Source: Candidatus Falkowbacteria bacterium (GTDB lineage: Bacteria > Patescibacteriota > Patescibacteriia > Patescibacteriales > UBA12465). From it: DNA of 64,000 nt. Both the position numbers and the translations under genes were made by a program. The notes beneath the pieces are model-generated. The model was not told where the DNA came from. It did not search any database and worked only from the letters and a program-made list of their open reading frames with translations. Shown here piece after piece: positions 1-64,000 of the stretch. Each line of letters opens with the position of its first letter. Position 1 is the first letter of the stretch. The stretch spans positions 33,872-97,871 of the forward strand of contig CAINDR010000015.1 in assembly GCA_903847415.1 (NCBI GenBank), written 5' to 3'.

Positions 1-1007
1 AGGACTTGAAAGGCTTAATCTCTGACGGCGTTAAAGAAATTGTCGGAGAACTAAAAGAGGAAATCGTCAAAGAGACTCAGGCTGGTTTGCGAGATTTTAA
101 AGTTGCCACCGATGAGGAGAAAATTGAGAAAGCGGCTCAGTTTGTTAAAGACATTTGTCTTGGCAATATCGAAGCTAAAGCGGTTGATTCAACAGACGGA
201 TCATTTGGCTACACTGTCCCAACTGAATTGGCTAATTACATTTTGACCAAGAAGAATAAGATTTCCAAGATGAGAAACTTGGCGTTTGTATTCCAATTGT
301 CAGGTGAGTTCCAATTGCCAATTGAGGGTGTTGGAGTTACTGCTTATTGGGTTGGTGAAAATGAGGAAATCACCGAGAGTGACCCAACAATTAGCAAGAA
401 AAACATGCACGATTTCTATTTAGCATCTCGTGTGTTGATTCCTCGCAAATTGTTGAACACTTCAGCGTTTAACATTATCAACTATATTGGTGAACTTTGT
501 TCTCGCAAGTTGCGTGATGTTGAAGAGACTTCCTTTGTAGCTGGTGATGGTGCTAATAAACCAACTGGTCTTAGAACTACCAGTTTTGGTGAGATTTCTC
601 AGGCTGGTGATCAGTTTGATTACGATGATTTGGTTAATTTATTCTATGAGTTGCCAGAGCAGTATCGTCAGAATGCAGTATTCATGACTTCAAGTGCTGG
701 TATGAAATTGCTACGCAAATTGAAAGACAAGAATAATCTGCCAATTTTTGATGTTCGTGATCAAACCGTTTTTAATCGCCCAGTGATTGAGAGTGCTGAT
801 ATTCCAGCAAACTTGGGTGAAACGACTAATCAGACGGAGATTTTATTCTTTGATCCTTGGTACTACTGGATTAAGGATGGAGAGAAGATGTTTGTTGATA
901 CCGACAAGCGTATTCGCAGTTTGCAGACTGAATTGGTAGTTGCTGAAGCCATTGATGGTGTTTACACCTTACCTGATGCAGGTAAAAGACTAAAGGCAGT
1001 TAAATAA
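1..1007 (+). CDS. Phage major capsid protein (HK97-like), 5' end probably outside window
   Basis: Frame is open to the window start; the first in-frame start is TTG at 6. 333+ aa. Lies directly upstream of a gp6-like connector in a head-tail-lysis module. Family resemblance is recalled from memory, no search run. Confidence 0.5.
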   Translation, partial: DLKGLISDGVKEIVGELKEEIVKETQAGLRDFKVATDEEKIEKAAQFVKDICLGNIEAKAVDSTDGSFGYTVPTELANYILTKKNKISKMRNLAFVFQLSGEFQLPIEGVGVTAYWVGENEEITESDPTISKKNMHDFYLASRVLIPRKLLNTSAFNIINYIGELCSRKLRDVEETSFVAGDGANKPTGLRTTSFGEISQAGDQFDYDDLVNLFYELPEQYRQNAVFMTSSAGMKLLRKLKDKNNLPIFDVRDQTVFNRPVIESADIPANLGETTNQTEILFFDPWYYWIKDGEKMFVDTDKRIRSLQTELVVAEAIDGVYTLPDAGKRLKAVK

Positions 1008-1025
1008 AGATAATTAATTAAATTT

Positions 1026-1250
1026 ATGGCAGAAGAAAAAGACAAAGCCGATGCTGGGGCAAAAGCAGACTTAAAGCCTGAAGACAAAAATGATTCAAAA
1101 TCCGAGGCTAAAGAGAAAGTGAAAAAGCCAAAGTTGACTAGAGTTATTTTTAGTAAGAACTACATGCCTTATAAGCAGGGGGAAATGGCAGGGCTTGAGC
1201 CTGATGTTGCCGACAAATTGATTGCTGATAAGGTTTGCTCAAGGGCTTAG
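1026..1250 (+). CDS. Small Lys/Glu-rich phage protein, unknown function
   Basis: 74-aa ORF between the capsid and connector genes, low complexity KEAK-rich. Confidence 0.3.
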   Translation: MAEEKDKADAGAKADLKPEDKNDSKSEAKEKVKKPKLTRVIFSKNYMPYKQGEMAGLEPDVADKLIADKVCSRA

Positions 1251-1308
1251 AGGATTTACTCAATCCCGAATTATTTCGGGATTGGTCTAAGAATTTTAAG
1301 TAATTTAT

Positions 1309-1842
1309 ATGATAGTAACAGTTGAGGAGTTAAAAATTTATGCAGGCATAGACACTAGCGATGATGATGCTGGCTTAGAGTTGATTCTAAAAGGGGTAAT
1401 TGGTTGGGCAGAATCAATTTGTGACAACGCCATGGAGCAGAAAGAATTTATTGAGTATTTTGATGGCGAGTCTAGGGCTTTGTTTATGAAGAACACTTTA
1501 AACATTAGCGATGTCGTGGTTGAGTGGTTCTCGTCTAGCGGTTGGGAAATTCTCGACCCTGATACGAAGCTAAGAATTTTTGTAGAGGAAGGGTGTGTTA
1601 TTTTGCGAGAAGCGGTATTTGGGGAGCTTAATTATAAAGTTACTTATAAAGCTGGCTACAATACGGCAGTGCCGAGTGATTTAAAGTTAATAGTACTTAA
1701 GATGGCTAGTAAGGTTTGGAATAAACGCAAAAGTGATGGCATTAAAGATGAGAAATTGGGAGATGCTCAGGTTATTTGGGAAAACTTTTTGACAGATGAT
1801 ATTTTGGGCATTTTGCAGAAGTATCGAAAATTTAATATATGA
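1309..1842 (+). CDS. Phage head-tail connector protein (gp6-like)
   Basis: N-terminus VEELKIYAGIDTSDDDAGLELILKGVIGWAE matches the characteristic gp6-like connector N-terminal motif (recognised from memory). 177 aa. Confidence 0.55.
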   Translation: MIVTVEELKIYAGIDTSDDDAGLELILKGVIGWAESICDNAMEQKEFIEYFDGESRALFMKNTLNISDVVVEWFSSSGWEILDPDTKLRIFVEEGCVILREAVFGELNYKVTYKAGYNTAVPSDLKLIVLKMASKVWNKRKSDGIKDEKLGDAQVIWENFLTDDILGILQKYRKFNI

Positions 1843-2147
1843 GATTTGTTTTTGAGAAATCATTGAGTTTACATCGCTTGGTTAGTAATCAAGAAAACAC
1901 TGAGGAAGAATATCAGTATCAGGGGCAGATTAAGGGCGTGATTATGCCCATTAAGGCGGAAGACTTGATATTAAGCGAAGGTAATCCGGCTAAGATGTTT
2001 AAACTTTACACTGGCTTCGAAGTTGATTTGAAAGAAACGGACAAATTGCTATGTGATGGTGTGGAATATTTAGTTCGGAATGTCAGACGGTTGGAGTTCA
2101 GAGCATTGTCGCACGCTGAGGCAATAATTTATAAACCAAATAGTTAA
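1839..2147 (+). CDS. Head closure / head-tail adaptor-like protein
   Basis: 102 aa. Start overlaps the upstream stop (ATGA). Position after the connector in the module. Confidence 0.35.
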   Translation: MRFVFEKSLSLHRLVSNQENTEEEYQYQGQIKGVIMPIKAEDLILSEGNPAKMFKLYTGFEVDLKETDKLLCDGVEYLVRNVRRLEFRALSHAEAIIYKPNS

Positions 2148-2148
2148 T

Positions 2149-2610
2149 ATGGCATTTGAAATACATCTTGAAAATTTAAACGAAATTAGAGAGGTGTTTC
2201 GACAATTCCCCAGTGTTGCCGATCAGGAGATTCAGTCTGGCTTGGAAAAAGCTGGCAAATTGATTACTAGAATTGAAAAAGAAGAAGTGCCAATTGGTGT
2301 TAGTGGTCAATTAAGACAAAGCATTATGATGCGATTAGTACCAAATAATGTGACAATCGCACCGAATAAGAATTACGCCATAGATGTTCATGAAGGCACG
2401 CCACCGCATTATGTATCAGTAAAGAACCCAAGAGATCCTTTGAGAATATGGGCGATCAAGAAGGGTATTAATCCTTACGCTGTTCAACGGTCGATTGCTA
2501 AGAAAGGCACAAAGCCGAATCCGTTTGTGGAGCGGACAGTGGCTGGGGCGGAGGGTGAAGTCAGACAAATATTTAGTCAAGTTTTAGAAAATATAATCAA
2601 ACGCATATGA
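2149..2610 (+). CDS. HK97 gp10-like tail-completion family protein (putative)
   Basis: 153 aa. Position between head-closure and tail genes. Weak family resemblance only. Confidence 0.3.
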   Translation: MAFEIHLENLNEIREVFRQFPSVADQEIQSGLEKAGKLITRIEKEEVPIGVSGQLRQSIMMRLVPNNVTIAPNKNYAIDVHEGTPPHYVSVKNPRDPLRIWAIKKGINPYAVQRSIAKKGTKPNPFVERTVAGAEGEVRQIFSQVLENIIKRI

Positions 2611-3017
2611 GATCAGAAATTTTAAACGCTCTTTATACCAAGTTGTACAACATGGAGGGCATCAAAGCAGTTTTTAAATATAACAAAGGGCATTTTACAA
2701 AGTACCCTGTCGCTGTGATTCTTGGTAGCGATAATTCTAAAGCAAGAGAAAGTGTTAAAACAATTAAGAAAACTTATAAATTTAAAGTGCAGATTTTTCA
2801 AGAAATAAATCAGGAGGCACGAGGTCAGGAAGCTGGGGAAGATGTCATTATCACTATTGGCGATCGTATAGACGATGCATTTGATTCTGATGATACGCTT
2901 GGTGGAGTTTGTGATGATGTGTCGGTTATTAGTTCGTATGCATGGGATGATCGTGAGCTTTTGATGAGGGTTTTGCAATTGGAGATAGTTTGCACAAAAC
3001 TTAAACAATTAATTTAA
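2607..3017 (+). CDS. Phage tail component (tail terminator-like), putative
   Basis: 136 aa, translationally coupled (ATGA overlap), in the head-tail joining region. Confidence 0.3.
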   Translation: MRSEILNALYTKLYNMEGIKAVFKYNKGHFTKYPVAVILGSDNSKARESVKTIKKTYKFKVQIFQEINQEARGQEAGEDVIITIGDRIDDAFDSDDTLGGVCDDVSVISSYAWDDRELLMRVLQLEIVCTKLKQLI

Positions 3018-3022
3018 AATTT

Positions 3023-3187
3023 ATGTCTATTAAAAAAAGTGAGATTGAGGACAAATCAATTAAGCCTAGCAAAAGTGATAATTTAACTGAGTTTAACTAT
3101 CCGGAGTACAATATCACCGTCAAGGCTAAAAATCAGGCAGAAGCCGATGAATTATTAAATCAAATTATTAATCAAGAAAACATATGA
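3023..3187 (+). CDS. Small phage ORF (54 aa), unknown
   Basis: ATG at 3023 to TGA at 3185-3187. Overlaps the start of the next gene by 4 nt. Absent from the ORF track because it is under 60 aa. Confidence 0.2.
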   Translation: MSIKKSEIEDKSIKPSKSDNLTEFNYPEYNITVKAKNQAEADELLNQIINQENI

Positions 3188-4161
3188 GCGAATCAATCAA
3201 AAGAAAATATAACATAGGCATTGGCAGAGAGACTACGAGGGGCGTAAAAGTTACGCCAAAGTATTGGCTTAAGCCACTTAGTGCTGAATATAACGATAAG
3301 ATTGAAACTGTTGCCAGCGAGCGTGCTTGCGGAGTCATTGAGGATTCCGAGGAGATGATCATTAAGAATAAATATTCGGATGGTCAAATCCAAGGTGAAG
3401 CCTTTGACAAGAGTTTTGGCTTATTCATTTTAGGGGCGTTGGGTCAGGTTAGTAGCGTGGCTAAAGTTGGTGACTTAGCGGTTTATGATCACACCTTTTC
3501 AGTTTTACAGTCAGCTAAACATCCAACTTTTACTATTGAGGTTAAAAGGGGTGATGTGGAGCAGAAGTCTTACGGCAATTGCGTGATTGAAAGTTTAAAG
3601 ATTGAAAGTCAGGCACATGATTATGTTAAATTCGAAGCCAAGTTAAAAGGCAAGACCAGTGGAGTGGCTACGAATAGTGCTGGTTATGTGACTGAGAATT
3701 ATTTTTTAGGCAAAGATGTCAGTGTGAAATTGGCTGATAATTTATCAGGACTTGACTCGGCGACAGTGATTGATGCTAGAAAAATCACTATACAGATTGC
3801 CAAGAATTTAGAAGAAGATAAGCGACTAGGTGCCGATGAGCCGAATGATTTTCTTAATAAAGAATTATCTATTGAGGGAACGCTGGAGATATTGTTTAAG
3901 GATAGCACGCTTAAGGACTACGCTTTGAATGGCATTCAGAAAGCCTTGCGGATTGATATCGTTAACACAAACAAAGTCATCGGATCATCTAGTAATCCTC
4001 GATTAAAGATTGATCTGGCTAAGATTAAATTTAAGGATCCAGTCGAGGGTGGTGATAATAACGATATCGTTAAAGTCACAGTTGGCTTTAAGGGATTATA
4101 CTCAGCGACTGATTCCAAGAGTATTGAAGCCGTATTAACTAATTTAGAAACTAATTACTAA
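3184..4161 (+). CDS. Major tail protein (putative)
   Basis: 325 aa, beta-rich. Located between head-tail joining genes and the chaperone/tape-measure pair. Confidence 0.4.
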   Translation: MSESIKRKYNIGIGRETTRGVKVTPKYWLKPLSAEYNDKIETVASERACGVIEDSEEMIIKNKYSDGQIQGEAFDKSFGLFILGALGQVSSVAKVGDLAVYDHTFSVLQSAKHPTFTIEVKRGDVEQKSYGNCVIESLKIESQAHDYVKFEAKLKGKTSGVATNSAGYVTENYFLGKDVSVKLADNLSGLDSATVIDARKITIQIAKNLEEDKRLGADEPNDFLNKELSIEGTLEILFKDSTLKDYALNGIQKALRIDIVNTNKVIGSSSNPRLKIDLAKIKFKDPVEGGDNNDIVKVTVGFKGLYSATDSKSIEAVLTNLETNY

Positions 4162-4165
4162 TTAT

Positions 4166-4471
4166 ATGCCGATATTAAAAGATTCAAGAGAAGTTAAAAA
4201 TATCCTTTTACCAGAAAGTGGAATAACGATCAGAATTAAAGATGGTTTGCTGGCTGGAGATTTAGAGGCTTTGGAAAGTGAGCAGAGCGAATTTAAAAAG
4301 ATGATCGCTATGATTACTAGATTGATTATTGATTGGGATGCCGAGGGTGAGGATGGTGTAAAATTGCCAATTAATTTTAATACAGTGAATTTGTTTGGCT
4401 TTACTGATTTGAAGTTTATTCAGGATAATTTGTCATTTTTAAAAAGTTTTTTAGCGGTAACTCCGAGTTAG
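4166..4471 (+). CDS. Tail assembly chaperone (putative)
   Basis: 101-aa acidic protein immediately upstream of the tape measure gene, the canonical position. Confidence 0.35.
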   Translation: MPILKDSREVKNILLPESGITIRIKDGLLAGDLEALESEQSEFKKMIAMITRLIIDWDAEGEDGVKLPINFNTVNLFGFTDLKFIQDNLSFLKSFLAVTPS

Positions 4472-4636
4472 TCTATGAAATAAAGCGAGCGGTTCGGTAC
4501 AGGGAATGGAGCCACCAAACAGTCAAACTATTCCTGTGCCAAGAGATGGGTTGGACTGAGGAGGAGTTTTTGAGTCAAAGAGTCGAGTTCATTAGGGGTA
4601 TGTTCACATTTATTATGGAAATAAAAGAAGTGCAAA

Positions 4637-6268
4637 ATGGAAAATAGAGAACTACAAATTATATTAAAAGCGGTTGACGAAGCATCTAGTGAGATTAAAA
4701 AAGTCAGCCAAGCCATGGATGGCATGACCGGTAATGTGAAAGAATCATCGGAATCTTTTGGTTTGATGACCAAGGCGGTGGCTGTTGGCAATTTGGCTTA
4801 CAACGCTTTGTATAGTGTGGTTACTAAGGTTGCAGGTGGTATTACAAGCCTGGTTAAAGAGAGCGTGGGGCTGGCTGGTCAATTAGAACAGTCAAAATCA
4901 GTTATTTATAAACTGGGGGAGAATAACAATTGGACTAGACAGCAAATCGATGGCTTGGTCAAAAGTATTCGTGAAGAAAACAAAGACATGTTGACGGCTA
5001 TTGATTTGACGAAGACTGCCATCATGACTCACATGAACGAAAAACAGGCTTTAGAATTGATTACTCGTGGTCGTGATGTGGCGGCTACAGCTAATCGCAA
5101 TTCTAATGATGCTATTAAGGCCATGATGGAATCGGTTATTAAGTTGAGACCTGAATTGCTTAGTGAGTATGGTATCGAGATTAACTTGGTTAAAGTCTAT
5201 GGTGATTTTTCCAAGGCGATGGGTATTAAAACGAGTCAGATGACTTATGCTCAGAAAACTCAAGCCATGTATAACGCCGTTGTTCAGGAGGCAACGAGAA
5301 TGCAGGGTGCTTATCATGAGGCGATGGGTAGTTGGTATAAATTATCGATGTCTGTGCAGGATGGCATTGTTAGTTTAAAGCTCATCTTGGGTGATTTGCT
5401 GGATGATGCTATGAAACCTTTGGTTAATTACGTTTATGAGGCAATTAAGACTTTTAGAAACTGGGCATATACCGATGACAATGAGTTGAATCCAAAACTT
5501 AAGGAAACAGCAGCTATTATCGGCACAGTGCTACTGCGATCATTCGAATTGATTAGACTAGCCGTTATTGAATTGATTGCCGTTTATAACGCCTTATCTG
5601 ATTTTTTTCGTGAGGGCATGAAGATTGTTTCGGATTATAAAATTTTGTTAGATATTTTTCAGAATTCATGGAATAACATTGCTTTAGTGTTTAAGCAAAA
5701 CCTGTTACCAGAATTGCAGAAGTTGTGGCAGGCGTTATTGCCACTCCAGCCATTTTTAGAAATATTGGCAAAGATTATCGGCGTTATCTTATTAGGTGCT
5801 TTAATTGCTGTTGTTAAAATTATTGAAGTTAGTTTAATAGTGCTGATTCAGGGATTGACCTTGGTTATTCAGAAGGCGGTGGAATGGATTAATTTTTTCA
5901 AGGCTGGCTGGGAGAGTGTGACTGGAGTTATTTCAAATGTCATTGGTTATATTGATAGTTTAATCAGCAAACTTAACAGCTTGAATGTTGTTTCAAATGC
6001 TAAGAATGCGGTTAGTGGAATGCTAGGCTTTGGCGGAGCAAGAGCTAGTGGCGGTAGCGTTTATGGCGGTCAGGCTTATTTAGTTGGCGAACAGGGGCCC
6101 GAATTGTTTGTGCCAAGCGGAGGTGGCAATATCGTGCCAAATAATCGTTTAGGCGGTGGAAGTATTGTGATCAATATGTCAGGCAATACTTTTCTTGATA
6201 GACAGAGTGCGGAGAAAATTGGCGACATGATGATTAAAAGGTTAAAGGCTAATAATTTGCTCGGATAG
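4637..6268 (+). CDS. Tail tape measure protein
   Basis: 543 aa, long helical/coiled-coil N-terminus, internal hydrophobic segment LLPLQPFLEILAKIIGVILLGALIAVVKIIEV, Gly-rich C-terminus. Canonical position after the chaperone. Confidence 0.6.
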   Translation: MENRELQIILKAVDEASSEIKKVSQAMDGMTGNVKESSESFGLMTKAVAVGNLAYNALYSVVTKVAGGITSLVKESVGLAGQLEQSKSVIYKLGENNNWTRQQIDGLVKSIREENKDMLTAIDLTKTAIMTHMNEKQALELITRGRDVAATANRNSNDAIKAMMESVIKLRPELLSEYGIEINLVKVYGDFSKAMGIKTSQMTYAQKTQAMYNAVVQEATRMQGAYHEAMGSWYKLSMSVQDGIVSLKLILGDLLDDAMKPLVNYVYEAIKTFRNWAYTDDNELNPKLKETAAIIGTVLLRSFELIRLAVIELIAVYNALSDFFREGMKIVSDYKILLDIFQNSWNNIALVFKQNLLPELQKLWQALLPLQPFLEILAKIIGVILLGALIAVVKIIEVSLIVLIQGLTLVIQKAVEWINFFKAGWESVTGVISNVIGYIDSLISKLNSLNVVSNAKNAVSGMLGFGGARASGGSVYGGQAYLVGEQGPELFVPSGGGNIVPNNRLGGGSIVINMSGNTFLDRQSAEKIGDMMIKRLKANNLLG

Positions 6269-6269
6269 T

Positions 6270-7772
6270 ATGAATGTCATTGTAAAAATAAATCAAATAA
6301 ACAGAACAAGCCTGATTGATTGGGAAAGTTTTGGTATTGAAGACAATATCAATGAACAGCCGAATCTATGCAATTTCACAATCAGAGTTTTTGAGGGGCA
6401 GAGTTTTAAACCCGAGATTAGTGATGTGGTGGAGATTTATGACGGCAATTTAAAAATCTTTGGTGGCAAAGTCATCAGGGTTGGCAGTTCTAGTTCTAGT
6501 GATCTTAATTTTTATGAAGTAGAGGCTAAAGATTACACGCTTGATCTCGATCGTGTTTTAGTGACTGAACGGTTTGACGACATGGCTGGAAATGAAATCA
6601 TTGCCTTTATTATTGATAATTATTTAAGTGGCTCAGGAGTAACTTATGGCAATTTAAATTGTCCAATTGTTGTCAGTGTTATTGTTTTTGATCAGACAAG
6701 CGTTAGCAAATGTTTGACCGAGTTATGCGAGTTGTTGAACTACAGTTGGTATATTGATTATGACAAAGACCTGCATTTGTTTGCTAAAAATGAAAAACCA
6801 GCACCGTTTAATTTAAGTGATGACAGTAGCAATACTTATATCAGGGACAGTTTAGTGATTGATAGTGATTTGAGTCAGCTCCGAAATGTAGTGATTATAG
6901 AAGGGGGCGAGATTACTTCGGATTATCCACGCACCAATACTCAAGTCGGCAATGGTACAAAAAAGAGTTTTGCTACTGATTATAAATTTGCTAATAAACC
7001 GACAGTCAAAATTGGTGGAGTGGTTATGAATGTTGGTATTGATTTTCTAGATAATGATGTGAGTTTTGATTGTTTGTGGAATTTTAATGAAAAGTACATC
7101 AGGTTTGTTAATGCTCCGGTTAGTAATGTGGTTATTGAGATGTCCGGACAATATTTAATTCCGATCATGGTGCAAGTTGAGGATGAGGGCAGTATTTCGC
7201 AGTATGGCAGATTTGAGTTCAGTAAAGTTGATAAGAATATTAAGAGTTCAGAGGAAGCTAAGATGTATGGTGAAGCACAGTTGGGTGCTTATGCATTTAC
7301 AATTAGAGAGGGTGCTTTTAGAACTTATGAAAGTGGTTTATCTTCTGGTCAAACAATATCTATAAATTTGATTAGCAGGAATATTTCCGAGAGTTTTTTA
7401 ATAATGAGAGTGTCATTAAAAATGTTGACCGCTAGTCATGGAGAGTGGACAGTTGAACTAGCGACCATGAGAACTTTGGGTATCATTAGTTTTTTACAAA
7501 AGTTGTTAATTGATCAGCGTAAAAAAATAACCTTGAACGAAGATGTGGTTTTGAAAAAATATTATGTTTTAAGTGAGACTGCAAATTTTGATGAAAATAT
7601 AACGGTTAAAATAAAAGAGCAAGATTATCAGTTGCTTGGCATGACTGAGGATATTTTAAAAGATCCCTTTGGGGCAGGTGTTAAGCCTGATTTTGTTTTA
7701 GCTCCGTATGTGCCAACGGGTCAGACTGATCCCGAGAGAGAATTTTATTTAGATAGAGCTTTTTTAAGTTAA
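6270..7772 (+). CDS. Distal tail / baseplate protein (putative)
   Basis: 500 aa. Start overlaps the tape-measure stop. Positional inference. Confidence 0.35.
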   Translation: MNVIVKINQINRTSLIDWESFGIEDNINEQPNLCNFTIRVFEGQSFKPEISDVVEIYDGNLKIFGGKVIRVGSSSSSDLNFYEVEAKDYTLDLDRVLVTERFDDMAGNEIIAFIIDNYLSGSGVTYGNLNCPIVVSVIVFDQTSVSKCLTELCELLNYSWYIDYDKDLHLFAKNEKPAPFNLSDDSSNTYIRDSLVIDSDLSQLRNVVIIEGGEITSDYPRTNTQVGNGTKKSFATDYKFANKPTVKIGGVVMNVGIDFLDNDVSFDCLWNFNEKYIRFVNAPVSNVVIEMSGQYLIPIMVQVEDEGSISQYGRFEFSKVDKNIKSSEEAKMYGEAQLGAYAFTIREGAFRTYESGLSSGQTISINLISRNISESFLIMRVSLKMLTASHGEWTVELATMRTLGIISFLQKLLIDQRKKITLNEDVVLKKYYVLSETANFDENITVKIKEQDYQLLGMTEDILKDPFGAGVKPDFVLAPYVPTGQTDPEREFYLDRAFLS

Positions 7773-7777
7773 AAAAT

Positions 7778-8335
7778 ATGAGCAAATTAAATCAAAACAT
7801 TGGAGCAGTTGGTGAAATAAAAGCCAGTTTTTATGATCAGAGTAATTTGCAGAATTGGCAAATTGCTTTGAATAAAGTTTTAGCTAAATGTCGAAAGTAT
7901 GAGCCTTCAATAATGAAGTTTTATCAGCTAGGTAGGATGGTTAAGTGTGACGAAATAAAAAATGTTATTAGTGCTAACGGCTTTAATACTTTGGCACGCA
8001 GATTGGCTGGAGATACTACTTATACAGGGATTATCAATAAAATGATTCTTGGAACTGGCGTTGGCACACCAGCAGAAACAGACACACAGTTATTTGCCGA
8101 GGCATATCGCAATGATACGGCTAGTGCTACCTCGTCAGGTAAGATTGCTTATCTCACTGCCTATTTTACCGAGACGGAATGTGTTGGTGCATTCAAAGAA
8201 TTTGGTAATTGCATTGATGGTGGTTCAGGGGTTAATACTGGGCAGTTGTGGTCTCACATTGCTGGATTAAATTGGGTTAAAACAAACACGGTCGTTTTGG
8301 TGGTGTCTTGTAAATACACCCTGCAAAACGCTTAG
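7778..8335 (+). CDS. Phage tail-associated hypothetical protein
   Basis: 185-aa ORF in the tail module. Confidence 0.25.
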   Translation: MSKLNQNIGAVGEIKASFYDQSNLQNWQIALNKVLAKCRKYEPSIMKFYQLGRMVKCDEIKNVISANGFNTLARRLAGDTTYTGIINKMILGTGVGTPAETDTQLFAEAYRNDTASATSSGKIAYLTAYFTETECVGAFKEFGNCIDGGSGVNTGQLWSHIAGLNWVKTNTVVLVVSCKYTLQNA

Positions 8336-8339
8336 TTAT

Positions 8340-8555
8340 ATGATTCTTAAAGTAAAGATAAAAGTTAATGATGAAATTGAGGCTTATAAGTTGGTTTCCG
8401 AGCTTGGTTTTGAGTACACGGTAATGAATGCTGATCTTGATGGTCACAGTGAAGATTTTACGGCCAAGAATAAGCCAGCTCATTTTCTTAAAGATAAAAA
8501 AAGACCTGCTCCGAAATTTTTCAGCAAAGGTGATGCAAAGCCAAGAGTCAATTAA
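8340..8555 (+). CDS. Hypothetical phage protein
   Basis: 71-aa ORF, basic C-terminus. Confidence 0.2.
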   Translation: MILKVKIKVNDEIEAYKLVSELGFEYTVMNADLDGHSEDFTAKNKPAHFLKDKKRPAPKFFSKGDAKPRVN

Positions 8556-8559
8556 ATTT

Positions 8560-8811
8560 ATGAAAATATTTACCAACGAAAAATTATACGCTTCTGATTT
8601 GAATAATGCTTTATATGAACTGGGCAATAATGTTTCGATTACTTATAACGATGATCAGACGATTAAAACTATTACTGATAATAACACCAGCACCACTTAT
8701 ACGCTTAGCTGGTCAATGGGCAAATTGGTGGGGTACACAGACGGAACGCATACATGGACTTTAACTTACAGTTCGGACGGTTCGTTGGTTACCGGCATAA
8801 CTATGGCTTAA
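8560..8811 (+). CDS. Hypothetical phage protein
   Basis: ATG at 8560 within track ORF 8428-8811. 83 aa, Thr/Ser-rich. Confidence 0.2.
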   Translation: MKIFTNEKLYASDLNNALYELGNNVSITYNDDQTIKTITDNNTSTTYTLSWSMGKLVGYTDGTHTWTLTYSSDGSLVTGITMA

Positions 8812-8826
8812 TTTTAAAATAAACAT

Positions 8827-10371
8827 ATGGGTATAAATGTATTTACAAGTCCTTTTGGATCAAATAATGGCAGTACTAACGGAATTTATCCGGTCTTTGG
8901 CAAGTTTGTAGACAGTCAGATTGTCGGTGCTGAGAAATGGAGCGATGGGAGCTATAACACTCAGGGTATTCTTTATCCGAAGTCTTTTCGTACTGCCGAG
9001 CAGACAATCATCGATGGTATGATTTCAACATTAAGTGGTAGTTATGCATCGGACAATACTAAATATGCGATTAATGAAACCAAGAACAAGGTTTTGGGGG
9101 AATTCGTTAGTCAGTATAAGACCTTAAAGAATTTGCAGTTAAAGCAAAGGATGGGCTACAACACTATTCCAGTTTCTTCTTATCAGCCACAGTCATTAAG
9201 AGGTGTGGTGCAATTGTCGGACAGCAAGATTGCGGTTGCTTACGATTGTAATGGTACGGCCTATGTCAGTATTGTTGACGTGACAGGTTTTGGTGACATG
9301 TCTTTTTCGGCTTCAACTTATATGCCTAATGGTTGTATTCACATATTTTACGTAGCACCAAATAAGTTTGGCATTGTGACTGGTAGTGGATTGCAGATTG
9401 CGACGGTATCGGGGCAAACAATTACGTTTGGTACGCACCAAGCGTACAGTTGGAATAACTCAGGATCAATCAATGCTAATTACATCAGCGACAATGTTTT
9501 TGCAGTTTCTTATCAGGATAATAGTTCTTATATTCAAGGCTTGGTTTGTACGGTGGCAGGCACTGTTATTACTATCGGCACACCGCAATTGGTTTCGACT
9601 TCAGCGGCTCATACCAACGGCAATGTGGTTAGTATGGGTGCTGGCAAGGTGTTGTTTAAATACGCACTCAATACTGATTCCAATAATATTAGGTTAAGAT
9701 GTGCGACTTTTTCAGGCACAGTGATGACCTTTGGTGCCGAAGTTGTACTTGCAAACACTACTTATGCTGGGTATTACAGAATAACTCCATTAACGACAGA
9801 TAAGGCATTTATAAGCTATACCTCCAAGGCTTATAATGGCAGTACATATTTTGCTTATGGAGCAATTATAACTACCTCGGGCACGGCTATTACCATTAAT
9901 ACGGGTTGTCCATTATTTGATTTGTCTGCAAATACTGCTAGTAGTATGGCGCTGAGTGCTACCGAGGTTATGTTTTTTGGTAATGGAAAATTGGTTAAAT
10001 TGGGTATATCAGGAACGGTTATTACAATTGATGATAGAGCATCTTTAGACACTTCGTATTCAGGGGACTTTTACAGTGGCAGTTGGAGTTCTCAGAATTT
10101 TTCTGATATCGCTTGCAAAGTAACGGCCGACAAATTTTTAATTGCTAGTTATGGCATAAATAATGCAAGTCAATTTACGCTTGGCATTTATAACAAGATT
10201 TACGCCGAGATTAGAGTTAATGGGGCATTGGTTAGTTCACCGACTTTTTGGTTTAATACGGATTTACTTTTGAACACGGCATTGTCACCGATCAGGAATT
10301 ATATCGCCATTAAAAATTTAACTAGTCAGAGTCAATATTCAATCGAACGATTGATTGTTGAGACTAAATAA
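8827..10371 (+). CDS. Tail fibre / receptor-binding protein (putative)
   Basis: 514 aa, Ser/Thr/Gly/Asn-rich, beta-rich. Last large gene before the lysis cassette. Confidence 0.4.
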   Translation: MGINVFTSPFGSNNGSTNGIYPVFGKFVDSQIVGAEKWSDGSYNTQGILYPKSFRTAEQTIIDGMISTLSGSYASDNTKYAINETKNKVLGEFVSQYKTLKNLQLKQRMGYNTIPVSSYQPQSLRGVVQLSDSKIAVAYDCNGTAYVSIVDVTGFGDMSFSASTYMPNGCIHIFYVAPNKFGIVTGSGLQIATVSGQTITFGTHQAYSWNNSGSINANYISDNVFAVSYQDNSSYIQGLVCTVAGTVITIGTPQLVSTSAAHTNGNVVSMGAGKVLFKYALNTDSNNIRLRCATFSGTVMTFGAEVVLANTTYAGYYRITPLTTDKAFISYTSKAYNGSTYFAYGAIITTSGTAITINTGCPLFDLSANTASSMALSATEVMFFGNGKLVKLGISGTVITIDDRASLDTSYSGDFYSGSWSSQNFSDIACKVTADKFLIASYGINNASQFTLGIYNKIYAEIRVNGALVSSPTFWFNTDLLLNTALSPIRNYIAIKNLTSQSQYSIERLIVETK

Positions 10372-10378
10372 TAAATAT

Positions 10379-10540
10379 ATGGATTATACAAAAGAATTTT
10401 TATTAAGCGTGGCAGTGGTGTTTGTTAGTGCTGGCACAACTGTTGTGCAGAAGGATTTAGTGCAAGGTATTATTTTATTACTCTTGGGTGTAGGCGTGTT
10501 TTTTGGCCGAGGGTTTTATAAGAAATACTTCGGCAATTAA
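10379..10540 (+). CDS. Holin-like small membrane protein
   Basis: 53 aa with two hydrophobic segments (LLSVAVVFVSAGTTVV, GIILLLLGVGVFFG). Immediately upstream of the endolysin. Confidence 0.35.
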   Translation: MDYTKEFLLSVAVVFVSAGTTVVQKDLVQGIILLLLGVGVFFGRGFYKKYFGN

Positions 10541-10544
10541 TAGT

Positions 10545-10784
10545 ATGGCAAATAGCAAACTTGATTTAATTATCGACAAAATAAACGATCTTAAAGACGG
10601 CAATTCGCACGAGCATGAGGAGATTAAAAAGCGACTTGATTTGACCAATGGCAATGTAGCTAAAAATACGGCATTCAGAATTGAGGTTTCAACAACGATT
10701 AAAAATCTCAAGTGGCTATTAGGTTTATTGGGTATTGGTAATATCGCCAACCTGATTTACATCATTATTAAATATCAGCGTTAA
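10545..10784 (+). CDS. Small membrane protein (holin/antiholin-like)
   Basis: 79 aa with a C-terminal TM segment LKWLLGLLGIGNIANLIYIII. Between the holin-like gene and the amidase. Confidence 0.3.
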   Translation: MANSKLDLIIDKINDLKDGNSHEHEEIKKRLDLTNGNVAKNTAFRIEVSTTIKNLKWLLGLLGIGNIANLIYIIIKYQR

Positions 10785-10788
10785 ATTT

Positions 10789-11232
10789 ATGCAAAAAATC
10801 AAATACATCATGCTTCATCATTCGGCTGTGTCGCATGAAAAGAATGCTGATCAGTTTGTGGCTAATAATAATTATCACAAGGCTCAGTGGAATTTTAAGA
10901 GTTCGATGGGCTATTATCTTGGATACAATTATGAAATTGCTAAGTCAGGCTTGGTTCGCCAAGCAAGGCGTGATGGTGAGCAAACAGCAGCGTGTTATCA
11001 AAAAAATATGAATAACGGTCAATGCGTTCATATTTGTTTAGATGGTAATTTTGACATAGAAAAGCCAGCACCAGAGCAGATTTATGCTTTACGAGATCTA
11101 GTTAAAAAGTTGGTTAGGACTTACGGTGTTATCAAGGGTAATATTATTTTTCATTCGGCTTATGCTCCAAAGACTTGCCCAGGCAAAAATATTGATATTA
11201 ATTTTGTTAGAGGTTTGGTTGATCAAAAATAG
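10789..11232 (+). CDS. N-acetylmuramoyl-L-alanine amidase endolysin (amidase_2 / PGRP fold)
   Basis: IMLHHSAV...H-x-A...HSAYAPKTCPG pattern typical of amidase_2 zinc amidases. 147 aa. Follows the holin-like genes. Confidence 0.75.
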   Translation: MQKIKYIMLHHSAVSHEKNADQFVANNNYHKAQWNFKSSMGYYLGYNYEIAKSGLVRQARRDGEQTAACYQKNMNNGQCVHICLDGNFDIEKPAPEQIYALRDLVKKLVRTYGVIKGNIIFHSAYAPKTCPGKNIDINFVRGLVDQK

Positions 11233-11310
11233 GGCTAGAATAGCGTGCAACCTTGGCAGAAATGCAGGCTCTTGCCAACCTTTTATTACTACGTTAACGT
11301 CGTCAACAAT

Positions 11311-11490
11311 ATGATAAATATTACAAAAAGACAATTTGAGGCATTTGAAAAAGTGCGACTATCAGGCAGGACTAATATGTTTGATTTTGAAACAGTTTCA
11401 AGGTTTGCGAATGTCGATATCGGTCGAGTTAAGACGATTATTGCCAACTATTCCAAGCTTAAATTTAAGTTTAAAAAAGATGCAGATTAA
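11311..11490 (+). CDS. Hypothetical small protein
   Basis: Internal ATG of track ORF 11245-11490. 59 aa. Confidence 0.2.
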   Translation: MINITKRQFEAFEKVRLSGRTNMFDFETVSRFANVDIGRVKTIIANYSKLKFKFKKDAD

Positions 11491-11671
11491 AGAGACTTTA
11501 AAAGATGTTATTCGTAATCGCACCTGCTTATTAGAGGTTATTGGCGAGAATATTGATTTGCATGCCGAAATTTATGCCAATTCTTTTTATAACGGTAAAC
11601 ATAGGACTAAGAAGGAGGTTATAAAAATTGTTATCGATAATTTAAACAATGAACTAGAAAAATATGATTAG
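11480..11671 (+). CDS. Hypothetical small protein
   Basis: Internal ATG of track ORF 11336-11671. 63 aa. Overlaps the neighbours by a few nt. Confidence 0.2.
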   Translation: MQIKETLKDVIRNRTCLLEVIGENIDLHAEIYANSFYNGKHRTKKEVIKIVIDNLNNELEKYD

Positions 11672-11990
11672 TGCAAGATTGCAAATTAAACCAGCGACCA
11701 AAGAACAGACTTATAGATCGGGTCGGCTTGGCACAATACATGCCAGCTATGATGAATTGGTAGAGTTATTTGGTGAGCCACATGACTGCACCAAAGATGG
11801 TCAGTGGTTTTCAAGTGATGGTAAGATTAGGGTTGAGTGGGCTTTTGTCATTAAGGGGGATGAAGGTAGGGTATTTACGATATATGATTATAAGAGTCAG
11901 TGGCCACTAGATAAAATCAAGCAGTGGAATTTGGGAGGGAAGGATGTTAAAATTAAGGATTCGCTAGCTTTAATGCTAAAAGTTGAGTAA
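11664..11990 (+). CDS. Hypothetical protein
   Basis: 108-aa ORF, followed by a strong terminator. Confidence 0.3.
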   Translation: MISARLQIKPATKEQTYRSGRLGTIHASYDELVELFGEPHDCTKDGQWFSSDGKIRVEWAFVIKGDEGRVFTIYDYKSQWPLDKIKQWNLGGKDVKIKDSLALMLKVE

Positions 11991-12008
11991 AAATTAATAA
12001 TTATTACT

Positions 12009-12036
12009 ACCTCACTTATTCGGTGAGGTTTTTTGT
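12009..12036 (+). terminator. Rho-independent terminator
   Basis: Hairpin ACCTCAC ttattcg GTGAGGT followed by a T-run. Closes the phage late-gene block. Confidence 0.5.
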
Positions 12037-12145
12037 TTATCAAAAAATTGGTTTTACTGTAATTTTGACAAATACTGCCATTTTTTGACATTAAGCAAAT
12101 TTAGCAGTAAGATATATTTATACAAACTTAGCCTAAAATGATTAT

Positions 12146-12328
12146 ATGGAAAGCAAACAAGACAAACTTTTAACTATTGAAGAGGTGGCAGAAATCTTAA
12201 GAGTTAGCACTAGGTCGGTAATCAGATATATTGAATCAGAGAAGCTAAAAGCTTCAAAAATTGGTGTTTGGAGAATTAAATCTTCTGATGTTGATTTATT
12301 CTTGGAACAGACCAGTAACAAAAGTTAA
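12146..12328 (+). CDS. Helix-turn-helix DNA-binding protein (excisionase/MerR-like)
   Basis: 60 aa. LTIEEVAEILRVSTRSVIRYIESEKLKASKIG is the typical excisionase-family HTH pattern. Confidence 0.5.
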   Translation: MESKQDKLLTIEEVAEILRVSTRSVIRYIESEKLKASKIGVWRIKSSDVDLFLEQTSNKS

Positions 12329-12350
12329 TAAAATATTTAAATATTCTTAT

Positions 12351-13928
12351 ATGTCAGAAGAACAAAAAAGATTACTCGAAAAGCAACTTTGGGGAGTAGC
12401 TAACGTGTTGCGTGGCAAGATGAATGCTGATGAATATAAAAACTATATTCTTGGTTTTATATTTTATAAGTATTTATCCGAAAAGCTTGAAAGATACGTT
12501 AACGAAAAATTGCTTGCCAGTGACAATGTTGTTTTTGTTGATATTAATGAAAATACAAAAGAGGGTAAGGAATATATTGAGAATATCGAATCGGCATGTG
12601 TTAGTCACTTGGGTTTCTTTTTAAAACCAACCGAGTTGTTTTCATATCTAGTTAATAAGGGAAAGGGAAATATTGATGGACAAAAAACATTTATTCTTGA
12701 GGACTTAAAAAACATTTTAAACAGTATCGAACAAACTTCGATGGGAACGGCCAGTGAAGATGATTTTAAGGGACTTTTTGACGATGTTGATTTAACCTCA
12801 TCTAAACTGGGATCGAGTGAGAATAAAAAAAATGATGTTATTGTGGAGGTATTGTCCTTGCTTAGCGGAATTGATTTTAAATTAGAAGATGCAAAAAATG
12901 ATTTGCTCGGTGATGCTTATGAGTATTTGATTGGAGAATTCGCAGCTGGAGCAGGCAAAAAGGGCGGTGAATTTTATACTCCAGCTCAAGTATCTCGCTT
13001 GTTAGCACAGATTGTATCTGTAGATAAAAAGCGAGTACGTTCAGTTTTTGATCCCACCTGCGGATCAGGATCTCTTTTGTTGCGTCTTAAAGACTATGTA
13101 GAAGTATCGGATTACTATGGTCAAGAATTAAATCCTACTACTTACAACTTGGCACGCATGAACATGATATTGCATGGAGTTCATTTTGACCACTTTAAAA
13201 TTAAGCAGGGAGATACTTTGACCGAAGACATGCATCCAGATCTTAAAGCTGAGGCGGTGATTGCAAATCCTCCATTTTCCGCAAAGTGGAAAGGAGAAGA
13301 AGATCCACAATTGGCAAATGACGATAGATTCTCGCAGTATGGTAGATTAGCGCCCAAGGGTGCGGCTGATTATGCTTTTATAACACACATGCTTTATCAT
13401 CTTTCTGACAACGGCACTATGGCCATAGTTTTACCCCATGGTGCATTATTTCGTTCAGGAGCAGAAGAACATATAAGAAAATATATTATTGAAAAACAGA
13501 ATTATCTTGATGCTGTTATAGGCTTGCCAGCTAATCTTTTTTATGGAACTAGTATTCCAGCAACAATTTTAGTTTTTAAAAAATGTCGAAAGGATAACGA
13601 AGATATTATATTTATTGACGGATCGAAGGAATTTGAAAGGGGTAAAAATCAAAATAAATTAAGTGATGAAAATATTGCTAAAATTTTTAATACTTATAAA
13701 GATCGTAAGGAAATCGAAAGGTATTCTCATAAGGCTGGCTTGGAAGAAATAAAAGATAATGAATATAATTTAAACATTCCTAGATATATTGATAGTGTTG
13801 AAGCGGAACAGCAAATAAATTTAGAAGATGTGTCTAAAAATTTAAAAGAATTAGGTGTAAATGTATTAGAGATTGAGAATATTATCGAGGGATTTTGCAA
13901 TGAGCTCAAAATAAGTAAACCATTCTAA
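12351..13928 (+). CDS. hsdM: Type I restriction-modification system methyltransferase subunit
   Basis: N6-adenine methyltransferase motifs: DPTCGSGS (motif I) and IANPPFS (motif IV, NPPF). HsdM-like N-terminal domain. ATG 12351 chosen within track ORF 12261-13928. Confidence 0.85.
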   Translation: MSEEQKRLLEKQLWGVANVLRGKMNADEYKNYILGFIFYKYLSEKLERYVNEKLLASDNVVFVDINENTKEGKEYIENIESACVSHLGFFLKPTELFSYLVNKGKGNIDGQKTFILEDLKNILNSIEQTSMGTASEDDFKGLFDDVDLTSSKLGSSENKKNDVIVEVLSLLSGIDFKLEDAKNDLLGDAYEYLIGEFAAGAGKKGGEFYTPAQVSRLLAQIVSVDKKRVRSVFDPTCGSGSLLLRLKDYVEVSDYYGQELNPTTYNLARMNMILHGVHFDHFKIKQGDTLTEDMHPDLKAEAVIANPPFSAKWKGEEDPQLANDDRFSQYGRLAPKGAADYAFITHMLYHLSDNGTMAIVLPHGALFRSGAEEHIRKYIIEKQNYLDAVIGLPANLFYGTSIPATILVFKKCRKDNEDIIFIDGSKEFERGKNQNKLSDENIAKIFNTYKDRKEIERYSHKAGLEEIKDNEYNLNIPRYIDSVEAEQQINLEDVSKNLKELGVNVLEIENIIEGFCNELKISKPF

Positions 13929-13931
13929 GAT

Positions 13932-15119
13932 ATGATAGATACAAAGCTAAAAATAAATAATAAAAACTTGTTTCCAGAATTACGATTTCCAGATTTTAAA
14001 GAGCCTTGGCAAAGAAAAAAACTTAATGAAGTTTTCAAAGAAATAACAGAAACTATAGGAGATAGAAATATTGAAACATACAGTGTAACAGCTGGAAAAG
14101 GTTTTGTTAGCCAAAAAGAAAAGTTTGGTAAAAATATATCCGGGCAACAAAATTCTAAATATATTGTTCTTGGGTCTAATGACTTTTCTTATAATAAAGG
14201 TAATTCAAAGACGTATAAGTGTGGTTGCATTTATTTAAACACTGAAGATAGAAAAATAGCTGTGCCAAATGTTTTTATTAGTTTTAGATTAATTGATAAA
14301 AATAATGATGCTTTTTATTTTTCAAAACTTTTTGAATCTCATTATTTAGATATTGGCTTAAGAAAGATTATTTCAAGCACTTCTAGGGCAGATGGGTTGT
14401 TGAATGTAAATAAAAAGAATTTCTTTAATCTTGAAATAATGTTGCCCAGTCAGCCCGAACAAAAAAAGATATCCATTTTTTTATCTACAATTGATAAGTG
14501 GATTGAAAATTTATACAACCAAAAAGTATTTTTGCAAGAATATAAAAAAAGTATTGCCCAGAAGATATTTTCCCAAGAAATTAGATTTAAGGATGATGAT
14601 GGTAACTCTTTTGATGATTGGAAATGGAATAAATTGAGTGATATTTGCACCATTAAAACGGGAAAAAAAGATGTAAATGAAGGTAATCCAAAAGGAGCTT
14701 ACCCTTTTTTTACTTGTGCAAAGAAGCCGACTTATTGTGATAGCTATTCATTTGATTGTGAGGCAATTCTGATTGCCGGCAATGGAGAAGTGGGGCATTG
14801 CCAAAAGTATAGTGGTAAATTTGAAGCATATCAAAGAACTTATGTGTTAAGTAATTTTATGTGTAATTCTGATTATTTATTTGCTTTTTTAAATTCGTTT
14901 TTTCAGATTTATGTAAATAGTAAAAAGCAAACAGGTGCGATGCCTTATATAAAACTTGGGATGCTGGAAAACTACACTATACCTATATTATCTTTATTGG
15001 AGCAACAGAAAATTGCTAACTTTCTAAATTCAATAGATAAATTTATTGAATTAAAAGAAAAGGAGATTGTAAAAGCCGAAGAGTGGAAAGTCGGGTTAAC
15101 ACAAAAATTATTTATATAA
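13932..15119 (+). CDS. hsdS: Type I restriction-modification system specificity subunit
   Basis: 395 aa. Sits between hsdM and hsdR with 3-nt gaps. Two-domain organisation separated by a conserved helical spacer (LPSQPEQKKISIFL, LEQQKIANFL). Confidence 0.7.
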   Translation: MIDTKLKINNKNLFPELRFPDFKEPWQRKKLNEVFKEITETIGDRNIETYSVTAGKGFVSQKEKFGKNISGQQNSKYIVLGSNDFSYNKGNSKTYKCGCIYLNTEDRKIAVPNVFISFRLIDKNNDAFYFSKLFESHYLDIGLRKIISSTSRADGLLNVNKKNFFNLEIMLPSQPEQKKISIFLSTIDKWIENLYNQKVFLQEYKKSIAQKIFSQEIRFKDDDGNSFDDWKWNKLSDICTIKTGKKDVNEGNPKGAYPFFTCAKKPTYCDSYSFDCEAILIAGNGEVGHCQKYSGKFEAYQRTYVLSNFMCNSDYLFAFLNSFFQIYVNSKKQTGAMPYIKLGMLENYTIPILSLLEQQKIANFLNSIDKFIELKEKEIVKAEEWKVGLTQKLFI

Positions 15120-15121
15120 AT

Positions 15122-17920
15122 ATGTCACATCAATCAGAATTACAACTTGAAAAAACCTTGATAAGTCAGCTCGAAAGACTGGGGTTTGAGTCGGTTATCT
15201 TAGAAGACACTAAGTCTTTAGATATAAATTTAAAAACACAGTTGGAAAAGTTTAATAAAACGACTTTTTCAGATTTAGAGTTTTCAAGAATATTAAATCA
15301 TCTTAAAAAAGGGGATAGATTTCATAAAGCAAAAATTCTAAGAGATCGTTTTGTGTTGTCTCGTGACGATGACAGTAAATTTTGGGTGCGTTTCTTTAAT
15401 ATGGAGCAGTGGTGTAAGAATGAATATCAAGTAACCAATCAGATCACAAATGTCGGGCGTTATGAAAATAGATACGATGTCACATTGCTTATAAACGGTT
15501 TACCATTAGTTCATATTGAATTAAAAAGACGTGGAATTGAGATGAAAGAAGCTTTTAATCAGATTCAGCGTTATCACAAGCACTCGTTTACAGGAACGCT
15601 GTTTGAATTCGTTCAGATATTTGTAATTTCTAACGGAGTAAATACTAAATATTTTGCTAATAACCCTAAACAATCATTTGAGCAGACATTTTATTGGACA
15701 GATGAAAAAAATAATAAGATAACTCAACTCGATGAATTTGCTTCAGTCTTTTTGGAAAAATGTTCTGTGTCAAAAACTATTGCAGAATATATAGTGTTGG
15801 CAGAGTCATTGCAAATTCCAATGATACTTCGCCCTTATCAGTATTATGCGGTCAAGGCTATAGAGAATCGTGTAAAAGAATCAGGTAAAAATGGTTATAT
15901 TTGGCATACAACTGGATCTGGAAAAACATTAACATCATACAAGGCCAGTCAAATACTTTCACAAAACCCTGAAATAAAAAAGGTATTATTTGTGGTTGAT
16001 CGTAAGGATTTGGATATTCAGACAACTAAAGAATTTAATTCGTTTTCTGACGGGTCTGTAGATGGCACAAATTATACTAGAAATCTGGTAGCACAATTAA
16101 AAGACCCAAGCAGAAAATTAATTGTGACGACTATCCAGAAATTGGATATTGCGATTGGCAGAGAATCATATCTTAAACAGTTTGAAAGTCTGGCTAACGA
16201 AAAAATAGTTATTATTTTTGATGAGTGTCATCGTAGTCAATTTGGTCAGACTCATGCTCGCATTAAGGGCTTCTTTAAGAAAGCCCAGTTATTTGGTTTT
16301 ACAGGTACGCCTATCTTTGCGGATAATAATGTTGGGGGAGTTACTACTGCCGATGTTTTTGGTGAATGCTTACATAAATATATAATCACTAATGCAATAT
16401 CGGATAATAATGTACTTGGCTTTGCCGTTGAGTATGTTGGCAAATATACTCAGAAAGATCAAAGTACTTTGGATGCAGATATTTTTGCTGAAACATTGGT
16501 TGAGGGTATAGATACTAAGGAAGTTCTAGAAAGTCCGGAAAGATTAAACAAGATCACTGACTATGTTTTAGCTGATTGGAAAAGAAAAACAAAGAACGGT
16601 AAGTTTAACGCTTTGTTTGCAGTTTCCAGTATTGAAGTTTTGAAAAAATATTATACTTTATTTAAGACTAAAAAATCAGACGACCTTAAAATCGCTACTA
16701 TCTTTACTTATCAAGTGAATGAAGATGAAAGCGGAGACATGCTTGATTTTGATGTTTTTGCTGGAGAGGAAGCTACTGGTAATCAGCATTCTAGGAATTT
16801 TTTAGAAGCTTGTATCAAGGATTATAACTTATTATATTCGACCAATTTCTCAACTGATCGCTTTTATGATTATTACAAAGACCTGCAAAAAAGAATTAAG
16901 GATAAAGAGGTTGATTTAGTCTTGGTGGTTAATATGTTTTTGACGGGATTTGATAGTCCAAGACTCAATACACTTTATGTTGATAAAAATTTGCAATATC
17001 ATGGATTAATTCAGGCCTACTCTAGAACTAATAGATTATTGAATTCTGATAAGCCCCACGGGAATGTCGTATCTTTTAGAAATTTAAAAAAGGCTACCGA
17101 CAAAGCTTTAGCACTTTTTGGTGATGAAAATGCTAAAGAAATAGTTTTTAAAAGGCCATACGATGAACAGAAAAAAGAATTTGAAGATAAATTGTCAGAA
17201 TTACGTGAAGCGGTTCCAACTGTTAGTTCTGTTGATTCTTTGCAAAGCGAGGAGGAAAAGGCCGTTTTTGTTAAAACATTTCGTGATTTGCTTCGCATTA
17301 AATCTTCGCTTGAAACATTTTCTGATTTTTCTTTTGGAGATTTAGGAATAAGCGAGCAAGAATTTTATGATTACCAAAGTAAATATTTGGATGTTTACGA
17401 GGATCGAAAAAATGAAGAAAGTACGGCGGAATCAATTCTTGATCAGATTGATTTTGAACTTGAACTTACTGTCCGTGATATTATTAATTTTGATTATATA
17501 ATTCTGTTAATAGCTGGTTTGAAATGCATTACTTCTGATGTGTTGCGAAAAAAGAAAGCAGAAGAAATACTTCGTATTTTTGACAGAGATGTGCAGTTGC
17601 GAAAAAAGAAAGATTTAATTCGCAAATTTATTGAAGAGAACTTGCCAAAAATTAGCAAGATGGATGATGTTGAAAAAGCATTTAATCATTTTTGGACAAG
17701 TGAAAGAGCCGAGGTATTAAAAAAATTAGCTGAAGATGAGAACATTCCTACTGAAAAGATTGAAGGCTTGATTGGTGAATATTTATATACTCAGAAATTA
17801 CCAAGAGAACAAGATATTGCTGATATGCTACCAGTCCAGCCAAAAATCATGGAAAGAAAGGGTATTATAAACAGGATTAAGAATGCAATTGAAAATATCG
17901 TTGATATGTTTGAGTGGTAA
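15122..17920 (+). CDS. hsdR: Type I restriction enzyme endonuclease/helicase subunit
   Basis: Roughly 930 aa. Walker A TTGSGKT and DEAH-like FDECHRSQ helicase motifs. N-terminal nuclease region. ATG at 15122 directly after the hsdS stop. Confidence 0.85.
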   Translation: MSHQSELQLEKTLISQLERLGFESVILEDTKSLDINLKTQLEKFNKTTFSDLEFSRILNHLKKGDRFHKAKILRDRFVLSRDDDSKFWVRFFNMEQWCKNEYQVTNQITNVGRYENRYDVTLLINGLPLVHIELKRRGIEMKEAFNQIQRYHKHSFTGTLFEFVQIFVISNGVNTKYFANNPKQSFEQTFYWTDEKNNKITQLDEFASVFLEKCSVSKTIAEYIVLAESLQIPMILRPYQYYAVKAIENRVKESGKNGYIWHTTGSGKTLTSYKASQILSQNPEIKKVLFVVDRKDLDIQTTKEFNSFSDGSVDGTNYTRNLVAQLKDPSRKLIVTTIQKLDIAIGRESYLKQFESLANEKIVIIFDECHRSQFGQTHARIKGFFKKAQLFGFTGTPIFADNNVGGVTTADVFGECLHKYIITNAISDNNVLGFAVEYVGKYTQKDQSTLDADIFAETLVEGIDTKEVLESPERLNKITDYVLADWKRKTKNGKFNALFAVSSIEVLKKYYTLFKTKKSDDLKIATIFTYQVNEDESGDMLDFDVFAGEEATGNQHSRNFLEACIKDYNLLYSTNFSTDRFYDYYKDLQKRIKDKEVDLVLVVNMFLTGFDSPRLNTLYVDKNLQYHGLIQAYSRTNRLLNSDKPHGNVVSFRNLKKATDKALALFGDENAKEIVFKRPYDEQKKEFEDKLSELREAVPTVSSVDSLQSEEEKAVFVKTFRDLLRIKSSLETFSDFSFGDLGISEQEFYDYQSKYLDVYEDRKNEESTAESILDQIDFELELTVRDIINFDYIILLIAGLKCITSDVLRKKKAEEILRIFDRDVQLRKKKDLIRKFIEENLPKISKMDDVEKAFNHFWTSERAEVLKKLAEDENIPTEKIEGLIGEYLYTQKLPREQDIADMLPVQPKIMERKGIINRIKNAIENIVDMFEW

Positions 17921-17937
17921 TTATTATAAGACGACCT

Positions 17938-19971
17938 ATGATTAAAAATAAAACTAAAAATTTAGTATATTTGTTTACCTTTACTGGAGCTTTATTTTGT
18001 TTAAAGTTTTTAGTCATTGATAAAGCCTTTCCGAACATTTCAAATGATGCACAAGTTTGGTTTACAAGCGGATTGCTATTGATTGTTCTTGGGGTATTTG
18101 TTACGGAGAAATTTTTCACTAAGCCGTTGGATGTAATAGTTAATATTATAACTTTAGCAGTGGTTTTATCCATGTTGGATCATAAAGATAAGTTTTTGTT
18201 ATTTTTCCCATTATCAGTTTATCTTGTAATTATTGCTCTTGTTGCTTTGGTTTCGTTCGTTTTGATTGATCAAGAAAAAGATAGAAATCATTTGTCACAA
18301 AGAATTGCGAATTCAGCAAATATTATTTCTGGTTTTTTGGGTAGCTCTAAAATGTTGTTTTCAATTGTTTTTATTTTATCAATTTTTAGCTATTTTATAG
18401 CCTCACTGGAAAATGACAGTCTAATTAATAAGGGGCAAATAGCTATAATGTTATTAATTATATTTTGGGGAGTAGCTATTTTAATGGAATCAATCGACAA
18501 AAAATTAATAACACCTTTGTTAAATAGAATTAAGAGTGAGGCAAAAATAAAAATGGTTGGGAAAGTGATTAAACGGTTAAGCCCGAATATTGTTTATGTT
18601 GAACAATCGCCATATTCGCCAGTATTAAAGTCGGGTGATCTCGTTTTTGTTGATGATATAAAAAATTCAAATGAAGGTAAGGAATTGCCCTGCATGATGT
18701 ATATATCGGAGCAAGAATCTGAAAATAAAAAATATTTACAATTTTATTGTTTCGATAATAACCATATTGACGTAAACAAACAGACCCATGTTTTTAAATC
18801 GTTTGTAGAAGCCCCCGCTAAAATATTGGAATCTGAAATATATGTTAACAGGGAAAATATAATTGGCTTTGTTTATTCAGATTCAGATATTGACGTAATA
18901 AAAGTAAAAATGATCGAGGGTGTTGATGAAAAAAAGGAACTAAAAGAGGGCGACTTAATCTCGGTAAATTTTTATAAAAACCATACAAAATATCAAATAA
19001 TTAATGTTGAAACAGAATTCGAAAATATTGACGGACAAAGCAAGAAAGGTGTTAAAATTATTACCGCTCAACAAATAGGATATTGGCAAGGAGAAAAACA
19101 AAAATTCGCTGATACGGGATGGGTGCCAAGTATAAATATGCCAGTTTTTATAGAAAATCAAACTGACGACATAGTAGATCTAGAAGGTAATTTCTTTCGT
19201 GTTGGTATTGTGCCAAGATCTAAGTATCCAATATACGTTGATTTGGATGAGTGTGTAACGCATCATATCGCGATAATTGGTAAAACTGGTACCGGAAAAT
19301 CTTACATGGCTTCAAGGGTAATCGAAAAAATGGCAATGAGCGGTTATAAAATAATAGTATTAGAAGTTGATCGTAACAATTCTCAGTCTTTATCAAAGTA
19401 TATTGATAGTAGTTTGATAGAGGAGCAGGGAGCGGATGCATTTAATCCATCAACTTCCACTAAAAACATAATTTCAATTGCATTGCAAATGGGTGAAGCT
19501 GTTAGGGGAGGCGGAACTGTTAATTTTAGTGATATGGCCGCAGAGCTAATTAACAAAGTGATTGCTTATCAAACTGGTAATCCTGATACGAAAATTTGTG
19601 TCGTTATGGAAGAAGCTTATGACTTCATTCCGGAAAATTCATTTGGCAAGCAAGAGTTTGGTCAGCCCAATGTGAGTCGTATTTCTCAGCAAGTTCTAAA
19701 GTGTAGAAAACATAATATCGGCTTTTTGATAATTACTCAAAGAACAGCATTGGTAACAAAAACAATTTTATATCAGTGCCATACTATTATTGCATTGCAA
19801 TCTTTTGATGAAACTTCAAAGAATTTCATGGGAGCTTATATTAATGGTAGATATTTAGACTCAATGAGTATTCTGCCTAAATTTCGTGCGATTGTGGTTG
19901 GCAAGGGTTCGACTTGTGATAAACCAGTAATAGTTGATTTTTTTGACAGTAAAGCTTCTAAAAATAATTAA
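17938..19971 (+). CDS. Membrane-anchored HerA/FtsK-superfamily (DUF87-like) P-loop ATPase
   Basis: About six N-terminal TM helices. Walker A HHIAIIGKTGTGKSY, Walker B ICVVMEEAYDF, and CRKHNIGFLIITQRTALV (arginine-finger region typical of HerA-like ATPases). Overlaps the hsdR stop. Confidence 0.5.
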   Translation: MIKNKTKNLVYLFTFTGALFCLKFLVIDKAFPNISNDAQVWFTSGLLLIVLGVFVTEKFFTKPLDVIVNIITLAVVLSMLDHKDKFLLFFPLSVYLVIIALVALVSFVLIDQEKDRNHLSQRIANSANIISGFLGSSKMLFSIVFILSIFSYFIASLENDSLINKGQIAIMLLIIFWGVAILMESIDKKLITPLLNRIKSEAKIKMVGKVIKRLSPNIVYVEQSPYSPVLKSGDLVFVDDIKNSNEGKELPCMMYISEQESENKKYLQFYCFDNNHIDVNKQTHVFKSFVEAPAKILESEIYVNRENIIGFVYSDSDIDVIKVKMIEGVDEKKELKEGDLISVNFYKNHTKYQIINVETEFENIDGQSKKGVKIITAQQIGYWQGEKQKFADTGWVPSINMPVFIENQTDDIVDLEGNFFRVGIVPRSKYPIYVDLDECVTHHIAIIGKTGTGKSYMASRVIEKMAMSGYKIIVLEVDRNNSQSLSKYIDSSLIEEQGADAFNPSTSTKNIISIALQMGEAVRGGGTVNFSDMAAELINKVIAYQTGNPDTKICVVMEEAYDFIPENSFGKQEFGQPNVSRISQQVLKCRKHNIGFLIITQRTALVTKTILYQCHTIIALQSFDETSKNFMGAYINGRYLDSMSILPKFRAIVVGKGSTCDKPVIVDFFDSKASKNN

Positions 19972-20006
19972 TAGCAATATTTCTAGGATATTGTTAAAGA
20001 AAATAT

Positions 20007-20921
20007 ATGGCATTATTCAAAAAAGATAACTCAAAGTTATCAGTTATTAACGAAAAACGAATAGATCTCGAGCGTGATATTCAAAGACTCACGGAAGAAA
20101 ATCTTGATTGCGTTTTTGGGCTTGAATTCGTTAGTACAGAGTTTGCTCTGCATAGTTTTAGAATTGATACTTTGGCATTTGATAAAGAGAGTGGTTCATT
20201 TGTAATTATTGAATATAAAAGAGATAGAAGCTTTAGTGTTATTGATCAGGGCTATGCGTATTTAGCACTCATGCTTAATAATAAATCTGACTTTATACTT
20301 GAGTACAATGAAAAAACCAATAATAATCTTAACAGGGCGGATGTTGATTGGACTCAATCTAAGGTTATTTTTATTGCCAATTCTTTTACTTCATATCAGA
20401 TGAATGCAATTAATTTTAAGGATTTGCCTATTGAATTGTGGGAAGTTAAATTTTTTGATAATGACGTAATTCTGTATAATCAGTTGCTATCTCAAGATTC
20501 AAGGGAATCAATAAAAACTATTACAAAAAATAATGATATAAATAGCGTTAGTAATGAGGTGAAAGTTTACACTCTTGAAGATCATCTTAATGTTCCTGAA
20601 AATACAAAGAATTTGTTTTTTGCTTTGAGGGAAAAAATTCTTGCTATTAATGACTCAATCGAGGAAAGACCTAAACAAAATTATGTCTCCTATAGACTGA
20701 GAAATGCTTTTGCTTACGTTCATAATCAACAGTCAAAAATTAAAATTCACTTAGAAATTCATAAAAATGAATTAAATGATCCACGTGGTATTGCTAGAGA
20801 TGTAACAAATGTTGGTCATCATGGTGGAGGTGAGACCGAGGTAATTTTAGATAGCGAAGAAAATTTAAATTATGTCTTTGATCTAATTGAACAGGCATAT
20901 CGTAAAATTTTAGGTAAGTAA
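20007..20921 (+). CDS. PD-(D/E)xK nuclease-like protein with uncharacterised C-terminal domain
   Basis: N-terminal FRIDTLAFDKESGSFVIIEYKRD gives D...E-x-K spacing typical of NucS/restriction-endonuclease-fold nucleases. 304 aa. Confidence 0.4.
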   Translation: MALFKKDNSKLSVINEKRIDLERDIQRLTEENLDCVFGLEFVSTEFALHSFRIDTLAFDKESGSFVIIEYKRDRSFSVIDQGYAYLALMLNNKSDFILEYNEKTNNNLNRADVDWTQSKVIFIANSFTSYQMNAINFKDLPIELWEVKFFDNDVILYNQLLSQDSRESIKTITKNNDINSVSNEVKVYTLEDHLNVPENTKNLFFALREKILAINDSIEERPKQNYVSYRLRNAFAYVHNQQSKIKIHLEIHKNELNDPRGIARDVTNVGHHGGGETEVILDSEENLNYVFDLIEQAYRKILGK

Positions 20922-21032
20922 ATTGTATGAAAAATTATTGCTTTTGTTGCTTTATTCTGATTTAGCAGGCGACATTTGCTTAAAATAGAATACGTGCTAG
21001 TTTAACTATTATTATTTTGTTATAATAAATTT

Positions 21033-21788
21033 ATGAAAGGCAATATTTATAAAAAAAATTATTTAAGTAAGGTAATTCTTAGAATTGATTTTATTAAATC
21101 AATAGAGTTGTCAAAGCTAAGATCATACGCTGATAGTATTTCATCAATATTTCCTTTGTCTAAGCAGATTGACGGCGAGGAAGGATATTTTGATCTTAAT
21201 TTGCAAACAAAGCAACTTAATCAGCATACTAATAAAATAGTTTCTTGGGTTTTTACTGACAAAAATAGTACCAAAAATTTACAGATAAGTCCGAGTTATT
21301 TATTTATCGAATACTTAAAATATAAAAATTCAACAGACCTCATTAATGATGTTGAAAAAGTTGTTAATGTCTTTATAAATTCATTCGGCGTTAAGACGAT
21401 TAAAAGGATTGGTTTGAGATATTTAAATGAGATAGAGTTGCACAATGAAAAAGATTATTTAAAATGGGATAAGTATATAGCTAATGATTTGTTGGGTGCT
21501 ATTTCCTTTGCAAATAATAGTGAATTCTCTGTGTCGAGATCTATGGGACAGTTGGTATTTAAAGACGGATTTAATATTATTAATTTTAATTTCGGAGTAT
21601 GGAATGACGACTACCCCAATGAGGTTAATAGGAAGAGTTTTGTATTAGATTACGACTGTTATTCAAATATACCTGTTGATTTGTCGGATACGAGTATAGT
21701 GGACGTTGTCAAAGAGTATAATAGTAAAATTGAAAAGATCTTTGAGTTAAGTATCTCTGATAGTTTTAGGGGATTGCTTAATAAGTAA
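21033..21788 (+). CDS. Hypothetical protein (conserved-looking, unknown function)
   Basis: 251 aa. Contains IGLRYLNEIEL. No catalytic motif recognised. Confidence 0.3.
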   Translation: MKGNIYKKNYLSKVILRIDFIKSIELSKLRSYADSISSIFPLSKQIDGEEGYFDLNLQTKQLNQHTNKIVSWVFTDKNSTKNLQISPSYLFIEYLKYKNSTDLINDVEKVVNVFINSFGVKTIKRIGLRYLNEIELHNEKDYLKWDKYIANDLLGAISFANNSEFSVSRSMGQLVFKDGFNIINFNFGVWNDDYPNEVNRKSFVLDYDCYSNIPVDLSDTSIVDVVKEYNSKIEKIFELSISDSFRGLLNK

Positions 21789-21894
21789 CCGTATATGAAA
21801 GCAGAAAATAAACAAGCTAAATATTCAGAAGTAGTTATTAATAAAAACATACATCACGATTCAACATCGGGTAGGTTTATAGATAGGCAGGACG

Positions 21895-22527
21895 TTGATT
21901 ATAATGTTTTTAAGAATGTATATCCTGATAGAAAAACGAGTTTTGGACAAAATTATGCTAACAAGTCAAATTAAATATCGGTATAAAAAAATCAACAAAA
22001 AGAGACTTTGCCAAGGTGACATATTAAGGGGCGTGGAGTTTAAAATTGGTGATTCGAATTATGGAGGGAAGTCTGATACTGTTGGTTTAAAATATGCGGT
22101 GGTGATGAGTCAAGATTGTGATATAAATTCAGATTTTTTGAATAAAGAAAAGAAGAAAAGTAATCCAGATGCAGATGATGATAAATTTTTACCAACAATC
22201 TTAGTTTGCCCTGCATATATTTCCGGTGAATTTTATATCGGAAGTCACATAAATGGTTGGTCGATGAAACCTTTTAGTAAGAAGGAAATCGAGAAGCTAA
22301 TGAAAAATGATGAGTATAAGCGTTATCACTATTTGCATCAAAATAATGATCTTGGAATACCAGAGTTAATAATTGACTTTAAACATTTTTTTACATTACC
22401 AGTTGGACTTCTTTATAAGTACAAAAAAACTTCATATATTTCTACTATTAGTGAAGTTTTCAGAGAGGAGCTTTCTCAACGATTTGCTGGCTATCTGTCT
22501 AGATTTGGATTGCCGGATCTAAAATAA
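21895..22527 (+). CDS. Hypothetical protein
   Basis: Roughly 190-210 aa depending on start choice. No recognisable domain. Confidence 0.3.
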   Translation: MIIMFLRMYILIEKRVLDKIMLTSQIKYRYKKINKKRLCQGDILRGVEFKIGDSNYGGKSDTVGLKYAVVMSQDCDINSDFLNKEKKKSNPDADDDKFLPTILVCPAYISGEFYIGSHINGWSMKPFSKKEIEKLMKNDEYKRYHYLHQNNDLGIPELIIDFKHFFTLPVGLLYKYKKTSYISTISEVFREELSQRFAGYLSRFGLPDLK

Positions 22528-22590
22528 TAATTTATCATTTCTTCATAAAAACTTTAGAATTATTTTATCAAAAATTTATCTAAATTTTAA

Positions 22591-22622
22591 AAGCGACCAG
22601 TTATGATAACTGGTCGCTTTTG
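22591..22622 (+). terminator. Rho-independent terminator
   Basis: 12-bp perfect stem GCGACCAGTTAT / ATAACTGGTCGC followed by TTTT. Confidence 0.6.
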
Positions 22623-22659
22623 CTATGGAAAAAAGTAAATAATATGCTATATTAGTCGG

Positions 22660-22681
22660 TTAATGTCAAATCTGACATTAA
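22660..22681. promoter_or_regulatory. Perfect palindromic operator-like site TTAATGTCA-aatc-TGACATTAA
   Basis: 9-bp perfect inverted repeat with a 4-bp spacer. Lies about 200 bp upstream of the small ORF and integrase gene. Confidence 0.3.
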
Positions 22682-22866
22682 TTTGACTTATTTTGGGGAA
22701 GCGGTAACATCTCCCCGAGTCAATTTTATTAATCGAAAAGACGGCTAATAATCCGCCTTTTCTCGCCCCATAAAGGAAAGCACTCCAATATAGGGTTGAT
22801 TTAATTATAGCACGGGCAATATTAATAATACATTAGTATTGTTTTATTGCTTGGCTAATAGGTGTT

Positions 22867-23082
22867 ATGAATAAAGCGAATCACAAAGCGTTAGGCCGTT
22901 ATGCCTACGGAGGAAAGATTTTTCTCGGAGAATGCCATGATTGTGGCAAAGAACATTATTTAACTGTGGAACAGGTTCAGGAAGTGATGAACAATAGTTA
23001 CATCAAGCCTAGACCAGCTTTGCGACAAAAAATCAAAGGTCAGGTCGCAATTTTTGAGAAAGCATTTAGCCTATTTGCCTAA
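22867..23082 (+). CDS. Hypothetical small protein
   Basis: 71 aa. Possibly integrase-cotranscribed. Followed by a hairpin and T-run. Confidence 0.3.
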   Translation: MNKANHKALGRYAYGGKIFLGECHDCGKEHYLTVEQVQEVMNNSYIKPRPALRQKIKGQVAIFEKAFSLFA

Positions 23083-23108
23083 GTCCGAGTTCCGGACTTT
23101 TTAATTTT

Positions 23109-24017
23109 ATGAAAATACACGAGGCAGGGCTAAAGTTTTTTGAGTGGTGTGAGATTGAACAAAATCATTCAAAAAAGACAGTTACCAATTATGAGCATCA
23201 CTTTCGTCATTTTAATGAATGGACGGGGGAGATTGATGTAAGGCAAATAAACGAGGACTTGATTTTAAAGTATAAAAAACATCTGTTAGATACTGATCAT
23301 GCCTATCAGAAGAATCGTAAGATAAAATTATCTACGGTTAGTGAAAAATTAAAGATGATCAGAATGTTTTTGACTTGTATGGAGAAGAAAAGTATCAAGG
23401 CTATGCCACCTTCATTTGTGCCGAAGGGGGTACGTGCTAGTGATCGGATTATCTTTTTCAACCAAGATGAGTTTAAAAGGATGATTGATACTATCGATAC
23501 CAGTAATAACGAGGGCAAGCGGAATCGGGCATTACTCGAGATATTGTTTGCTACTGGCATGAGACTTGAGGAGATGATTAAATTGAATAGAGATATTGAT
23601 ATAAATGGTGGGGAGATAATCGTGCAGGGTAAGTTTGATAAGATTAGGACGGTTTACTTGAACGAGCGGGCTATTTTTTGGGTTAATGAATACCTGAAGA
23701 CTAGGCACGACAATTATCCGGCGCTATTCACCTTTACTCGTAAGCGTAATGAGTGGACAGAGCTGAATAATGGTCGAATTGGCAAGCGGTCAGCACAGGA
23801 GGTGGTTAAGAAGTATGTTAAGCTGGCAGGGCTAAGAAGCGACATTTCTACGCATAGTTTTAGGCATTCTTTTGCCACTCACATGCTAAAGAATGGAGCC
23901 GATCTTAGGGCGGTTCAGATGTTTTTAGGTCATAGTGACCTTAGGAGCACGCAGGTTTATACTCATTATGTTAATCCGGAGCTGAAGCAGATACATAACA
24001 GGCTGATGAATTTTTAG
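23109..24017 (+). CDS. Tyrosine-type site-specific recombinase / phage integrase
   Basis: C-terminal catalytic signature HSFRHSFATHMLKNGADLRAVQMFLGHSDLRSTQVYTH (R...HxxR...Y). Confidence 0.85.
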   Translation: MKIHEAGLKFFEWCEIEQNHSKKTVTNYEHHFRHFNEWTGEIDVRQINEDLILKYKKHLLDTDHAYQKNRKIKLSTVSEKLKMIRMFLTCMEKKSIKAMPPSFVPKGVRASDRIIFFNQDEFKRMIDTIDTSNNEGKRNRALLEILFATGMRLEEMIKLNRDIDINGGEIIVQGKFDKIRTVYLNERAIFWVNEYLKTRHDNYPALFTFTRKRNEWTELNNGRIGKRSAQEVVKKYVKLAGLRSDISTHSFRHSFATHMLKNGADLRAVQMFLGHSDLRSTQVYTHYVNPELKQIHNRLMNF

Positions 24018-24020
24018 CCA

Positions 24021-24059
24021 ATACCGGTGGGGGTAGGACTTGCCAACCCCCACCGGTAT
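24021..24059. repeat. Perfect 13-bp-stem palindrome (ATACCGGTGGGGG ... CCCCCACCGGTAT)
   Basis: Starts 3 nt after the integrase stop. 13-nt loop. No T-run follows, so it could be a recombination/attachment or binding site rather than a terminator. Confidence 0.5.
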
Positions 24060-24202
24060 GTTATAATAAGTCTATAAATTGAAAATCCGAGTCGAGATTA
24101 TAGCGGATTTTTAACTCTCAGGAACACTAGCTGAACATCCAGCATTTATTCGGAAGAGGATGAATTAGTATTATTGAAAATAATTTTATTTTTATAGCAA
24201 AA

Positions 24203-24231
24203 ACGAAGTACTAAGTGCTTCGTTTTTTTTT
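24203..24231 (+). terminator. Rho-independent terminator
   Basis: Hairpin ACGAAGTAC taag TGCTTCGT followed by T9. Coordinates approximate. Confidence 0.4.
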
Positions 24232-24386
24232 ATTTTAATTTACGTGGTGATCAATAATTATATTTTTGTTTTTTTACTTATCCACAGTTTTTTTTCTTCG
24301 CTGTCAATGGCTTATTATTCTTGCTTATATTCGTAAGTTTTTCCCTCTTTTCCTGTTTGGAAAATTCTGCTAAAATACTAATTGAG

Positions 24387-24432
24387 CACAACATTTAGTG
24401 GTAAGAGTAAAAAAACGCCACAAAATGTTGAA
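24387..24432. promoter_or_regulatory. Two candidate NrdR boxes upstream of nrdR-nrdD
   Basis: CACAACATTTAGTG (24387-24400) and CACAAAATGTTGAA (24419-24432) resemble the palindromic NrdR-box consensus (acaCwAtATaTwGtgt). Centre-to-centre spacing is about 32 bp, as for tandem NrdR boxes. Confidence 0.35.
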
Positions 24433-24446
24433 TTTATCAATATTTT

Positions 24447-24905
24447 ATGAAATGCCCAATTTGTTATTTTGATGACACAAAAGTTGTTGATTCGCGAGTG
24501 GCAACTGACGGTCTTTCAATCCGTCGTCGTCGTGAATGTTTGAAGTGTAATTTTCGTTTTTCAACATATGAAGAAGTGGAATTATTAGATTTAGCAATAG
24601 TGAAAAGGGACGGTCGTCGGGAGTCTTATAGTCGAGAAAAACTAATTAGTGGTTTAAAAAAATCTTTTGAGAAAAGACCGATCACTGAAGATAATTTTAA
24701 AAAACTAGTTCATTCAGTCGAAAGGGAATTGCAACGTCTCAAGAAAAGTGAAATCACTTCCCGTCAAATTGGTGCAATTGTGATGAAACAATTAAAAAAA
24801 GTAGATCAGGTCGCCTATATCCGTTATGCTTCAGTTTACGAATCTTTCAAGGATGCCCAAGAATTCAGGAAAGAGTTGAACAAATTAATCAAAGAAAAAA
24901 AATAA
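24447..24905 (+). CDS. nrdR: Transcriptional repressor NrdR
   Basis: N-terminal Zn-ribbon MKCPICYFDDTKVVDSRV...RRRRECLKCNFRF plus an ATP-cone. 152 aa. Confidence 0.9.
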   Translation: MKCPICYFDDTKVVDSRVATDGLSIRRRRECLKCNFRFSTYEEVELLDLAIVKRDGRRESYSREKLISGLKKSFEKRPITEDNFKKLVHSVERELQRLKKSEITSRQIGAIVMKQLKKVDQVAYIRYASVYESFKDAQEFRKELNKLIKEKK

Positions 24906-24921
24906 TTTAATTAAAATTCTT

Positions 24922-26994
24922 ATGTCTGAAGCGATTACCAAAATCAGGAAGAGATCTGGCGACATTGCCTCTTTCTCCGAAGAAAAAATTCTCAAGGCAA
25001 TTGCCAATGCTGCGAAGGCAGTTGGTGAATACAATGAAAATGAAGCCAAGGATTTGTTAGTGGAAGTGATTAATAAAATTAACAAAAAATTTCATCCAAA
25101 CAGCATTCCAGCTGTCGAGGAGATTCAGGATGTCGTTGAAGAAGCTTTGATTGATAATAAAAAAATAAAAATCGCCAAAGCCTATATTCTTTATCGCGAA
25201 CAACATCGACAAGTTCGTGACATTAGTCAGGCGACCGTCGAAGAAAAATTAATGGAAGACTATCTTGGTCGCTCAGATTGGCGCTTAAAGGAAAATAGCA
25301 ACATGAGTTTTTCGGTTCAAGGATTGAATAATTATTTGGCTTCTGCTATTTCTGCAAAATATTGGCTCAATAAACTTTACCCAGAAAATATTCGCCTTGC
25401 TCATGTGAATGGCGATATGCATATTCATGATCTTGGTTTACTTGCTCCTTATTGCTGCGGCTGGGATTTAAAAGATTTGTTGCTGCGTGGTTTTGGTGGT
25501 GTTAAGGAAAAAATTCAAAGTAAACCAGCAAAACATTTTCGTAGTGCTTTGGGTCAGATTGTTAATTTTTTCTACACCTTACAAGGCGAAGCAGCTGGGG
25601 CGCAGGCTTTTGCTAACTTCGATACTTACTTAGCTCCATTTATTCGTTATGATGGATTAAATTATCAAGAAGTCAAACAGGGTTTACAGGAGTTTATGTT
25701 TAATGTGAATGTACCAACTCGAGTTGGTTTTCAAACTCCGTTCACTAACGTTACTCTTGATGTCACTCCTTCCAAAATGATTGGTGAAGAAAATGTGGTA
25801 ATTGGTGGAAAAATAATGCCAGAAAAGTACAAAGATTTTCAAGTTGAAATGGATATGTTCAACCAAGCTTTCGCTGAAGTGATGATTGCTGGTGATTCCA
25901 CTGGTCGCGTGTTTGGCTTTCCAATTCCAACTTATACTGTTGATAAAGAATTTGACTGGGATCGAGAATGTTTGAAGCCAGTCTGGGAGATGACTTCAAA
26001 ATACGGTGTTCCTTATTTTTCAAATTTTGTAAATTCAGACATGAATCGGGATGATGCTCGTTCAATGTGTTGCCGTTTGCGACTCGACAATCGCGAACTT
26101 CGAAAGCGTGGCGGTGGATTGTTTGGCGCCAATCCCTTAACTGGATCTTTGGGGGTTGTGACTATTAATTTAGCTCGCTTAGGATATTTAGCAAAAGACA
26201 AGGAAGATTTCAAAAATCAATTAGTTCGTTTAATGGATATTGCGAAAGAGAGTTTAGCAATCAAAAGAAAGGTGATTGAAAAGTTTACTCTGGATGGCTT
26301 GTATCCATATTCAATGTTTTATCTCAAAGACATTCATGCTCGCTTTGGAACCTATTGGCAAAATCATTTCAACACCATCGGCATTAATGGTATGAACGAG
26401 GCCTCTCTGAATTTACTAGGAAAAGATATCGCAAGTGATGAAGGTCATCAATTCGCTGGGGAAGTTCTTGATTTTATGAGAGAAAAATTAATGGATTATC
26501 AGACCGAAACCAATGATCTCTTTAACCTAGAAGCTACACCAGGAGAAGGTTGCACTTATCGTTTTGCGAAGAAAGATTTAGAGCTTTACCCTGATATCAT
26601 TTTTGCTAATAACGATGCGGTAAAAAATGAAGGTTCCGATCCTTACTACACAAATTCATCGCATATTCCAGTTAGTCATACTGATGATATTTTTTCAGCT
26701 CTTGATCTGCAGGATGACTTGCAAATCAAATACACTGGCGGTACAGTTTTGCATGGATTTTTAGGAGAAAGAATTAAAGATTCAGAGACCACCAAAAAAT
26801 TAGTACAAAAAATTGTAAATAACTATCGTTTGCCATATTTTACCATCACCCCAACTTTTTCAATTTGTCCTAAACATGGTTATTTGGCTGGTGAACACAA
26901 ATTTTGCCCAAAATGTGATGAAGAAATTGGTTTTGTTGGCACTACTGATGACGAGAGGAATGATGCTGGCGCGAACAACCCAACTTGTTGCTAA
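24922..26994 (+). CDS. nrdD: Anaerobic ribonucleoside-triphosphate reductase (class III), large part without glycyl-radical motif
   Basis: N-terminal ATP-cone and the NrdD core. C-terminal Zn-ribbon CPKHG...CPKCDEE. ORF stops before any RVxGY glycyl-radical motif. Confidence 0.8.
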   Translation: MSEAITKIRKRSGDIASFSEEKILKAIANAAKAVGEYNENEAKDLLVEVINKINKKFHPNSIPAVEEIQDVVEEALIDNKKIKIAKAYILYREQHRQVRDISQATVEEKLMEDYLGRSDWRLKENSNMSFSVQGLNNYLASAISAKYWLNKLYPENIRLAHVNGDMHIHDLGLLAPYCCGWDLKDLLLRGFGGVKEKIQSKPAKHFRSALGQIVNFFYTLQGEAAGAQAFANFDTYLAPFIRYDGLNYQEVKQGLQEFMFNVNVPTRVGFQTPFTNVTLDVTPSKMIGEENVVIGGKIMPEKYKDFQVEMDMFNQAFAEVMIAGDSTGRVFGFPIPTYTVDKEFDWDRECLKPVWEMTSKYGVPYFSNFVNSDMNRDDARSMCCRLRLDNRELRKRGGGLFGANPLTGSLGVVTINLARLGYLAKDKEDFKNQLVRLMDIAKESLAIKRKVIEKFTLDGLYPYSMFYLKDIHARFGTYWQNHFNTIGINGMNEASLNLLGKDIASDEGHQFAGEVLDFMREKLMDYQTETNDLFNLEATPGEGCTYRFAKKDLELYPDIIFANNDAVKNEGSDPYYTNSSHIPVSHTDDIFSALDLQDDLQIKYTGGTVLHGFLGERIKDSETTKKLVQKIVNNYRLPYFTITPTFSICPKHGYLAGEHKFCPKCDEEIGFVGTTDDERNDAGANNPTCC

Positions 26995-27082
26995 TTAGAA
27001 AAATTTAAATTAAAATATAAGTATAGTCGACCATTAATTTGTCCCCATGCCAAAAGACAAAGAGTGGTGACCAAAAAAAATT

Positions 27083-27229
27083 ATGAGCCCAATTAAAACT
27101 GAGCGACAAGAATGTGTTGTATATAGTCGAGTAGTCGGCTGGCTAACTCCTGTGCAAAATTTCAACAAAGGAAAAGCTGCCGAGTTTAAGGATCGCAAGA
27201 CTTATCAAGTTGAAAATTCCTGTTGTTAA
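27083..27229 (+). CDS. Separate small ORF encoding the NrdD glycyl-radical C-terminal motif (ECVVYSRVVGWLTPVQNFNKGKAAEFKDRK)
   Basis: 48-aa ORF in a different frame, 88 nt downstream of the nrdD stop. Contains an RVxGW(Y)L glycyl-radical loop-like sequence. Has its own ATG and a weak SD. Confidence 0.5.
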   Translation: MSPIKTERQECVVYSRVVGWLTPVQNFNKGKAAEFKDRKTYQVENSCC

Positions 27230-27311
27230 AAAAAATAAAAAATGGCTTCTTCCGGAATTTTAAAATAGGCAATGTGGTCTTTCGGACTTTCCGGAAAGCC
27301 AATTGAAACCT

Positions 27312-28034
27312 ATGAAAATTGGAGGACTTGAAAAATTAAGCTTGATTGATTATCCTGGTAATTTGTCAGCAATTGTTTTTACCACTGCTTGTAATTTTCG
27401 TTGTCATTTTTGTTATAATCCCATGCTTGTCTGGCCCTTAGAAGAGTTAGGCGGGATAGAATATAAGAACAAAGGTTTTTCCCCAATTTTGGAGGAAGAC
27501 CTTTTTCTTTTTTTACGAAGTAGAGTCGGGAAGCTAGATGGTGTGGTGATTACTGGTGGAGAGCCCACGATGCATAGTGATTTGCCAAAATTTATTCAGA
27601 AAATCAGAGAGCTAGGTTTTAAAATTAAATTGGACACCAATGGGACAAATCCAAAAATGCTTCGCGAAATGATTAATGACAATTTAATCGATTATTTAGC
27701 GATGGATTTAAAGGCACCATTAGATAAATACCAATCAGTGGTGGGGGTTGCTGTTGATTGCCAGAAGTTGCTAGAAAGTGTTAAAATAGTGGTGACTAGC
27801 GGCCTACCACATGAATTTAGAACTACAGTTACCCCTGGTTTATTGGAACTTGATGATTTTTTTGAAATGGGTAAAATCATTCAAGGTGCTGATGCTTGGT
27901 ATTTACAAAAATTTAAGTCCGATACTGACCTTGTTGACCCAAAATTTCAAGGGAAAAAAGCTTTTAGTATTCAAGAAATGGAAAAAATGGCTCAAATTGG
28001 TAGTGAATTTGTTAAACTTTGTCAATTAAGATAA
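27312..28034 (+). CDS. nrdG: Anaerobic ribonucleotide reductase activating protein (radical SAM)
   Basis: LSLIDYPGNLSAIVFTTACNFRCHFCYNP matches the NrdG-family CxxxCxxC cluster. Track ORF starts at TTG 27303. Confidence 0.8.
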   Translation: MKIGGLEKLSLIDYPGNLSAIVFTTACNFRCHFCYNPMLVWPLEELGGIEYKNKGFSPILEEDLFLFLRSRVGKLDGVVITGGEPTMHSDLPKFIQKIRELGFKIKLDTNGTNPKMLREMINDNLIDYLAMDLKAPLDKYQSVVGVAVDCQKLLESVKIVVTSGLPHEFRTTVTPGLLELDDFFEMGKIIQGADAWYLQKFKSDTDLVDPKFQGKKAFSIQEMEKMAQIGSEFVKLCQLR

Positions 28035-28044
28035 ATCTACAAAT

Positions 28045-28284
28045 ATGTCAGAAGAAATGCCAAAAAATGATCAAGAGATAAAAGAATTATTAGAAAAAAA
28101 TCTTGCTTTAAGTCTAGAGATTGCTGAGAGCTTGAAGCATGTTCGCAGTTTTATAAAATGGCAAAATATCTGGGCGACAGCTCGGTTATTAATTGTTCTA
28201 GTTCCTTTAATTATTGGATTTTTGTATCTTCCGCCGTTGATCAAAGAATACCTTTCTAATTATCAACAGATTTTGAATCAATAA
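28045..28284 (+). CDS. Small membrane protein
   Basis: 79 aa, one TM segment (LLIVLVPLIIGFLYLPPLI). Confidence 0.3.
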   Translation: MSEEMPKNDQEIKELLEKNLALSLEIAESLKHVRSFIKWQNIWATARLLIVLVPLIIGFLYLPPLIKEYLSNYQQILNQ

Positions 28285-28288
28285 ATAT

Positions 28289-30289
28289 ATGAATAGTGAA
28301 ATTGCAGTTTTTGCGCAAACAACTTATCGCAACGAATTTAAAAAATTTGGAATTAAAACTGACGATAGACGCCGTCATATGTATTTGATTGGAAAGACGG
28401 GTATGGGAAAATCAACAATCTTAGAGAACATGATTATTGATGATATTCGAGCCGGGAGAGGAGTAGCGGTTGTTGATCCACATGGAGATTTGGCTGAAAA
28501 AGTGATTGAATATATTCCTAGCGAAAGAATTGGTGATGTTGTTTATCTTAATCCTTCCGATATTGATTACCCAATGGCTTTTAACGTGGTTGAGCAAGTT
28601 GATTCCCACCTCCAGCATTTAGTTGCTTCTGGGTTAATTGGTGTTTTTAAAAAACTATGGGCTGATTCTTGGGGGCCACGGTTGGAATATATTTTACGTA
28701 ATGCTATTTTAGCAATTTTAGATTACCCAGGTTCAACTTTAATGGGCGTAGTCCGAATGCTTTCCGATAAAACTTATCGAAAAAAAGTAGTTGCTAGTAT
28801 TAAAGATCCGATGGTTAAATCTTTTTGGGAAAAAGAATTTGCTGGCTACGCAGATAAATTTGCCTCAGAAGCAGTTTCTCCAATTCAGAATAAAGTTGGT
28901 CAATTCTTGTCTAGTTCTTTGATGCGCAACATTATCGGACAAGTCAAATCATCAATCGATGTTCGTAAGATAATGGATGAGGGGAAAATTTTAATCATGA
29001 ATCTTAGTAAAGGCAGAATTGGTGAGGATAACTCTGCATTATTAGGAGCAATGATGATCACAAAAATTCAGCTAGCGGCAATGAGCCGGGTTGATATTCC
29101 CGAAAGCGAACGAAAAGATTTCTATCTCTATATTGATGAATTTCAAAATTTTTCCACTGATAGTTTTGCTAATATTCTTTCGGAAGCTCGAAAATATCGT
29201 CTTAACTTAGTGATGGCTCATCAGTATATTGAACAGCTTGGGGATGTTGTGAAGGCAGCAGTTTTTGGTAACGTTGGCACATTGATTGTTTTCAGAGTTG
29301 GAGCAGCGGATGCTGAAGAGTTGGTCAAAGAGTTTACCCCAACTTTTACCGAAGAAGATATTGTTAATTTGCCAAAATATGAAATGTATTTACGTTTAAT
29401 GATTGATGGCATCACCTCTAATCCTTTTTCTGCCAAAGGCTTAGTACCTTTGCGTGCTGATGAAAAAACTGGTAATACTGAAAAAATTATCAACTATTCT
29501 CGAGAAAAATATTCTGCTCCTCGGGCTTTAGTGGAGGAGAGAATTATGAAATGGCATGAAAGCGAAGATGATGAAAAAGATAAGGAGTTTGGCGAGAGAA
29601 AGGCTTTTCCGAAAAATAATCCTGGTAATTTTTTGCCAAAAAATAACCAGTTTACTTCAAAAACACAAACCTACTCTAACACCCAAGTTTCTAATACTAT
29701 TTCCAATACAGTTTCCAAGACGGATGTAACTGTGAGTCAGACTTCAGCTCCTCAAGCAGTGACACCACCACCAGCCAGCGTTAAACCGGTTTATGAAACT
29801 CTAGCAACACCAATTTTAACAAAGGCACCCCTAAAACCAAACACGCCGATTCAAAGTCAGACAACAAGCAGCAGAATCCCCGCAGGAAAAACATCAACTG
29901 AGTGTAGTAATTGTGGCACAATTACTTTCGTTTCTTTTCAACCAGATGGAATTCGTCCAGTTTATTGTCAAAACTGTTTGATAATTAAAAAAGAAGAAAA
30001 ACGTCAGGAGGCGGAGGCGCGTCAAAAATTGAAACAAGCCGAGTTAGAAAAAATAAAAGAAGTAGAAAAGAAAACTGAAAACTATGTTGATGAAGTTTTT
30101 GAAAGAACTGCTAACCTGCCAGAACCAGTTTCACTTGGTCAGCTTAATGATCTAAAGCCCGTTAATTTTAAGGGCAGAGAGATCAAGGAATCACCAGTCT
30201 CAGCAGTAAAAAATCTTAATTTTAACGATTGCGAGTCTATTGATGAAGGGGAGGAAATAGATTTTTCTCGAATTCCTGGTAGTAATTAA
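28289..30289 (+). CDS. FtsK/HerA/TraD-superfamily P-loop ATPase (T4SS coupling-protein-like) with C-terminal Zn-ribbon
   Basis: YLIGKTGMGKST Walker A and YLYIDEFQNF Walker B. Long S/T/Q/P-rich linker. CSNCG...CQNC zinc ribbon. No TM segments. Confidence 0.5.
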   Translation: MNSEIAVFAQTTYRNEFKKFGIKTDDRRRHMYLIGKTGMGKSTILENMIIDDIRAGRGVAVVDPHGDLAEKVIEYIPSERIGDVVYLNPSDIDYPMAFNVVEQVDSHLQHLVASGLIGVFKKLWADSWGPRLEYILRNAILAILDYPGSTLMGVVRMLSDKTYRKKVVASIKDPMVKSFWEKEFAGYADKFASEAVSPIQNKVGQFLSSSLMRNIIGQVKSSIDVRKIMDEGKILIMNLSKGRIGEDNSALLGAMMITKIQLAAMSRVDIPESERKDFYLYIDEFQNFSTDSFANILSEARKYRLNLVMAHQYIEQLGDVVKAAVFGNVGTLIVFRVGAADAEELVKEFTPTFTEEDIVNLPKYEMYLRLMIDGITSNPFSAKGLVPLRADEKTGNTEKIINYSREKYSAPRALVEERIMKWHESEDDEKDKEFGERKAFPKNNPGNFLPKNNQFTSKTQTYSNTQVSNTISNTVSKTDVTVSQTSAPQAVTPPPASVKPVYETLATPILTKAPLKPNTPIQSQTTSSRIPAGKTSTECSNCGTITFVSFQPDGIRPVYCQNCLIIKKEEKRQEAEARQKLKQAELEKIKEVEKKTENYVDEVFERTANLPEPVSLGQLNDLKPVNFKGREIKESPVSAVKNLNFNDCESIDEGEEIDFSRIPGSN

Positions 30290-30303
30290 AGAAAATTTTT
30301 ATT

Positions 30304-30879
30304 ATGTATTATTTAGTTTTTGATACGGAAACAACCGGATTACCGAAAAATTATAAAGCACCATTAGAAGATTTTGAAAATTGGCCACGTTTAGTTCAAA
30401 TCGCTTGGCAATTTTATGATGGTGACGGTAATCTTTGGGAGGAGGAAAGTCTGATTATTAAACCGGAGGGTTTTTTGATTCCAGAAGAGGTTGCGAAAAT
30501 TCATCGAGTGAGTCAGGAAAGAGCGCTCGAGGAAGGAATTCCTTTGTTAGAAGCTCTTAATAAATTTTCAGAAGCCATTAGTCGAGCTCATTTTTTAGTT
30601 GGTCATAATATTGAATTTGATAACAATATTGTTGGTAGTGAATTTTTACGAAATAAACAAAAGAATCACCTACTAGAAGCACAGAAGATTTGCACTATGA
30701 AATTAGGGGTTAACCTTTGCCGTCTACCGGGACGAAGTGGTTTTAAATGGCCAAATCTTGCGGAGTTGCATCAATTTTTATTTCAAGAAAGTTTTAGTGA
30801 TGCTCACGATGCTTTAATTGATGTTAAAGCTTGTGCTCGTTGTTTTTTTGAAATGAAGCGTCGTGGATTTATTAATTAA
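30304..30879 (+). CDS. DEDDh 3'-5' exonuclease (DnaQ/epsilon-like)
   Basis: Exo I VFDTETTG, Exo II VGHNIEFD, Exo III HDALIDVKA. Confidence 0.7.
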   Translation: MYYLVFDTETTGLPKNYKAPLEDFENWPRLVQIAWQFYDGDGNLWEEESLIIKPEGFLIPEEVAKIHRVSQERALEEGIPLLEALNKFSEAISRAHFLVGHNIEFDNNIVGSEFLRNKQKNHLLEAQKICTMKLGVNLCRLPGRSGFKWPNLAELHQFLFQESFSDAHDALIDVKACARCFFEMKRRGFIN

Positions 30880-30887
30880 TTGTGTCT

Positions 30888-32504
30888 ATGAATTATTTAA
30901 AGATTGGCAAAGCAACGGATCTAACCGGTAAAGATTATCTTTTTTATCGTTTTTTGGAAATGTTACCAGGCTTATTTTCGCTAGTCACTCTTTTTGTTTT
31001 GTTAGTTCTTTCTTACTTTCAGCCGGTTTGGGTGGCTTATTTCATGATTGCCTTTGATGTTTACTGGTTGCTATTAGTAATATATTTAGCAATTTATTTA
31101 TTAGTTTCTTATTTTAAATTAAAAAAAGGCAAGGAAATTAATTGGCAAGAAAAATGCGAGAATCTTTCTTTGGAGAGTAGAAAGAAAGTATTAGACCAAG
31201 AATTAATTAGCAAGATTGAAAATAATGAAAACAGAGAAACAAGTCTTGCTTCAGCTGGTTTGTGTTGGGAGGATTTAATTCAAGTTGTCATTCTTCCAAA
31301 CGCTTTTGAAAGCGCAGAAATTGTCCGGACATGTTTAAATTCTTTGCTAAACGACGGTTTTCCTACCAAGCAAATGATTGTCGTTGTTGCTCTTGAAGCG
31401 AGATGTGGAGATCTTGCCATTGAAAAAGGAAACTTAATGCAAAAAGAATTTGGTGATCGTTTTCGAAATTTTTTAGTAACTTATCATCCAGACGGGATTG
31501 TTGGGGAATTAAAAGGCAAGGGAGCTAATCAGGCTTGGGCAGCAAAACAGGTAAAGAGCCAAATAATTGATCCAGAAGGTCTTGATTCAGCTAAAATTTT
31601 GGTTAGCGTTTTTGATATTGATACAATTTTATCGCCAGGATATTTTTATTGCTTATCTCATAAGTTTTTAACAGTAAATTCTCCTTATCGTTCTAGTTAC
31701 CAACCAATTCCAGTGTTTCATAATAATATTTGGAATGCGCCATTTTTTTCACGAGTTGCCGCTGCTTCAAATACTTTCTGGCAGATGATGATGCAAGTGA
31801 GACAGGAAAGCTTGGTCACTTATTCTTCTCATTCAATGACCTATCGCGCGCTTTTGGATATTGGTTTTTGGTCTACTAATATGGTTAGTGAAGATTCCAG
31901 AATTTTTTGGAATTGTTTGATGTACTATAATGGTGAATATCGAGTGGAACCTCTCTATCATTTAGTTTCAATGGATATTACTGCTGATAAAACAACTAGA
32001 TTAACTGTTCGTAGTTTATATAAACAACAGCGACGTTGGGCTTGGGGAGTGGAAAGCTTGCCTTATTTAATGTTTAATACAATTAAAAATTGGAAAAATT
32101 TAAAAAAGAAGCCAGTTGTTGGCCATATTTTGGTCCAAATTTATGGTTTTCATTCTTGGGCGACAAACGCTTTAATTATTGCGGTGATTGGTTGGATGCC
32201 AATGATTCTTGGTGGTGACCGCTTTAATTCAACAGTATTATCCGGAAACCTTCCAGCTATCTCTTCTTTTTTAATGAACTTAGCGATGATTGGAATGGTT
32301 TTATCCGCAATTATTTCTTCTTTGCTTTTACCAAAAAGACCAAAACAGTATTCAGCTTGGAAAAATATTGCTATGATTCTGGAGTGGGTTTGTGTGCCGA
32401 TTACGATTATTATTTTTGGAGCTATTCCATGTTTGGATGCGCAAATCAAATTATTAAGAGGAAAGTATATGGGATTTTGGATTACTCCAAAAATTAGAAA
32501 TTAA
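30888..32504 (+). CDS. Family 2 processive glycosyltransferase, integral membrane
   Basis: DID (DxD) and QQRRWAWG (QxxRW) motifs characteristic of processive GT2 enzymes. Multiple TM helices at both ends. Confidence 0.55.
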   Translation: MNYLKIGKATDLTGKDYLFYRFLEMLPGLFSLVTLFVLLVLSYFQPVWVAYFMIAFDVYWLLLVIYLAIYLLVSYFKLKKGKEINWQEKCENLSLESRKKVLDQELISKIENNENRETSLASAGLCWEDLIQVVILPNAFESAEIVRTCLNSLLNDGFPTKQMIVVVALEARCGDLAIEKGNLMQKEFGDRFRNFLVTYHPDGIVGELKGKGANQAWAAKQVKSQIIDPEGLDSAKILVSVFDIDTILSPGYFYCLSHKFLTVNSPYRSSYQPIPVFHNNIWNAPFFSRVAAASNTFWQMMMQVRQESLVTYSSHSMTYRALLDIGFWSTNMVSEDSRIFWNCLMYYNGEYRVEPLYHLVSMDITADKTTRLTVRSLYKQQRRWAWGVESLPYLMFNTIKNWKNLKKKPVVGHILVQIYGFHSWATNALIIAVIGWMPMILGGDRFNSTVLSGNLPAISSFLMNLAMIGMVLSAIISSLLLPKRPKQYSAWKNIAMILEWVCVPITIIIFGAIPCLDAQIKLLRGKYMGFWITPKIRN

Positions 32505-32513
32505 TTTTTTTCT

Positions 32514-32870
32514 ATGTCATCGAGTTTAAGACAAAAATTTTATACGTTTTTTTTAATAATTTTAATTATTTTAGTTTGTCTTCCTTTGTTGCGCAATTGG
32601 CGTCAAAAACAAATTATTGAAGATGAAATTCAGAATTTTCGAGAAGAGATTGCTGCGAAAGAAATTAGTAACAAGAAGCTTCGAGAAGCAATTACTTATC
32701 TGGAATCGGATTCTTCTTTGGAGGAAACTGCTCGTCTTAATTTAGGCATGAAAAAACCAGGAGAAAGTGTGGCGGTGATCAAAGAAGAAATTGCCACTTC
32801 TTCTCAATTAATCCAAGAGTTGAAAGTGGAGAGCAATTATCTTAAGTGGTTTAAATATTTTTTTAATTAG
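32514..32870 (+). CDS. Septum formation initiator (FtsB/DivIC-like)
   Basis: 118 aa. N-terminal TM followed by a coiled-coil (EDEIQNFREEIAAKEISNKKLREAITYLESD). Confidence 0.4.
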   Translation: MSSSLRQKFYTFFLIILIILVCLPLLRNWRQKQIIEDEIQNFREEIAAKEISNKKLREAITYLESDSSLEETARLNLGMKKPGESVAVIKEEIATSSQLIQELKVESNYLKWFKYFFN

Positions 32871-32883
32871 TTTTATGGTTGTT

Positions 32884-33882
32884 AATAACTTTTCTCATTT
32901 TATTAATTATTTTTTAAACATCCAAAATTCATATTTTTTGGCATTTTTTTATTTTCTTTTCTTCTTTTTGGTTTTTAAATTAATTAAATCATTTGCTATT
33001 TCCCGCTATCTAGGAGCTATTAAACAAAAAAGTCTTCAGGCCGGTGGTTACACAATTAATTTTGTTCGTTCAATCAAGCCTTGGTTTTATCTCTCTTTAG
33101 CTTTTTGGTTAGCAGCACAAGGATTGACCTTGCCAGTTATCTTGAGTCGCCTTCTTGATTCTTGTTTAGTGATGTCTGTTGCTTTGCAAATTGCTAATAT
33201 TTCTCGGGCCTTAATTAGTCATTTTTTAAAAAAAATAGCTGGTGATCGAGCATTGAAGAATTTTTCTGGTCCAATTTCTTTCTTAGTATTTATTTTGTTT
33301 ATTGTCCTGGGAATCCTTTTTGTTTTAGTTATTTTTGGAGTTGATGTCACTGCTTTAATTGCTGGCTTGGGGTTTGGTGGGGTTGCTATTGCGTTGGCTA
33401 CTCAAAAAATCTTCGGTGATTTATTCAGTGCAATTACTATTTATCTTGATCGACCTTTTGTTCCCGGAGATTTTATTGTTTTTAATAATGAAGGGGGAAG
33501 GGTGGAAAAAATTGGTTGGCGTAGTACTCGGCTACTTGCTGAATCTGGCGAGGAATTGATTATCGCTAACTCCTTGTTGGTTGCTGGAAAGATTAATAAT
33601 TTTAAGAAACAAGAAAAGCGACGAGGAGTTTTAAATTTAAGTTTTTCGTTTTTGAATTCAGAAGAAAAATTAAAATTAGTTAATCAGCTAGTTAGCGAAG
33701 CAGCCAAAGAGTCTAATTTAATTCTTGAAAGGAGTTCTTTTGTGAAGACAGTTAACACTTCTTTAATTTTAGAAATTATTTATTTTGGATCAACTAAACA
33801 AAATGAATATTTTTCTGCCACTGAAGACTTTCTTCTAAAAATTAAGAAAAAATCAGAAGAGGCGTCTATTTTGTTCGCTTAA
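32884..33882 (+). CDS. Mechanosensitive ion channel (MscS family)
   Basis: Pore-lining TM GFGGVAIALATQKIFGDLFSAITIYLDRPFVPGDFI followed by a beta domain. Confidence 0.7.
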   Translation, partial: NNFSHFINYFLNIQNSYFLAFFYFLFFFLVFKLIKSFAISRYLGAIKQKSLQAGGYTINFVRSIKPWFYLSLAFWLAAQGLTLPVILSRLLDSCLVMSVALQIANISRALISHFLKKIAGDRALKNFSGPISFLVFILFIVLGILFVLVIFGVDVTALIAGLGFGGVAIALATQKIFGDLFSAITIYLDRPFVPGDFIVFNNEGGRVEKIGWRSTRLLAESGEELIIANSLLVAGKINNFKKQEKRRGVLNLSFSFLNSEEKLKLVNQLVSEAAKESNLILERSSFVKTVNTSLILEIIYFGSTKQNEYFSATEDFLLKIKKKSEEASILFA

Positions 33883-33885
33883 ATA

Positions 33886-33912
33886 AAAAACGCCCTTACT
33901 CGGGCGTTTTCC
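33886..33912. terminator. Bidirectional rho-independent terminator
   Basis: AACGCCC ttactc GGGCGTT flanked by A-run and T-run. Sits between convergent mscS and tRNA-Thr. Confidence 0.5.
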
Positions 33913-33922
33913 TTCGTTTCTG

Positions 33923-33995
33923 AGCCCCCTACCGGAATTGAACCGACAACCTACGGTTTACGATACCGTTGCTCTACCAATTGAGCTAAAGGGGC
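33923..33995 (-). tRNA. tRNA-Thr (anticodon CGT)
   Basis: Reverse complement GCCCCTT-TA-GCTC-AATTGGTA-GAGC-A-ACGGT-ATCGTAA-ACCGT-AGGTT-GTCGG-TTCAATT-CCGGT-AGGGGGC-T folds as a 73-nt cloverleaf. U33, anticodon CGU, A37. Confidence 0.8.
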
Positions 33996-34047
33996 GAGTA
34001 TTTATCGTTATTGTAATAAACATTCTATAATCAGTCAATTTGTTTTT

Positions 34048-35490
34048 ATGTCTCAAAAAAAATATTTTAGTTCAATTTTTTGTTTAATTTCTATTTTTTT
34101 TACTATTTTTCCAACCTTGCCGGCGTTAGCGGTTGTTGATGGTGGTATTTGGCAAGAAAGTTCTGTGGAATCTGAACCAGTCAATTCTTCTTGGCAGCGA
34201 ATGAGTGCTTGGTATGAAAATAAAACTGCCGAGGGGACTTCTTCGTTAGTTAAAATTAATTATTTTTCGCCAAGTGATAATGTGAAGCAAATTTTTTCTT
34301 TTAATTCCGAAACCAAAAAATGGCAAGCCTGGGCAAGTTTGGATGACCGTAAAAACGGTGTAGTTAGTACCACGGTTAATAACTCAGTTCGGGTTGCTTT
34401 GTTTGTTAAAAATGATTCCTTGGCCTTTGGGACAGCTTCCTGGTATCGCTATAAGAACGGTTTATTCGCGGCTTCTCCGGATTTTCCCAAAGGAACAAAA
34501 TTAAAAGTTACTAATTTAGATAATAGTAAAAGTGTTATTGTGACGGTGAACGATTATGGTCCAGAGAGAAACAAACATCCCGATCGAGCAGTCGACCTTG
34601 ACTTAGTTGCTTTTGAAAAAATTGCCAAAAAAAGTGTTGGCTTGATTAAAGTTAAAGTAGAGCCAGCAGAATTTGCTGTTGTTAGTCCTGGAGAATCAAA
34701 ACCAATTGTTAATCAGGAAAAAAAATCTTCATTGGAAGTAGTGGCTCCCTCGGCCATTTCTATTTGGGAGAAAAGTGGCAAGGTTGTTTATGAAAAAAAT
34801 AAAAACGAAAAATTGCCGATTGCTAGTTTAACTAAAATTGTTGCCGCACGAGTTTTTTTGGATACCAAGATTAGTTTAGATAAGGTGGTGGTTTATAAAA
34901 AAGCGGATGAAGATTTTAATTATCAATATTGTTCACCTTGGGAGTCGGCAAAATTAACTGTTAAAGATGGGGAAACAATGACCGTGAGAGATTTGCTTTA
35001 TTCAGCGTTAGTTGGTTCAGCGAATAATGCCGTTGAGTCATTAGTGAGAGTTAGCGGTTTAAAGCGCGAAGAATTTATTGCTAAAATGAATAGTACTGTG
35101 AAAAAATGGGGGGCAAAAAATACTAATTTTGTGGAACCAACTGGCTTGTCGCCAGAGAATATGAGTTCGGTAAGTGATTATGCTATAATAAGTAAGGAAG
35201 CCTTAAAGGATTTAAATCTGCAAAAAATTGATACTGCTAAAACTTATTCTTTTAAGACAATTAACACTAAAAAAGTTCATAACTTGAAAAATACTAGCAA
35301 GTTATTACAAGATAAAAATTATCAAATTACCGCCTCGAAGACTGGTTATCTTGAGGAAGCTGGACACTGTTTGATGAGTCGAGTAAAAGTGGGTAATGAT
35401 AATTTAATTGTTGTTATTCTGGGAGGGAAAAGTTCGACTTCCAGTCTCGAAGAAACCAAAAAAATTATTGATTACAGCGTTGCCAAATAA
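34048..35490 (+). CDS. Secreted RlpA-like DPBB domain fused to D-Ala-D-Ala carboxypeptidase (peptidase S11, PBP5-like)
   Basis: Signal peptide. DPBB segment ASPDFPKGTKLKVTNLDNSKSVIVTVNDYGPE. SxxK ASLTKI and KTG KTGY motifs. Confidence 0.65.
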   Translation: MSQKKYFSSIFCLISIFFTIFPTLPALAVVDGGIWQESSVESEPVNSSWQRMSAWYENKTAEGTSSLVKINYFSPSDNVKQIFSFNSETKKWQAWASLDDRKNGVVSTTVNNSVRVALFVKNDSLAFGTASWYRYKNGLFAASPDFPKGTKLKVTNLDNSKSVIVTVNDYGPERNKHPDRAVDLDLVAFEKIAKKSVGLIKVKVEPAEFAVVSPGESKPIVNQEKKSSLEVVAPSAISIWEKSGKVVYEKNKNEKLPIASLTKIVAARVFLDTKISLDKVVVYKKADEDFNYQYCSPWESAKLTVKDGETMTVRDLLYSALVGSANNAVESLVRVSGLKREEFIAKMNSTVKKWGAKNTNFVEPTGLSPENMSSVSDYAIISKEALKDLNLQKIDTAKTYSFKTINTKKVHNLKNTSKLLQDKNYQITASKTGYLEEAGHCLMSRVKVGNDNLIVVILGGKSSTSSLEETKKIIDYSVAK

Positions 35491-35507
35491 TCATTATCAT
35501 TATTTTT

Positions 35508-36188
35508 ATGATTCACTTGAAAAATATTTGCAAAACCTATAGTCATCGAACCAAAGTTCTCAGGGATCTTAATTTAAATATTCATCCCGGGGAATTTGTT
35601 TCGATTGTTGGGCAAAGTGGTGCTGGAAAAACCACTTTGGTAAAGATTTTGATTGGTGAAGAAAGAGTGGATAGTGGTCAGGTGGAAATTGGGGGCTGGG
35701 ACATTACCCGTTTGAGTCGCCGAGAAGTTCCTTATTTACGTCGTCAGATCGGAGTAATTTTTCAGGATTTTAAATTGTTACCAAAAAAGACATTAGCTGA
35801 AAACATTGCTTTTGCTTTAGAAGTTTCTGGGGGCACTAATGCCAAAATAAAAAGTATTGTTCCCAGTGTTTTAAAAATAGTTGGCTTAGAGGATAAAGCC
35901 GATCGTTATCCAACGGAAATTTCTGGTGGAGAGGCTCAAAGAGCGGCAATTGCTAGAGCTTTAGTTCATCAACCAAAAATTCTTCTTGCTGATGAGCCAA
36001 CTGGTAATTTGGATACGATTAATGCTGATGAAATTATCGACTTACTTTTAAGAATTAATCGTTTTGGAACCACAGTGATTTTAGTGACTCATAATCGGGA
36101 GATTGTTAATCGCTTGAATCGACGCGTGGTTGCAATGGAGAGGGGAGAGATTATTAGCGATCAAGAACATGGTAAATATGTATTATAA
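35508..36188 (+). CDS. ftsE: Cell division ABC ATPase FtsE
   Basis: 226-aa ABC NBD with Walker A GQSGAGKTT, signature ISGGEAQR and Walker B LLADEPT. Directly upstream of ftsX. Confidence 0.8.
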   Translation: MIHLKNICKTYSHRTKVLRDLNLNIHPGEFVSIVGQSGAGKTTLVKILIGEERVDSGQVEIGGWDITRLSRREVPYLRRQIGVIFQDFKLLPKKTLAENIAFALEVSGGTNAKIKSIVPSVLKIVGLEDKADRYPTEISGGEAQRAAIARALVHQPKILLADEPTGNLDTINADEIIDLLLRINRFGTTVILVTHNREIVNRLNRRVVAMERGEIISDQEHGKYVL

Positions 36189-36194
36189 AATTAT

Positions 36195-37103
36195 ATGAAT
36201 ACTATTTTGCGGATTTTAAAATTTAGTGCTCAGGATATTGCTCGCAATGTTTGGTTGTCTGTGGCGACAATTACTATTTTAGTACTTACTTTGTTTTCGA
36301 TTAATATCATGGCGACAGTCCGAGTGATTTCAGATAATGCAATTGAGGTCATTAAGGGCAAGGTTGATTTTAGTGTTTATTTAAAAAGTGAAGCTGGAGA
36401 AGGAGAAATTCTTGCTTTAAAAACAAAGATTGAAGGATTGAATAATGTGAAGTCGGTTGATTATGTTTCCAAACAACAGGCTTTGCAAAAATTTAGGGAT
36501 AAGAATCAAAACAATCAGCAAGTAATTGAGGCTCTTCGGGAGCTTGGGAAAAATCCCTTATCACCAAGTTTAAATATTTTACCAAACGACACCACCCAAG
36601 CAGCGCAATTGGTTGAAAGTTTAAAACGCTTGGATAGTGATATTATTGAGTCTCGCGATTTTTCTGATAATGCGGCGATTGTGAAAAAAGTTGATTATAT
36701 CACCGGAAAAATAAATGAAGCTGGTCTTTTTGTGATTATTGTTTTTTCTTTGACCAGTCTTTTGGTTATTTATAATACAGTAAAAGTAACTATCTATACT
36801 CATCGCCGGGAGATCGAAATTATGCGCTTAGTCGGCGCTTCTAGATCTTTTATCGTTGCTCCTTTTTTGGTTTCCGCTTTGATCTATACTTTAATTGCGA
36901 TTTTGTTGATTACGAGTATTTTTTTCCCATTTCTCACCCTTTTGCAACCCTATCTGGAGGTCTTTTTTACTGGTTATAATATTAATATTGTTTCTTATTT
37001 TATTAACAATTTTTGGTTTATTTTTGGGGTTGAATTCCTGGCTGCCGCCTTTGCCGCTGCTTCGGCTAGCTTACTGGCGGTTCGAAAATACTCTAAAGTT
37101 TGA
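36195..37103 (+). CDS. ftsX: Cell division permease-like protein FtsX
   Basis: 302 aa. TM1, a periplasmic domain, then three C-terminal TMs. Adjacent to ftsE. Confidence 0.75.
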   Translation: MNTILRILKFSAQDIARNVWLSVATITILVLTLFSINIMATVRVISDNAIEVIKGKVDFSVYLKSEAGEGEILALKTKIEGLNNVKSVDYVSKQQALQKFRDKNQNNQQVIEALRELGKNPLSPSLNILPNDTTQAAQLVESLKRLDSDIIESRDFSDNAAIVKKVDYITGKINEAGLFVIIVFSLTSLLVIYNTVKVTIYTHRREIEIMRLVGASRSFIVAPFLVSALIYTLIAILLITSIFFPFLTLLQPYLEVFFTGYNINIVSYFINNFWFIFGVEFLAAAFAAASASLLAVRKYSKV

Positions 37104-37111
37104 CTTGTGAG

Positions 37112-37141
37112 ACGCTTTTAGTTAAGATTAAAAGCGTTTTT
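37112..37141 (+). terminator. Rho-independent terminator
   Basis: ACGCTTTTA gttaagat TAAAAGCGT followed by TTTT. Confidence 0.55.
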
Positions 37142-37164
37142 AGGGGTGGTATAAATTTAATTAT

Positions 37165-37235
37165 TCGGGGATCGTCTAATGGTAGGACAGCGGCCTTTGA
37201 AGCCGTCGATCATGGTTCGAGTCCATGTCCCCGAG
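37165..37235 (+). tRNA. tRNA-Gln (anticodon TTG)
   Basis: TCGGGGA-TC-GTCT-AATGGTA-GGAC-A-GCGGC-CTTTGAA-GCCGT-CGAT-CATGG-TTCGAGT-CCATG-TCCCCGA-G folds as a cloverleaf. U33, anticodon UUG, discriminator G. Confidence 0.8.
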
Positions 37236-37246
37236 CAGTATTGACA

Positions 37247-37274
37247 AAAAAGTATATCTATGATATACTTTTTT
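37247..37274 (+). terminator. Perfect 11-bp hairpin AAAAGTATATC tat GATATACTTTT flanked by A/T runs (tRNA terminator, overlaps a sigma70-like promoter)
   Basis: Hairpin followed by TTTTT. The same span carries TTGACA (37241-37246), a 17-bp spacer and TATACT (37264-37269) just upstream of the next ORF. Confidence 0.4.
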
Positions 37275-37284
37275 GATAGTTAAA

Positions 37285-37518
37285 ATGATTACTGAACTTT
37301 TAAAACATAAAAAAATGACACAGCAAGAAGAAAATCCGAGATCAATCTTAAGTAGATTGATAAAAGAAGAGTTAATTGCTTCCAGGAGTACAGCACATAA
37401 TGCTGAAGAAAGAGAGGCGGCCGCTTCACAGGCAATTGAGGAATTATTAGAAAAGCATCCTGAACTTTTAGATGAGGTGGATGAAATTCAAAAAAATCGT
37501 ATCAAAAGTCTGAGATAA
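37285..37518 (+). CDS. Hypothetical small acidic protein
   Basis: ATG at 37285 within track ORF 37273-37518. 77 aa. Confidence 0.25.
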   Translation: MITELLKHKKMTQQEENPRSILSRLIKEELIASRSTAHNAEEREAAASQAIEELLEKHPELLDEVDEIQKNRIKSLR

Positions 37519-37603
37519 TAGACCAACGTTTTATAAGCCTAGTACCTTAGAGGAAAAGGCTTTTTTATTTGTCAAAATTGATTCGAATCCCATTCCTATT
37601 ATA

Positions 37604-37640
37604 AATAAAAAAAGGCTGATTTTAAATCAGCCTTTAAACT
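37604..37640. terminator. Bidirectional terminator (12-bp perfect palindrome AAAGGCTGATTT a AAATCAGCCTTT)
   Basis: Between convergent ORFs. A-run upstream, T-run downstream. Confidence 0.55.
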
Positions 37641-37651
37641 TTTTCTTATTT

Positions 37652-38104
37652 TCATTTTACATAAATAAAACTCATTTCTCCGCTTATTACAGTTCTCTTG
37701 TTGGAAAAAACGAAAAGTAGAGAGTTGTTTAAGTTTTTAATTTCTCTAACATTTTTTAGCTCCAAAATCATTTTAAAGCCTTCATCTTTCTTGGTGCGAT
37801 AATGAAAAGTCATAGCTAAATTTCGATAATACAAATCGTAATTGGCCATAGCTTTAATAAATTCATCCTCATCAATTTCAAAAGAAAGAATTTTTTCTTT
37901 TACAAGATGATGGGCTAGTAAATAGGATGTTTGAGATAGACAGCGTACATAATTTTCTGTTGTTACGTAAGGAACTAATTTTTTGGTATAGTTTTTTTGT
38001 GAGGGAATTAAACATTCAACCTCAATAGCCATTTTATCGTCATTAAAAATAAAATTTTTGACAAATATCTCATTGGCCGGGTAAAGAATTTCTAGAATAT
38101 TCAT
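37652..38104 (-). CDS. Hypothetical protein
   Basis: 150-aa minus-strand ORF. No domain recognised. Confidence 0.3.
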   Translation of the reverse strand: MNILEILYPANEIFVKNFIFNDDKMAIEVECLIPSQKNYTKKLVPYVTTENYVRCLSQTSYLLAHHLVKEKILSFEIDEDEFIKAMANYDLYYRNLAMTFHYRTKKDEGFKMILELKNVREIKNLNNSLLFVFSNKRTVISGEMSFIYVK

Positions 38105-38260
38105 GATTTAAATTTTTAATGTTCATTATTATTAATTTGTAATATTACGATATTTTTTACAAATCGTCAATATATATTTTTTCTTTATCCTTAGTCACGC
38201 TATTTTTAAATCATCCACGAATCGGAGTAAGTAGATAAAACATGATTTTTATGTTATTTT

Positions 38261-38617
38261 ATGATTGTAATATATAATCCAATAAATATGAAAGAGGGCG
38301 ATTCTAATTTTTTTGAAATAAAACATGAACACATACCAACCCCGGAAGAAGTCTATTCGATATTTAAGGAATTAACGAATAAAGAGTGCAAAGAAATTCG
38401 CAAAATAGAAGACGAAAAAGGGATTTACTTATTAGAAGTTATAATTCCCGGAGACTTAGAGAACGAGGTTGCTGAATATGCATATATGAGGAAAGGGCGC
38501 TATAAAGAAGGCGAGAGCGCAACGACTGAAATCCATGTAACTTATTATGACGGCGATATGCCAGTCAGCGGAACTTCGGCCGCTAGATGCATTGATGGAA
38601 ATTGGGTAATTCTTTAA
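38261..38617 (+). CDS. Hypothetical protein
   Basis: 118-aa ORF. Confidence 0.3.
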   Translation: MIVIYNPINMKEGDSNFFEIKHEHIPTPEEVYSIFKELTNKECKEIRKIEDEKGIYLLEVIIPGDLENEVAEYAYMRKGRYKEGESATTEIHVTYYDGDMPVSGTSAARCIDGNWVIL

Positions 38618-38741
38618 TTTTTTGTAAAAAAATCGAGAATAATTCCCTTTAATTAAAAAGATATAAGAAAAGGATTTAATTGCGAAAATAAATTATAAAT
38701 AAAAAGACCAGAAATATTAACTTCTGGTCTTTGGTTTTAAT

Positions 38742-39206
38742 TTAGTTGAAAAAAGCCAAGTATTCTTTGTATTCTTTTTCCGCCTTTGCTCGCAACCCTT
38801 CATCTCTTTTGTTGATAGAAGGCATTAAATCTTGGTAGTACATCGTTAACTCTTGATCCTCAGTCAGGCGATGAATTCTGTAAGTATTAGTGATTTTCTT
38901 ATCCTCTCTCACCATTTCACTAATAATTATGTGTGATGGAACGCCGTTTTTTTGGAGTTTTTTTAAGGTTTTTAAAATTGCACAATAGACACTGCTTTGA
39001 TTTGGTTTGTGATCTACATAAATTACGCCTAGTTCAATGGACCAAATTTTATAAAATTTACTATTGTTCATCAAGAGAGTATCAAAATTAATTTCTTGTT
39101 TAGAGAAAATAACTTCTGAGACATAAGTTGTTCCTTTTGAATCATATGGCTTTGTTTTAAAAATCTTTGTCAAAGCCATAACCCCAATTTTGTTAATGCT
39201 ATTCAT
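38742..39206 (-). CDS. Hypothetical protein
   Basis: 154-aa minus-strand ORF. Confidence 0.3.
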   Translation of the reverse strand: MNSINKIGVMALTKIFKTKPYDSKGTTYVSEVIFSKQEINFDTLLMNNSKFYKIWSIELGVIYVDHKPNQSSVYCAILKTLKKLQKNGVPSHIIISEMVREDKKITNTYRIHRLTEDQELTMYYQDLMPSINKRDEGLRAKAEKEYKEYLAFFN

Positions 39207-39497
39207 TTGTTAAATGATTTTATCGCTACGGGCGAGACCGAAATTATTTTTTTCCATTTGGCATTCAGGGAGTTTTTTTATTCACCCGATATCTACTAAT
39301 TAAGGGAGTAGAGCAACCTGGGAACAACTTTATCACGAAAAAAGATTTTTGTCAACGAATATTGGGGTATAGTCAAACTTTTATTGTAACCCCTATTTTT
39401 TTGAATAGAACTATTTTCTAGGTTTTTTTAATCTTTTTCTTCTTCATTTGACTTAATTATCTTGAAGATCTATAGTTAACGCATCAATGTTGCAACT

Positions 39498-39920
39498 ATG
39501 GATAAAAATACTTCTTATATCAAAATTAGAGAGCAGGGAGGAAGAATCACCAAGATTCGGAGTGAAATTGTTAATATTATATCTAACAAGGATTGTTTGA
39601 TTTCTTCTACTGGTCTTTTGTCGGGTTTGAGCAAGTTAAACATTCACCCTAATCGCTCTACTATTTATCGTGAGTTACAATTTTTAACAAAAAATAATGT
39701 TATTTTAAAAAAGACTATTTCGGGTGTTGATTACTATGAAATTCCTCACGACCATCACCACCATCACCATCTTGTTTGTATGAATTGCAATTCAATTATT
39801 AAAGTGGAAATGAATAATCATTTAGAAGAGCAGGAAAAGCAAATTGCCAAACAAAATAAATTTAATATTATTAATCATTCGCTGGAATTTTATGGCTATT
39901 GCCAGAAATGCCAGGCATAA
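39498..39920 (+). CDS. zur: Fur-family metalloregulator, probably Zur
   Basis: Winged-helix N-terminus. HDHHHHHHLVCMNC...CQKC contains a His6 run and two CxxC pairs. Immediately upstream of znuABC. Confidence 0.65.
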   Translation: MDKNTSYIKIREQGGRITKIRSEIVNIISNKDCLISSTGLLSGLSKLNIHPNRSTIYRELQFLTKNNVILKKTISGVDYYEIPHDHHHHHHLVCMNCNSIIKVEMNNHLEEQEKQIAKQNKFNIINHSLEFYGYCQKCQA

Positions 39921-39933
39921 TTTGAAAGTAGCT

Positions 39934-40911
39934 ATGATGAAAAAAATTCTATTCTTTGTAATAATTGTTGTAATTATCGCTTCAGGATTTTTTGCGGTAT
40001 CAAAGATTTCACAAAAACCAAAAAATAATTCCAAGAAATTGACTGTCGTCACTACCCTTTTTCCATTATACGATTTTGTACAAAATATCGGTCAAGATAG
40101 GGTGGAAGTTTCGCTTCTCCTTCCGCCCGGAGTTGAAGCTCACACTTTTGAGCCAAAGCCAAGTGATCTTGTGAAAATAAATGAATCAGAGCTGTTTGTG
40201 TATACCGGTAAATTTATGGAGCCTTGGGCTGAGGATATTATTAAAGGTATTGAAAATAAAAATGTTAAGGTTGTTGATTCTAGTCTTGGTATTGAAATGA
40301 TCAATGAAACAGAGAGCGCCCATGAAGGGGAACAAGGGGATGAGCACGTAGAAGAAGAACATGGACACGAACACAATGGAGTTGATCCTCATATTTGGCT
40401 CGATTTTGATAACGATAAAATAATAGTTGATAGTATAGCAAAGGCACTCTCAGAACAAGATCCTGCTAATGCTGATTTTTATCAAAACAATGCTAGTGAA
40501 TACAAAAATAAATTAGTACAATTAGATAATCAGTATAAATCCGGACTAACAAAATGCGAAAGCAAGGAGATTGTTTATGGTGGACACTATGCTTTTGGTT
40601 ATCTGGGTAAAAGATATAGCTTGGTTTATGAGTCCGCTTATGGTATTTCTCCGGATTCAGAGCCATCAGCGCAGGATTTTGCCAAAATTATCGAACAAAT
40701 CAAAAAAGAAAAAATCAAATATATATTTTTTGAAGAATTAGTCAGCCCAAAAGTTGCCGAAACCCTTTCCAGTGAAACTGGTGCCGGGCTCCTACTCCTT
40801 AATCCAGCTCACAATCTCAAGAAAGAAGATTTTGAAAATAAGATTTCATTTCTTGCTGTTATGGAAAAGAATTTAATTAATCTCAAAACCGGTCTTAGTT
40901 GTAGTGAATAA
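39934..40911 (+). CDS. znuA: Zinc ABC transporter substrate-binding protein (TroA/ZnuA-like)
   Basis: N-terminal TM/signal. His/acidic loop HEGEQGDEHVEEEHGHEHNGVDPHIW typical of ZnuA. Cluster-9 SBP fold pattern. Confidence 0.7.
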   Translation: MMKKILFFVIIVVIIASGFFAVSKISQKPKNNSKKLTVVTTLFPLYDFVQNIGQDRVEVSLLLPPGVEAHTFEPKPSDLVKINESELFVYTGKFMEPWAEDIIKGIENKNVKVVDSSLGIEMINETESAHEGEQGDEHVEEEHGHEHNGVDPHIWLDFDNDKIIVDSIAKALSEQDPANADFYQNNASEYKNKLVQLDNQYKSGLTKCESKEIVYGGHYAFGYLGKRYSLVYESAYGISPDSEPSAQDFAKIIEQIKKEKIKYIFFEELVSPKVAETLSSETGAGLLLLNPAHNLKKEDFENKISFLAVMEKNLINLKTGLSCSE

Positions 40912-40913
40912 TT

Positions 40914-41666
40914 ATGAATCCAATTATTGAAGCAAAAAATTTATCTGTAAATTACGGTCAAACAGAAGCTTTAAAAAATGTCTCCTTGATGGTTGAGCAA
41001 GGTGATTTTATTGGTTTAGCTGGACCAAATGGGGCAGGAAAAACTACCTTAGTTAAAGCTATTCTTGGATTATTGCCAGTGTTAAGTGGAAAAATAGAAC
41101 TTTTTGGTATAGAAAAAGAAAAATTTAATGATTGGGGTAAAATTGGTTATTTGCCACAAAAACTTTCTACCATCAATGCTCTTTTTCCAGCAACAGTTGA
41201 TGAAGTTGTTACTTTGGGATTATTATCACAAAAAAAAATTCCCAGAAGAATTGGATTTAGTGATCGCAAAAGAGCAAATGAAATCTTGCAAGAATTGGGA
41301 ATTGATAACCTCAAGAAAAAAATGCTTTCGGAGCTTTCGGGAGGGCAACAGCAAAAAGTTCTTTTAGCGCGAGCTTTGGTTTCAAATCCTCAGGTTTTAA
41401 TTTTTGATGAACCTTCAACCGCCCTTGACCCCGAATCTAGAGAATTTTTCTTTCAGTTAATACAAAGATTAAATAAGCAGAAAGGTATTACCGTTATTCT
41501 GATCACTCATGATACTAGTTATATTGGGCAATATGCCAATAAACTTTTGTATGTTGATAAGAGTCTTGTTTATTTCGGTAAATTTTCTGATTTTTGTCGA
41601 GATCAGAAAATGAATTCTTATTTTGGCGAATACGAACAACATATAATTTGTCATCAACATAACTAA
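40914..41666 (+). CDS. znuC: Zinc ABC transporter ATP-binding protein
   Basis: Walker A GPNGAGKTT, signature LSGGQQQK and Walker B LIFDEPST. Confidence 0.8.
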   Translation: MNPIIEAKNLSVNYGQTEALKNVSLMVEQGDFIGLAGPNGAGKTTLVKAILGLLPVLSGKIELFGIEKEKFNDWGKIGYLPQKLSTINALFPATVDEVVTLGLLSQKKIPRRIGFSDRKRANEILQELGIDNLKKKMLSELSGGQQQKVLLARALVSNPQVLIFDEPSTALDPESREFFFQLIQRLNKQKGITVILITHDTSYIGQYANKLLYVDKSLVYFGKFSDFCRDQKMNSYFGEYEQHIICHQHN

Positions 41667-41668
41667 CT

Positions 41669-42475
41669 ATGGAGATACTAAACTTTTTACATTATTCATT
41701 TATTCAGAGGGCATTTTTTGCTGGTTCGTTTGTGGCGATTATCTGCTCAGCACTTGGCTTGTTTTTAGTTTTACGAAAAATGTCTTTAATCGGCGATGGG
41801 CTTTCTCATGTTAGCTTTGGAGCAATTGCGCTTGGTTTGTTTTTTGGTATCTATCCTTTTTATATCGCAATCCCCTTGGTGATGCTGTCTTCAATTCTTA
41901 TTTTGAAAATCAGTGAAAAAGCGAAAATTTATGGCGATGCGGCCATCGGTATTGTTTCGGCGGTTGGTATTTCTGGGGGAGTTATTTTAGCTAGCGTGTC
42001 CAAAGGTTTTAACGTTGATTTGTTTAGTTATCTTTTTGGTAATATTTTGGCTATCAGCACCACCGAAGTTATTTTGTCCGTCATTCTTTCTTTTGTAGTT
42101 TTGGCGGTGATCTATTTTTTTTATTGGGATTTATTTTCGGCAACTTTTGACGAAGAATATGCCAAGACCACTGGCATAAAAACAAATTTTATCAATATTC
42201 TTCTAACTTTACTGACTGCAATTACGGTAGTTTTATCAGTTAAAATGGTTGGTATCATGCTGGTTTCGGCACTCCTTATTTTACCAGCAGTAACAGCCTT
42301 GCAATTAGTAAAAGGATTTAAAAGAGCGATTATCATCAGTAGTATCGTTTCTTTATTCTCGGTAATTTTAGGGATTTCGGTCTCCTTTTTTGCTGATTTA
42401 CCAGCTGGAGCAACAATTGTGATGATTAACGCTTTGTTTTTTGGAGTAGCAATTCTTTATAAAAAAAGTGTTTAG
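41669..42475 (+). CDS. znuB: Zinc ABC transporter permease
   Basis: 268 aa, about 8 TM helices. Operon position after znuC. Confidence 0.75.
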   Translation: MEILNFLHYSFIQRAFFAGSFVAIICSALGLFLVLRKMSLIGDGLSHVSFGAIALGLFFGIYPFYIAIPLVMLSSILILKISEKAKIYGDAAIGIVSAVGISGGVILASVSKGFNVDLFSYLFGNILAISTTEVILSVILSFVVLAVIYFFYWDLFSATFDEEYAKTTGIKTNFINILLTLLTAITVVLSVKMVGIMLVSALLILPAVTALQLVKGFKRAIIISSIVSLFSVILGISVSFFADLPAGATIVMINALFFGVAILYKKSV

Positions 42476-42499
42476 ATATAATTGAAATAAATTTGTTAT

Positions 42500-43084
42500 T
42501 TGAAAAGTATTATTATAATGACTTCAGATATTGACAATCATTCAACGGTCTTAAGCGATGAGGAGTTAATGCAGCAATCGTTGTCCAACCCTCAAGCTTT
42601 TGCTACGCTAATCGCTCGTTACAAAGGGTTATTTTTTCGTTATCTAAAAAGTTTTTCTGGTTTGCGAGATGATGAGATTGAAGATGTCGTCCAAATATCT
42701 TTTATAAAAATATATCGCAATCTCAAAGCTTTTAGAACTGATTTGAAGTTCTCCTCCTGGGCTTATCGGATTATCCACAATGAAGCGGTGGATGAGATTA
42801 AAAGGCGACGGCGACAAGGAAGTGAAAATGAGCTAGATTTAGATTTGCCAGACAAGATATCTTTGGTTGATCAATTAGATGAGAAGTTGGAGAGAAAAAA
42901 AGTTTTGGCAGTTTTAAAAAAAATGAGTCCTGATTATCGAGAAATATTAACACTTTATTTTTTTGAAGGGCAATCATATCAAGAAATTTCAGATATCCTT
43001 AGGCGGCCATTGGGAACGGTTTGCACTCAGATTAATCGGGCTAAAAAACAGTTTAAAGAATTATACCAAAAATATGTTAGATGA
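42500..43084 (+). CDS. ECF-type RNA polymerase sigma factor (sigma-70 regions 2 and 4)
   Basis: Region 2 FSSWAYRIIHNEAVD and region 4 REILTLYFFEGQSYQEISDILRRPLGTVCTQINRAKK. Confidence 0.75.
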   Translation: MKSIIIMTSDIDNHSTVLSDEELMQQSLSNPQAFATLIARYKGLFFRYLKSFSGLRDDEIEDVVQISFIKIYRNLKAFRTDLKFSSWAYRIIHNEAVDEIKRRRRQGSENELDLDLPDKISLVDQLDEKLERKKVLAVLKKMSPDYREILTLYFFEGQSYQEISDILRRPLGTVCTQINRAKKQFKELYQKYVR

Positions 43085-43841
43085 TTTAGAAAAAAAAATT
43101 ATCAATGAAATCAGTAATGGTAATTTAAAATCAACTAGTCGTTTCTTTTTGACGCTAAAATCTCTTGGTCGTTCTTTTTTGTTGGCTGTATTTTTGTTTC
43201 TTTCCGGATTATTTCTTTCTGTGCTCTATTTAATCATTAGACACGGAGATTGGGATCTTTATCGTTTTTTTGGTTATTCGCCATTATCTTTTTTTGTAGT
43301 TGCTTTTCCTTATTTTTGGTTAGTGGGCGGCTTGTTTTTTCTGATTTGGTCTTTAATTATAACCAGAAAAACTAATCAGGCTTATCGGTATCCTCTGGTT
43401 TATAATGGAATTTTAGGGATGCTTATTATTCTAATAATTTCAATGATTTTTGTATGGTCTGGGGTGGGGATAAAAACTGAATCTTTTTTATCTTCCAATT
43501 ATTTTTATCGTCAGGCTAACTACTTGAGATCATTATGGGACAATCCAGACAGAGGTTTGTTGGCTGGAACGCTTGAGCGCCTAGCAAATGACCAGTTATC
43601 ATTACGCGATTTTTCTGGAAAATTATGGACCCTCAATCTAAGAGAAGAAAAGATTATAAATCAATCATTATTGAATCCTGGTAATCGGGTGAAAATAATC
43701 GGATTTATAGAAGATGATTATTTCGTTGTTAAAGAGGTTCGTCATTGGGAATGCGGCTGTCCTCATTGTGCAATGATTAATAGCGAATGCTCTAGTTGTT
43801 CTTCCGGTTTTTGTTCAGATTCTTCTTGTCGGGTGAAATAA
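43074..43841 (+). CDS. Anti-sigma-like membrane protein with Cys-rich C-terminus
   Basis: Overlaps the sigma stop (ATGTTAGATGA). About four TM segments. C-terminus WECGCPHCAMINSECSSCSSGFCSDSSC. Confidence 0.35.
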   Translation: MLDDLEKKIINEISNGNLKSTSRFFLTLKSLGRSFLLAVFLFLSGLFLSVLYLIIRHGDWDLYRFFGYSPLSFFVVAFPYFWLVGGLFFLIWSLIITRKTNQAYRYPLVYNGILGMLIILIISMIFVWSGVGIKTESFLSSNYFYRQANYLRSLWDNPDRGLLAGTLERLANDQLSLRDFSGKLWTLNLREEKIINQSLLNPGNRVKIIGFIEDDYFVVKEVRHWECGCPHCAMINSECSSCSSGFCSDSSCRVK

Positions 43842-43903
43842 AATAGCGCTTGGTAAAGTAGTATTTATAGAAAGCGCTTTTATTAATAATAATTTTAATC
43901 ATT

Positions 43904-44173
43904 ATGACAAAAAAAACTATTTCAGCTTTTGCTGTTGCAACATTGTTTTTGGGTGGTTTAGCCTTTTTTATTGGATCAAATGCTCTAAAAACTGAAGCAA
44001 AAGAAGCTGTGTTGACTGATGTAGGCTCTAAACCAGCCGCCTGTAAAGCTTTAATAAAAGATGGTTCTTGTGGCTGCACTGCAAATGGTGGAACTTGTAA
44101 TTGTGGAAAAACTGGATCAAATTGTGCTGCTAACGTTAATCAAAAAGCTACTTGTGGCTGCGGGGCAAAGTAA
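43904..44173 (+). CDS. Secreted/membrane-anchored Cys-rich small protein
   Basis: 89 aa. N-terminal hydrophobic helix. Ten Cys in the last 45 aa with CGC, CNC, CGC spacing. Confidence 0.4.
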   Translation: MTKKTISAFAVATLFLGGLAFFIGSNALKTEAKEAVLTDVGSKPAACKALIKDGSCGCTANGGTCNCGKTGSNCAANVNQKATCGCGAK

Positions 44174-44200
44174 TTAAGTTTTCAACAATTTTTGAAGCAA

Positions 44201-44225
44201 AGCCAGTTTAATCACTGGCTTTTTT
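44201..44225 (+). terminator. Rho-independent terminator
   Basis: AGCCAGT ttaatc ACTGGCT followed by TTTTT. Confidence 0.6.
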
Positions 44226-44375
44226 GTTTGCCAAGGCAGTTTTATAAGAAAATCCTCCAATAAACTACATAGATTGTATTTTGTTTTTTTCTGATTTTTT
44301 AAATAATATCTTTTTACAATAGACCTATTTTTTAAAGTCCTATCCTTATTTCTTTATCTTTTCTGAAAAATAAGC

Positions 44376-44381
44376 TATAAT
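44376..44381 (+). promoter_or_regulatory. Candidate -10 element TATAAT upstream of the putative RT-associated ncRNA
   Basis: Perfect TATAAT 8 nt upstream of inverted-repeat arm a1. No convincing -35. Confidence 0.3.
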
Positions 44382-44389
44382 AATGAAAC

Positions 44390-44572
44390 AATTATCCTCA
44401 AAACCCTTTTTTAGGGATATTAACAGCTATCGTCAATCAAGTCTTTTTTTACCGTTAATATCGGTGACTTGTTCTTTGATAATAGTTTAACGAAGCGCGG
44501 CCTCACGGTTTTGCTCCTCGATGGATTAAAATAATATTTCAGAGATTTCTCTTAAATATCTTGAGGATAATT
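44390..44572 (+). ncRNA. Putative retron-like (msr/msd-type) structured ncRNA bounded by a perfect 12-bp inverted repeat
   Basis: AATTATCCTCAA (44390-44401) pairs with TTGAGGATAATT (44561-44572), which ends 6 nt before the RT ATG. The interior has a compound hairpin CAAGTC-T7-ACCG-ttaatat-CGGT-GACTTG (44438-44471) and further stems. Structure was predicted by eye only. Confidence 0.35.
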
Positions 44573-44578
44573 AAAAAT

Positions 44579-45781
44579 ATGTTTGAAAAGATTATTAGCG
44601 ACGCCAATTTACAGGCGGCGTATTTGAAGATTGTTGAGCAATTTGCTGCCGAGAAAAAAGGTTCTCGTTATCATGGCTTGGACAATCTTTTTTTAAAAGA
44701 TTTTGATTTAGATTCTTGCGAATTGATTAAATTAATTCGGCAAGAATTGCAAACTAAAACAGAAATTAGTCCGGCTTTAGCAATAAAAATTCCGAAAAAA
44801 AACAATCCCGAAAAATTTCGGGAGATTTTTGTTTATAATTTAAAAGAGAGAATTAAAGCTCAGGCAATTTTTCAAATCCTTTTGCCCGTATTTGAAAAAC
44901 ATTTTTCTGATCGTCTTTTCTCTTATCGTCCCGGTAAGCCACCGTATCTAGCTGCAAAATATTTTTGTCGCCGCTATCGAGATTCTTTTACTCAAGACTA
45001 TCTTTTTGTGGTTGATTTGGAAAATTATTCTGATTTAATTGATCATGACTTATTGTTAAGTTATTTATCTGAAATTTTTGTTGAAGAAGAAGTTATTTCT
45101 ACTCTCAAGTTATTTATTGGGAATAAGGTGTATCGTTCTGGAACTATTGAAAAATTGAAACAGGGCTTGGTTCAGGGGGTTCCCTTGATTGCAATGTTCT
45201 CAAATCTTTACTTAAGTGATCTTGATTTTAAGTATCAAAAAAAAGTGCCATTTTATCTTAGGGTTGGTGATGATATTGCTTTTTTTGATCGCTATCCTCA
45301 AAAATTAGAAATTTTAAAAAATAATTTTGTTAGCGATCTTCAGAAAAAAAAGTTAAAAGTTAGTGAAAGCAAACAATATTTTGGTCCAGCAAATGGAGAA
45401 TTTTCTTTCCTTGGTTATTCTTTTTTTCAGGGCCTTATTAGTTTGGAAAAGAAATATTTAAAAAGAATTGTTTTGGAGTGGAAAAATATTTTGAGCAAAC
45501 AAAAATTAAGCGATAACAAAAAAGACTTGTTCATAAAAAAGATAATGTTTAATCCCCGTAGTAATTATAATTTTCAATTTGAAAAAATTATTAAGGATAA
45601 ATCGCAAATTAACAACTCTGAACAGATTAAAAAAGTTTCCGAAGAATTTTTTAAAATTATGACTAAATTTTTTTATACTCGCTATTCTCCTCGCAATCGT
45701 CGCTTGCTAGAAGATCGTCTTCGATCTTTTGGCTTGAAGTCACTTTATTTTTTTTATAAAAAATTTCATTATGAGCGTTAA
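44579..45781 (+). CDS. Reverse transcriptase (retron / group-II-like family, free-standing)
   Basis: RT motifs 1-2 IPKKNNPEKFREIF...FSYRPGKPPYLA. Motif A FVVDLENYSDLIDHDLL. Motif B' GLVQGVPLIAMFSNLYL. Motif C RVGDDIAFF (YxDD variant). Motifs 6-7 FSFLGYSF. ATG at 44579 (track starts at TTG 44561). No intron RNA domains and no maturase/endonuclease extension. Confidence 0.8.
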   Translation: MFEKIISDANLQAAYLKIVEQFAAEKKGSRYHGLDNLFLKDFDLDSCELIKLIRQELQTKTEISPALAIKIPKKNNPEKFREIFVYNLKERIKAQAIFQILLPVFEKHFSDRLFSYRPGKPPYLAAKYFCRRYRDSFTQDYLFVVDLENYSDLIDHDLLLSYLSEIFVEEEVISTLKLFIGNKVYRSGTIEKLKQGLVQGVPLIAMFSNLYLSDLDFKYQKKVPFYLRVGDDIAFFDRYPQKLEILKNNFVSDLQKKKLKVSESKQYFGPANGEFSFLGYSFFQGLISLEKKYLKRIVLEWKNILSKQKLSDNKKDLFIKKIMFNPRSNYNFQFEKIIKDKSQINNSEQIKKVSEEFFKIMTKFFYTRYSPRNRRLLEDRLRSFGLKSLYFFYKKFHYER

Positions 45782-47456
45782 CAAAAAACAAATTAATTTA
45801 TTGAAATCAATTCGCTCAATTCGGAAAAATTATCAAGAGGTGATTTTGAGTAAAAGGCATTGGCGATTTTTGTTTGGTTTTTTACTTGATCATCGTTTGA
45901 GTTTTGTGATTTTAGTTTTTTTGTTCTTTGCTCAGGGTTTAATTGAAGCAATTTTTATTATTTTTAGTCGAAACCAAATATCTGGCGGTCTTTTGCCTTT
46001 TTTTTGGGAATTTTTAGGACTTTTGCTATGTTTATTTTTTCTTAATTCTTATTTTTCAATTCGTCAAGAAAAAACTTTGGGAGTTCTTTTTGCTAACAGT
46101 TTAAGAAAAAGAATTTTTGAAGATTATCTTCGTCGTCCGTCTGCTAGTTTGAATCAAAAAAACCAAGCTGATTTAATCGCTAAAATGTCTTATCAATTAC
46201 CGCTAGCTTCAATGGGGGTGGTTAATTCTTTTTTTGGTGCTTTGCGTTGGCTGATTAATATTTTAGTAGTACTGATACTACTAATTAAAAGTGATTTATC
46301 TTGGTCCTTAGCTTTGTTGTTTTCTTTAATCTTTTCAGCGGTAATTGGTCTGATTAGTTATTTTATTTCCAAAAGTTATGTTTCTCAGGAAGTAACTTTT
46401 TATTCTCAAATTATTAGAGAGGTTGGAATTTCTACTAATGATCGATCTTTTCTTAAAATTTTTAATCAAGAAAAAAAAGTTCTTCAGCGATTTGATCAAT
46501 TAGTAGATTTTGATTCTTTTTTTCGAATTCGTCGGGATCTTTGGTTGAAATTAAGTGTAAAAATTCTTTTTGCCCTTTTATTACTATTATCATTATGGTT
46601 TCATTTTTCTTCATCAAATCTATTATTGGAATTTAATTTAATCTCCTCAGAAAAGAAAATAATTCTTCTATTTCTGTTTATTTATTTTTCTCGAATTTTG
46701 TATGAAAGTTTACGGGTTGGTCTTTATCTTTGGCCAGCACAGCTTGGTTTGTATTTAACGATTCCAAAGTCTGGTCGTAATTTTTGTCGAGATCGGGTTC
46801 TTAAATTTGAGACCAGTTTAAATTTTTATGGTCGAAAACTAAAATTATTTTTGGGAGCGAGTTATCAGAAAAATTTTTCTTGGTTTTTTGAGAAGGGAAA
46901 GCGTTATCTTTTTTATTCTCCTTCTTCGACTGGAAAATCATCACTGGCTCGGGCCTTTTCTGGTCTAGAAGTATTTGAGCCAAAATCTTTAAGAATTAAA
47001 ATTGACGGCAAGCGTCTTGATTTTCAGAGTTGGCAACGTTTTAGCGAGGGAATTTGTTTTATTGATCCAAATTTTTTTTCTGAGAAAAGTATTTTTGAAT
47101 TTATTATTGGTCAAAATAGGAAGAATCAAGATCTTCCTTCAGTAGAGAGTGTTTTTCAAGTTCTTCGTCTTTATCCGGAGTTATTAACAAGAATTTCTCG
47201 GGAAGGAAACTTTAATGTTAGCGCTGCTTCTGTTCTAGGTAGCCCGATTAGTGCTTTTGCTCTTTATTTGGCTCGTTGCTTGGTGAGCAAGCCAGCTTTA
47301 GTGGTTATTGATAATTTTTGGCTAGACTTAGCTTACGAAGAAATCAATAAAATGCTATTATTATTAGACCAGGAATTACCAAATTCAATAATTGTTGTTT
47401 TTTCTAGAAAAGACAATAGTTATTTTAATTATCATCAAAAATATGAACTTAATTAA
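45771..47456 (+). CDS. ABC-exporter-like membrane protein with degenerate nucleotide-binding domain
   Basis: Overlaps the RT stop by 11 nt. About six TM helices, then an NBD-like region. It has a P-loop-like SPSSTGKSS, a degenerate signature, and Walker B VVIDNF without the catalytic Glu. Confidence 0.5.
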   Translation: MSVNKKQINLLKSIRSIRKNYQEVILSKRHWRFLFGFLLDHRLSFVILVFLFFAQGLIEAIFIIFSRNQISGGLLPFFWEFLGLLLCLFFLNSYFSIRQEKTLGVLFANSLRKRIFEDYLRRPSASLNQKNQADLIAKMSYQLPLASMGVVNSFFGALRWLINILVVLILLIKSDLSWSLALLFSLIFSAVIGLISYFISKSYVSQEVTFYSQIIREVGISTNDRSFLKIFNQEKKVLQRFDQLVDFDSFFRIRRDLWLKLSVKILFALLLLLSLWFHFSSSNLLLEFNLISSEKKIILLFLFIYFSRILYESLRVGLYLWPAQLGLYLTIPKSGRNFCRDRVLKFETSLNFYGRKLKLFLGASYQKNFSWFFEKGKRYLFYSPSSTGKSSLARAFSGLEVFEPKSLRIKIDGKRLDFQSWQRFSEGICFIDPNFFSEKSIFEFIIGQNRKNQDLPSVESVFQVLRLYPELLTRISREGNFNVSAASVLGSPISAFALYLARCLVSKPALVVIDNFWLDLAYEEINKMLLLLDQELPNSIIVVFSRKDNSYFNYHQKYELN

Positions 47457-48639
47457 ACAAATTAGGCAAGGCAACTGTCGCGATAGTTTGCCAATGTTTT
47501 TTTTCTCCACAGTTATTTTGTTGTTAGTGATGTTCTTGTTGTTTATTTTTTTCAAATACTATTTTAATTCAGATAATAGTTCTGATTTTAGCTCCACAAA
47601 AACTCTTGTTGTTGATGAGCCGTTTTCTGGGCAGCTTTATTTTAATGATGAATTAGGAGAGAAGGTTTTTTCTCCAGTAATCATCGAGGCAATTTCTAAA
47701 GCAAAAAAAAGTGCAGAATTAGCAGTTTATTCGATGGATGATCAAGGAATTCGTGATGCCCTTTATCGAGCTTCTAAGCGAGGCGTAAAAGTAACAATGG
47801 TGCTTAGTGATAAGCGAAAAGATGGGCACGATCAAGTTCTTCAAAATCTGCCGAAAGAGATTAAACGGATTGATGCGCCGTCAAGTGAAGGTTATATGCA
47901 CCACAAGTTTTTAATTCTTGATCGAGGATCAAATCAGGAAAAGTTATTTTTTGGTTCTTATAACTTTACCGCTCTTCAGGAAAAATATGATCCTTCTTTT
48001 TTGCTAGAAACTACTCGACCAGAGATTGTGAAGATTTTTGGTCAAGAATTTGATCGCTTAAAAAATGAAGTTTATGGTCGGAAGAAACTTAACTCTCGTC
48101 AAATTTATTTGATGACTAGAATTAAATATCCAGAAGGATTTTTGGAGATTTGGTTTTCTCCACAGTTATCTCGTGGTGGTTTGAGGGAAAGAATGCTTGG
48201 TTTGATTAATAATTCGAAGGACAATCTCAAGGTAATGATCTGGAATTTTACCAGCAAAAGCATGGCACTTGATATTGCTGATGCGGCAGTCAGAAAAAGC
48301 GTGAGAATTATTGCTGATGATTTAAATTATTCACTTCCAGAGTCCGCTTTCAACACCTTGTTGTCTGAAAAGGGAAGTCGTTCTTTGGAAAAATTAGAAA
48401 TAATTACTGATGCCAAACGAAATGAAGAAGCGATTCGCTTGTCTGGTGATAAAAGTTTGAATTCTTTCTTACATCATCACCTTCTTTTGGTTGATGATCG
48501 GGTAGCAGTTTTTGGCAGTGGCAACTGGAGTAATAATGGTTTTTATAGCAACGATGAGTCAACGATGATTTCCGATATTAATATTTTAGTTCAGCCATTC
48601 ATTGAGTCTTGGCAAAAAAATTATGAGCACAATAAGTAA
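47443..48639 (+). CDS. Phospholipase D-family (HKD) protein, N-terminal TM anchor
   Basis: Overlaps the upstream stop by 14 nt. HKD motif 1 is HHKFLILD...GSYNFT. Motif 2 LHHHLLLVDD...GSGNWS has K replaced by H. Confidence 0.6.
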   Translation: MNLIKQIRQGNCRDSLPMFFFSTVILLLVMFLLFIFFKYYFNSDNSSDFSSTKTLVVDEPFSGQLYFNDELGEKVFSPVIIEAISKAKKSAELAVYSMDDQGIRDALYRASKRGVKVTMVLSDKRKDGHDQVLQNLPKEIKRIDAPSSEGYMHHKFLILDRGSNQEKLFFGSYNFTALQEKYDPSFLLETTRPEIVKIFGQEFDRLKNEVYGRKKLNSRQIYLMTRIKYPEGFLEIWFSPQLSRGGLRERMLGLINNSKDNLKVMIWNFTSKSMALDIADAAVRKSVRIIADDLNYSLPESAFNTLLSEKGSRSLEKLEIITDAKRNEEAIRLSGDKSLNSFLHHHLLLVDDRVAVFGSGNWSNNGFYSNDESTMISDINILVQPFIESWQKNYEHNK

Positions 48640-48649
48640 TTAATTTTTT

Positions 48650-49081
48650 ATGATTTTGAGAAAATTTTTTCATTTCTTTGATCTCTTGGAAAACAAGATT
48701 AGACAAACTTTAAGCCGCCATCCTTTTATTTATGCTTTTTTAGGTGGTGTTGGAGTAGTAGTCTTTTGGCGTGGAGTTTGGGTGACGTCGGATTTTTTAA
48801 TGGCCAAAATCACAAAAATTCCTGTTGATATTTTGTGGTGGGATGGACCATTAACCGTATTAGTTAGTTTATTGATTCTTTCTCCTCTTGGTATCTTTGT
48901 TTCTAGCTTTATCGGGAATGAGGTGATTATTTCGGGGATTAGAGGCGAAAAAAAGATGTTTGAGAAAACAGAAGCCGAAATTGAAAGCGAATTAACAATT
49001 GGTTCCAGAACTTATAGTAGTATCTCGGAAGTAGTGAATCGTTTGAAAAATATTGACAAAAAACTTGATAAAATAAAATAA
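48650..49081 (+). CDS. Small membrane protein (2 TM)
   Basis: 143 aa. Starts 10 nt after the PLD gene. TM segments FIYAFLGGVGVVVFWRGVWV and LTVLVSLLILSPLGIFVSSFI. Confidence 0.3.
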   Translation: MILRKFFHFFDLLENKIRQTLSRHPFIYAFLGGVGVVVFWRGVWVTSDFLMAKITKIPVDILWWDGPLTVLVSLLILSPLGIFVSSFIGNEVIISGIRGEKKMFEKTEAEIESELTIGSRTYSSISEVVNRLKNIDKKLDKIK

Positions 49082-49143
49082 TTTTTTATTTTTTGCGTAT
49101 TAATTAATAGAACCCCTTTGTAGGAGTTTAAAGGCTTAAATGC

Positions 49144-49737
49144 ATGTTGGAACCATTGGAAGATTATTCTTCTTTTTCAGACAATGAATTAGTGCTTTTA
49201 GCCTTAAAAAATCAGGCCATTTTTGCTATTTTAATGAATCGTTATAGTGAAAAATTAACTAGATATGCTCAACGAATCTCTAATTTAAGAACCGAAGAGG
49301 TTGAGGATGTTATTCAAGAGGTGTTTATTAAAGTCTATAAAAACCTCAATGATTTTGAAAGCGATCTCCGATTTTCTTCTTGGATTTATCGAATTACTCA
49401 TAATCAGGTTATTAGCCACCATCGAGCTAAAAATGCTAGACCTCAAACAGTGGAGATCGACGATGCTTTGGCTAATCGTTTGCGGGCGGAAGTTGACTTG
49501 ACGAAGGAAATCATTAGTCAAGACTTAAAGGTGGAAATCGCGACTTTATTAGCAAAATTAAAACCTATTCATCGAGAAATTTTAGTTTTGCGTTTTTTTG
49601 AGGAAAAGAGTTATGAAGAGATTTCAGATATTTTAAAAAAACCAAGTGGTAGTGTGGCCACTTTGATTTATTCAGCCAAAAAAGAATTAAAAGAAAAGTA
49701 TGAAAAATCTGAGCGACAAAGTCCTGGAAAAAATTAA
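49144..49737 (+). CDS. ECF-type RNA polymerase sigma factor (paralogue of 42500-43084)
   Basis: Region 2 FSSWIYRITHNQVIS and region 4 REILVLRFFEEKSYEEISDILKKPSGSVATLIYSAKK. Clearly alignable with the upstream sigma. Confidence 0.75.
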   Translation: MLEPLEDYSSFSDNELVLLALKNQAIFAILMNRYSEKLTRYAQRISNLRTEEVEDVIQEVFIKVYKNLNDFESDLRFSSWIYRITHNQVISHHRAKNARPQTVEIDDALANRLRAEVDLTKEIISQDLKVEIATLLAKLKPIHREILVLRFFEEKSYEEISDILKKPSGSVATLIYSAKKELKEKYEKSERQSPGKN

Positions 49738-50440
49738 ACAAGAATCAATTAAACCCCATCCTCGTTGGTATTTTTTAGCACGAGATTGTTTCTTGTGGTT
49801 TTTAGTTTCCTTGGTTACTATTTTAGGTGGAATTGCCTTTTCTTTGGTGATGCTTTTTCTTTATTTTCAGCGTTTTGGTTTTAGGAATCCTCATCCCGCT
49901 AGTAATTTTAATTGGCTACTTGTTTCCATTCCTTATGCTTGGTTATTCGTTTTTGTGGTGTTAGTGGTTGTGATTTACTATAATCTTAAACATCTCAAAA
50001 AAAGCTATAAATATCCACCTTACTTATTAATTATTGCATCATTAGTGGCTAGTATTGTTTTGGGTGTCATTATTTCAAATTTTGGAGTTCATCGGCGAAT
50101 GAATGATGAGTTTTCTCGTCGTGTGCCTTTCTATGGGCGAGTTTTTGATGCCAGGGTTCCAGCCTGGGGAAGACCGATGGAAGGAGTTCTAGCAGGGAAA
50201 ATTGGCAGAGTAGAGGAGGATTTTTTTCTTCTTGAAGATTTTCATGCCAAAGAATGGAAAATTGTTCTCCTCAAAGAAACAGAGGCAGTTGAATCAATTA
50301 AAATTGTTTCTGGTCAGTTGATTTTAATCAATGGTCGCCAGGAAGGTCCAGGGGTATTTGTGGCTGAAGAAATTTTTCCTTGGGATGGTTGTCCAAAAAA
50401 GTGTAAATTAATCAATTCGAATTTTCCAAGAATTCGGTAG
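49700..50440 (+). CDS. Anti-sigma-like membrane protein (paralogue of 43074-43841)
   Basis: Overlaps the sigma 3' end. Same architecture as 43074-43841. C-terminus has a single CPKKC. Confidence 0.3.
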   Translation: MKNLSDKVLEKIKQESIKPHPRWYFLARDCFLWFLVSLVTILGGIAFSLVMLFLYFQRFGFRNPHPASNFNWLLVSIPYAWLFVFVVLVVVIYYNLKHLKKSYKYPPYLLIIASLVASIVLGVIISNFGVHRRMNDEFSRRVPFYGRVFDARVPAWGRPMEGVLAGKIGRVEEDFFLLEDFHAKEWKIVLLKETEAVESIKIVSGQLILINGRQEGPGVFVAEEIFPWDGCPKKCKLINSNFPRIR

Positions 50441-50466
50441 AAGTAAATAATAATTAACTTGAAAAT

Positions 50467-52344
50467 ATGGAGAAGATTGCTATTTTTTTAAAACGTTTTT
50501 TGCGGGTCAAATATTTAATTTGGCTTCTAGTTATTGCTGGCGCGGCTTATTATTTTTATCCAAAAGTTTTTCCCAAAAAAGTGGTGCCGCAATATGTTCT
50601 GGCTGCCGCTGAGAAGGGGAATTTGACCGTTTTTGTTTCAGCAACCGGACAAGTTTCCGCTTCTTCTCAAATTAGTATTAAACCAGAGGTTTCTGGTAAA
50701 ATTACAGCAGTGAAAGCAAAGGTAGGACAACTACTAAAAGCTGGTGATGTAATTGCGATTGTTGATCAGCGTAATGCTAAAATTTCTTTGACTCAAGCCC
50801 AAGCTAGCTTGACTAGTGCTCAAGCAAATTATAGCAAAGTTGTTTCCGGGGCAACACCGGAAGATTTAAAAATTAGTCAATTAAGCGTGGAATCAGCTAA
50901 AAGCAGTTATGAAACTGCAAAAACTGATTATGATCAAACAATTAGAACAGTTAATGAAAATTTAATACAAGTTGCAAAACAATTAAATGACATCAAAGAC
51001 ACCTCCTCGTCGGCGAATAGCAAGCGATCACAGGTGATCAATATTGTTGAATCGCAAATCTCAACTTCTCGCAATGCTCTTGATTTGTTGAAAAAGATTT
51101 TTACTGATGAAGACGCAAAAATTGCTTTAGGAGCTTTAGATAGCGGTTATCTTAGTCTGGCTAAAAATAATTATGAAATGGCTCAGAATTATCTTGACCC
51201 AGCAGTTAATACTTTAAACAGCGCAAAAAATTTACGTGATGATTCTAGTATTGCTTCAGCGACGAGTAATGCTTTAAATCTTTTAAACAACACTCTCACA
51301 GCAATGACTAGCGCTTCTTATCTTTTAGAAAAATCAGTAACCAGTTCTTCTTTTTCTCAGTCGGAGCTAGATTCCTATAAAAGTTCAGTAAATTCTCAGG
51401 TCAATTCAGTTAATAGTGGAATATCTTCCATTCAAAACAGTTTTCAGAGTTTTAAAGATGCAATTACAAATGCTGAAAACAATTTAATTAATGCGCAGTT
51501 ATCCGTTTCTTCGCAAACCAATTCTGCTCAAGCCAAAATTGATTCCGCCAAACGAGCACTTGATAATGCTCAGGCGCAATATGCAAAAGTTTCTGCTCCA
51601 GCCGACAAATCTTCAGTTCGCTCAGCTTTATCTCAGCTGGCCTCAGCAAAAGCGCAGGTCGAGTCTGCTCAACTGAATTTCGATAAAACAATTATTAAGT
51701 CACCAATTGATGGTCAAGTAGCAACGCTTAGTGCAGAGCTTGGAATTGATGTTGGTTCTAATGCGACCGTTTCTGGCGCTAGTTCAGTGGCAACGATTGT
51801 CACCAAACAGCAGGTTGCAGTGATCCAACTTAACGAGGTTGATACTGCAAAAGTTGTTGTTGGCCAAAAAGCTAAACTAACTTTTGACGCTATCCCTGGT
51901 CTAACCGTTGAAGGGACGGTCACAGAGATTGAAGGTGTTGGGGTTGTGACCTCTGGTGTTGTTAACTATAGCATTAAAGTCGCTTTCAATACTCAGGAAG
52001 AAAAAGTTAAAACAGGGATGAGCACCTCAGTTGAAATTGTCACTAGCAATCGGGATGATGTTTTGTTAATTCCCAGTGAAGCTCTGAAATCAGGCGTGCA
52101 AGAAAAAACTTATGTTGAAATTCTTCCCGGAGTAACAAGCAATGATCGACGACCAGTTAGCTCTTTGGTCACTCCAGTTCGTCAAGTAGTTGAAATTGGT
52201 GAGTCTAATGACACACAAATTGAAATTAAAAGTGGTTTGTTGGATGGTGATTTTGTAATCTCTCAAGTTATTTCAACTAGCACCGCTGCTAAATCATCTT
52301 CCAGTGGAAAATCTGGCGGATTTCCGATGGGTGGTGGGCGTTAA
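50467..52344 (+). CDS. HlyD/MacA-like membrane fusion (periplasmic adaptor) protein
   Basis: N-terminal TM, very long Ser/Ala/Gln-rich coiled-coil hairpin, C-terminal beta-barrel/MP domains. Upstream of the MacB-like ATPase and permease. Confidence 0.6.
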   Translation: MEKIAIFLKRFLRVKYLIWLLVIAGAAYYFYPKVFPKKVVPQYVLAAAEKGNLTVFVSATGQVSASSQISIKPEVSGKITAVKAKVGQLLKAGDVIAIVDQRNAKISLTQAQASLTSAQANYSKVVSGATPEDLKISQLSVESAKSSYETAKTDYDQTIRTVNENLIQVAKQLNDIKDTSSSANSKRSQVINIVESQISTSRNALDLLKKIFTDEDAKIALGALDSGYLSLAKNNYEMAQNYLDPAVNTLNSAKNLRDDSSIASATSNALNLLNNTLTAMTSASYLLEKSVTSSSFSQSELDSYKSSVNSQVNSVNSGISSIQNSFQSFKDAITNAENNLINAQLSVSSQTNSAQAKIDSAKRALDNAQAQYAKVSAPADKSSVRSALSQLASAKAQVESAQLNFDKTIIKSPIDGQVATLSAELGIDVGSNATVSGASSVATIVTKQQVAVIQLNEVDTAKVVVGQKAKLTFDAIPGLTVEGTVTEIEGVGVVTSGVVNYSIKVAFNTQEEKVKTGMSTSVEIVTSNRDDVLLIPSEALKSGVQEKTYVEILPGVTSNDRRPVSSLVTPVRQVVEIGESNDTQIEIKSGLLDGDFVISQVISTSTAAKSSSSGKSGGFPMGGGR

Positions 52345-52355
52345 ATTATTGTCTT

Positions 52356-53036
52356 ATGATCAAATTTAAAAATATTTGCAAGAATTATTTTAGTGGCGAA
52401 TTAGAAACTAAAATTTTAAAGAATATTTCCTTTGAAATTAAAGCGGGTGAATTTGTGGCAATCACCGGCCCATCTGGTTCGGGAAAATCAACAATCATGA
52501 ATATTTTGGGAGCCTTAGACTCGCCAACTAGTGGAGAATATTTTCTTGATGGTGCGGATGTTTCCAAATTATCTGATGACGAGCTTGCTGTTATTCGTTG
52601 CAATAAAATTGGTTTTGTTTTTCAGTCATTTAATTTATTATCTCGCACGACAGTTCTGAGAAATGTTTGTTTGCCTTTGGTGTATGCGGAAGTTTCTTCT
52701 AAAAAAAGAGAAGAGATTGCTAAAAAATCTTTAGAAGCAGTCTCAATGCCGGAAGATCGTTGGCACCACTATTCTAATCAATTATCAGGTGGACAAATGC
52801 AAAGAGTGGCAATTGCTAGGGCTCTAGTGAATAACCCTTCACTAATTTTAGCCGACGAACCAACTGGTAATCTTGATTCCAAAACCGGTCAAATTGTTTT
52901 GCAGACTTTTAAAGATTTAAATAAAAAAGAAAAACGCACGATTGTTTTAATTACTCATGATTTAGAAATTGCAAAACATGCCGATCGAATTATTCGTCTT
53001 CGGGATGGTGAAATTATTGATGATCAAGAGTCTTAA
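52356..53036 (+). CDS. ABC transporter ATP-binding protein (MacB/LolD-like)
   Basis: Walker [10 protein letters not shown], signature [15 protein letters not shown] and Walker [12 protein letters not shown]. Confidence 0.8.
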
Positions 53037-53048
53037 TTTATTTTTTTT

Positions 53049-54269
53049 ATGCTAACTAGTGATTTATTAAAAGAAACCTACAGCGCAGTAACCGCCAATA
53101 AGGTGCGATCTGGTTTAACAATGTTGGGAATTGTGATCGGTATTGGTTCGGTAATTGCGATGGTTTCAATTGGGCAGGGAGCGCAGAGTTCTATTGAAAG
53201 TAGTATTCAATCGATTGGTTCAAATTTAGTGATGGTGATTCCAGGTGCTCAAAAAGGTGGTTTTAGTCCAGCAAATTCTGGGAGAGGAACTGCTCAAAGT
53301 TTGACTCTTGATGATGCGATGGCCATCAGAGAACAGGTTGATAATTTAAAAGCCGTTTCTCCGGAAGTTTCCAGACGTTATCAGGTGACCCAAAAAGATA
53401 AAAATACAAACACCTCAATTGTTGGTGCGACTGCTCAATATCAAATTGCAAAGAATTTAGAGATTGAACAAGGAGTTTTTATTTCTGAGCTCCAAGAAAA
53501 AACTTTTGCCAAGGTCGCAATTCTTGGTCCAACCACCAAAAACGATCTCTTTGGTGATAGTAGTGCGATTGGTGAGACAATTAAGATTAATCAAATTAAT
53601 TTCAAAGTCATTGGAGTTGCAAAATCGAAAGGTGGTTCAAGTTTTTCGAATCAAGATGATCAAATCTTTGTGCCAATTGCAACTGCTCAGCATTTTTTGG
53701 TTGGCAATGATTACGTAAATAGTATTAATATTTCAGCTAAAGATCAAGAATCTTTATCAATGGTCCAAAGCCAAGTGAAGGCCTTACTTCTGAAAAGACA
53801 TAAAATAAAAAACGAAGTTGATGCTGATTTTAGTCTTTATACTCAAGCAGATATTGTGGCAGCCGCTTCAACTGTTACGGGAACTTTCACAATCTTATTG
53901 GGAGCAATCGCCGGAATCTCTTTGCTCGTTGGCGGCATTGGAATTATGAACATGATGCTCACCACTGTAACCGAAAGAACCAGGGAAATTGGTTTGCGAA
54001 AAGCAATTGGTGCTAGAAGGAGAGATATTTCTAGCCAATTTTTAGCAGAGGCTGTTATGTTAACTTTTTTTGGTGGGGTGCTTGGAGTTCTGTTTGGCTT
54101 TAGTTTGTCCTTAGTTGTTTCTAGGCTTTTTAATCTTACTTCAACTATTTCTACTTCGGCAGTGTTGTTAGCTTTTGGGGTTTCGGCAGGAATTGGGATT
54201 ATTTTTGGTTATTATCCAGCGAAGAGGGCTTCAAAATTAAACCCAATTGACGCTTTGCGCTACGAGTAA
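53049..54269 (+). CDS. ABC transporter permease (MacB/FtsX-like)
   Basis: 406 aa. TM1, a large periplasmic domain, then three C-terminal TMs. Confidence 0.75.
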   Translation: MLTSDLLKETYSAVTANKVRSGLTMLGIVIGIGSVIAMVSIGQGAQSSIESSIQSIGSNLVMVIPGAQKGGFSPANSGRGTAQSLTLDDAMAIREQVDNLKAVSPEVSRRYQVTQKDKNTNTSIVGATAQYQIAKNLEIEQGVFISELQEKTFAKVAILGPTTKNDLFGDSSAIGETIKINQINFKVIGVAKSKGGSSFSNQDDQIFVPIATAQHFLVGNDYVNSINISAKDQESLSMVQSQVKALLLKRHKIKNEVDADFSLYTQADIVAAASTVTGTFTILLGAIAGISLLVGGIGIMNMMLTTVTERTREIGLRKAIGARRRDISSQFLAEAVMLTFFGGVLGVLFGFSLSLVVSRLFNLTSTISTSAVLLAFGVSAGIGIIFGYYPAKRASKLNPIDALRYE

Positions 54270-54295
54270 AAACAACAACCAATATTTTTGTGAAG

Positions 54296-54330
54296 ACCGA
54301 TAATTATTGAGAGAAAATTGTCGGTTTTTT
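54296..54330 (+). terminator. Rho-independent terminator
   Basis: ACCGATAATT ...loop... AATTGTCGGT (one mismatch) followed by T7. Confidence 0.5.
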
Positions 54331-54387
54331 TGTTTGCTATGATTACTGATTTATTGTAAAATATAGGCAGGTGAAACTTTATTTTTT

Positions 54388-55104
54388 ATGGCTGATCAAA
54401 ATGATAAAACTTCAGGAGAGTTACGCGAAGCGAAGCGTTCTTCCGTTATCGATCAGCAATTAATGAACCAGCCTTCATCAGTGAAAAACGATTCTTTGGA
54501 TGATAAAGATTTGGATAATCAAGAAGAATCTGGTGGCCAGAATAATCAGGTTGATGGCAATAATTCACCAGAAAGTAATTCTCAAGCTGGTGAAGATTAT
54601 GCAAATGTTCGAGAGCAACAAAATCAAGCCCGAGTAGAGCAGGAAAATCAAGAGAATGAAGGCGCGGAAGATTCAGACTTTGCAAAAAAATCTTCTCCTC
54701 CAAACCCGATGGCCATAGCTACTTCTGGAGCTTTGAAAGGCGCCTGGGAAAGCTTGATTGAATCTTTCGGGCTTAGTATTCTCTATGTCGATCTCCATTT
54801 TTTATTGAATAAAATTGTTGGTGACAAGGTTTTTCCTAAACTTGGTCATGAATGGGTGCCAAAAGAAATTGCTAAAGTTGGCGGTGACAAAGCGGAAGAA
54901 ATTGGTAAAAAAATTGAGATATTTGAAACTGGTGGTTGTTGTGCAGTTAATTCTTGTTGTTTAGTCGCACTTTTAATGTCTTTAACCCCTTTCATGTTAG
55001 TTTTGTATGTTTATAACAACAAAGCAGAGGCAATTCAAACTATGACACAAGTCGTTGTTGACTTTGTTGAGATAATTGTAAGTAAGATGTTAGGACTCGA
55101 TTAA
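54388..55104 (+). CDS. Hypothetical protein (acidic disordered N-terminus, hydrophobic C-terminus)
   Basis: 238 aa. First gene of the T4SS-like operon. Confidence 0.25.
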   Translation: MADQNDKTSGELREAKRSSVIDQQLMNQPSSVKNDSLDDKDLDNQEESGGQNNQVDGNNSPESNSQAGEDYANVREQQNQARVEQENQENEGAEDSDFAKKSSPPNPMAIATSGALKGAWESLIESFGLSILYVDLHFLLNKIVGDKVFPKLGHEWVPKEIAKVGGDKAEEIGKKIEIFETGGCCAVNSCCLVALLMSLTPFMLVLYVYNNKAEAIQTMTQVVVDFVEIIVSKMLGLD

Positions 55105-55150
55105 AAATATTTTTTTTTCGGCATCTTTATAAGATAATTTTTTAACTGAA

Positions 55151-57802
55151 ATGATTAATAAAATACACAATCTTTTCAAGAAACTGCGACACATTAAGTC
55201 GAGAAATATTTTTGTGGCGTCGTTTATTTTGATTGTTGCTTTTTTTGTTGTTGGTTATACTAATGCCACAGTTGGCACGGCAATAGCCACCATGATTGGT
55301 TGGGTTCTTTTTGGGATCGCTTGGTCATTGGGGCAGCTTCTGGTTTTAATGATGGAAATCTTAGTCTGGATTGCTCAATGGAGTACTTTTATTTCTGCAC
55401 CAGCAGTTGGTTTTGGTTGGAAAATTGTTCGTGATATTTGCAATATGTTTTTCGTGGTGATTATGTTAGTGATTGCTTTTGCAACTGTTTTGCGGGTTGA
55501 AAAATATAGTTATGAGAAATTATTGCCAAAGCTAATTATCATGGCAATCCTAATTAATTTTTCAAAAATGATTTGTGGTCTGATTATTGATGTCTCTCAG
55601 GTGGTGATGTTAACTTTTGTGAATTCTTTTAAAGATGTTGCTGGTACAAATCTTACTCAGATGATGGGCCTAAACACTATCACTAGCATGAATGCAAATG
55701 ATGCAAATACTGATAGTGATGTAACCGGTTGGTCAATTCTAGGTGCTTATGTTTTAGCAATTATTTACATTATTATTAGTTTAATTACTATTATCACGAT
55801 GGTTTTGATGTTGGCGATGAGAATTGTGATGATGTGGATCTATGTTGTTTTATCGCCGATGGCCTATTTACTCGGAGCTTTCCCCGATGGGCAGAAGTAT
55901 GCCTCAAAATGGTGGACAGAATTTTCTCAGAATGTAATCGTTGGTCCAGTTTTAGCTTTTTTCATTTGGCTTTCTTTTGCTTCTCTCGGAGGTGTAACTG
56001 ATCAAGCTTCTATTGGTGGCGTGACTTCTGCAGCGCCAACGGGATCTGAGGTGACTGGTAGTAATAATGAAGGATCTGAATCCTTAACTGTAGCTGGCTC
56101 ACCCAATCACATGCTGAACTTTGTGATTTCAATTGCCATGCTTTATGGTGGACTTCAGATTAGTCAATCAATTGGCGGGGCAGCGGGTGGAATGGCAGGA
56201 AAGGGGATTAGTGCTATAAATCAGGGAAAGGGGATGATCACAAAACCAATCATGGCCGGAGCTTTAGCTGCCGGTCTTTATGCTAAAGGAAAAGGAATTC
56301 AGGGAGCAAAATGGACTGGAAGAATGGGCAAGACTGTTCTTGGTGGTCTTGATCGTATGGCTGGGGCAAAAGTTGATAAGTGGAGAAAAGATAAAAATGG
56401 TGTTATTAAAAAAGGACCAACTTTTGCTGGCGAAGGCTTAGTCTCTACAGGTGCTGGCTTTGTAGTTAATAGACCTAAAAATTGGTGGAACGAAAAGAAA
56501 GCTAAATGGAATAAGGACGATTCTTTGAATCAAAATCTAAGAACTTTTGGTGAAAATAAAAAAAGAGATAAAGATGCTTTCTTAAAACATGATAGTAAAG
56601 AATGGGACCTTCAAGCTAACGGCACATTTATCAATAGAGCTGACACAGATGAAGTTTTACGAGATAGTAAGGGTCGTGACGTCACAGAACTTTCACCAAT
56701 GAAATCAGCTTGGCAACAGGCTTGGCGTGACACCAATGGAAAGGCTCAATCTGAATCTAGTAAAAAACAAGAAAAAGAAATTTCTGAGAAACAACAACAA
56801 ATGGCTGACTCTAATCTTACTGTTGATGAAATGCTGCAGAAGTTTATGAGAGTTTCTACTTCAGCTACCGAGAAAATGGCTCTGGCAATGACTTTGGCGG
56901 CTAAGGGTGCTTTTGAAAACAAAGATCAGGTCAAAGCAGCCAAAGCGGCTGTTGGAAATAATTATGTTCTTGGTAAGAAAATTAATGATGAAATTGACAA
57001 GAACCAAGCTCACTTAAATTATGATTTTCAAAGCCCTGAAGGGATTGCTAAGTTTAAGGCGCGATATGATTTAGGGAAAATCGATGGCACAAGTTCAAAA
57101 GCCGCAGCTCTTGGAGATAACCATTATCTAGCAGCATTAGAAAGTCAACTTGGCCCAACTGAATTCCTAGAAGTTCTTAAAGCTAATGTTCGAAAAGGTG
57201 GCAGAAAATCTTCTGATGCTATTGAGGATGGTTTAAAAAAGATGGCCGCCGCAGCAGGAGGTAAGGGAGATAATACAGAAAAAAATAAAAAATTAGCAAT
57301 GGCTGCTAGTATTTCAGGGAAATTAGAGCAAATCTTTACTATTGATAACAATGGTACACAAACATTAGACGCAGACGCAATTACTCATCATTTTGCAAAT
57401 TCTGATGCCAGGGATGTTAATAAAATTGATAAGGCAGAGTTGGAGGCATCTTTTGGTTTAGGTGGTGGTTTGGCCGGAAGCGTTGGAGCTGAAATTAAGA
57501 GTGCTGTGATTGATGGTCTTGATGTAACAAAGCTATCGGCCATGCAAGCCGCTGGAGCAAAAACTGACGCTCTCAGGGAGTTGATTGAGGCGATTATGAG
57601 CAGTCAGGGAAATGATAGAAAGAAAGCTGATATTTTAGCAAATGCTAAGCTTCGGCCATTGATTGATACAAAATACATTCCTCCTGCACCAACTACATCC
57701 ACTGCTACGTCTGCTCCAATAACCACACCAGCTCAGTCTGTAAATCCAGCAGCTCGTTCACGACGACCAGGAGGATCAAATTATCGTCCCTCCAATCCTT
57801 AA
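55151..57802 (+). CDS. Polytopic membrane protein, VirB6/TrbL-like (putative), with long Lys/Ala-rich C-terminal extension
   Basis: Seven or more TM helices in the first 300 aa. Operon partner of VirB3-like and VirB4 genes. Confidence 0.35.
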   Translation: MINKIHNLFKKLRHIKSRNIFVASFILIVAFFVVGYTNATVGTAIATMIGWVLFGIAWSLGQLLVLMMEILVWIAQWSTFISAPAVGFGWKIVRDICNMFFVVIMLVIAFATVLRVEKYSYEKLLPKLIIMAILINFSKMICGLIIDVSQVVMLTFVNSFKDVAGTNLTQMMGLNTITSMNANDANTDSDVTGWSILGAYVLAIIYIIISLITIITMVLMLAMRIVMMWIYVVLSPMAYLLGAFPDGQKYASKWWTEFSQNVIVGPVLAFFIWLSFASLGGVTDQASIGGVTSAAPTGSEVTGSNNEGSESLTVAGSPNHMLNFVISIAMLYGGLQISQSIGGAAGGMAGKGISAINQGKGMITKPIMAGALAAGLYAKGKGIQGAKWTGRMGKTVLGGLDRMAGAKVDKWRKDKNGVIKKGPTFAGEGLVSTGAGFVVNRPKNWWNEKKAKWNKDDSLNQNLRTFGENKKRDKDAFLKHDSKEWDLQANGTFINRADTDEVLRDSKGRDVTELSPMKSAWQQAWRDTNGKAQSESSKKQEKEISEKQQQMADSNLTVDEMLQKFMRVSTSATEKMALAMTLAAKGAFENKDQVKAAKAAVGNNYVLGKKINDEIDKNQAHLNYDFQSPEGIAKFKARYDLGKIDGTSSKAAALGDNHYLAALESQLGPTEFLEVLKANVRKGGRKSSDAIEDGLKKMAAAAGGKGDNTEKNKKLAMAASISGKLEQIFTIDNNGTQTLDADAITHHFANSDARDVNKIDKAELEASFGLGGGLAGSVGAEIKSAVIDGLDVTKLSAMQAAGAKTDALRELIEAIMSSQGNDRKKADILANAKLRPLIDTKYIPPAPTTSTATSAPITTPAQSVNPAARSRRPGGSNYRPSNP

Positions 57803-57845
57803 TCAATATGGTAATCCTATCAATCCCTAATCTCAAAAATCACTT

Positions 57846-58907
57846 ATGATCACTTCAGAAAATCAATTGAATAATTTAGACCCTCAAGTATCTGAATTTT
57901 TAAATTCAATTATTCGAGGTTCTTTGACTGTTGAATTGGCTGAAAAATATAAACTTAGTAATAATCTAATTCCTTCAATTGTTGATTTGATTTTTAATGT
58001 GGCTAGTTCGCAGGTTTCTTTTTCGAAAATCCCTCAAGAATCAAGTAAATTATTTTCTCTTGATGACGCCACAGCTCTTTCTTTTTCCCTTGATTTGATT
58101 GGGCAAAACTTTCTTTTTTTGGCAAGTTATTTTCCAGAAATGATGCCCGTCTTTGAATCTCTCGGTGGTCAACCGGAAAAATATAGTGAAGTGATTGGAA
58201 GGATTAGCCAAGCTTTAGCGGAAGAGCGAAAATATTTCGCCAAACAATTAGAACCAGAAAAAGAATATGTTTTTCAAGAAAAAGTTGTTGAGGAAATTTT
58301 TGGACGTGAAGAATATATAGAAATTTTTCACCAGGGAGTTTTGCAATTTTTATTTAAAATTTCTGACGCTAGTACTGCCGAAGATTTTAACCGCGACCTT
58401 CTTCTTTTTCTTGTTGATCATCTTTCGGTGAAAAATGAACTATTCAAAGGCTTGATGAATAACCAGGAATTACTTGGTGAACAAAGGATCATTTTAGAAA
58501 ATAAGAACGTCGACCAGACTATTGCTAATTGGTTAAAAGATTTTATTAAAGAAAAGGGAAGTGATTTATTTGATGAGTTAATTCTAGCCGAATATTTAAC
58601 CAGCTCTAGAAATCCAAAAAGTCTATCTAGCGATGGCAAAGATTTGCTTCGGAGGGTTTTGAAGCTATATCGCAATATTGCTTTTTTTCCAGAAAGCCAA
58701 GGAAACCTTGATCCTGAAAAATGGCAAATTTTGCCGTTTACTGATAATGACGAACGACTTGATTCTTCGGCAAAAAACTTCACAACAAGACATGAAAATT
58801 CTTTGCGTCAAGAACTAGAATTATCACTAAAAACTTTCCCCGTCGGCAGTTTGGAGCATCGCGCAGCCAGCGAAGAATTAGCTCGTTTGGATAAAAATAT
58901 TAATTAG
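57846..58907 (+). CDS. Hypothetical protein
   Basis: 353 aa, in the operon. Confidence 0.25.
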   Translation: MITSENQLNNLDPQVSEFLNSIIRGSLTVELAEKYKLSNNLIPSIVDLIFNVASSQVSFSKIPQESSKLFSLDDATALSFSLDLIGQNFLFLASYFPEMMPVFESLGGQPEKYSEVIGRISQALAEERKYFAKQLEPEKEYVFQEKVVEEIFGREEYIEIFHQGVLQFLFKISDASTAEDFNRDLLLFLVDHLSVKNELFKGLMNNQELLGEQRIILENKNVDQTIANWLKDFIKEKGSDLFDELILAEYLTSSRNPKSLSSDGKDLLRRVLKLYRNIAFFPESQGNLDPEKWQILPFTDNDERLDSSAKNFTTRHENSLRQELELSLKTFPVGSLEHRAASEELARLDKNIN

Positions 58908-58914
58908 GGACAAA

Positions 58915-60498
58915 ATGTTTGATTATTTGCAACAATTTAATCGTTTGGCTAAAGAATTACGTGATTCTGTTTCCTCATCAGAAGCAATGAAATCTTTAGA
59001 TGAAATCGAAGCTAAATATGGAGTTAAACTCGCTTCGGTAGTTATGAGAATAATGGTTAAGGATTTACCACTCCTAAAATTACCACTTTTTTTGGCTTCC
59101 GAATTTTCTCTTAACGAAGAAGATGCTAAAAAAATTGTTGATGATTTAAAGAATAGTGTTTTTAAAAAAGTTTCTTCCTATTTGGGTTTTGTACCAGTAA
59201 TTAAACCAGAAAATCTTGATGATAAAATTAGTAATATTTTGCAAGCCGGAGCGCTTTCTTTTGCTAGTCAAAATTTAGTTGATCGTTTTAAATCAGCGGC
59301 GAAAACTTATTTACATGGTGTTCGGGGAAAGATTGATACTCGCTTAATTTTGCAAAAGAGTGTTGATGCTGGCGGGCTCGGGTTATCAACTGAAAAGACC
59401 GATCAAATTTTAGCTCTTTTAGACGGTAATTTGCCACCAGTTGTGGTGGCTAAAAAGTCATCAGCGCTTGATGACTTAATTGCCAAAAGTGTTATTCAAC
59501 CAGAATATAGTTTGGCGGCAGCAATTGAAGAAAGAAAAAAGAAACTTCTTGCCAAAAAAGAACTTCAAGCAGGAGAAGATGTTTTAGATTTTCCACTTCA
59601 TCAGACGCAAAAAGATCTTCCTTTGCCAGAAAATTTGCCATTTGCTGAACTTAAAAAAGAAATCCCCAAATTGAGCAAAATAGAAGTGCCGGTCGTTAAA
59701 AAAGATGATGAAATTGCTAGTCCAGAAGAGATTGAAGCTTTTTTGAAGAAAATTTCTCAAAATCAACAGCCAGAAGAAACGGTTAAGCCAGTCGAAGAGA
59801 AAATTTCTGCACCAACCCCAATAGTTAAGGTTGTTGAAGAAAAAAAAGAACAAGAACCGCCGACACCGGTCAACAAAGTTGTTGCTCCAACTCCTTTGCC
59901 AGATTTAAAAAAAGTTGAAACTCCTCTTATTGAAAAAGAACTGGCCAATGGAGAAATAAAGATTAACGTCCAACAAACAGCAAAAGAGATTTCTGCTGGA
60001 ACCCCAGAAATTAATAGCAATGGAATTAGTTTTCAGGCGATTCCCACCAACAAACTACTAGAACCAACTAGAATAATTCCACCAGTTGCCGCCCCGACTT
60101 TAAAAGTAGCACCACTTAGCTCTGTTGGTGTCCAGGGAAAAACTCGCATGGATGACGTGAAGGCAGCACCACGAATTATGGGGCCAATTGAAGAGTTGCG
60201 ATTTTTGGATTTAGTTAGTTTTCGTCGTTTATCTCATAACCCCGGAGAAGCTACTGCTAAGATTTTTGCTAAAATAAAATTATTAGAAAAGGCTGGTTAT
60301 GATCGAATGACCTCGGGAATTGCAGCTTGGCGACAAAGTGAAACCAGTCATCTTTATTTAAAGATGTGTCACGATTCCGCTTTTCAAGCCAAACCTTTGA
60401 CGGAAATTATTAAAAGTTATCAGGCTAAGAATGAAGATTATTTAACTCAAGAAGAGATTGATTCAATTATGGCCCTTAATGCCAAGCTTCTTTTTTAA
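58915..60498 (+). CDS. Hypothetical protein with Pro/Glu/Lys-rich repeat linker
   Basis: 527 aa. Repeats of PEETVKPVEEK, APTPIVKVVEEKK and PPTPVNKVVAPTP. Confidence 0.25.
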   Translation: MFDYLQQFNRLAKELRDSVSSSEAMKSLDEIEAKYGVKLASVVMRIMVKDLPLLKLPLFLASEFSLNEEDAKKIVDDLKNSVFKKVSSYLGFVPVIKPENLDDKISNILQAGALSFASQNLVDRFKSAAKTYLHGVRGKIDTRLILQKSVDAGGLGLSTEKTDQILALLDGNLPPVVVAKKSSALDDLIAKSVIQPEYSLAAAIEERKKKLLAKKELQAGEDVLDFPLHQTQKDLPLPENLPFAELKKEIPKLSKIEVPVVKKDDEIASPEEIEAFLKKISQNQQPEETVKPVEEKISAPTPIVKVVEEKKEQEPPTPVNKVVAPTPLPDLKKVETPLIEKELANGEIKINVQQTAKEISAGTPEINSNGISFQAIPTNKLLEPTRIIPPVAAPTLKVAPLSSVGVQGKTRMDDVKAAPRIMGPIEELRFLDLVSFRRLSHNPGEATAKIFAKIKLLEKAGYDRMTSGIAAWRQSETSHLYLKMCHDSAFQAKPLTEIIKSYQAKNEDYLTQEEIDSIMALNAKLLF

Positions 60499-60501
60499 GT
60501 T

Positions 60502-60966
60502 ATGCAACAGTTCACCGTCCCCCAATTTATTGATGTTGAAAGTAAGATTATCGGACCAATTACTGTCCGTCAGTTTTTGATTTTTCTTGGTTTTGGGGTT
60601 TTCATTGCTTTGTTTTATCGAATTTTTGATTTCGCTTTATTTCTTACCACCTCAATTCCGTCGGCAATTTTAGCAGTGATGTTTGCTTTCGCAAAAATTA
60701 ATGGCCGGCCTTTGCATCTTTTCTTGATTAGTATGCTCCAAACTTGGCGGCGCCCAGGAATTAGGGTTTGGAATAATAAAAATAATATTGTTGAAGAGGA
60801 AAAGAAAATTTATATTTTTAATGAAAAATTACCAACCAAGGAATTCTATCATCGTTCTCGTTTAGCGGAACTTTCTTTAATTGTTGATACTTCCGGAGAG
60901 TATCGTGGGACCTGGGAAGATGATAATGACATCATGGATGATCATGAAAGTGGTGTTAATCTTTAA
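60502..60966 (+). CDS. VirB3/PrgI-like small membrane protein (putative)
   Basis: 154 aa. Two TM segments early in the protein. Two genes upstream of VirB4 (VirB3 usually directly precedes VirB4). Confidence 0.3.
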   Translation: MQQFTVPQFIDVESKIIGPITVRQFLIFLGFGVFIALFYRIFDFALFLTTSIPSAILAVMFAFAKINGRPLHLFLISMLQTWRRPGIRVWNNKNNIVEEEKKIYIFNEKLPTKEFYHRSRLAELSLIVDTSGEYRGTWEDDNDIMDDHESGVNL

Positions 60967-60971
60967 GTTTT

Positions 60972-61655
60972 ATGGATAAACCAGACAAATTAGCAAAAAA
61001 TAAAATCAGCGTTTCCACTCAGCAGTATTTGAATATCAATGAGATCAAGGGAGATAGCGTGATAATGCGTGATGGCACAATGCGGGCAGTCTTGTTAGCT
61101 TCCAGTATTAACTTTGCCCTGAAGAGTGAAGATGAGCAGAATGCCGTGATTGAGTCCTATATTCGTTTTTTGAATAATTTAACTTTTTCTTTGCAAGTGG
61201 TAATTCAGTCTCGAGAATTAAATATCTCTTCCTATCTAGAATACTTAAAAGAGAAAGAAAAAGAACAAACCAATCGTCTCTTAAAAATGCAGACTGGTGA
61301 TTACATTGATTACATTCAAGAATTAACTTCAATTGGAAAAATCATGAACAAACGTTTTTACGTGGTTGTTCCTTATAGTCCACTTTCCGATAAGCACAAA
61401 AGTACTCTTGGTTTATTGACCGAATCTTTGAAGCCAGCTACTTCTGTTAAATTGAAAGATAAGAAATTTTTAGAATACAAAGAAATGCTTGATCGACGAG
61501 TGGAAAGTGTTGTTGGTAGTTTGGAGGCCATGGGAGTTAAAACAGTGCGATTGGATACCCAAGGATTAATTGAGCTTTATTATAATACTTATAATCCAGA
61601 AACCGCTAAAAACCAAGCGTTAGTTGATTTAAATAAACTCCGCGTAGAAAGATAA
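60972..61655 (+). CDS. Hypothetical T4SS-associated protein
   Basis: 227 aa. Tightly coupled between the VirB3-like and VirB4 genes. Confidence 0.25.
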   Translation: MDKPDKLAKNKISVSTQQYLNINEIKGDSVIMRDGTMRAVLLASSINFALKSEDEQNAVIESYIRFLNNLTFSLQVVIQSRELNISSYLEYLKEKEKEQTNRLLKMQTGDYIDYIQELTSIGKIMNKRFYVVVPYSPLSDKHKSTLGLLTESLKPATSVKLKDKKFLEYKEMLDRRVESVVGSLEAMGVKTVRLDTQGLIELYYNTYNPETAKNQALVDLNKLRVER

Positions 61656-61656
61656 T

Positions 61657-63576
61657 ATGATTAATTTCAAAAATAACAATCAGCTTTCAGAGGATTCCTC
61701 GAAAAAACCGGATGTTTTAGATCGGATTATCGATCAAGGACAAAGGAGGACGACAGACAGTCTGGAGTCTGACCCAAAATTAACCAGGGAAATTATTGAA
61801 GAAGAAAAAGCATTTCGTCTTGGTATTTTGTCGGTTCGTGATCTGATTTCCCCCGCTAGCATGAAGGTTGATTCAACTTTTTTGCGCCTAGGATCTCGAT
61901 ATGTTAGAACTTTTTTTGTGGTTAATTATCCTAGATATATTAGCGTTGGTTGGTTTGCCCCAATTATCAACTTAAATTTAAATTTTGATGTTTCCATGTT
62001 TTTTTATCCAGTGAAGAGTGCTGTGATTTTAAAACAACTTCGAAATCGAGTTGGTGCTCTGGAAGCTCAGATCGCTGGTGATGCTGACAAAGGAGCGGCT
62101 CGTGACCCAATGAGAGAAACAGCGTTAAGGGATATCGAATATTTGCGAGATGCTTTGACGCAGGGGACTGAGAAATTTTTTCAATTTGCTCTTTATGTCA
62201 CCGCTTACGCCAATGATTTAGAGGAATTGGATCGGATTTCTGATCAGGTTGAGGATATTTTTGGCTCTCGTCTGGTTTATTCAAAACGAGTATTTTTTCA
62301 AGCAGAGCAAGGATTTAATTCAACCTTACCATTAGGAGACGATGAGTTGTACATTACCTTTAACATGAATTCTTCACCGATTGCTTCTTCCTTTCCTTTT
62401 ATTTCTAGTGAACTTTCTAGTGATCGGGGAATTCTTTACGGAATCAATCGGCACAATAATAGTTTGATTCTTTTTGATCGCTTTTCTTTGCAGAATGCTA
62501 ATTCAGTGGTGTTTGCGACTTCTGGTGCGGGAAAAAGTTATGCAATTAAGCTTGAGGTTTTAAGATCCTTGATGTTAGGGACGGATGTGATTATCATTGA
62601 TCCAGAGTATGAATATAAACATCTTTCAGATGCAGTTGGCGGAACTTATATTAATATCTCTCTTTCTAGTGACAATCGGATTAATCCTTTTGATTTACCC
62701 CGTTCAATTGGCGGAGAAGCTAGACCAAAGGATATCATTCGAAGTGCGGTTATCACCTTGAAAGGTCTGGTTCGCTTAATGATTGGTAAGCTGACTTATG
62801 ATGAGGATTCAGTTGTTGATCGAGCTCTTTTAGAAACTTATGCTAAAAAAGATATTACTCCGGACGCTGATCTCAGTAAAATCGAGGCTCCAACGATGAG
62901 TGATTTTGAGCAAGTTCTAGAAGGCATGGAGGGTGGTGCCGATCTGGCTTTAAGATTAAAAAAATATACTGAAGGAACTTTTGCTGGTTTATTGAATAAT
63001 TTTACGAATGTGGAGATGGATAATCAGCTCGTTAGTTTTTCAGTTCGTGATTTGGAAGATGAACTGCGACCAATTGCGATTTACACTATTGTTAATTATA
63101 TCTGGAACGTTGTTCGCAGTGAGACTAAAAAAAGAATTTTAGTAATTGATGAAGCTTGGTGGATGATGCAAAACGAAGATTCCGCGAAGTTTATTTTTGC
63201 CTTAGTAAAGAGATGCCGTAAATATTATTTAGGGGTAACAACCATTACTCAGGATGTTAATGACTTTTTAACCTCGCCCTACGGAAAAGCGATTGTAACT
63301 AACTCATCTTTGCAGATTCTTTTAAAGCAATCACCAGCGGCAATTGAATTAATTCAAAAAACCTTTTTGTTGACTGAAGGTGAAAAATATCTACTTTTAG
63401 AATGTGGATTAGGAGAGGGAATTTTCTTTGCTGGGAATAAACATGTCGCAATGAAAGTGGTGGCATCCTATTCTGAGGATCAGTTAATTACTTCCGACCC
63501 ACGTCAATTGTTGGAAATTGAAGAAGCTAAAAAAGAATATGAAAAAAGTGTCAGAGAAGAAGAGGCGGCTGCCTAG
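61657..63576 (+). CDS. Type IV secretion system ATPase VirB4/TrbE/TraC family
   Basis: Walker A ATSGAGKSY and Walker B ILVIDEAWWMM (DEAW). VirB4-type N-terminal region RTFFVVNYPRYISVGWF. Confidence 0.8.
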   Translation: MINFKNNNQLSEDSSKKPDVLDRIIDQGQRRTTDSLESDPKLTREIIEEEKAFRLGILSVRDLISPASMKVDSTFLRLGSRYVRTFFVVNYPRYISVGWFAPIINLNLNFDVSMFFYPVKSAVILKQLRNRVGALEAQIAGDADKGAARDPMRETALRDIEYLRDALTQGTEKFFQFALYVTAYANDLEELDRISDQVEDIFGSRLVYSKRVFFQAEQGFNSTLPLGDDELYITFNMNSSPIASSFPFISSELSSDRGILYGINRHNNSLILFDRFSLQNANSVVFATSGAGKSYAIKLEVLRSLMLGTDVIIIDPEYEYKHLSDAVGGTYINISLSSDNRINPFDLPRSIGGEARPKDIIRSAVITLKGLVRLMIGKLTYDEDSVVDRALLETYAKKDITPDADLSKIEAPTMSDFEQVLEGMEGGADLALRLKKYTEGTFAGLLNNFTNVEMDNQLVSFSVRDLEDELRPIAIYTIVNYIWNVVRSETKKRILVIDEAWWMMQNEDSAKFIFALVKRCRKYYLGVTTITQDVNDFLTSPYGKAIVTNSSLQILLKQSPAAIELIQKTFLLTEGEKYLLLECGLGEGIFFAGNKHVAMKVVASYSEDQLITSDPRQLLEIEEAKKEYEKSVREEEAAA

Positions 63577-63601
63577 ATTATTTTTTTAAATTTAAAAATA
63601 T

Positions 63602-64000
63602 ATGATGGAGAATAAGAAGAAAGTTAGTTTTTTAATCATGGCACTTGCCTTGATCATGATCGCTCTAATTGTTTGGTTTGTGGTAAGTAGAAATAAAAAA
63701 GCTGCTCTTAACGAACAGGTGCTTGATCAAAATGGTCAAATTGTTGGTTCGGACAAGCTAATTAATACCAGTACTCCAGGTAATCAACCTCGTGATTATC
63801 GTAAATTTGATGTCTCCAAAGAACCAAAAAGAGAAGCAGATGCTGAGGCAGTCAAAAAAATTGCGATGTCTTTTGCGGAACGATTTGGGTCATTTTCAAA
63901 TCATTCTAATTATGCAAATATTGAAGATTTAAAAATTTTTATGACGAAAAGTATGTCCGAGTGGGCAGAAAAATATTTACTTGATTTGAAGAAAGAAAAA
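63602..64000 (+). CDS. Hypothetical membrane-anchored protein, 3' end outside window
   Basis: Open to the window end. N-terminal TM ALALIMIALIVWFVV. Confidence 0.3.
   Translation, partial: MMENKKKVSFLIMALALIMIALIVWFVVSRNKKAALNEQVLDQNGQIVGSDKLINTSTPGNQPRDYRKFDVSKEPKREADAEAVKKIAMSFAERFGSFSNHSNYANIEDLKIFMTKSMSEWAEKYLLDLKKEK

Follow-up and report, generated by a model that had tools for sequence, protein, structure and literature searches.

The overlapping reading frames at 45771-47456 and 47443-48639 (both + strand) of the window, the stretch of 64,000 nucleotides that was analysed, are the membrane module of a four-part cassette that forms one transcription unit. A structured leader RNA is followed by a reverse transcriptase (RT), an ABC-like protein and a PLD-superfamily protein, with overlapping reading frames. 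Each of the three proteins is a cassette-specific subfamily, and the three always co-occur in fixed order. The locus as a whole is best explained as a coupled RNA-RT-ABC-PLD membrane cassette whose likeliest role is in conflict or defence, a reading that we favour tentatively. No account of the cassette turned up in the literature that was searched, it is previously undescribed, and it matches no system among the PADLOC defence-system models.

Organization and distribution of the cassette

The 5′ boundary of the cassette is marked by an intrinsic-terminator-like hairpin with a T-run at the end of the upstream gene (44199-44222, + strand), which was found by a sequence scan and by reading. The putative cassette promoter is a −10-like TATAAT box at 44376-44381 (+ strand), about 6-8 nt 5′ of the first base of the conserved RNA, which was recognised by reading the sequence against the position of the RNA-model match; it is not among the matches of a consensus promoter scan. 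The RT (44579-45781, + strand, 400 aa, identical to P0146) starts at ATG 44579, its stop is overlapped by the start of the ABC-like protein by 11 nt, and the most likely start of the PLD is ATG 47443, which overlaps the stop of the ABC-like gene by 14 nt. The codons TTG 44561 and TTG 47392, considered as starts of the RT and the PLD, were replaced by these ATGs.

The RT-ABC-PLD order is kept at every cassette locus with room to check it, about 70 distinct loci in varied neighbourhoods. It is identical at 48 of 48 loci of species-representative genomes where the contig allows the check and at all metagenome loci whose PLD shows at least 29% identity and has upstream room, and the trio was present in nine of nine family members whose contexts were looked up one by one. 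Two ultra-divergent members also retain it. The cassette is present in 45 of 185,579 species-representative genomes, with at most two copies per genome, strongly diverged from each other; three MAGs carry two divergent cassettes per assembly. Nearly all cassette records with a specific label belong to Patescibacteria, ultra-small bacteria in which the cassette is always inherited as a unit. The preliminary description had proposed a membrane-localised pair gated by an RT/ncRNA sensor; the membrane location of both proteins and their obligate linkage to an RT and to a conserved structured RNA are borne out.

The leader RNA and the reverse transcriptase

The leader RNA (44387-44574, + strand), which lies 5′ of the RT, was defined by covariation and a covariance model as a conserved structure of about 185 nt. 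Its closing stem P1 consists of AAUUAUCCUCAA and UUGAGGAUAAUU, with the RT Shine-Dalgarno sequence within the 3′ arm, and it also contains internal hairpins and a pseudoknot (GAUAUUA with a UAAUAUC loop). In alignment A4, 89% of the cells are paired, against 74% when shuffled and about 42% when slid; compensatory changes occur in 43 of the 53 pairs, and the observed values were reached by none of 500 shuffles. Covariance model R1 scores 143 bits at the leader RNA in the window and matches 49 cassette loci, always on the coding strand and immediately 5′ of the RT, and none of 12 control loci. No Rfam family matches the RNA. Since stem P1 sequesters the RT ribosome-binding site, the RNA could be a purely cis-regulatory element. 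Several cassette loci carry extra tandem copies of it, which suggests a trans-acting RNA substrate.

Profile searches and a family alignment place the RT in a discrete clade whose closest relatives are group II intron RTs; in the RT search, E falls from 3e-63 to 1e-18 where these begin. Its catalytic motifs (D146, R-V-G-D231-D232, QG, K265 and LG) are intact and the catalytic residues are invariant across the clade alignment. Judged by its sequence, the RT keeps all polymerase residues. It also matches the UG26 profile (E 2e-31) and the UG17 profile (E 4e-25), and it is no farther from group II intron RTs than from the UG profiles.

The ABC-like protein

The protein encoded at 45771-47456 (561 aa) was characterised by profiles, AlphaFold, Foldseek and alignment as an ABC-exporter-like half-transporter with a catalytically dead NBD. 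In the AlphaFold model (pLDDT 81), as in MsbA, TmrAB, PglK and TM287/288, an elbow helix at the N-terminus leads into six long TM helices, which have cytoplasmic extensions and coupling helices, and the NBD is C-terminal; Foldseek matches the model to these exporters at E ~1e-14 and 14-17% identity. The protein thus has a full-length type IV ABC-exporter fold. In the profile searches that the preliminary description had suggested, it scores 26.9 bits against Pfam ABC_tran (cut-off 25) and 20.1 bits against ABC_membrane, below the cut-off of 28. The six-helix TM domain spans residues 42-330 (45894-46760; alignment and structure model) and the pseudo-NBD residues 345-561 (46803-47453; alignment), both on the + strand.

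The degeneracy of the NBD was claimed earlier from the single sequence and holds in an alignment of 25 family members, from which the following + strand features were read. The P-loop SPSSTGKSS (residues 383-391, 46917-46943) is kept, LSGGQ is replaced by GSPIS (residues 490-494, 47238-47252), Walker B and the D-loop read LVVIDNFWLDL (47298-47330), and the H-loop His is replaced in IIVVFSRKDN (47388-47417). Walker B, VVIDNF, contains D514 and N515, with Asn at the position of the catalytic Glu. Residues D514, N515 and W517 are invariant, G388 and K389 are nearly so, and the Q-loop Gln and H-loop His are missing from all 25 sequences. By these motifs, the NBD lacks all residues required for ATP hydrolysis, and the canonical hydrolytic mechanism is closed to it. 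The window also encodes two ordinary ABC ATPases (40914-41666 and 52356-53036), and these keep LSGGQ, the Walker-B Asp-Glu and then the H-loop His, so that the degeneracy is peculiar to the ABC-like protein. Among type IV exporters, TM287/288 and CFTR keep one active site, whereas both sites of an ABC-like homodimer would be dead.

The earlier suggestion that nucleotide is bound without hydrolysis fits the subfamily of the window, which keeps the P-loop Lys, Walker-B Asp and D-loop Asp as type IV exporters do, but it does not extend to divergent cassettes, where Walker A, including the P-loop, and/or Walker B are wholly lost. Nucleotide binding is therefore not the conserved core of the function, and the ATPase domain would be a pseudo-enzyme scaffold. 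Conservation in the TM domain includes E59, R112, K138, W160, SQEVTFYS (205-212), FDSFFRIRRDLW (247-258), Y305, R308 and GLY (317-319), all invariant in the family, and conserved charges (E59, R159, R308 and R252-R255) lie in the TM cavity and at the inner membrane interface. Unlike ordinary exporters, the family is found solely beside an RT and a PLD. Its profile finds just 104 proteins (E ≤ 1e-10) in a set of 1.84 billion representatives, and the RT-independent housekeeping exporter that the preliminary description had allowed for was never seen where upstream sequence is available.

The PLD protein

Profiles, alignment and a structure model (pLDDT 91.6) identify the 398-aa product of 47443-48639 as a membrane-anchored two-lobed PLD-superfamily phosphodiesterase; Pfam PLDc_2 matches it in two stretches at 112 bits. 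An N-terminal signal-anchor TM helix (residues 18-37, 47494-47553), modelled with the N-terminus in and the catalytic domain out, precedes the canonical HKD motif 1, HHKFLILD...GSYNFT (residues 153-176, 47899-47970), and a variant motif 2, HHHLLLVD...GSGNWS (residues 344-363, 48472-48531), in which Lys is changed to His; the motifs were read from the alignment and all three features lie on the + strand. Across 28 family members, H153, K155, D160, N174, H344, H346, D351, G358 and N361 are invariant, and the motif combination noted in the preliminary description holds throughout. Because they are invariant family-wide, these features and those of the ABC-like protein are not chance. The two-lobed active site is thus complete, with HxK in the first lobe and HxH in the second, and the membrane anchor lies N-terminal to it. 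The HxH is invariant among cassette PLDs, whereas the nearest non-cassette relatives have HHK in both motifs; they carry a lipobox, as lipoproteins, or signal peptides. At the edge of the cassette family, E falls from 2e-47 to 2e-18, and every relative that is at least 29% identical and has sufficient upstream sequence lies within a cassette.

The flanks of the TM helix hold on average 4.8 Lys/Arg on the N-terminal side versus 2.2 after it. This positive-inside charge and the lipoprotein or signal-peptide relatives predict a catalytic domain located outside the cytoplasmic membrane, and the PLD is therefore unlikely to be an intracellular nuclease that attacks invading DNA. The best sequence matches are NucT, Nuc, Zucchini (MitoPLD) and DISARM DrmC, which share the HKD motif and GSxN segment. 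NucT and Nuc are exported enzymes. However, these relatives are single-domain, dimerising proteins of about 155-200 aa (NucT, Nuc and Zucchini being single-HKD nucleases), whereas the cassette PLD has two fused lobes with the Lys-to-His change in lobe 2, its scores are far under the family cut-offs (NucT 67.6 vs 297; DrmC 39 vs 133), and the cassette has no DISARM partner genes. The top structural matches are PLD3/PLD4, which are type II membrane ssDNA 5′ exonucleases, vaccinia F13 and bacterial two-HKD PLDs (TM-score ~0.6-0.65, E 1e-20 to 1e-17). They too have an N-terminal anchor and, on the (predicted) non-cytoplasmic side, a two-lobed HKD domain, but at 12-16% identity the likeness is one of fold, with no evidence of orthology; both of their motifs are HxK, and neither an RT nor an ABC protein accompanies them. 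The chemistry of the cassette PLD is most likely nuclease-like, and a phospholipid or a wall phosphodiester is still an admissible substrate. The preliminary description had offered a cardiolipin-synthase-like housekeeping enzyme as an alternative. ClsA-type enzymes are likewise membrane-anchored PLD-superfamily members with two HKD-like lobes, but the cassette PLD reaches only 14.6-16.9 bits against cardiolipin-synthase models with cut-offs of 290-787 and is confined to the cassette. Cardiolipin synthase is a housekeeping enzyme, and the catalytic domains of Cls enzymes are cytoplasmic, with HxK in both motifs.

Possible roles of the cassette

With somewhat more reserve than the general conflict or defence reading, we propose a retron/DRT-type conflict system composed of RNA, RT and effector. 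In retrons and DRT/UG systems, a structured ncRNA likewise lies directly 5′ of a stand-alone RT, followed by accessory genes including membrane proteins, such as SLATT with UG17 and 2TM effectors with retrons. The ABC-like dimer would have lost ATP-driven pumping and may now be a transmembrane scaffold or transducer, with its conserved cytoplasmic vestibule and pseudo-NBD docking the RT-RNA complex or its product, and its TM domain touching the PLD anchor. An RT event, either cDNA synthesis on the leader RNA or one triggered through it, would be coupled to the activity or substrate supply of the surface PLD, and the membrane pair, once triggered, might damage the envelope, or else nucleic acid that is outside the cell or entering it. 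None of the RT systems described has both an ABC-like protein and a PLD (PMC9226505). UG26 is reported solely with a YcjD-like endonuclease, unlike the cassette, whose putative effector also differs from the known ones in facing outward by prediction. Without access to cytoplasmic phage DNA, such a PLD is a difficulty for the defence reading.

A defence role is thus plausible by analogy, and the genomic context gives it no support. The cassette is flanked by mixed housekeeping or envelope genes, with cupredoxin-like membrane proteins, pilins, ECF sigma factors and HlyD/MacB-type pumps as recurrent neighbours. No defence-island signal was seen in these flanks, where PADLOC matches resemble generic helicase, ABC and sigma domains, and IMG/VR viral contigs do not contain the cassette; the sensor-gated effector of the preliminary description finds no backing here. 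In the L022-L026 lineage, the cassette is inherited vertically at a fixed locus beside core genes, and its divergence follows the same rank order as that of the adjoining core genes, which is less typical of defence islands.

This vertical inheritance and the envelope-related neighbours would suit two other, unlikely roles. In the first, the cassette is a machine for nucleic-acid export or processing: a stretch of the leader RNA would be copied by the RT, the nascent single strand would enter the arginine-lined cytoplasmic vestibule of a non-hydrolytic ABC-like channel, and the surface PLD would cut, trim or transfer it. The outcome would be DNA or oligonucleotides, either secreted or bound to the surface, that serve in signalling, adhesion or host interaction. 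The predicted topology (RT inside, ABC-like protein across the membrane, PLD outside), the PLD3/PLD4-like fold, the charged TM cavity, the tandem leader RNAs and the retention of RT catalysis while the ATPase was lost all point this way. However, this is an argument from architecture, the basic ring might just as well hold anionic lipid head groups, as in MsbA, and we know of no type IV ABC fold that passes nucleic acid.

The second, which we consider equally improbable, is an envelope or nutrient function in an epibiotic lifestyle, where the surface PLD would hydrolyse or remodel phospholipids, phosphodiesters of the wall or nucleic acids outside the cell, with the ABC-like protein as a passive flippase or permease and a purely regulatory RT-RNA part. 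Patescibacteria depend on scavenging for their lipids and nucleotides, the PLD is predicted to be exported and has lipoproteins as nearest relatives, and stem P1 resembles an OFF switch. This role would leave an invariable, translationally coupled and catalytically intact RT without a reason, and so rare a distribution, with two cassettes in some genomes, is unlike a core metabolic function; nor is the PLD a cardiolipin synthase.

Far less probable is that the cassette derives from a group II intron and is a mobile retroelement with two cargo genes. The kinship of the RT and the differing neighbourhoods among loci would agree with it, and the structured RNA that abuts the RT start and contains its ribosome-binding site recalls intron domain IVa. 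Against this, the RT scores 118 bits with TIGR04416 (cut-off 300), group II intron RNA families match nowhere in the window, an RNA element 3′ of the reading frames and flanking repeats were looked for and not found, copies are few and strongly diverged, and divergence at the fixed locus ranks with that of core genes. It is hardly credible that a housekeeping ABC exporter of the ordinary kind and an enzyme resembling cardiolipin synthase share an operon with an RT by chance, since the public annotations that suggest it ('ABC-type multidrug transport system' and 'phosphatidylserine/phosphatidylglycerophosphate/cardiolipin synthase-like enzyme') are opposed by the cardiolipin synthase scores, the loss of every hydrolytic ABC motif, the predicted outside location of the PLD catalytic domain and the confinement of both proteins to the cassette wherever upstream sequence is available.

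Organization and distribution of the cassette

In the window, a structured leader RNA, a reverse transcriptase (RT), an ABC-like membrane protein and a PLD-family protein are encoded one after another on the plus strand. The RT gene (ATG at 44579; 400 aa, identical to protein P0146) lies directly upstream of the ABC-like ORF (45771-47456, 561 aa), which its stop overlaps by 11 nt. The stop of the ABC-like gene is in turn overlapped by 14 nt by the start of the PLD ORF (47443-48639, 398 aa). The longest ORFs open further upstream, at TTG 44561 for the RT and TTG 47392 for the PLD. The former falls within the stem of the leader RNA, and ATG 44579 is most likely the RT start. For the PLD, ATG 47443 is most likely the start, to which both the homologues and the 14-nt overlap with the ABC-like stop point.

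Linkage of the genes extends far beyond this contig. The search with the ABC-like protein found 48 loci in 45 species-representative genome assemblies, and the order RT, ABC-like, PLD was kept on every one of these contigs with room for it. The PLD search gave the same picture from the other end: an RT and an ABC-like gene were present at every metagenome locus that reached 29% identity or more and included upstream sequence. Overlapping genes of the trio were seen in all nine cassette-family contexts examined individually, including those with the most divergent RT, ABC-like and PLD proteins. Each of the three families is set off from its nearest outgroup by an E-value gap. The RNA, the RT, the pseudo-ABC protein and the PLD are thus firmly supported as one functional module.

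Taking record labels as given, the cassette occurs in Patescibacteria, Falkowbacteria, Magasanikbacteria, Parcubacteria/Paceibacterota and Peregrinibacteria, as well as in records labelled "uncultured Gammaproteobacteria", "uncultured bacterium" (TPA assemblies), plain "bacterium" and Omnitrophota; nearly all specifically labelled records are Patescibacteria. Two divergent paralogous cassettes are found in each of three MAGs, namely PHAI01000003 (loci L006 and L023), JBAZBP01 (L010 and L043) and JBAXPN01 (L037 and L040). Two of the cassettes are ultra-divergent. One is locus L146 (RT 2795-3949, ABC-like 3942-5549, PLD 5539-6696), and the other is locus L094 (18-3511), an additional, hardly recognisable cassette identified by profile comparison. 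In L094 the RT motif reads RVGDN, from which the polymerase may be inactive.

The inheritance of the cassette can be followed in loci L022-L026, where it occupies a single syntenic site. Its divergence there has the same rank order as that of the adjacent core genes but is faster. Vertical inheritance is indicated by this agreement. In IMG/VR viral contigs, no relative of the ABC-like protein was found, and the PLD had only remote matches.

A structured leader RNA and its reverse transcriptase

The space in front of the RT gene begins with the terminator of the upstream gene (44199-44222), followed by a TATAAT box (44376-44381) and a pseudoknotted, structured leader RNA (about 185 nt, from about 44387 to 44574), which ends five bases before the RT ATG. 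In an alignment of 22 loci, for which the structure includes the pseudoknot, 89% of the paired cells can pair, compared with 74% in shuffles and about 42% when the partners are slid. Compensatory changes occur in 43 of 53 pairs, and none of 500 shuffles reached the observed values. A covariance model placed the RNA on the coding strand right before the RT in 49 loci and in none of 12 control loci. These two analyses supersede a crude closing-stem test, which does not discriminate when G-U pairs are allowed in AT-rich sequence (13.3 against 12.1 of 14 in shuffles). RNAalifold missed the closing stem when the upstream regions were untrimmed. No Rfam match to the leader RNA was obtained.

The ribosome-binding site of the RT lies within the 3' arm of the closing stem and is sequestered by it. 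A second tandem copy of the RNA is present upstream of the RT in loci L009 (4323-4497 and 4626-4793), L018, L022, L037 and L042/L072. In locus L005 the RNA (2618-2785) is about 2 kb upstream, and two pilin-like ORFs separate it from the RT. The leader RNA may be a partner or template of the RT, a cis-regulator, or both.

All polymerase residues are present in the RT, where YxDD takes the form RVGDD. The UG26 profile matches it at E 1.9e-31, about equal in strength to the match of group II RTs, and group II intron RTs form its closest outgroups. A group II intron is rejected, since TIGR04416 scores 118.5 bits against an equivalog cut-off of 300 and Rfam gives no group II intron match. Among retron-type RT models the sole match is a weak one (RT_IX, E 1.6e-6); a structured RNA with a terminal closing stem does lie upstream of the RT. 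A diversity-generating retroelement is dismissed, for there is no template/variable repeat pair, and within 43800-49200 no repeat is longer than 36 nt. Terminal repeats were not found either.

An ABC exporter fold with a degenerate nucleotide-binding domain

The ABC-like protein is barely recognised by general models. Its Pfam match to ABC_tran is marginal (26.9 bits, cut-off 25), ABC_membrane stays below threshold (20.1 bits, cut-off 28), and in NCBIfam it matches MsbA and CydD weakly. An AlphaFold model made with 25 homologues (pLDDT 81) starts with an N-terminal helix, continues with six long TM helices (residues 42-330) and closes with a nucleotide-binding domain (NBD, residues 345-561). 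In Foldseek searches against the PDB this model retrieved MsbA, TmrAB, PglK, TM287/288 and TAP at E about 1e-14 with 14-17% identity. The protein is therefore predicted to have the type IV exporter fold, a six-helix TM domain fused to an NBD. Among 1.84 billion representative proteins, its profile found only 104 with E<=1e-10, and relaxing the limit to E<=1e-3 gave 1052; the family is therefore tiny and distant from mainstream exporters.

The preliminary description had pointed to degenerate NBD motifs, and the family alignment bears this out and extends it. The Q-loop Gln is gone, and FIDPNF stands in the window within a conserved "FFDPxF" segment. GSPIS replaces the signature LSGGQ, and FS occupies the place of the H-loop His. 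In Walker B the Asp-Asn is invariant, as is the Trp after it, and the D-loop Asp is conserved. The full catalytic set (Q-loop Gln, LSGGQ, Walker-B Asp-Glu and H-loop His) is thus missing, whereas all of these motifs are intact in the two ordinary ABC ATPases of the window. From these motifs, it is firmly supported that a canonical ATPase cycle would be impossible for this protein.

Walker A is a different matter. The window reads SPSSTGKS, which was counted as a form of GxxGxGK[ST]; in the family alignment G388 never varies and K389 reaches at least 90% conservation, with a full GxxxxGKT in many members. Walker A, Walker B or both have disappeared from the more divergent members; in L146 and L094 both are lost, and the PLD keeps HxK and HxH. 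A divergent ABC-like protein of this kind, P0359, still has an RT (RVGDD) on one side and a PLD (HHK plus HFH) on the other. The loss of Walker A and Walker B in such members indicates that the NBD is a decaying pseudo-enzyme domain. Nucleotide binding without hydrolysis, as proposed earlier, may persist in the subfamily of the window, but does not hold for divergent members that lost Walker A, and by the motif record it is not a conserved core of the function. The family provides a natural case in which an ABC transporter fold turns into a pseudo-enzyme, with stepwise decay of the NBD.

Within the TM domain, conservation is strongest at two sites: in the membrane cavity (E59, R159/W160, Y305 and R308) and just beneath the inner membrane face (N109, R112, K138, SQEVTFYS and FDSFFRIRRDLW).

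A membrane-anchored PLD with a modified active site

The PLD protein is matched twice by PLDc_2 of Pfam (112 bits, cut-off 27). Its structure model (pLDDT 91.6) has a single N-terminal TM helix and a two-lobed domain, and the closest solved structures are two-HKD enzymes, among them a bacterial PLD, vaccinia F13 and PLD3/PLD4. PLD3 and PLD4 are type II membrane ssDNA exonucleases. In an alignment of 28 family members, motif 1 is canonical, HxK(x)4D(x)6G[ST]xN, with H153, K155, D160 and N174 invariant. Motif 2 reads HxH(x)4D(x)6GSxN, and H344, H346, D351, G358 and N361 are invariant. The protein is a member of the PLD superfamily with a non-canonical second Lys. Because the replacement of Lys by His is invariant in the 28 members, it is a fixed feature and not decay; an active site that is complete but modified is firmly supported by the conserved residues. 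The HxH variant follows cassette membership, even in L094 and L146. Thus, the canonical first motif, the HxH second motif and the N-terminal TM anchor of the preliminary description all stand.

The orientation of the protein can be predicted from charges. Before the TM helix there are on average 4.8 Lys/Arg and 0.5 Asp/Glu, and in the 15 residues past it 2.2 Lys/Arg and 1.8 Asp/Glu; this asymmetry predicts an N-in, C-out topology. This topology is backed independently by the nearest relatives outside the cassette (22-27% identity), which carry a lipobox or signal peptides and have HHK in both motifs. On this basis, the cassette PLDs descend from exported PLDs. That the PLD faces outward is a well supported prediction.

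The best named matches are nucleases (NucT, DrmC, Nuc and Zucchini/MitoPLD). The Nuc/NucT model NF010492 gives 67.6 bits where 297 are required. Nuc/NucT nucleases have one HKD domain of about 155-180 aa and act as homodimers, whereas the cassette PLD has two fused lobes. DrmC of DISARM (NF038319) scores 39 bits against 133, and no DISARM genes (DrmA/B/(E/MT)) occur in the cassette or its flanks. The alternative raised in the preliminary description, a cardiolipin-synthase-like housekeeping PLD that shares the operon by chance, fails, and so does an ordinary housekeeping exporter: cardiolipin synthase models score negligibly (TIGR04265, 14.6 bits against 290; NF009107, 16.9 against 787), and wherever upstream sequence was available both families were confined to the RT cassette.

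Possible functions of the cassette

The RT with its own covarying, pseudoknotted RNA, the degenerate ABC-exporter fold and the predicted outside phosphodiesterase make a combination of which no description was found. A system of RT, ABC-like protein and PLD is absent from PADLOC, Pfam, NCBIfam, Rfam and the full texts searched. In the same sources, no RT system was found to show an outward-facing effector and a pseudo-ABC scaffold. Should the predicted topology hold, whatever information or material the RT generates in the cytoplasm must act across the membrane. To our knowledge, no other RT system does so. Given the predicted outward-facing PLD, the ABC-like protein would be the sole component able to link the cytoplasmic RT-RNA with the surface enzyme, as a scaffold, transducer or conduit between them.

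What the module does can be read in several ways. Stand-alone bacterial RTs with adjacent RNA and effector genes have repeatedly proved to be new mechanisms of immunity and new tools, such as retrons and DRT2/DRT9. Retrons and DRTs likewise consist of an RNA, an RT and accessory proteins, to which the cassette adds the pseudo-ABC scaffold and the predicted outward-facing PLD. On this analogy a conflict or defence system is favoured, although only tentatively, and the cassette may quite possibly serve otherwise. The genomic context gives no clear defence-island signal. When 150 flanking proteins were compared with PADLOC and Pfam, only generic domains were obtained, and hence the context speaks neither for nor against defence. 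The flanks vary by lineage (cupredoxin-like membrane proteins, ECF sigma factors, HlyD/MacB-type pumps, pilins and helicases) and are by class housekeeping or envelope genes. Two serious rivals to defence are an RT-fed device for export or processing of nucleic acids and an envelope or scavenging function.

A less probable reading is a polymerase-coupled device for secretion or surface display, that is, bacterial making and export of DNA from an RNA template. In such a device, cDNA would be made by the RT from the leader RNA and passed into the former ABC exporter, which, having given up ATP hydrolysis, would serve as a conduit. Outside, the PLD with its HxH site would act on the strand, either cleaving it or transferring it onto a surface acceptor by transphosphatidylation-like chemistry. 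The cassette-specific HxH active site offers testable chemistry. The biology of Patescibacteria is largely inferred from genomes, and a module that such reduced genomes conserve and retain by vertical descent likely matters for dealing with phages or hosts.

Neighbouring genes and an analogous locus

A distantly analogous trio was observed in another organism, at locus L058 (6001-11399). Overlapping genes come after a distant RT there (26% identity, "FGDD"): one encodes a protein of 697 aa with about 12 predicted TM segments and no detectable homology to the ABC-like family, and the next an N-terminally anchored PLD-like protein of 698 aa (HIK... and HHQ...). No relatives of this PLD-like protein were found in the metagenome scan. 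A second RT is present further downstream. This trio suggests a wider theme.

Several neighbours in the window are also worth describing. An ORF at 48650-49081, which encodes 143 aa with two predicted TM segments, opens 10 nt past the PLD stop with no intervening terminator. Its conservation is limited to the closest relative (L004, 72% identity), and it is therefore placed outside the core cassette. The cassette is flanked by two paralogous pairs (42500-43841 and 49144-50440); in each, the gene for an ECF-type sigma factor (194 and 197 aa) precedes that for a membrane protein whose C-terminus is Cys-rich. Several related loci (e.g., L004, L007 and L029) show synteny with the downstream order of sigma factor, membrane protein, HlyD and ABC. 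Finally, a gene at 43904-44173, which lies shortly downstream of genes for a Fur-like regulator and a Znu-type ABC importer, encodes an 89-aa protein that has a hydrophobic segment at its N-terminus and a tail rich in Cys and Gly (CGCTANGGTCNCGKTGSNC...CGCG); it may be a metal-binding or peptide-precursor gene.
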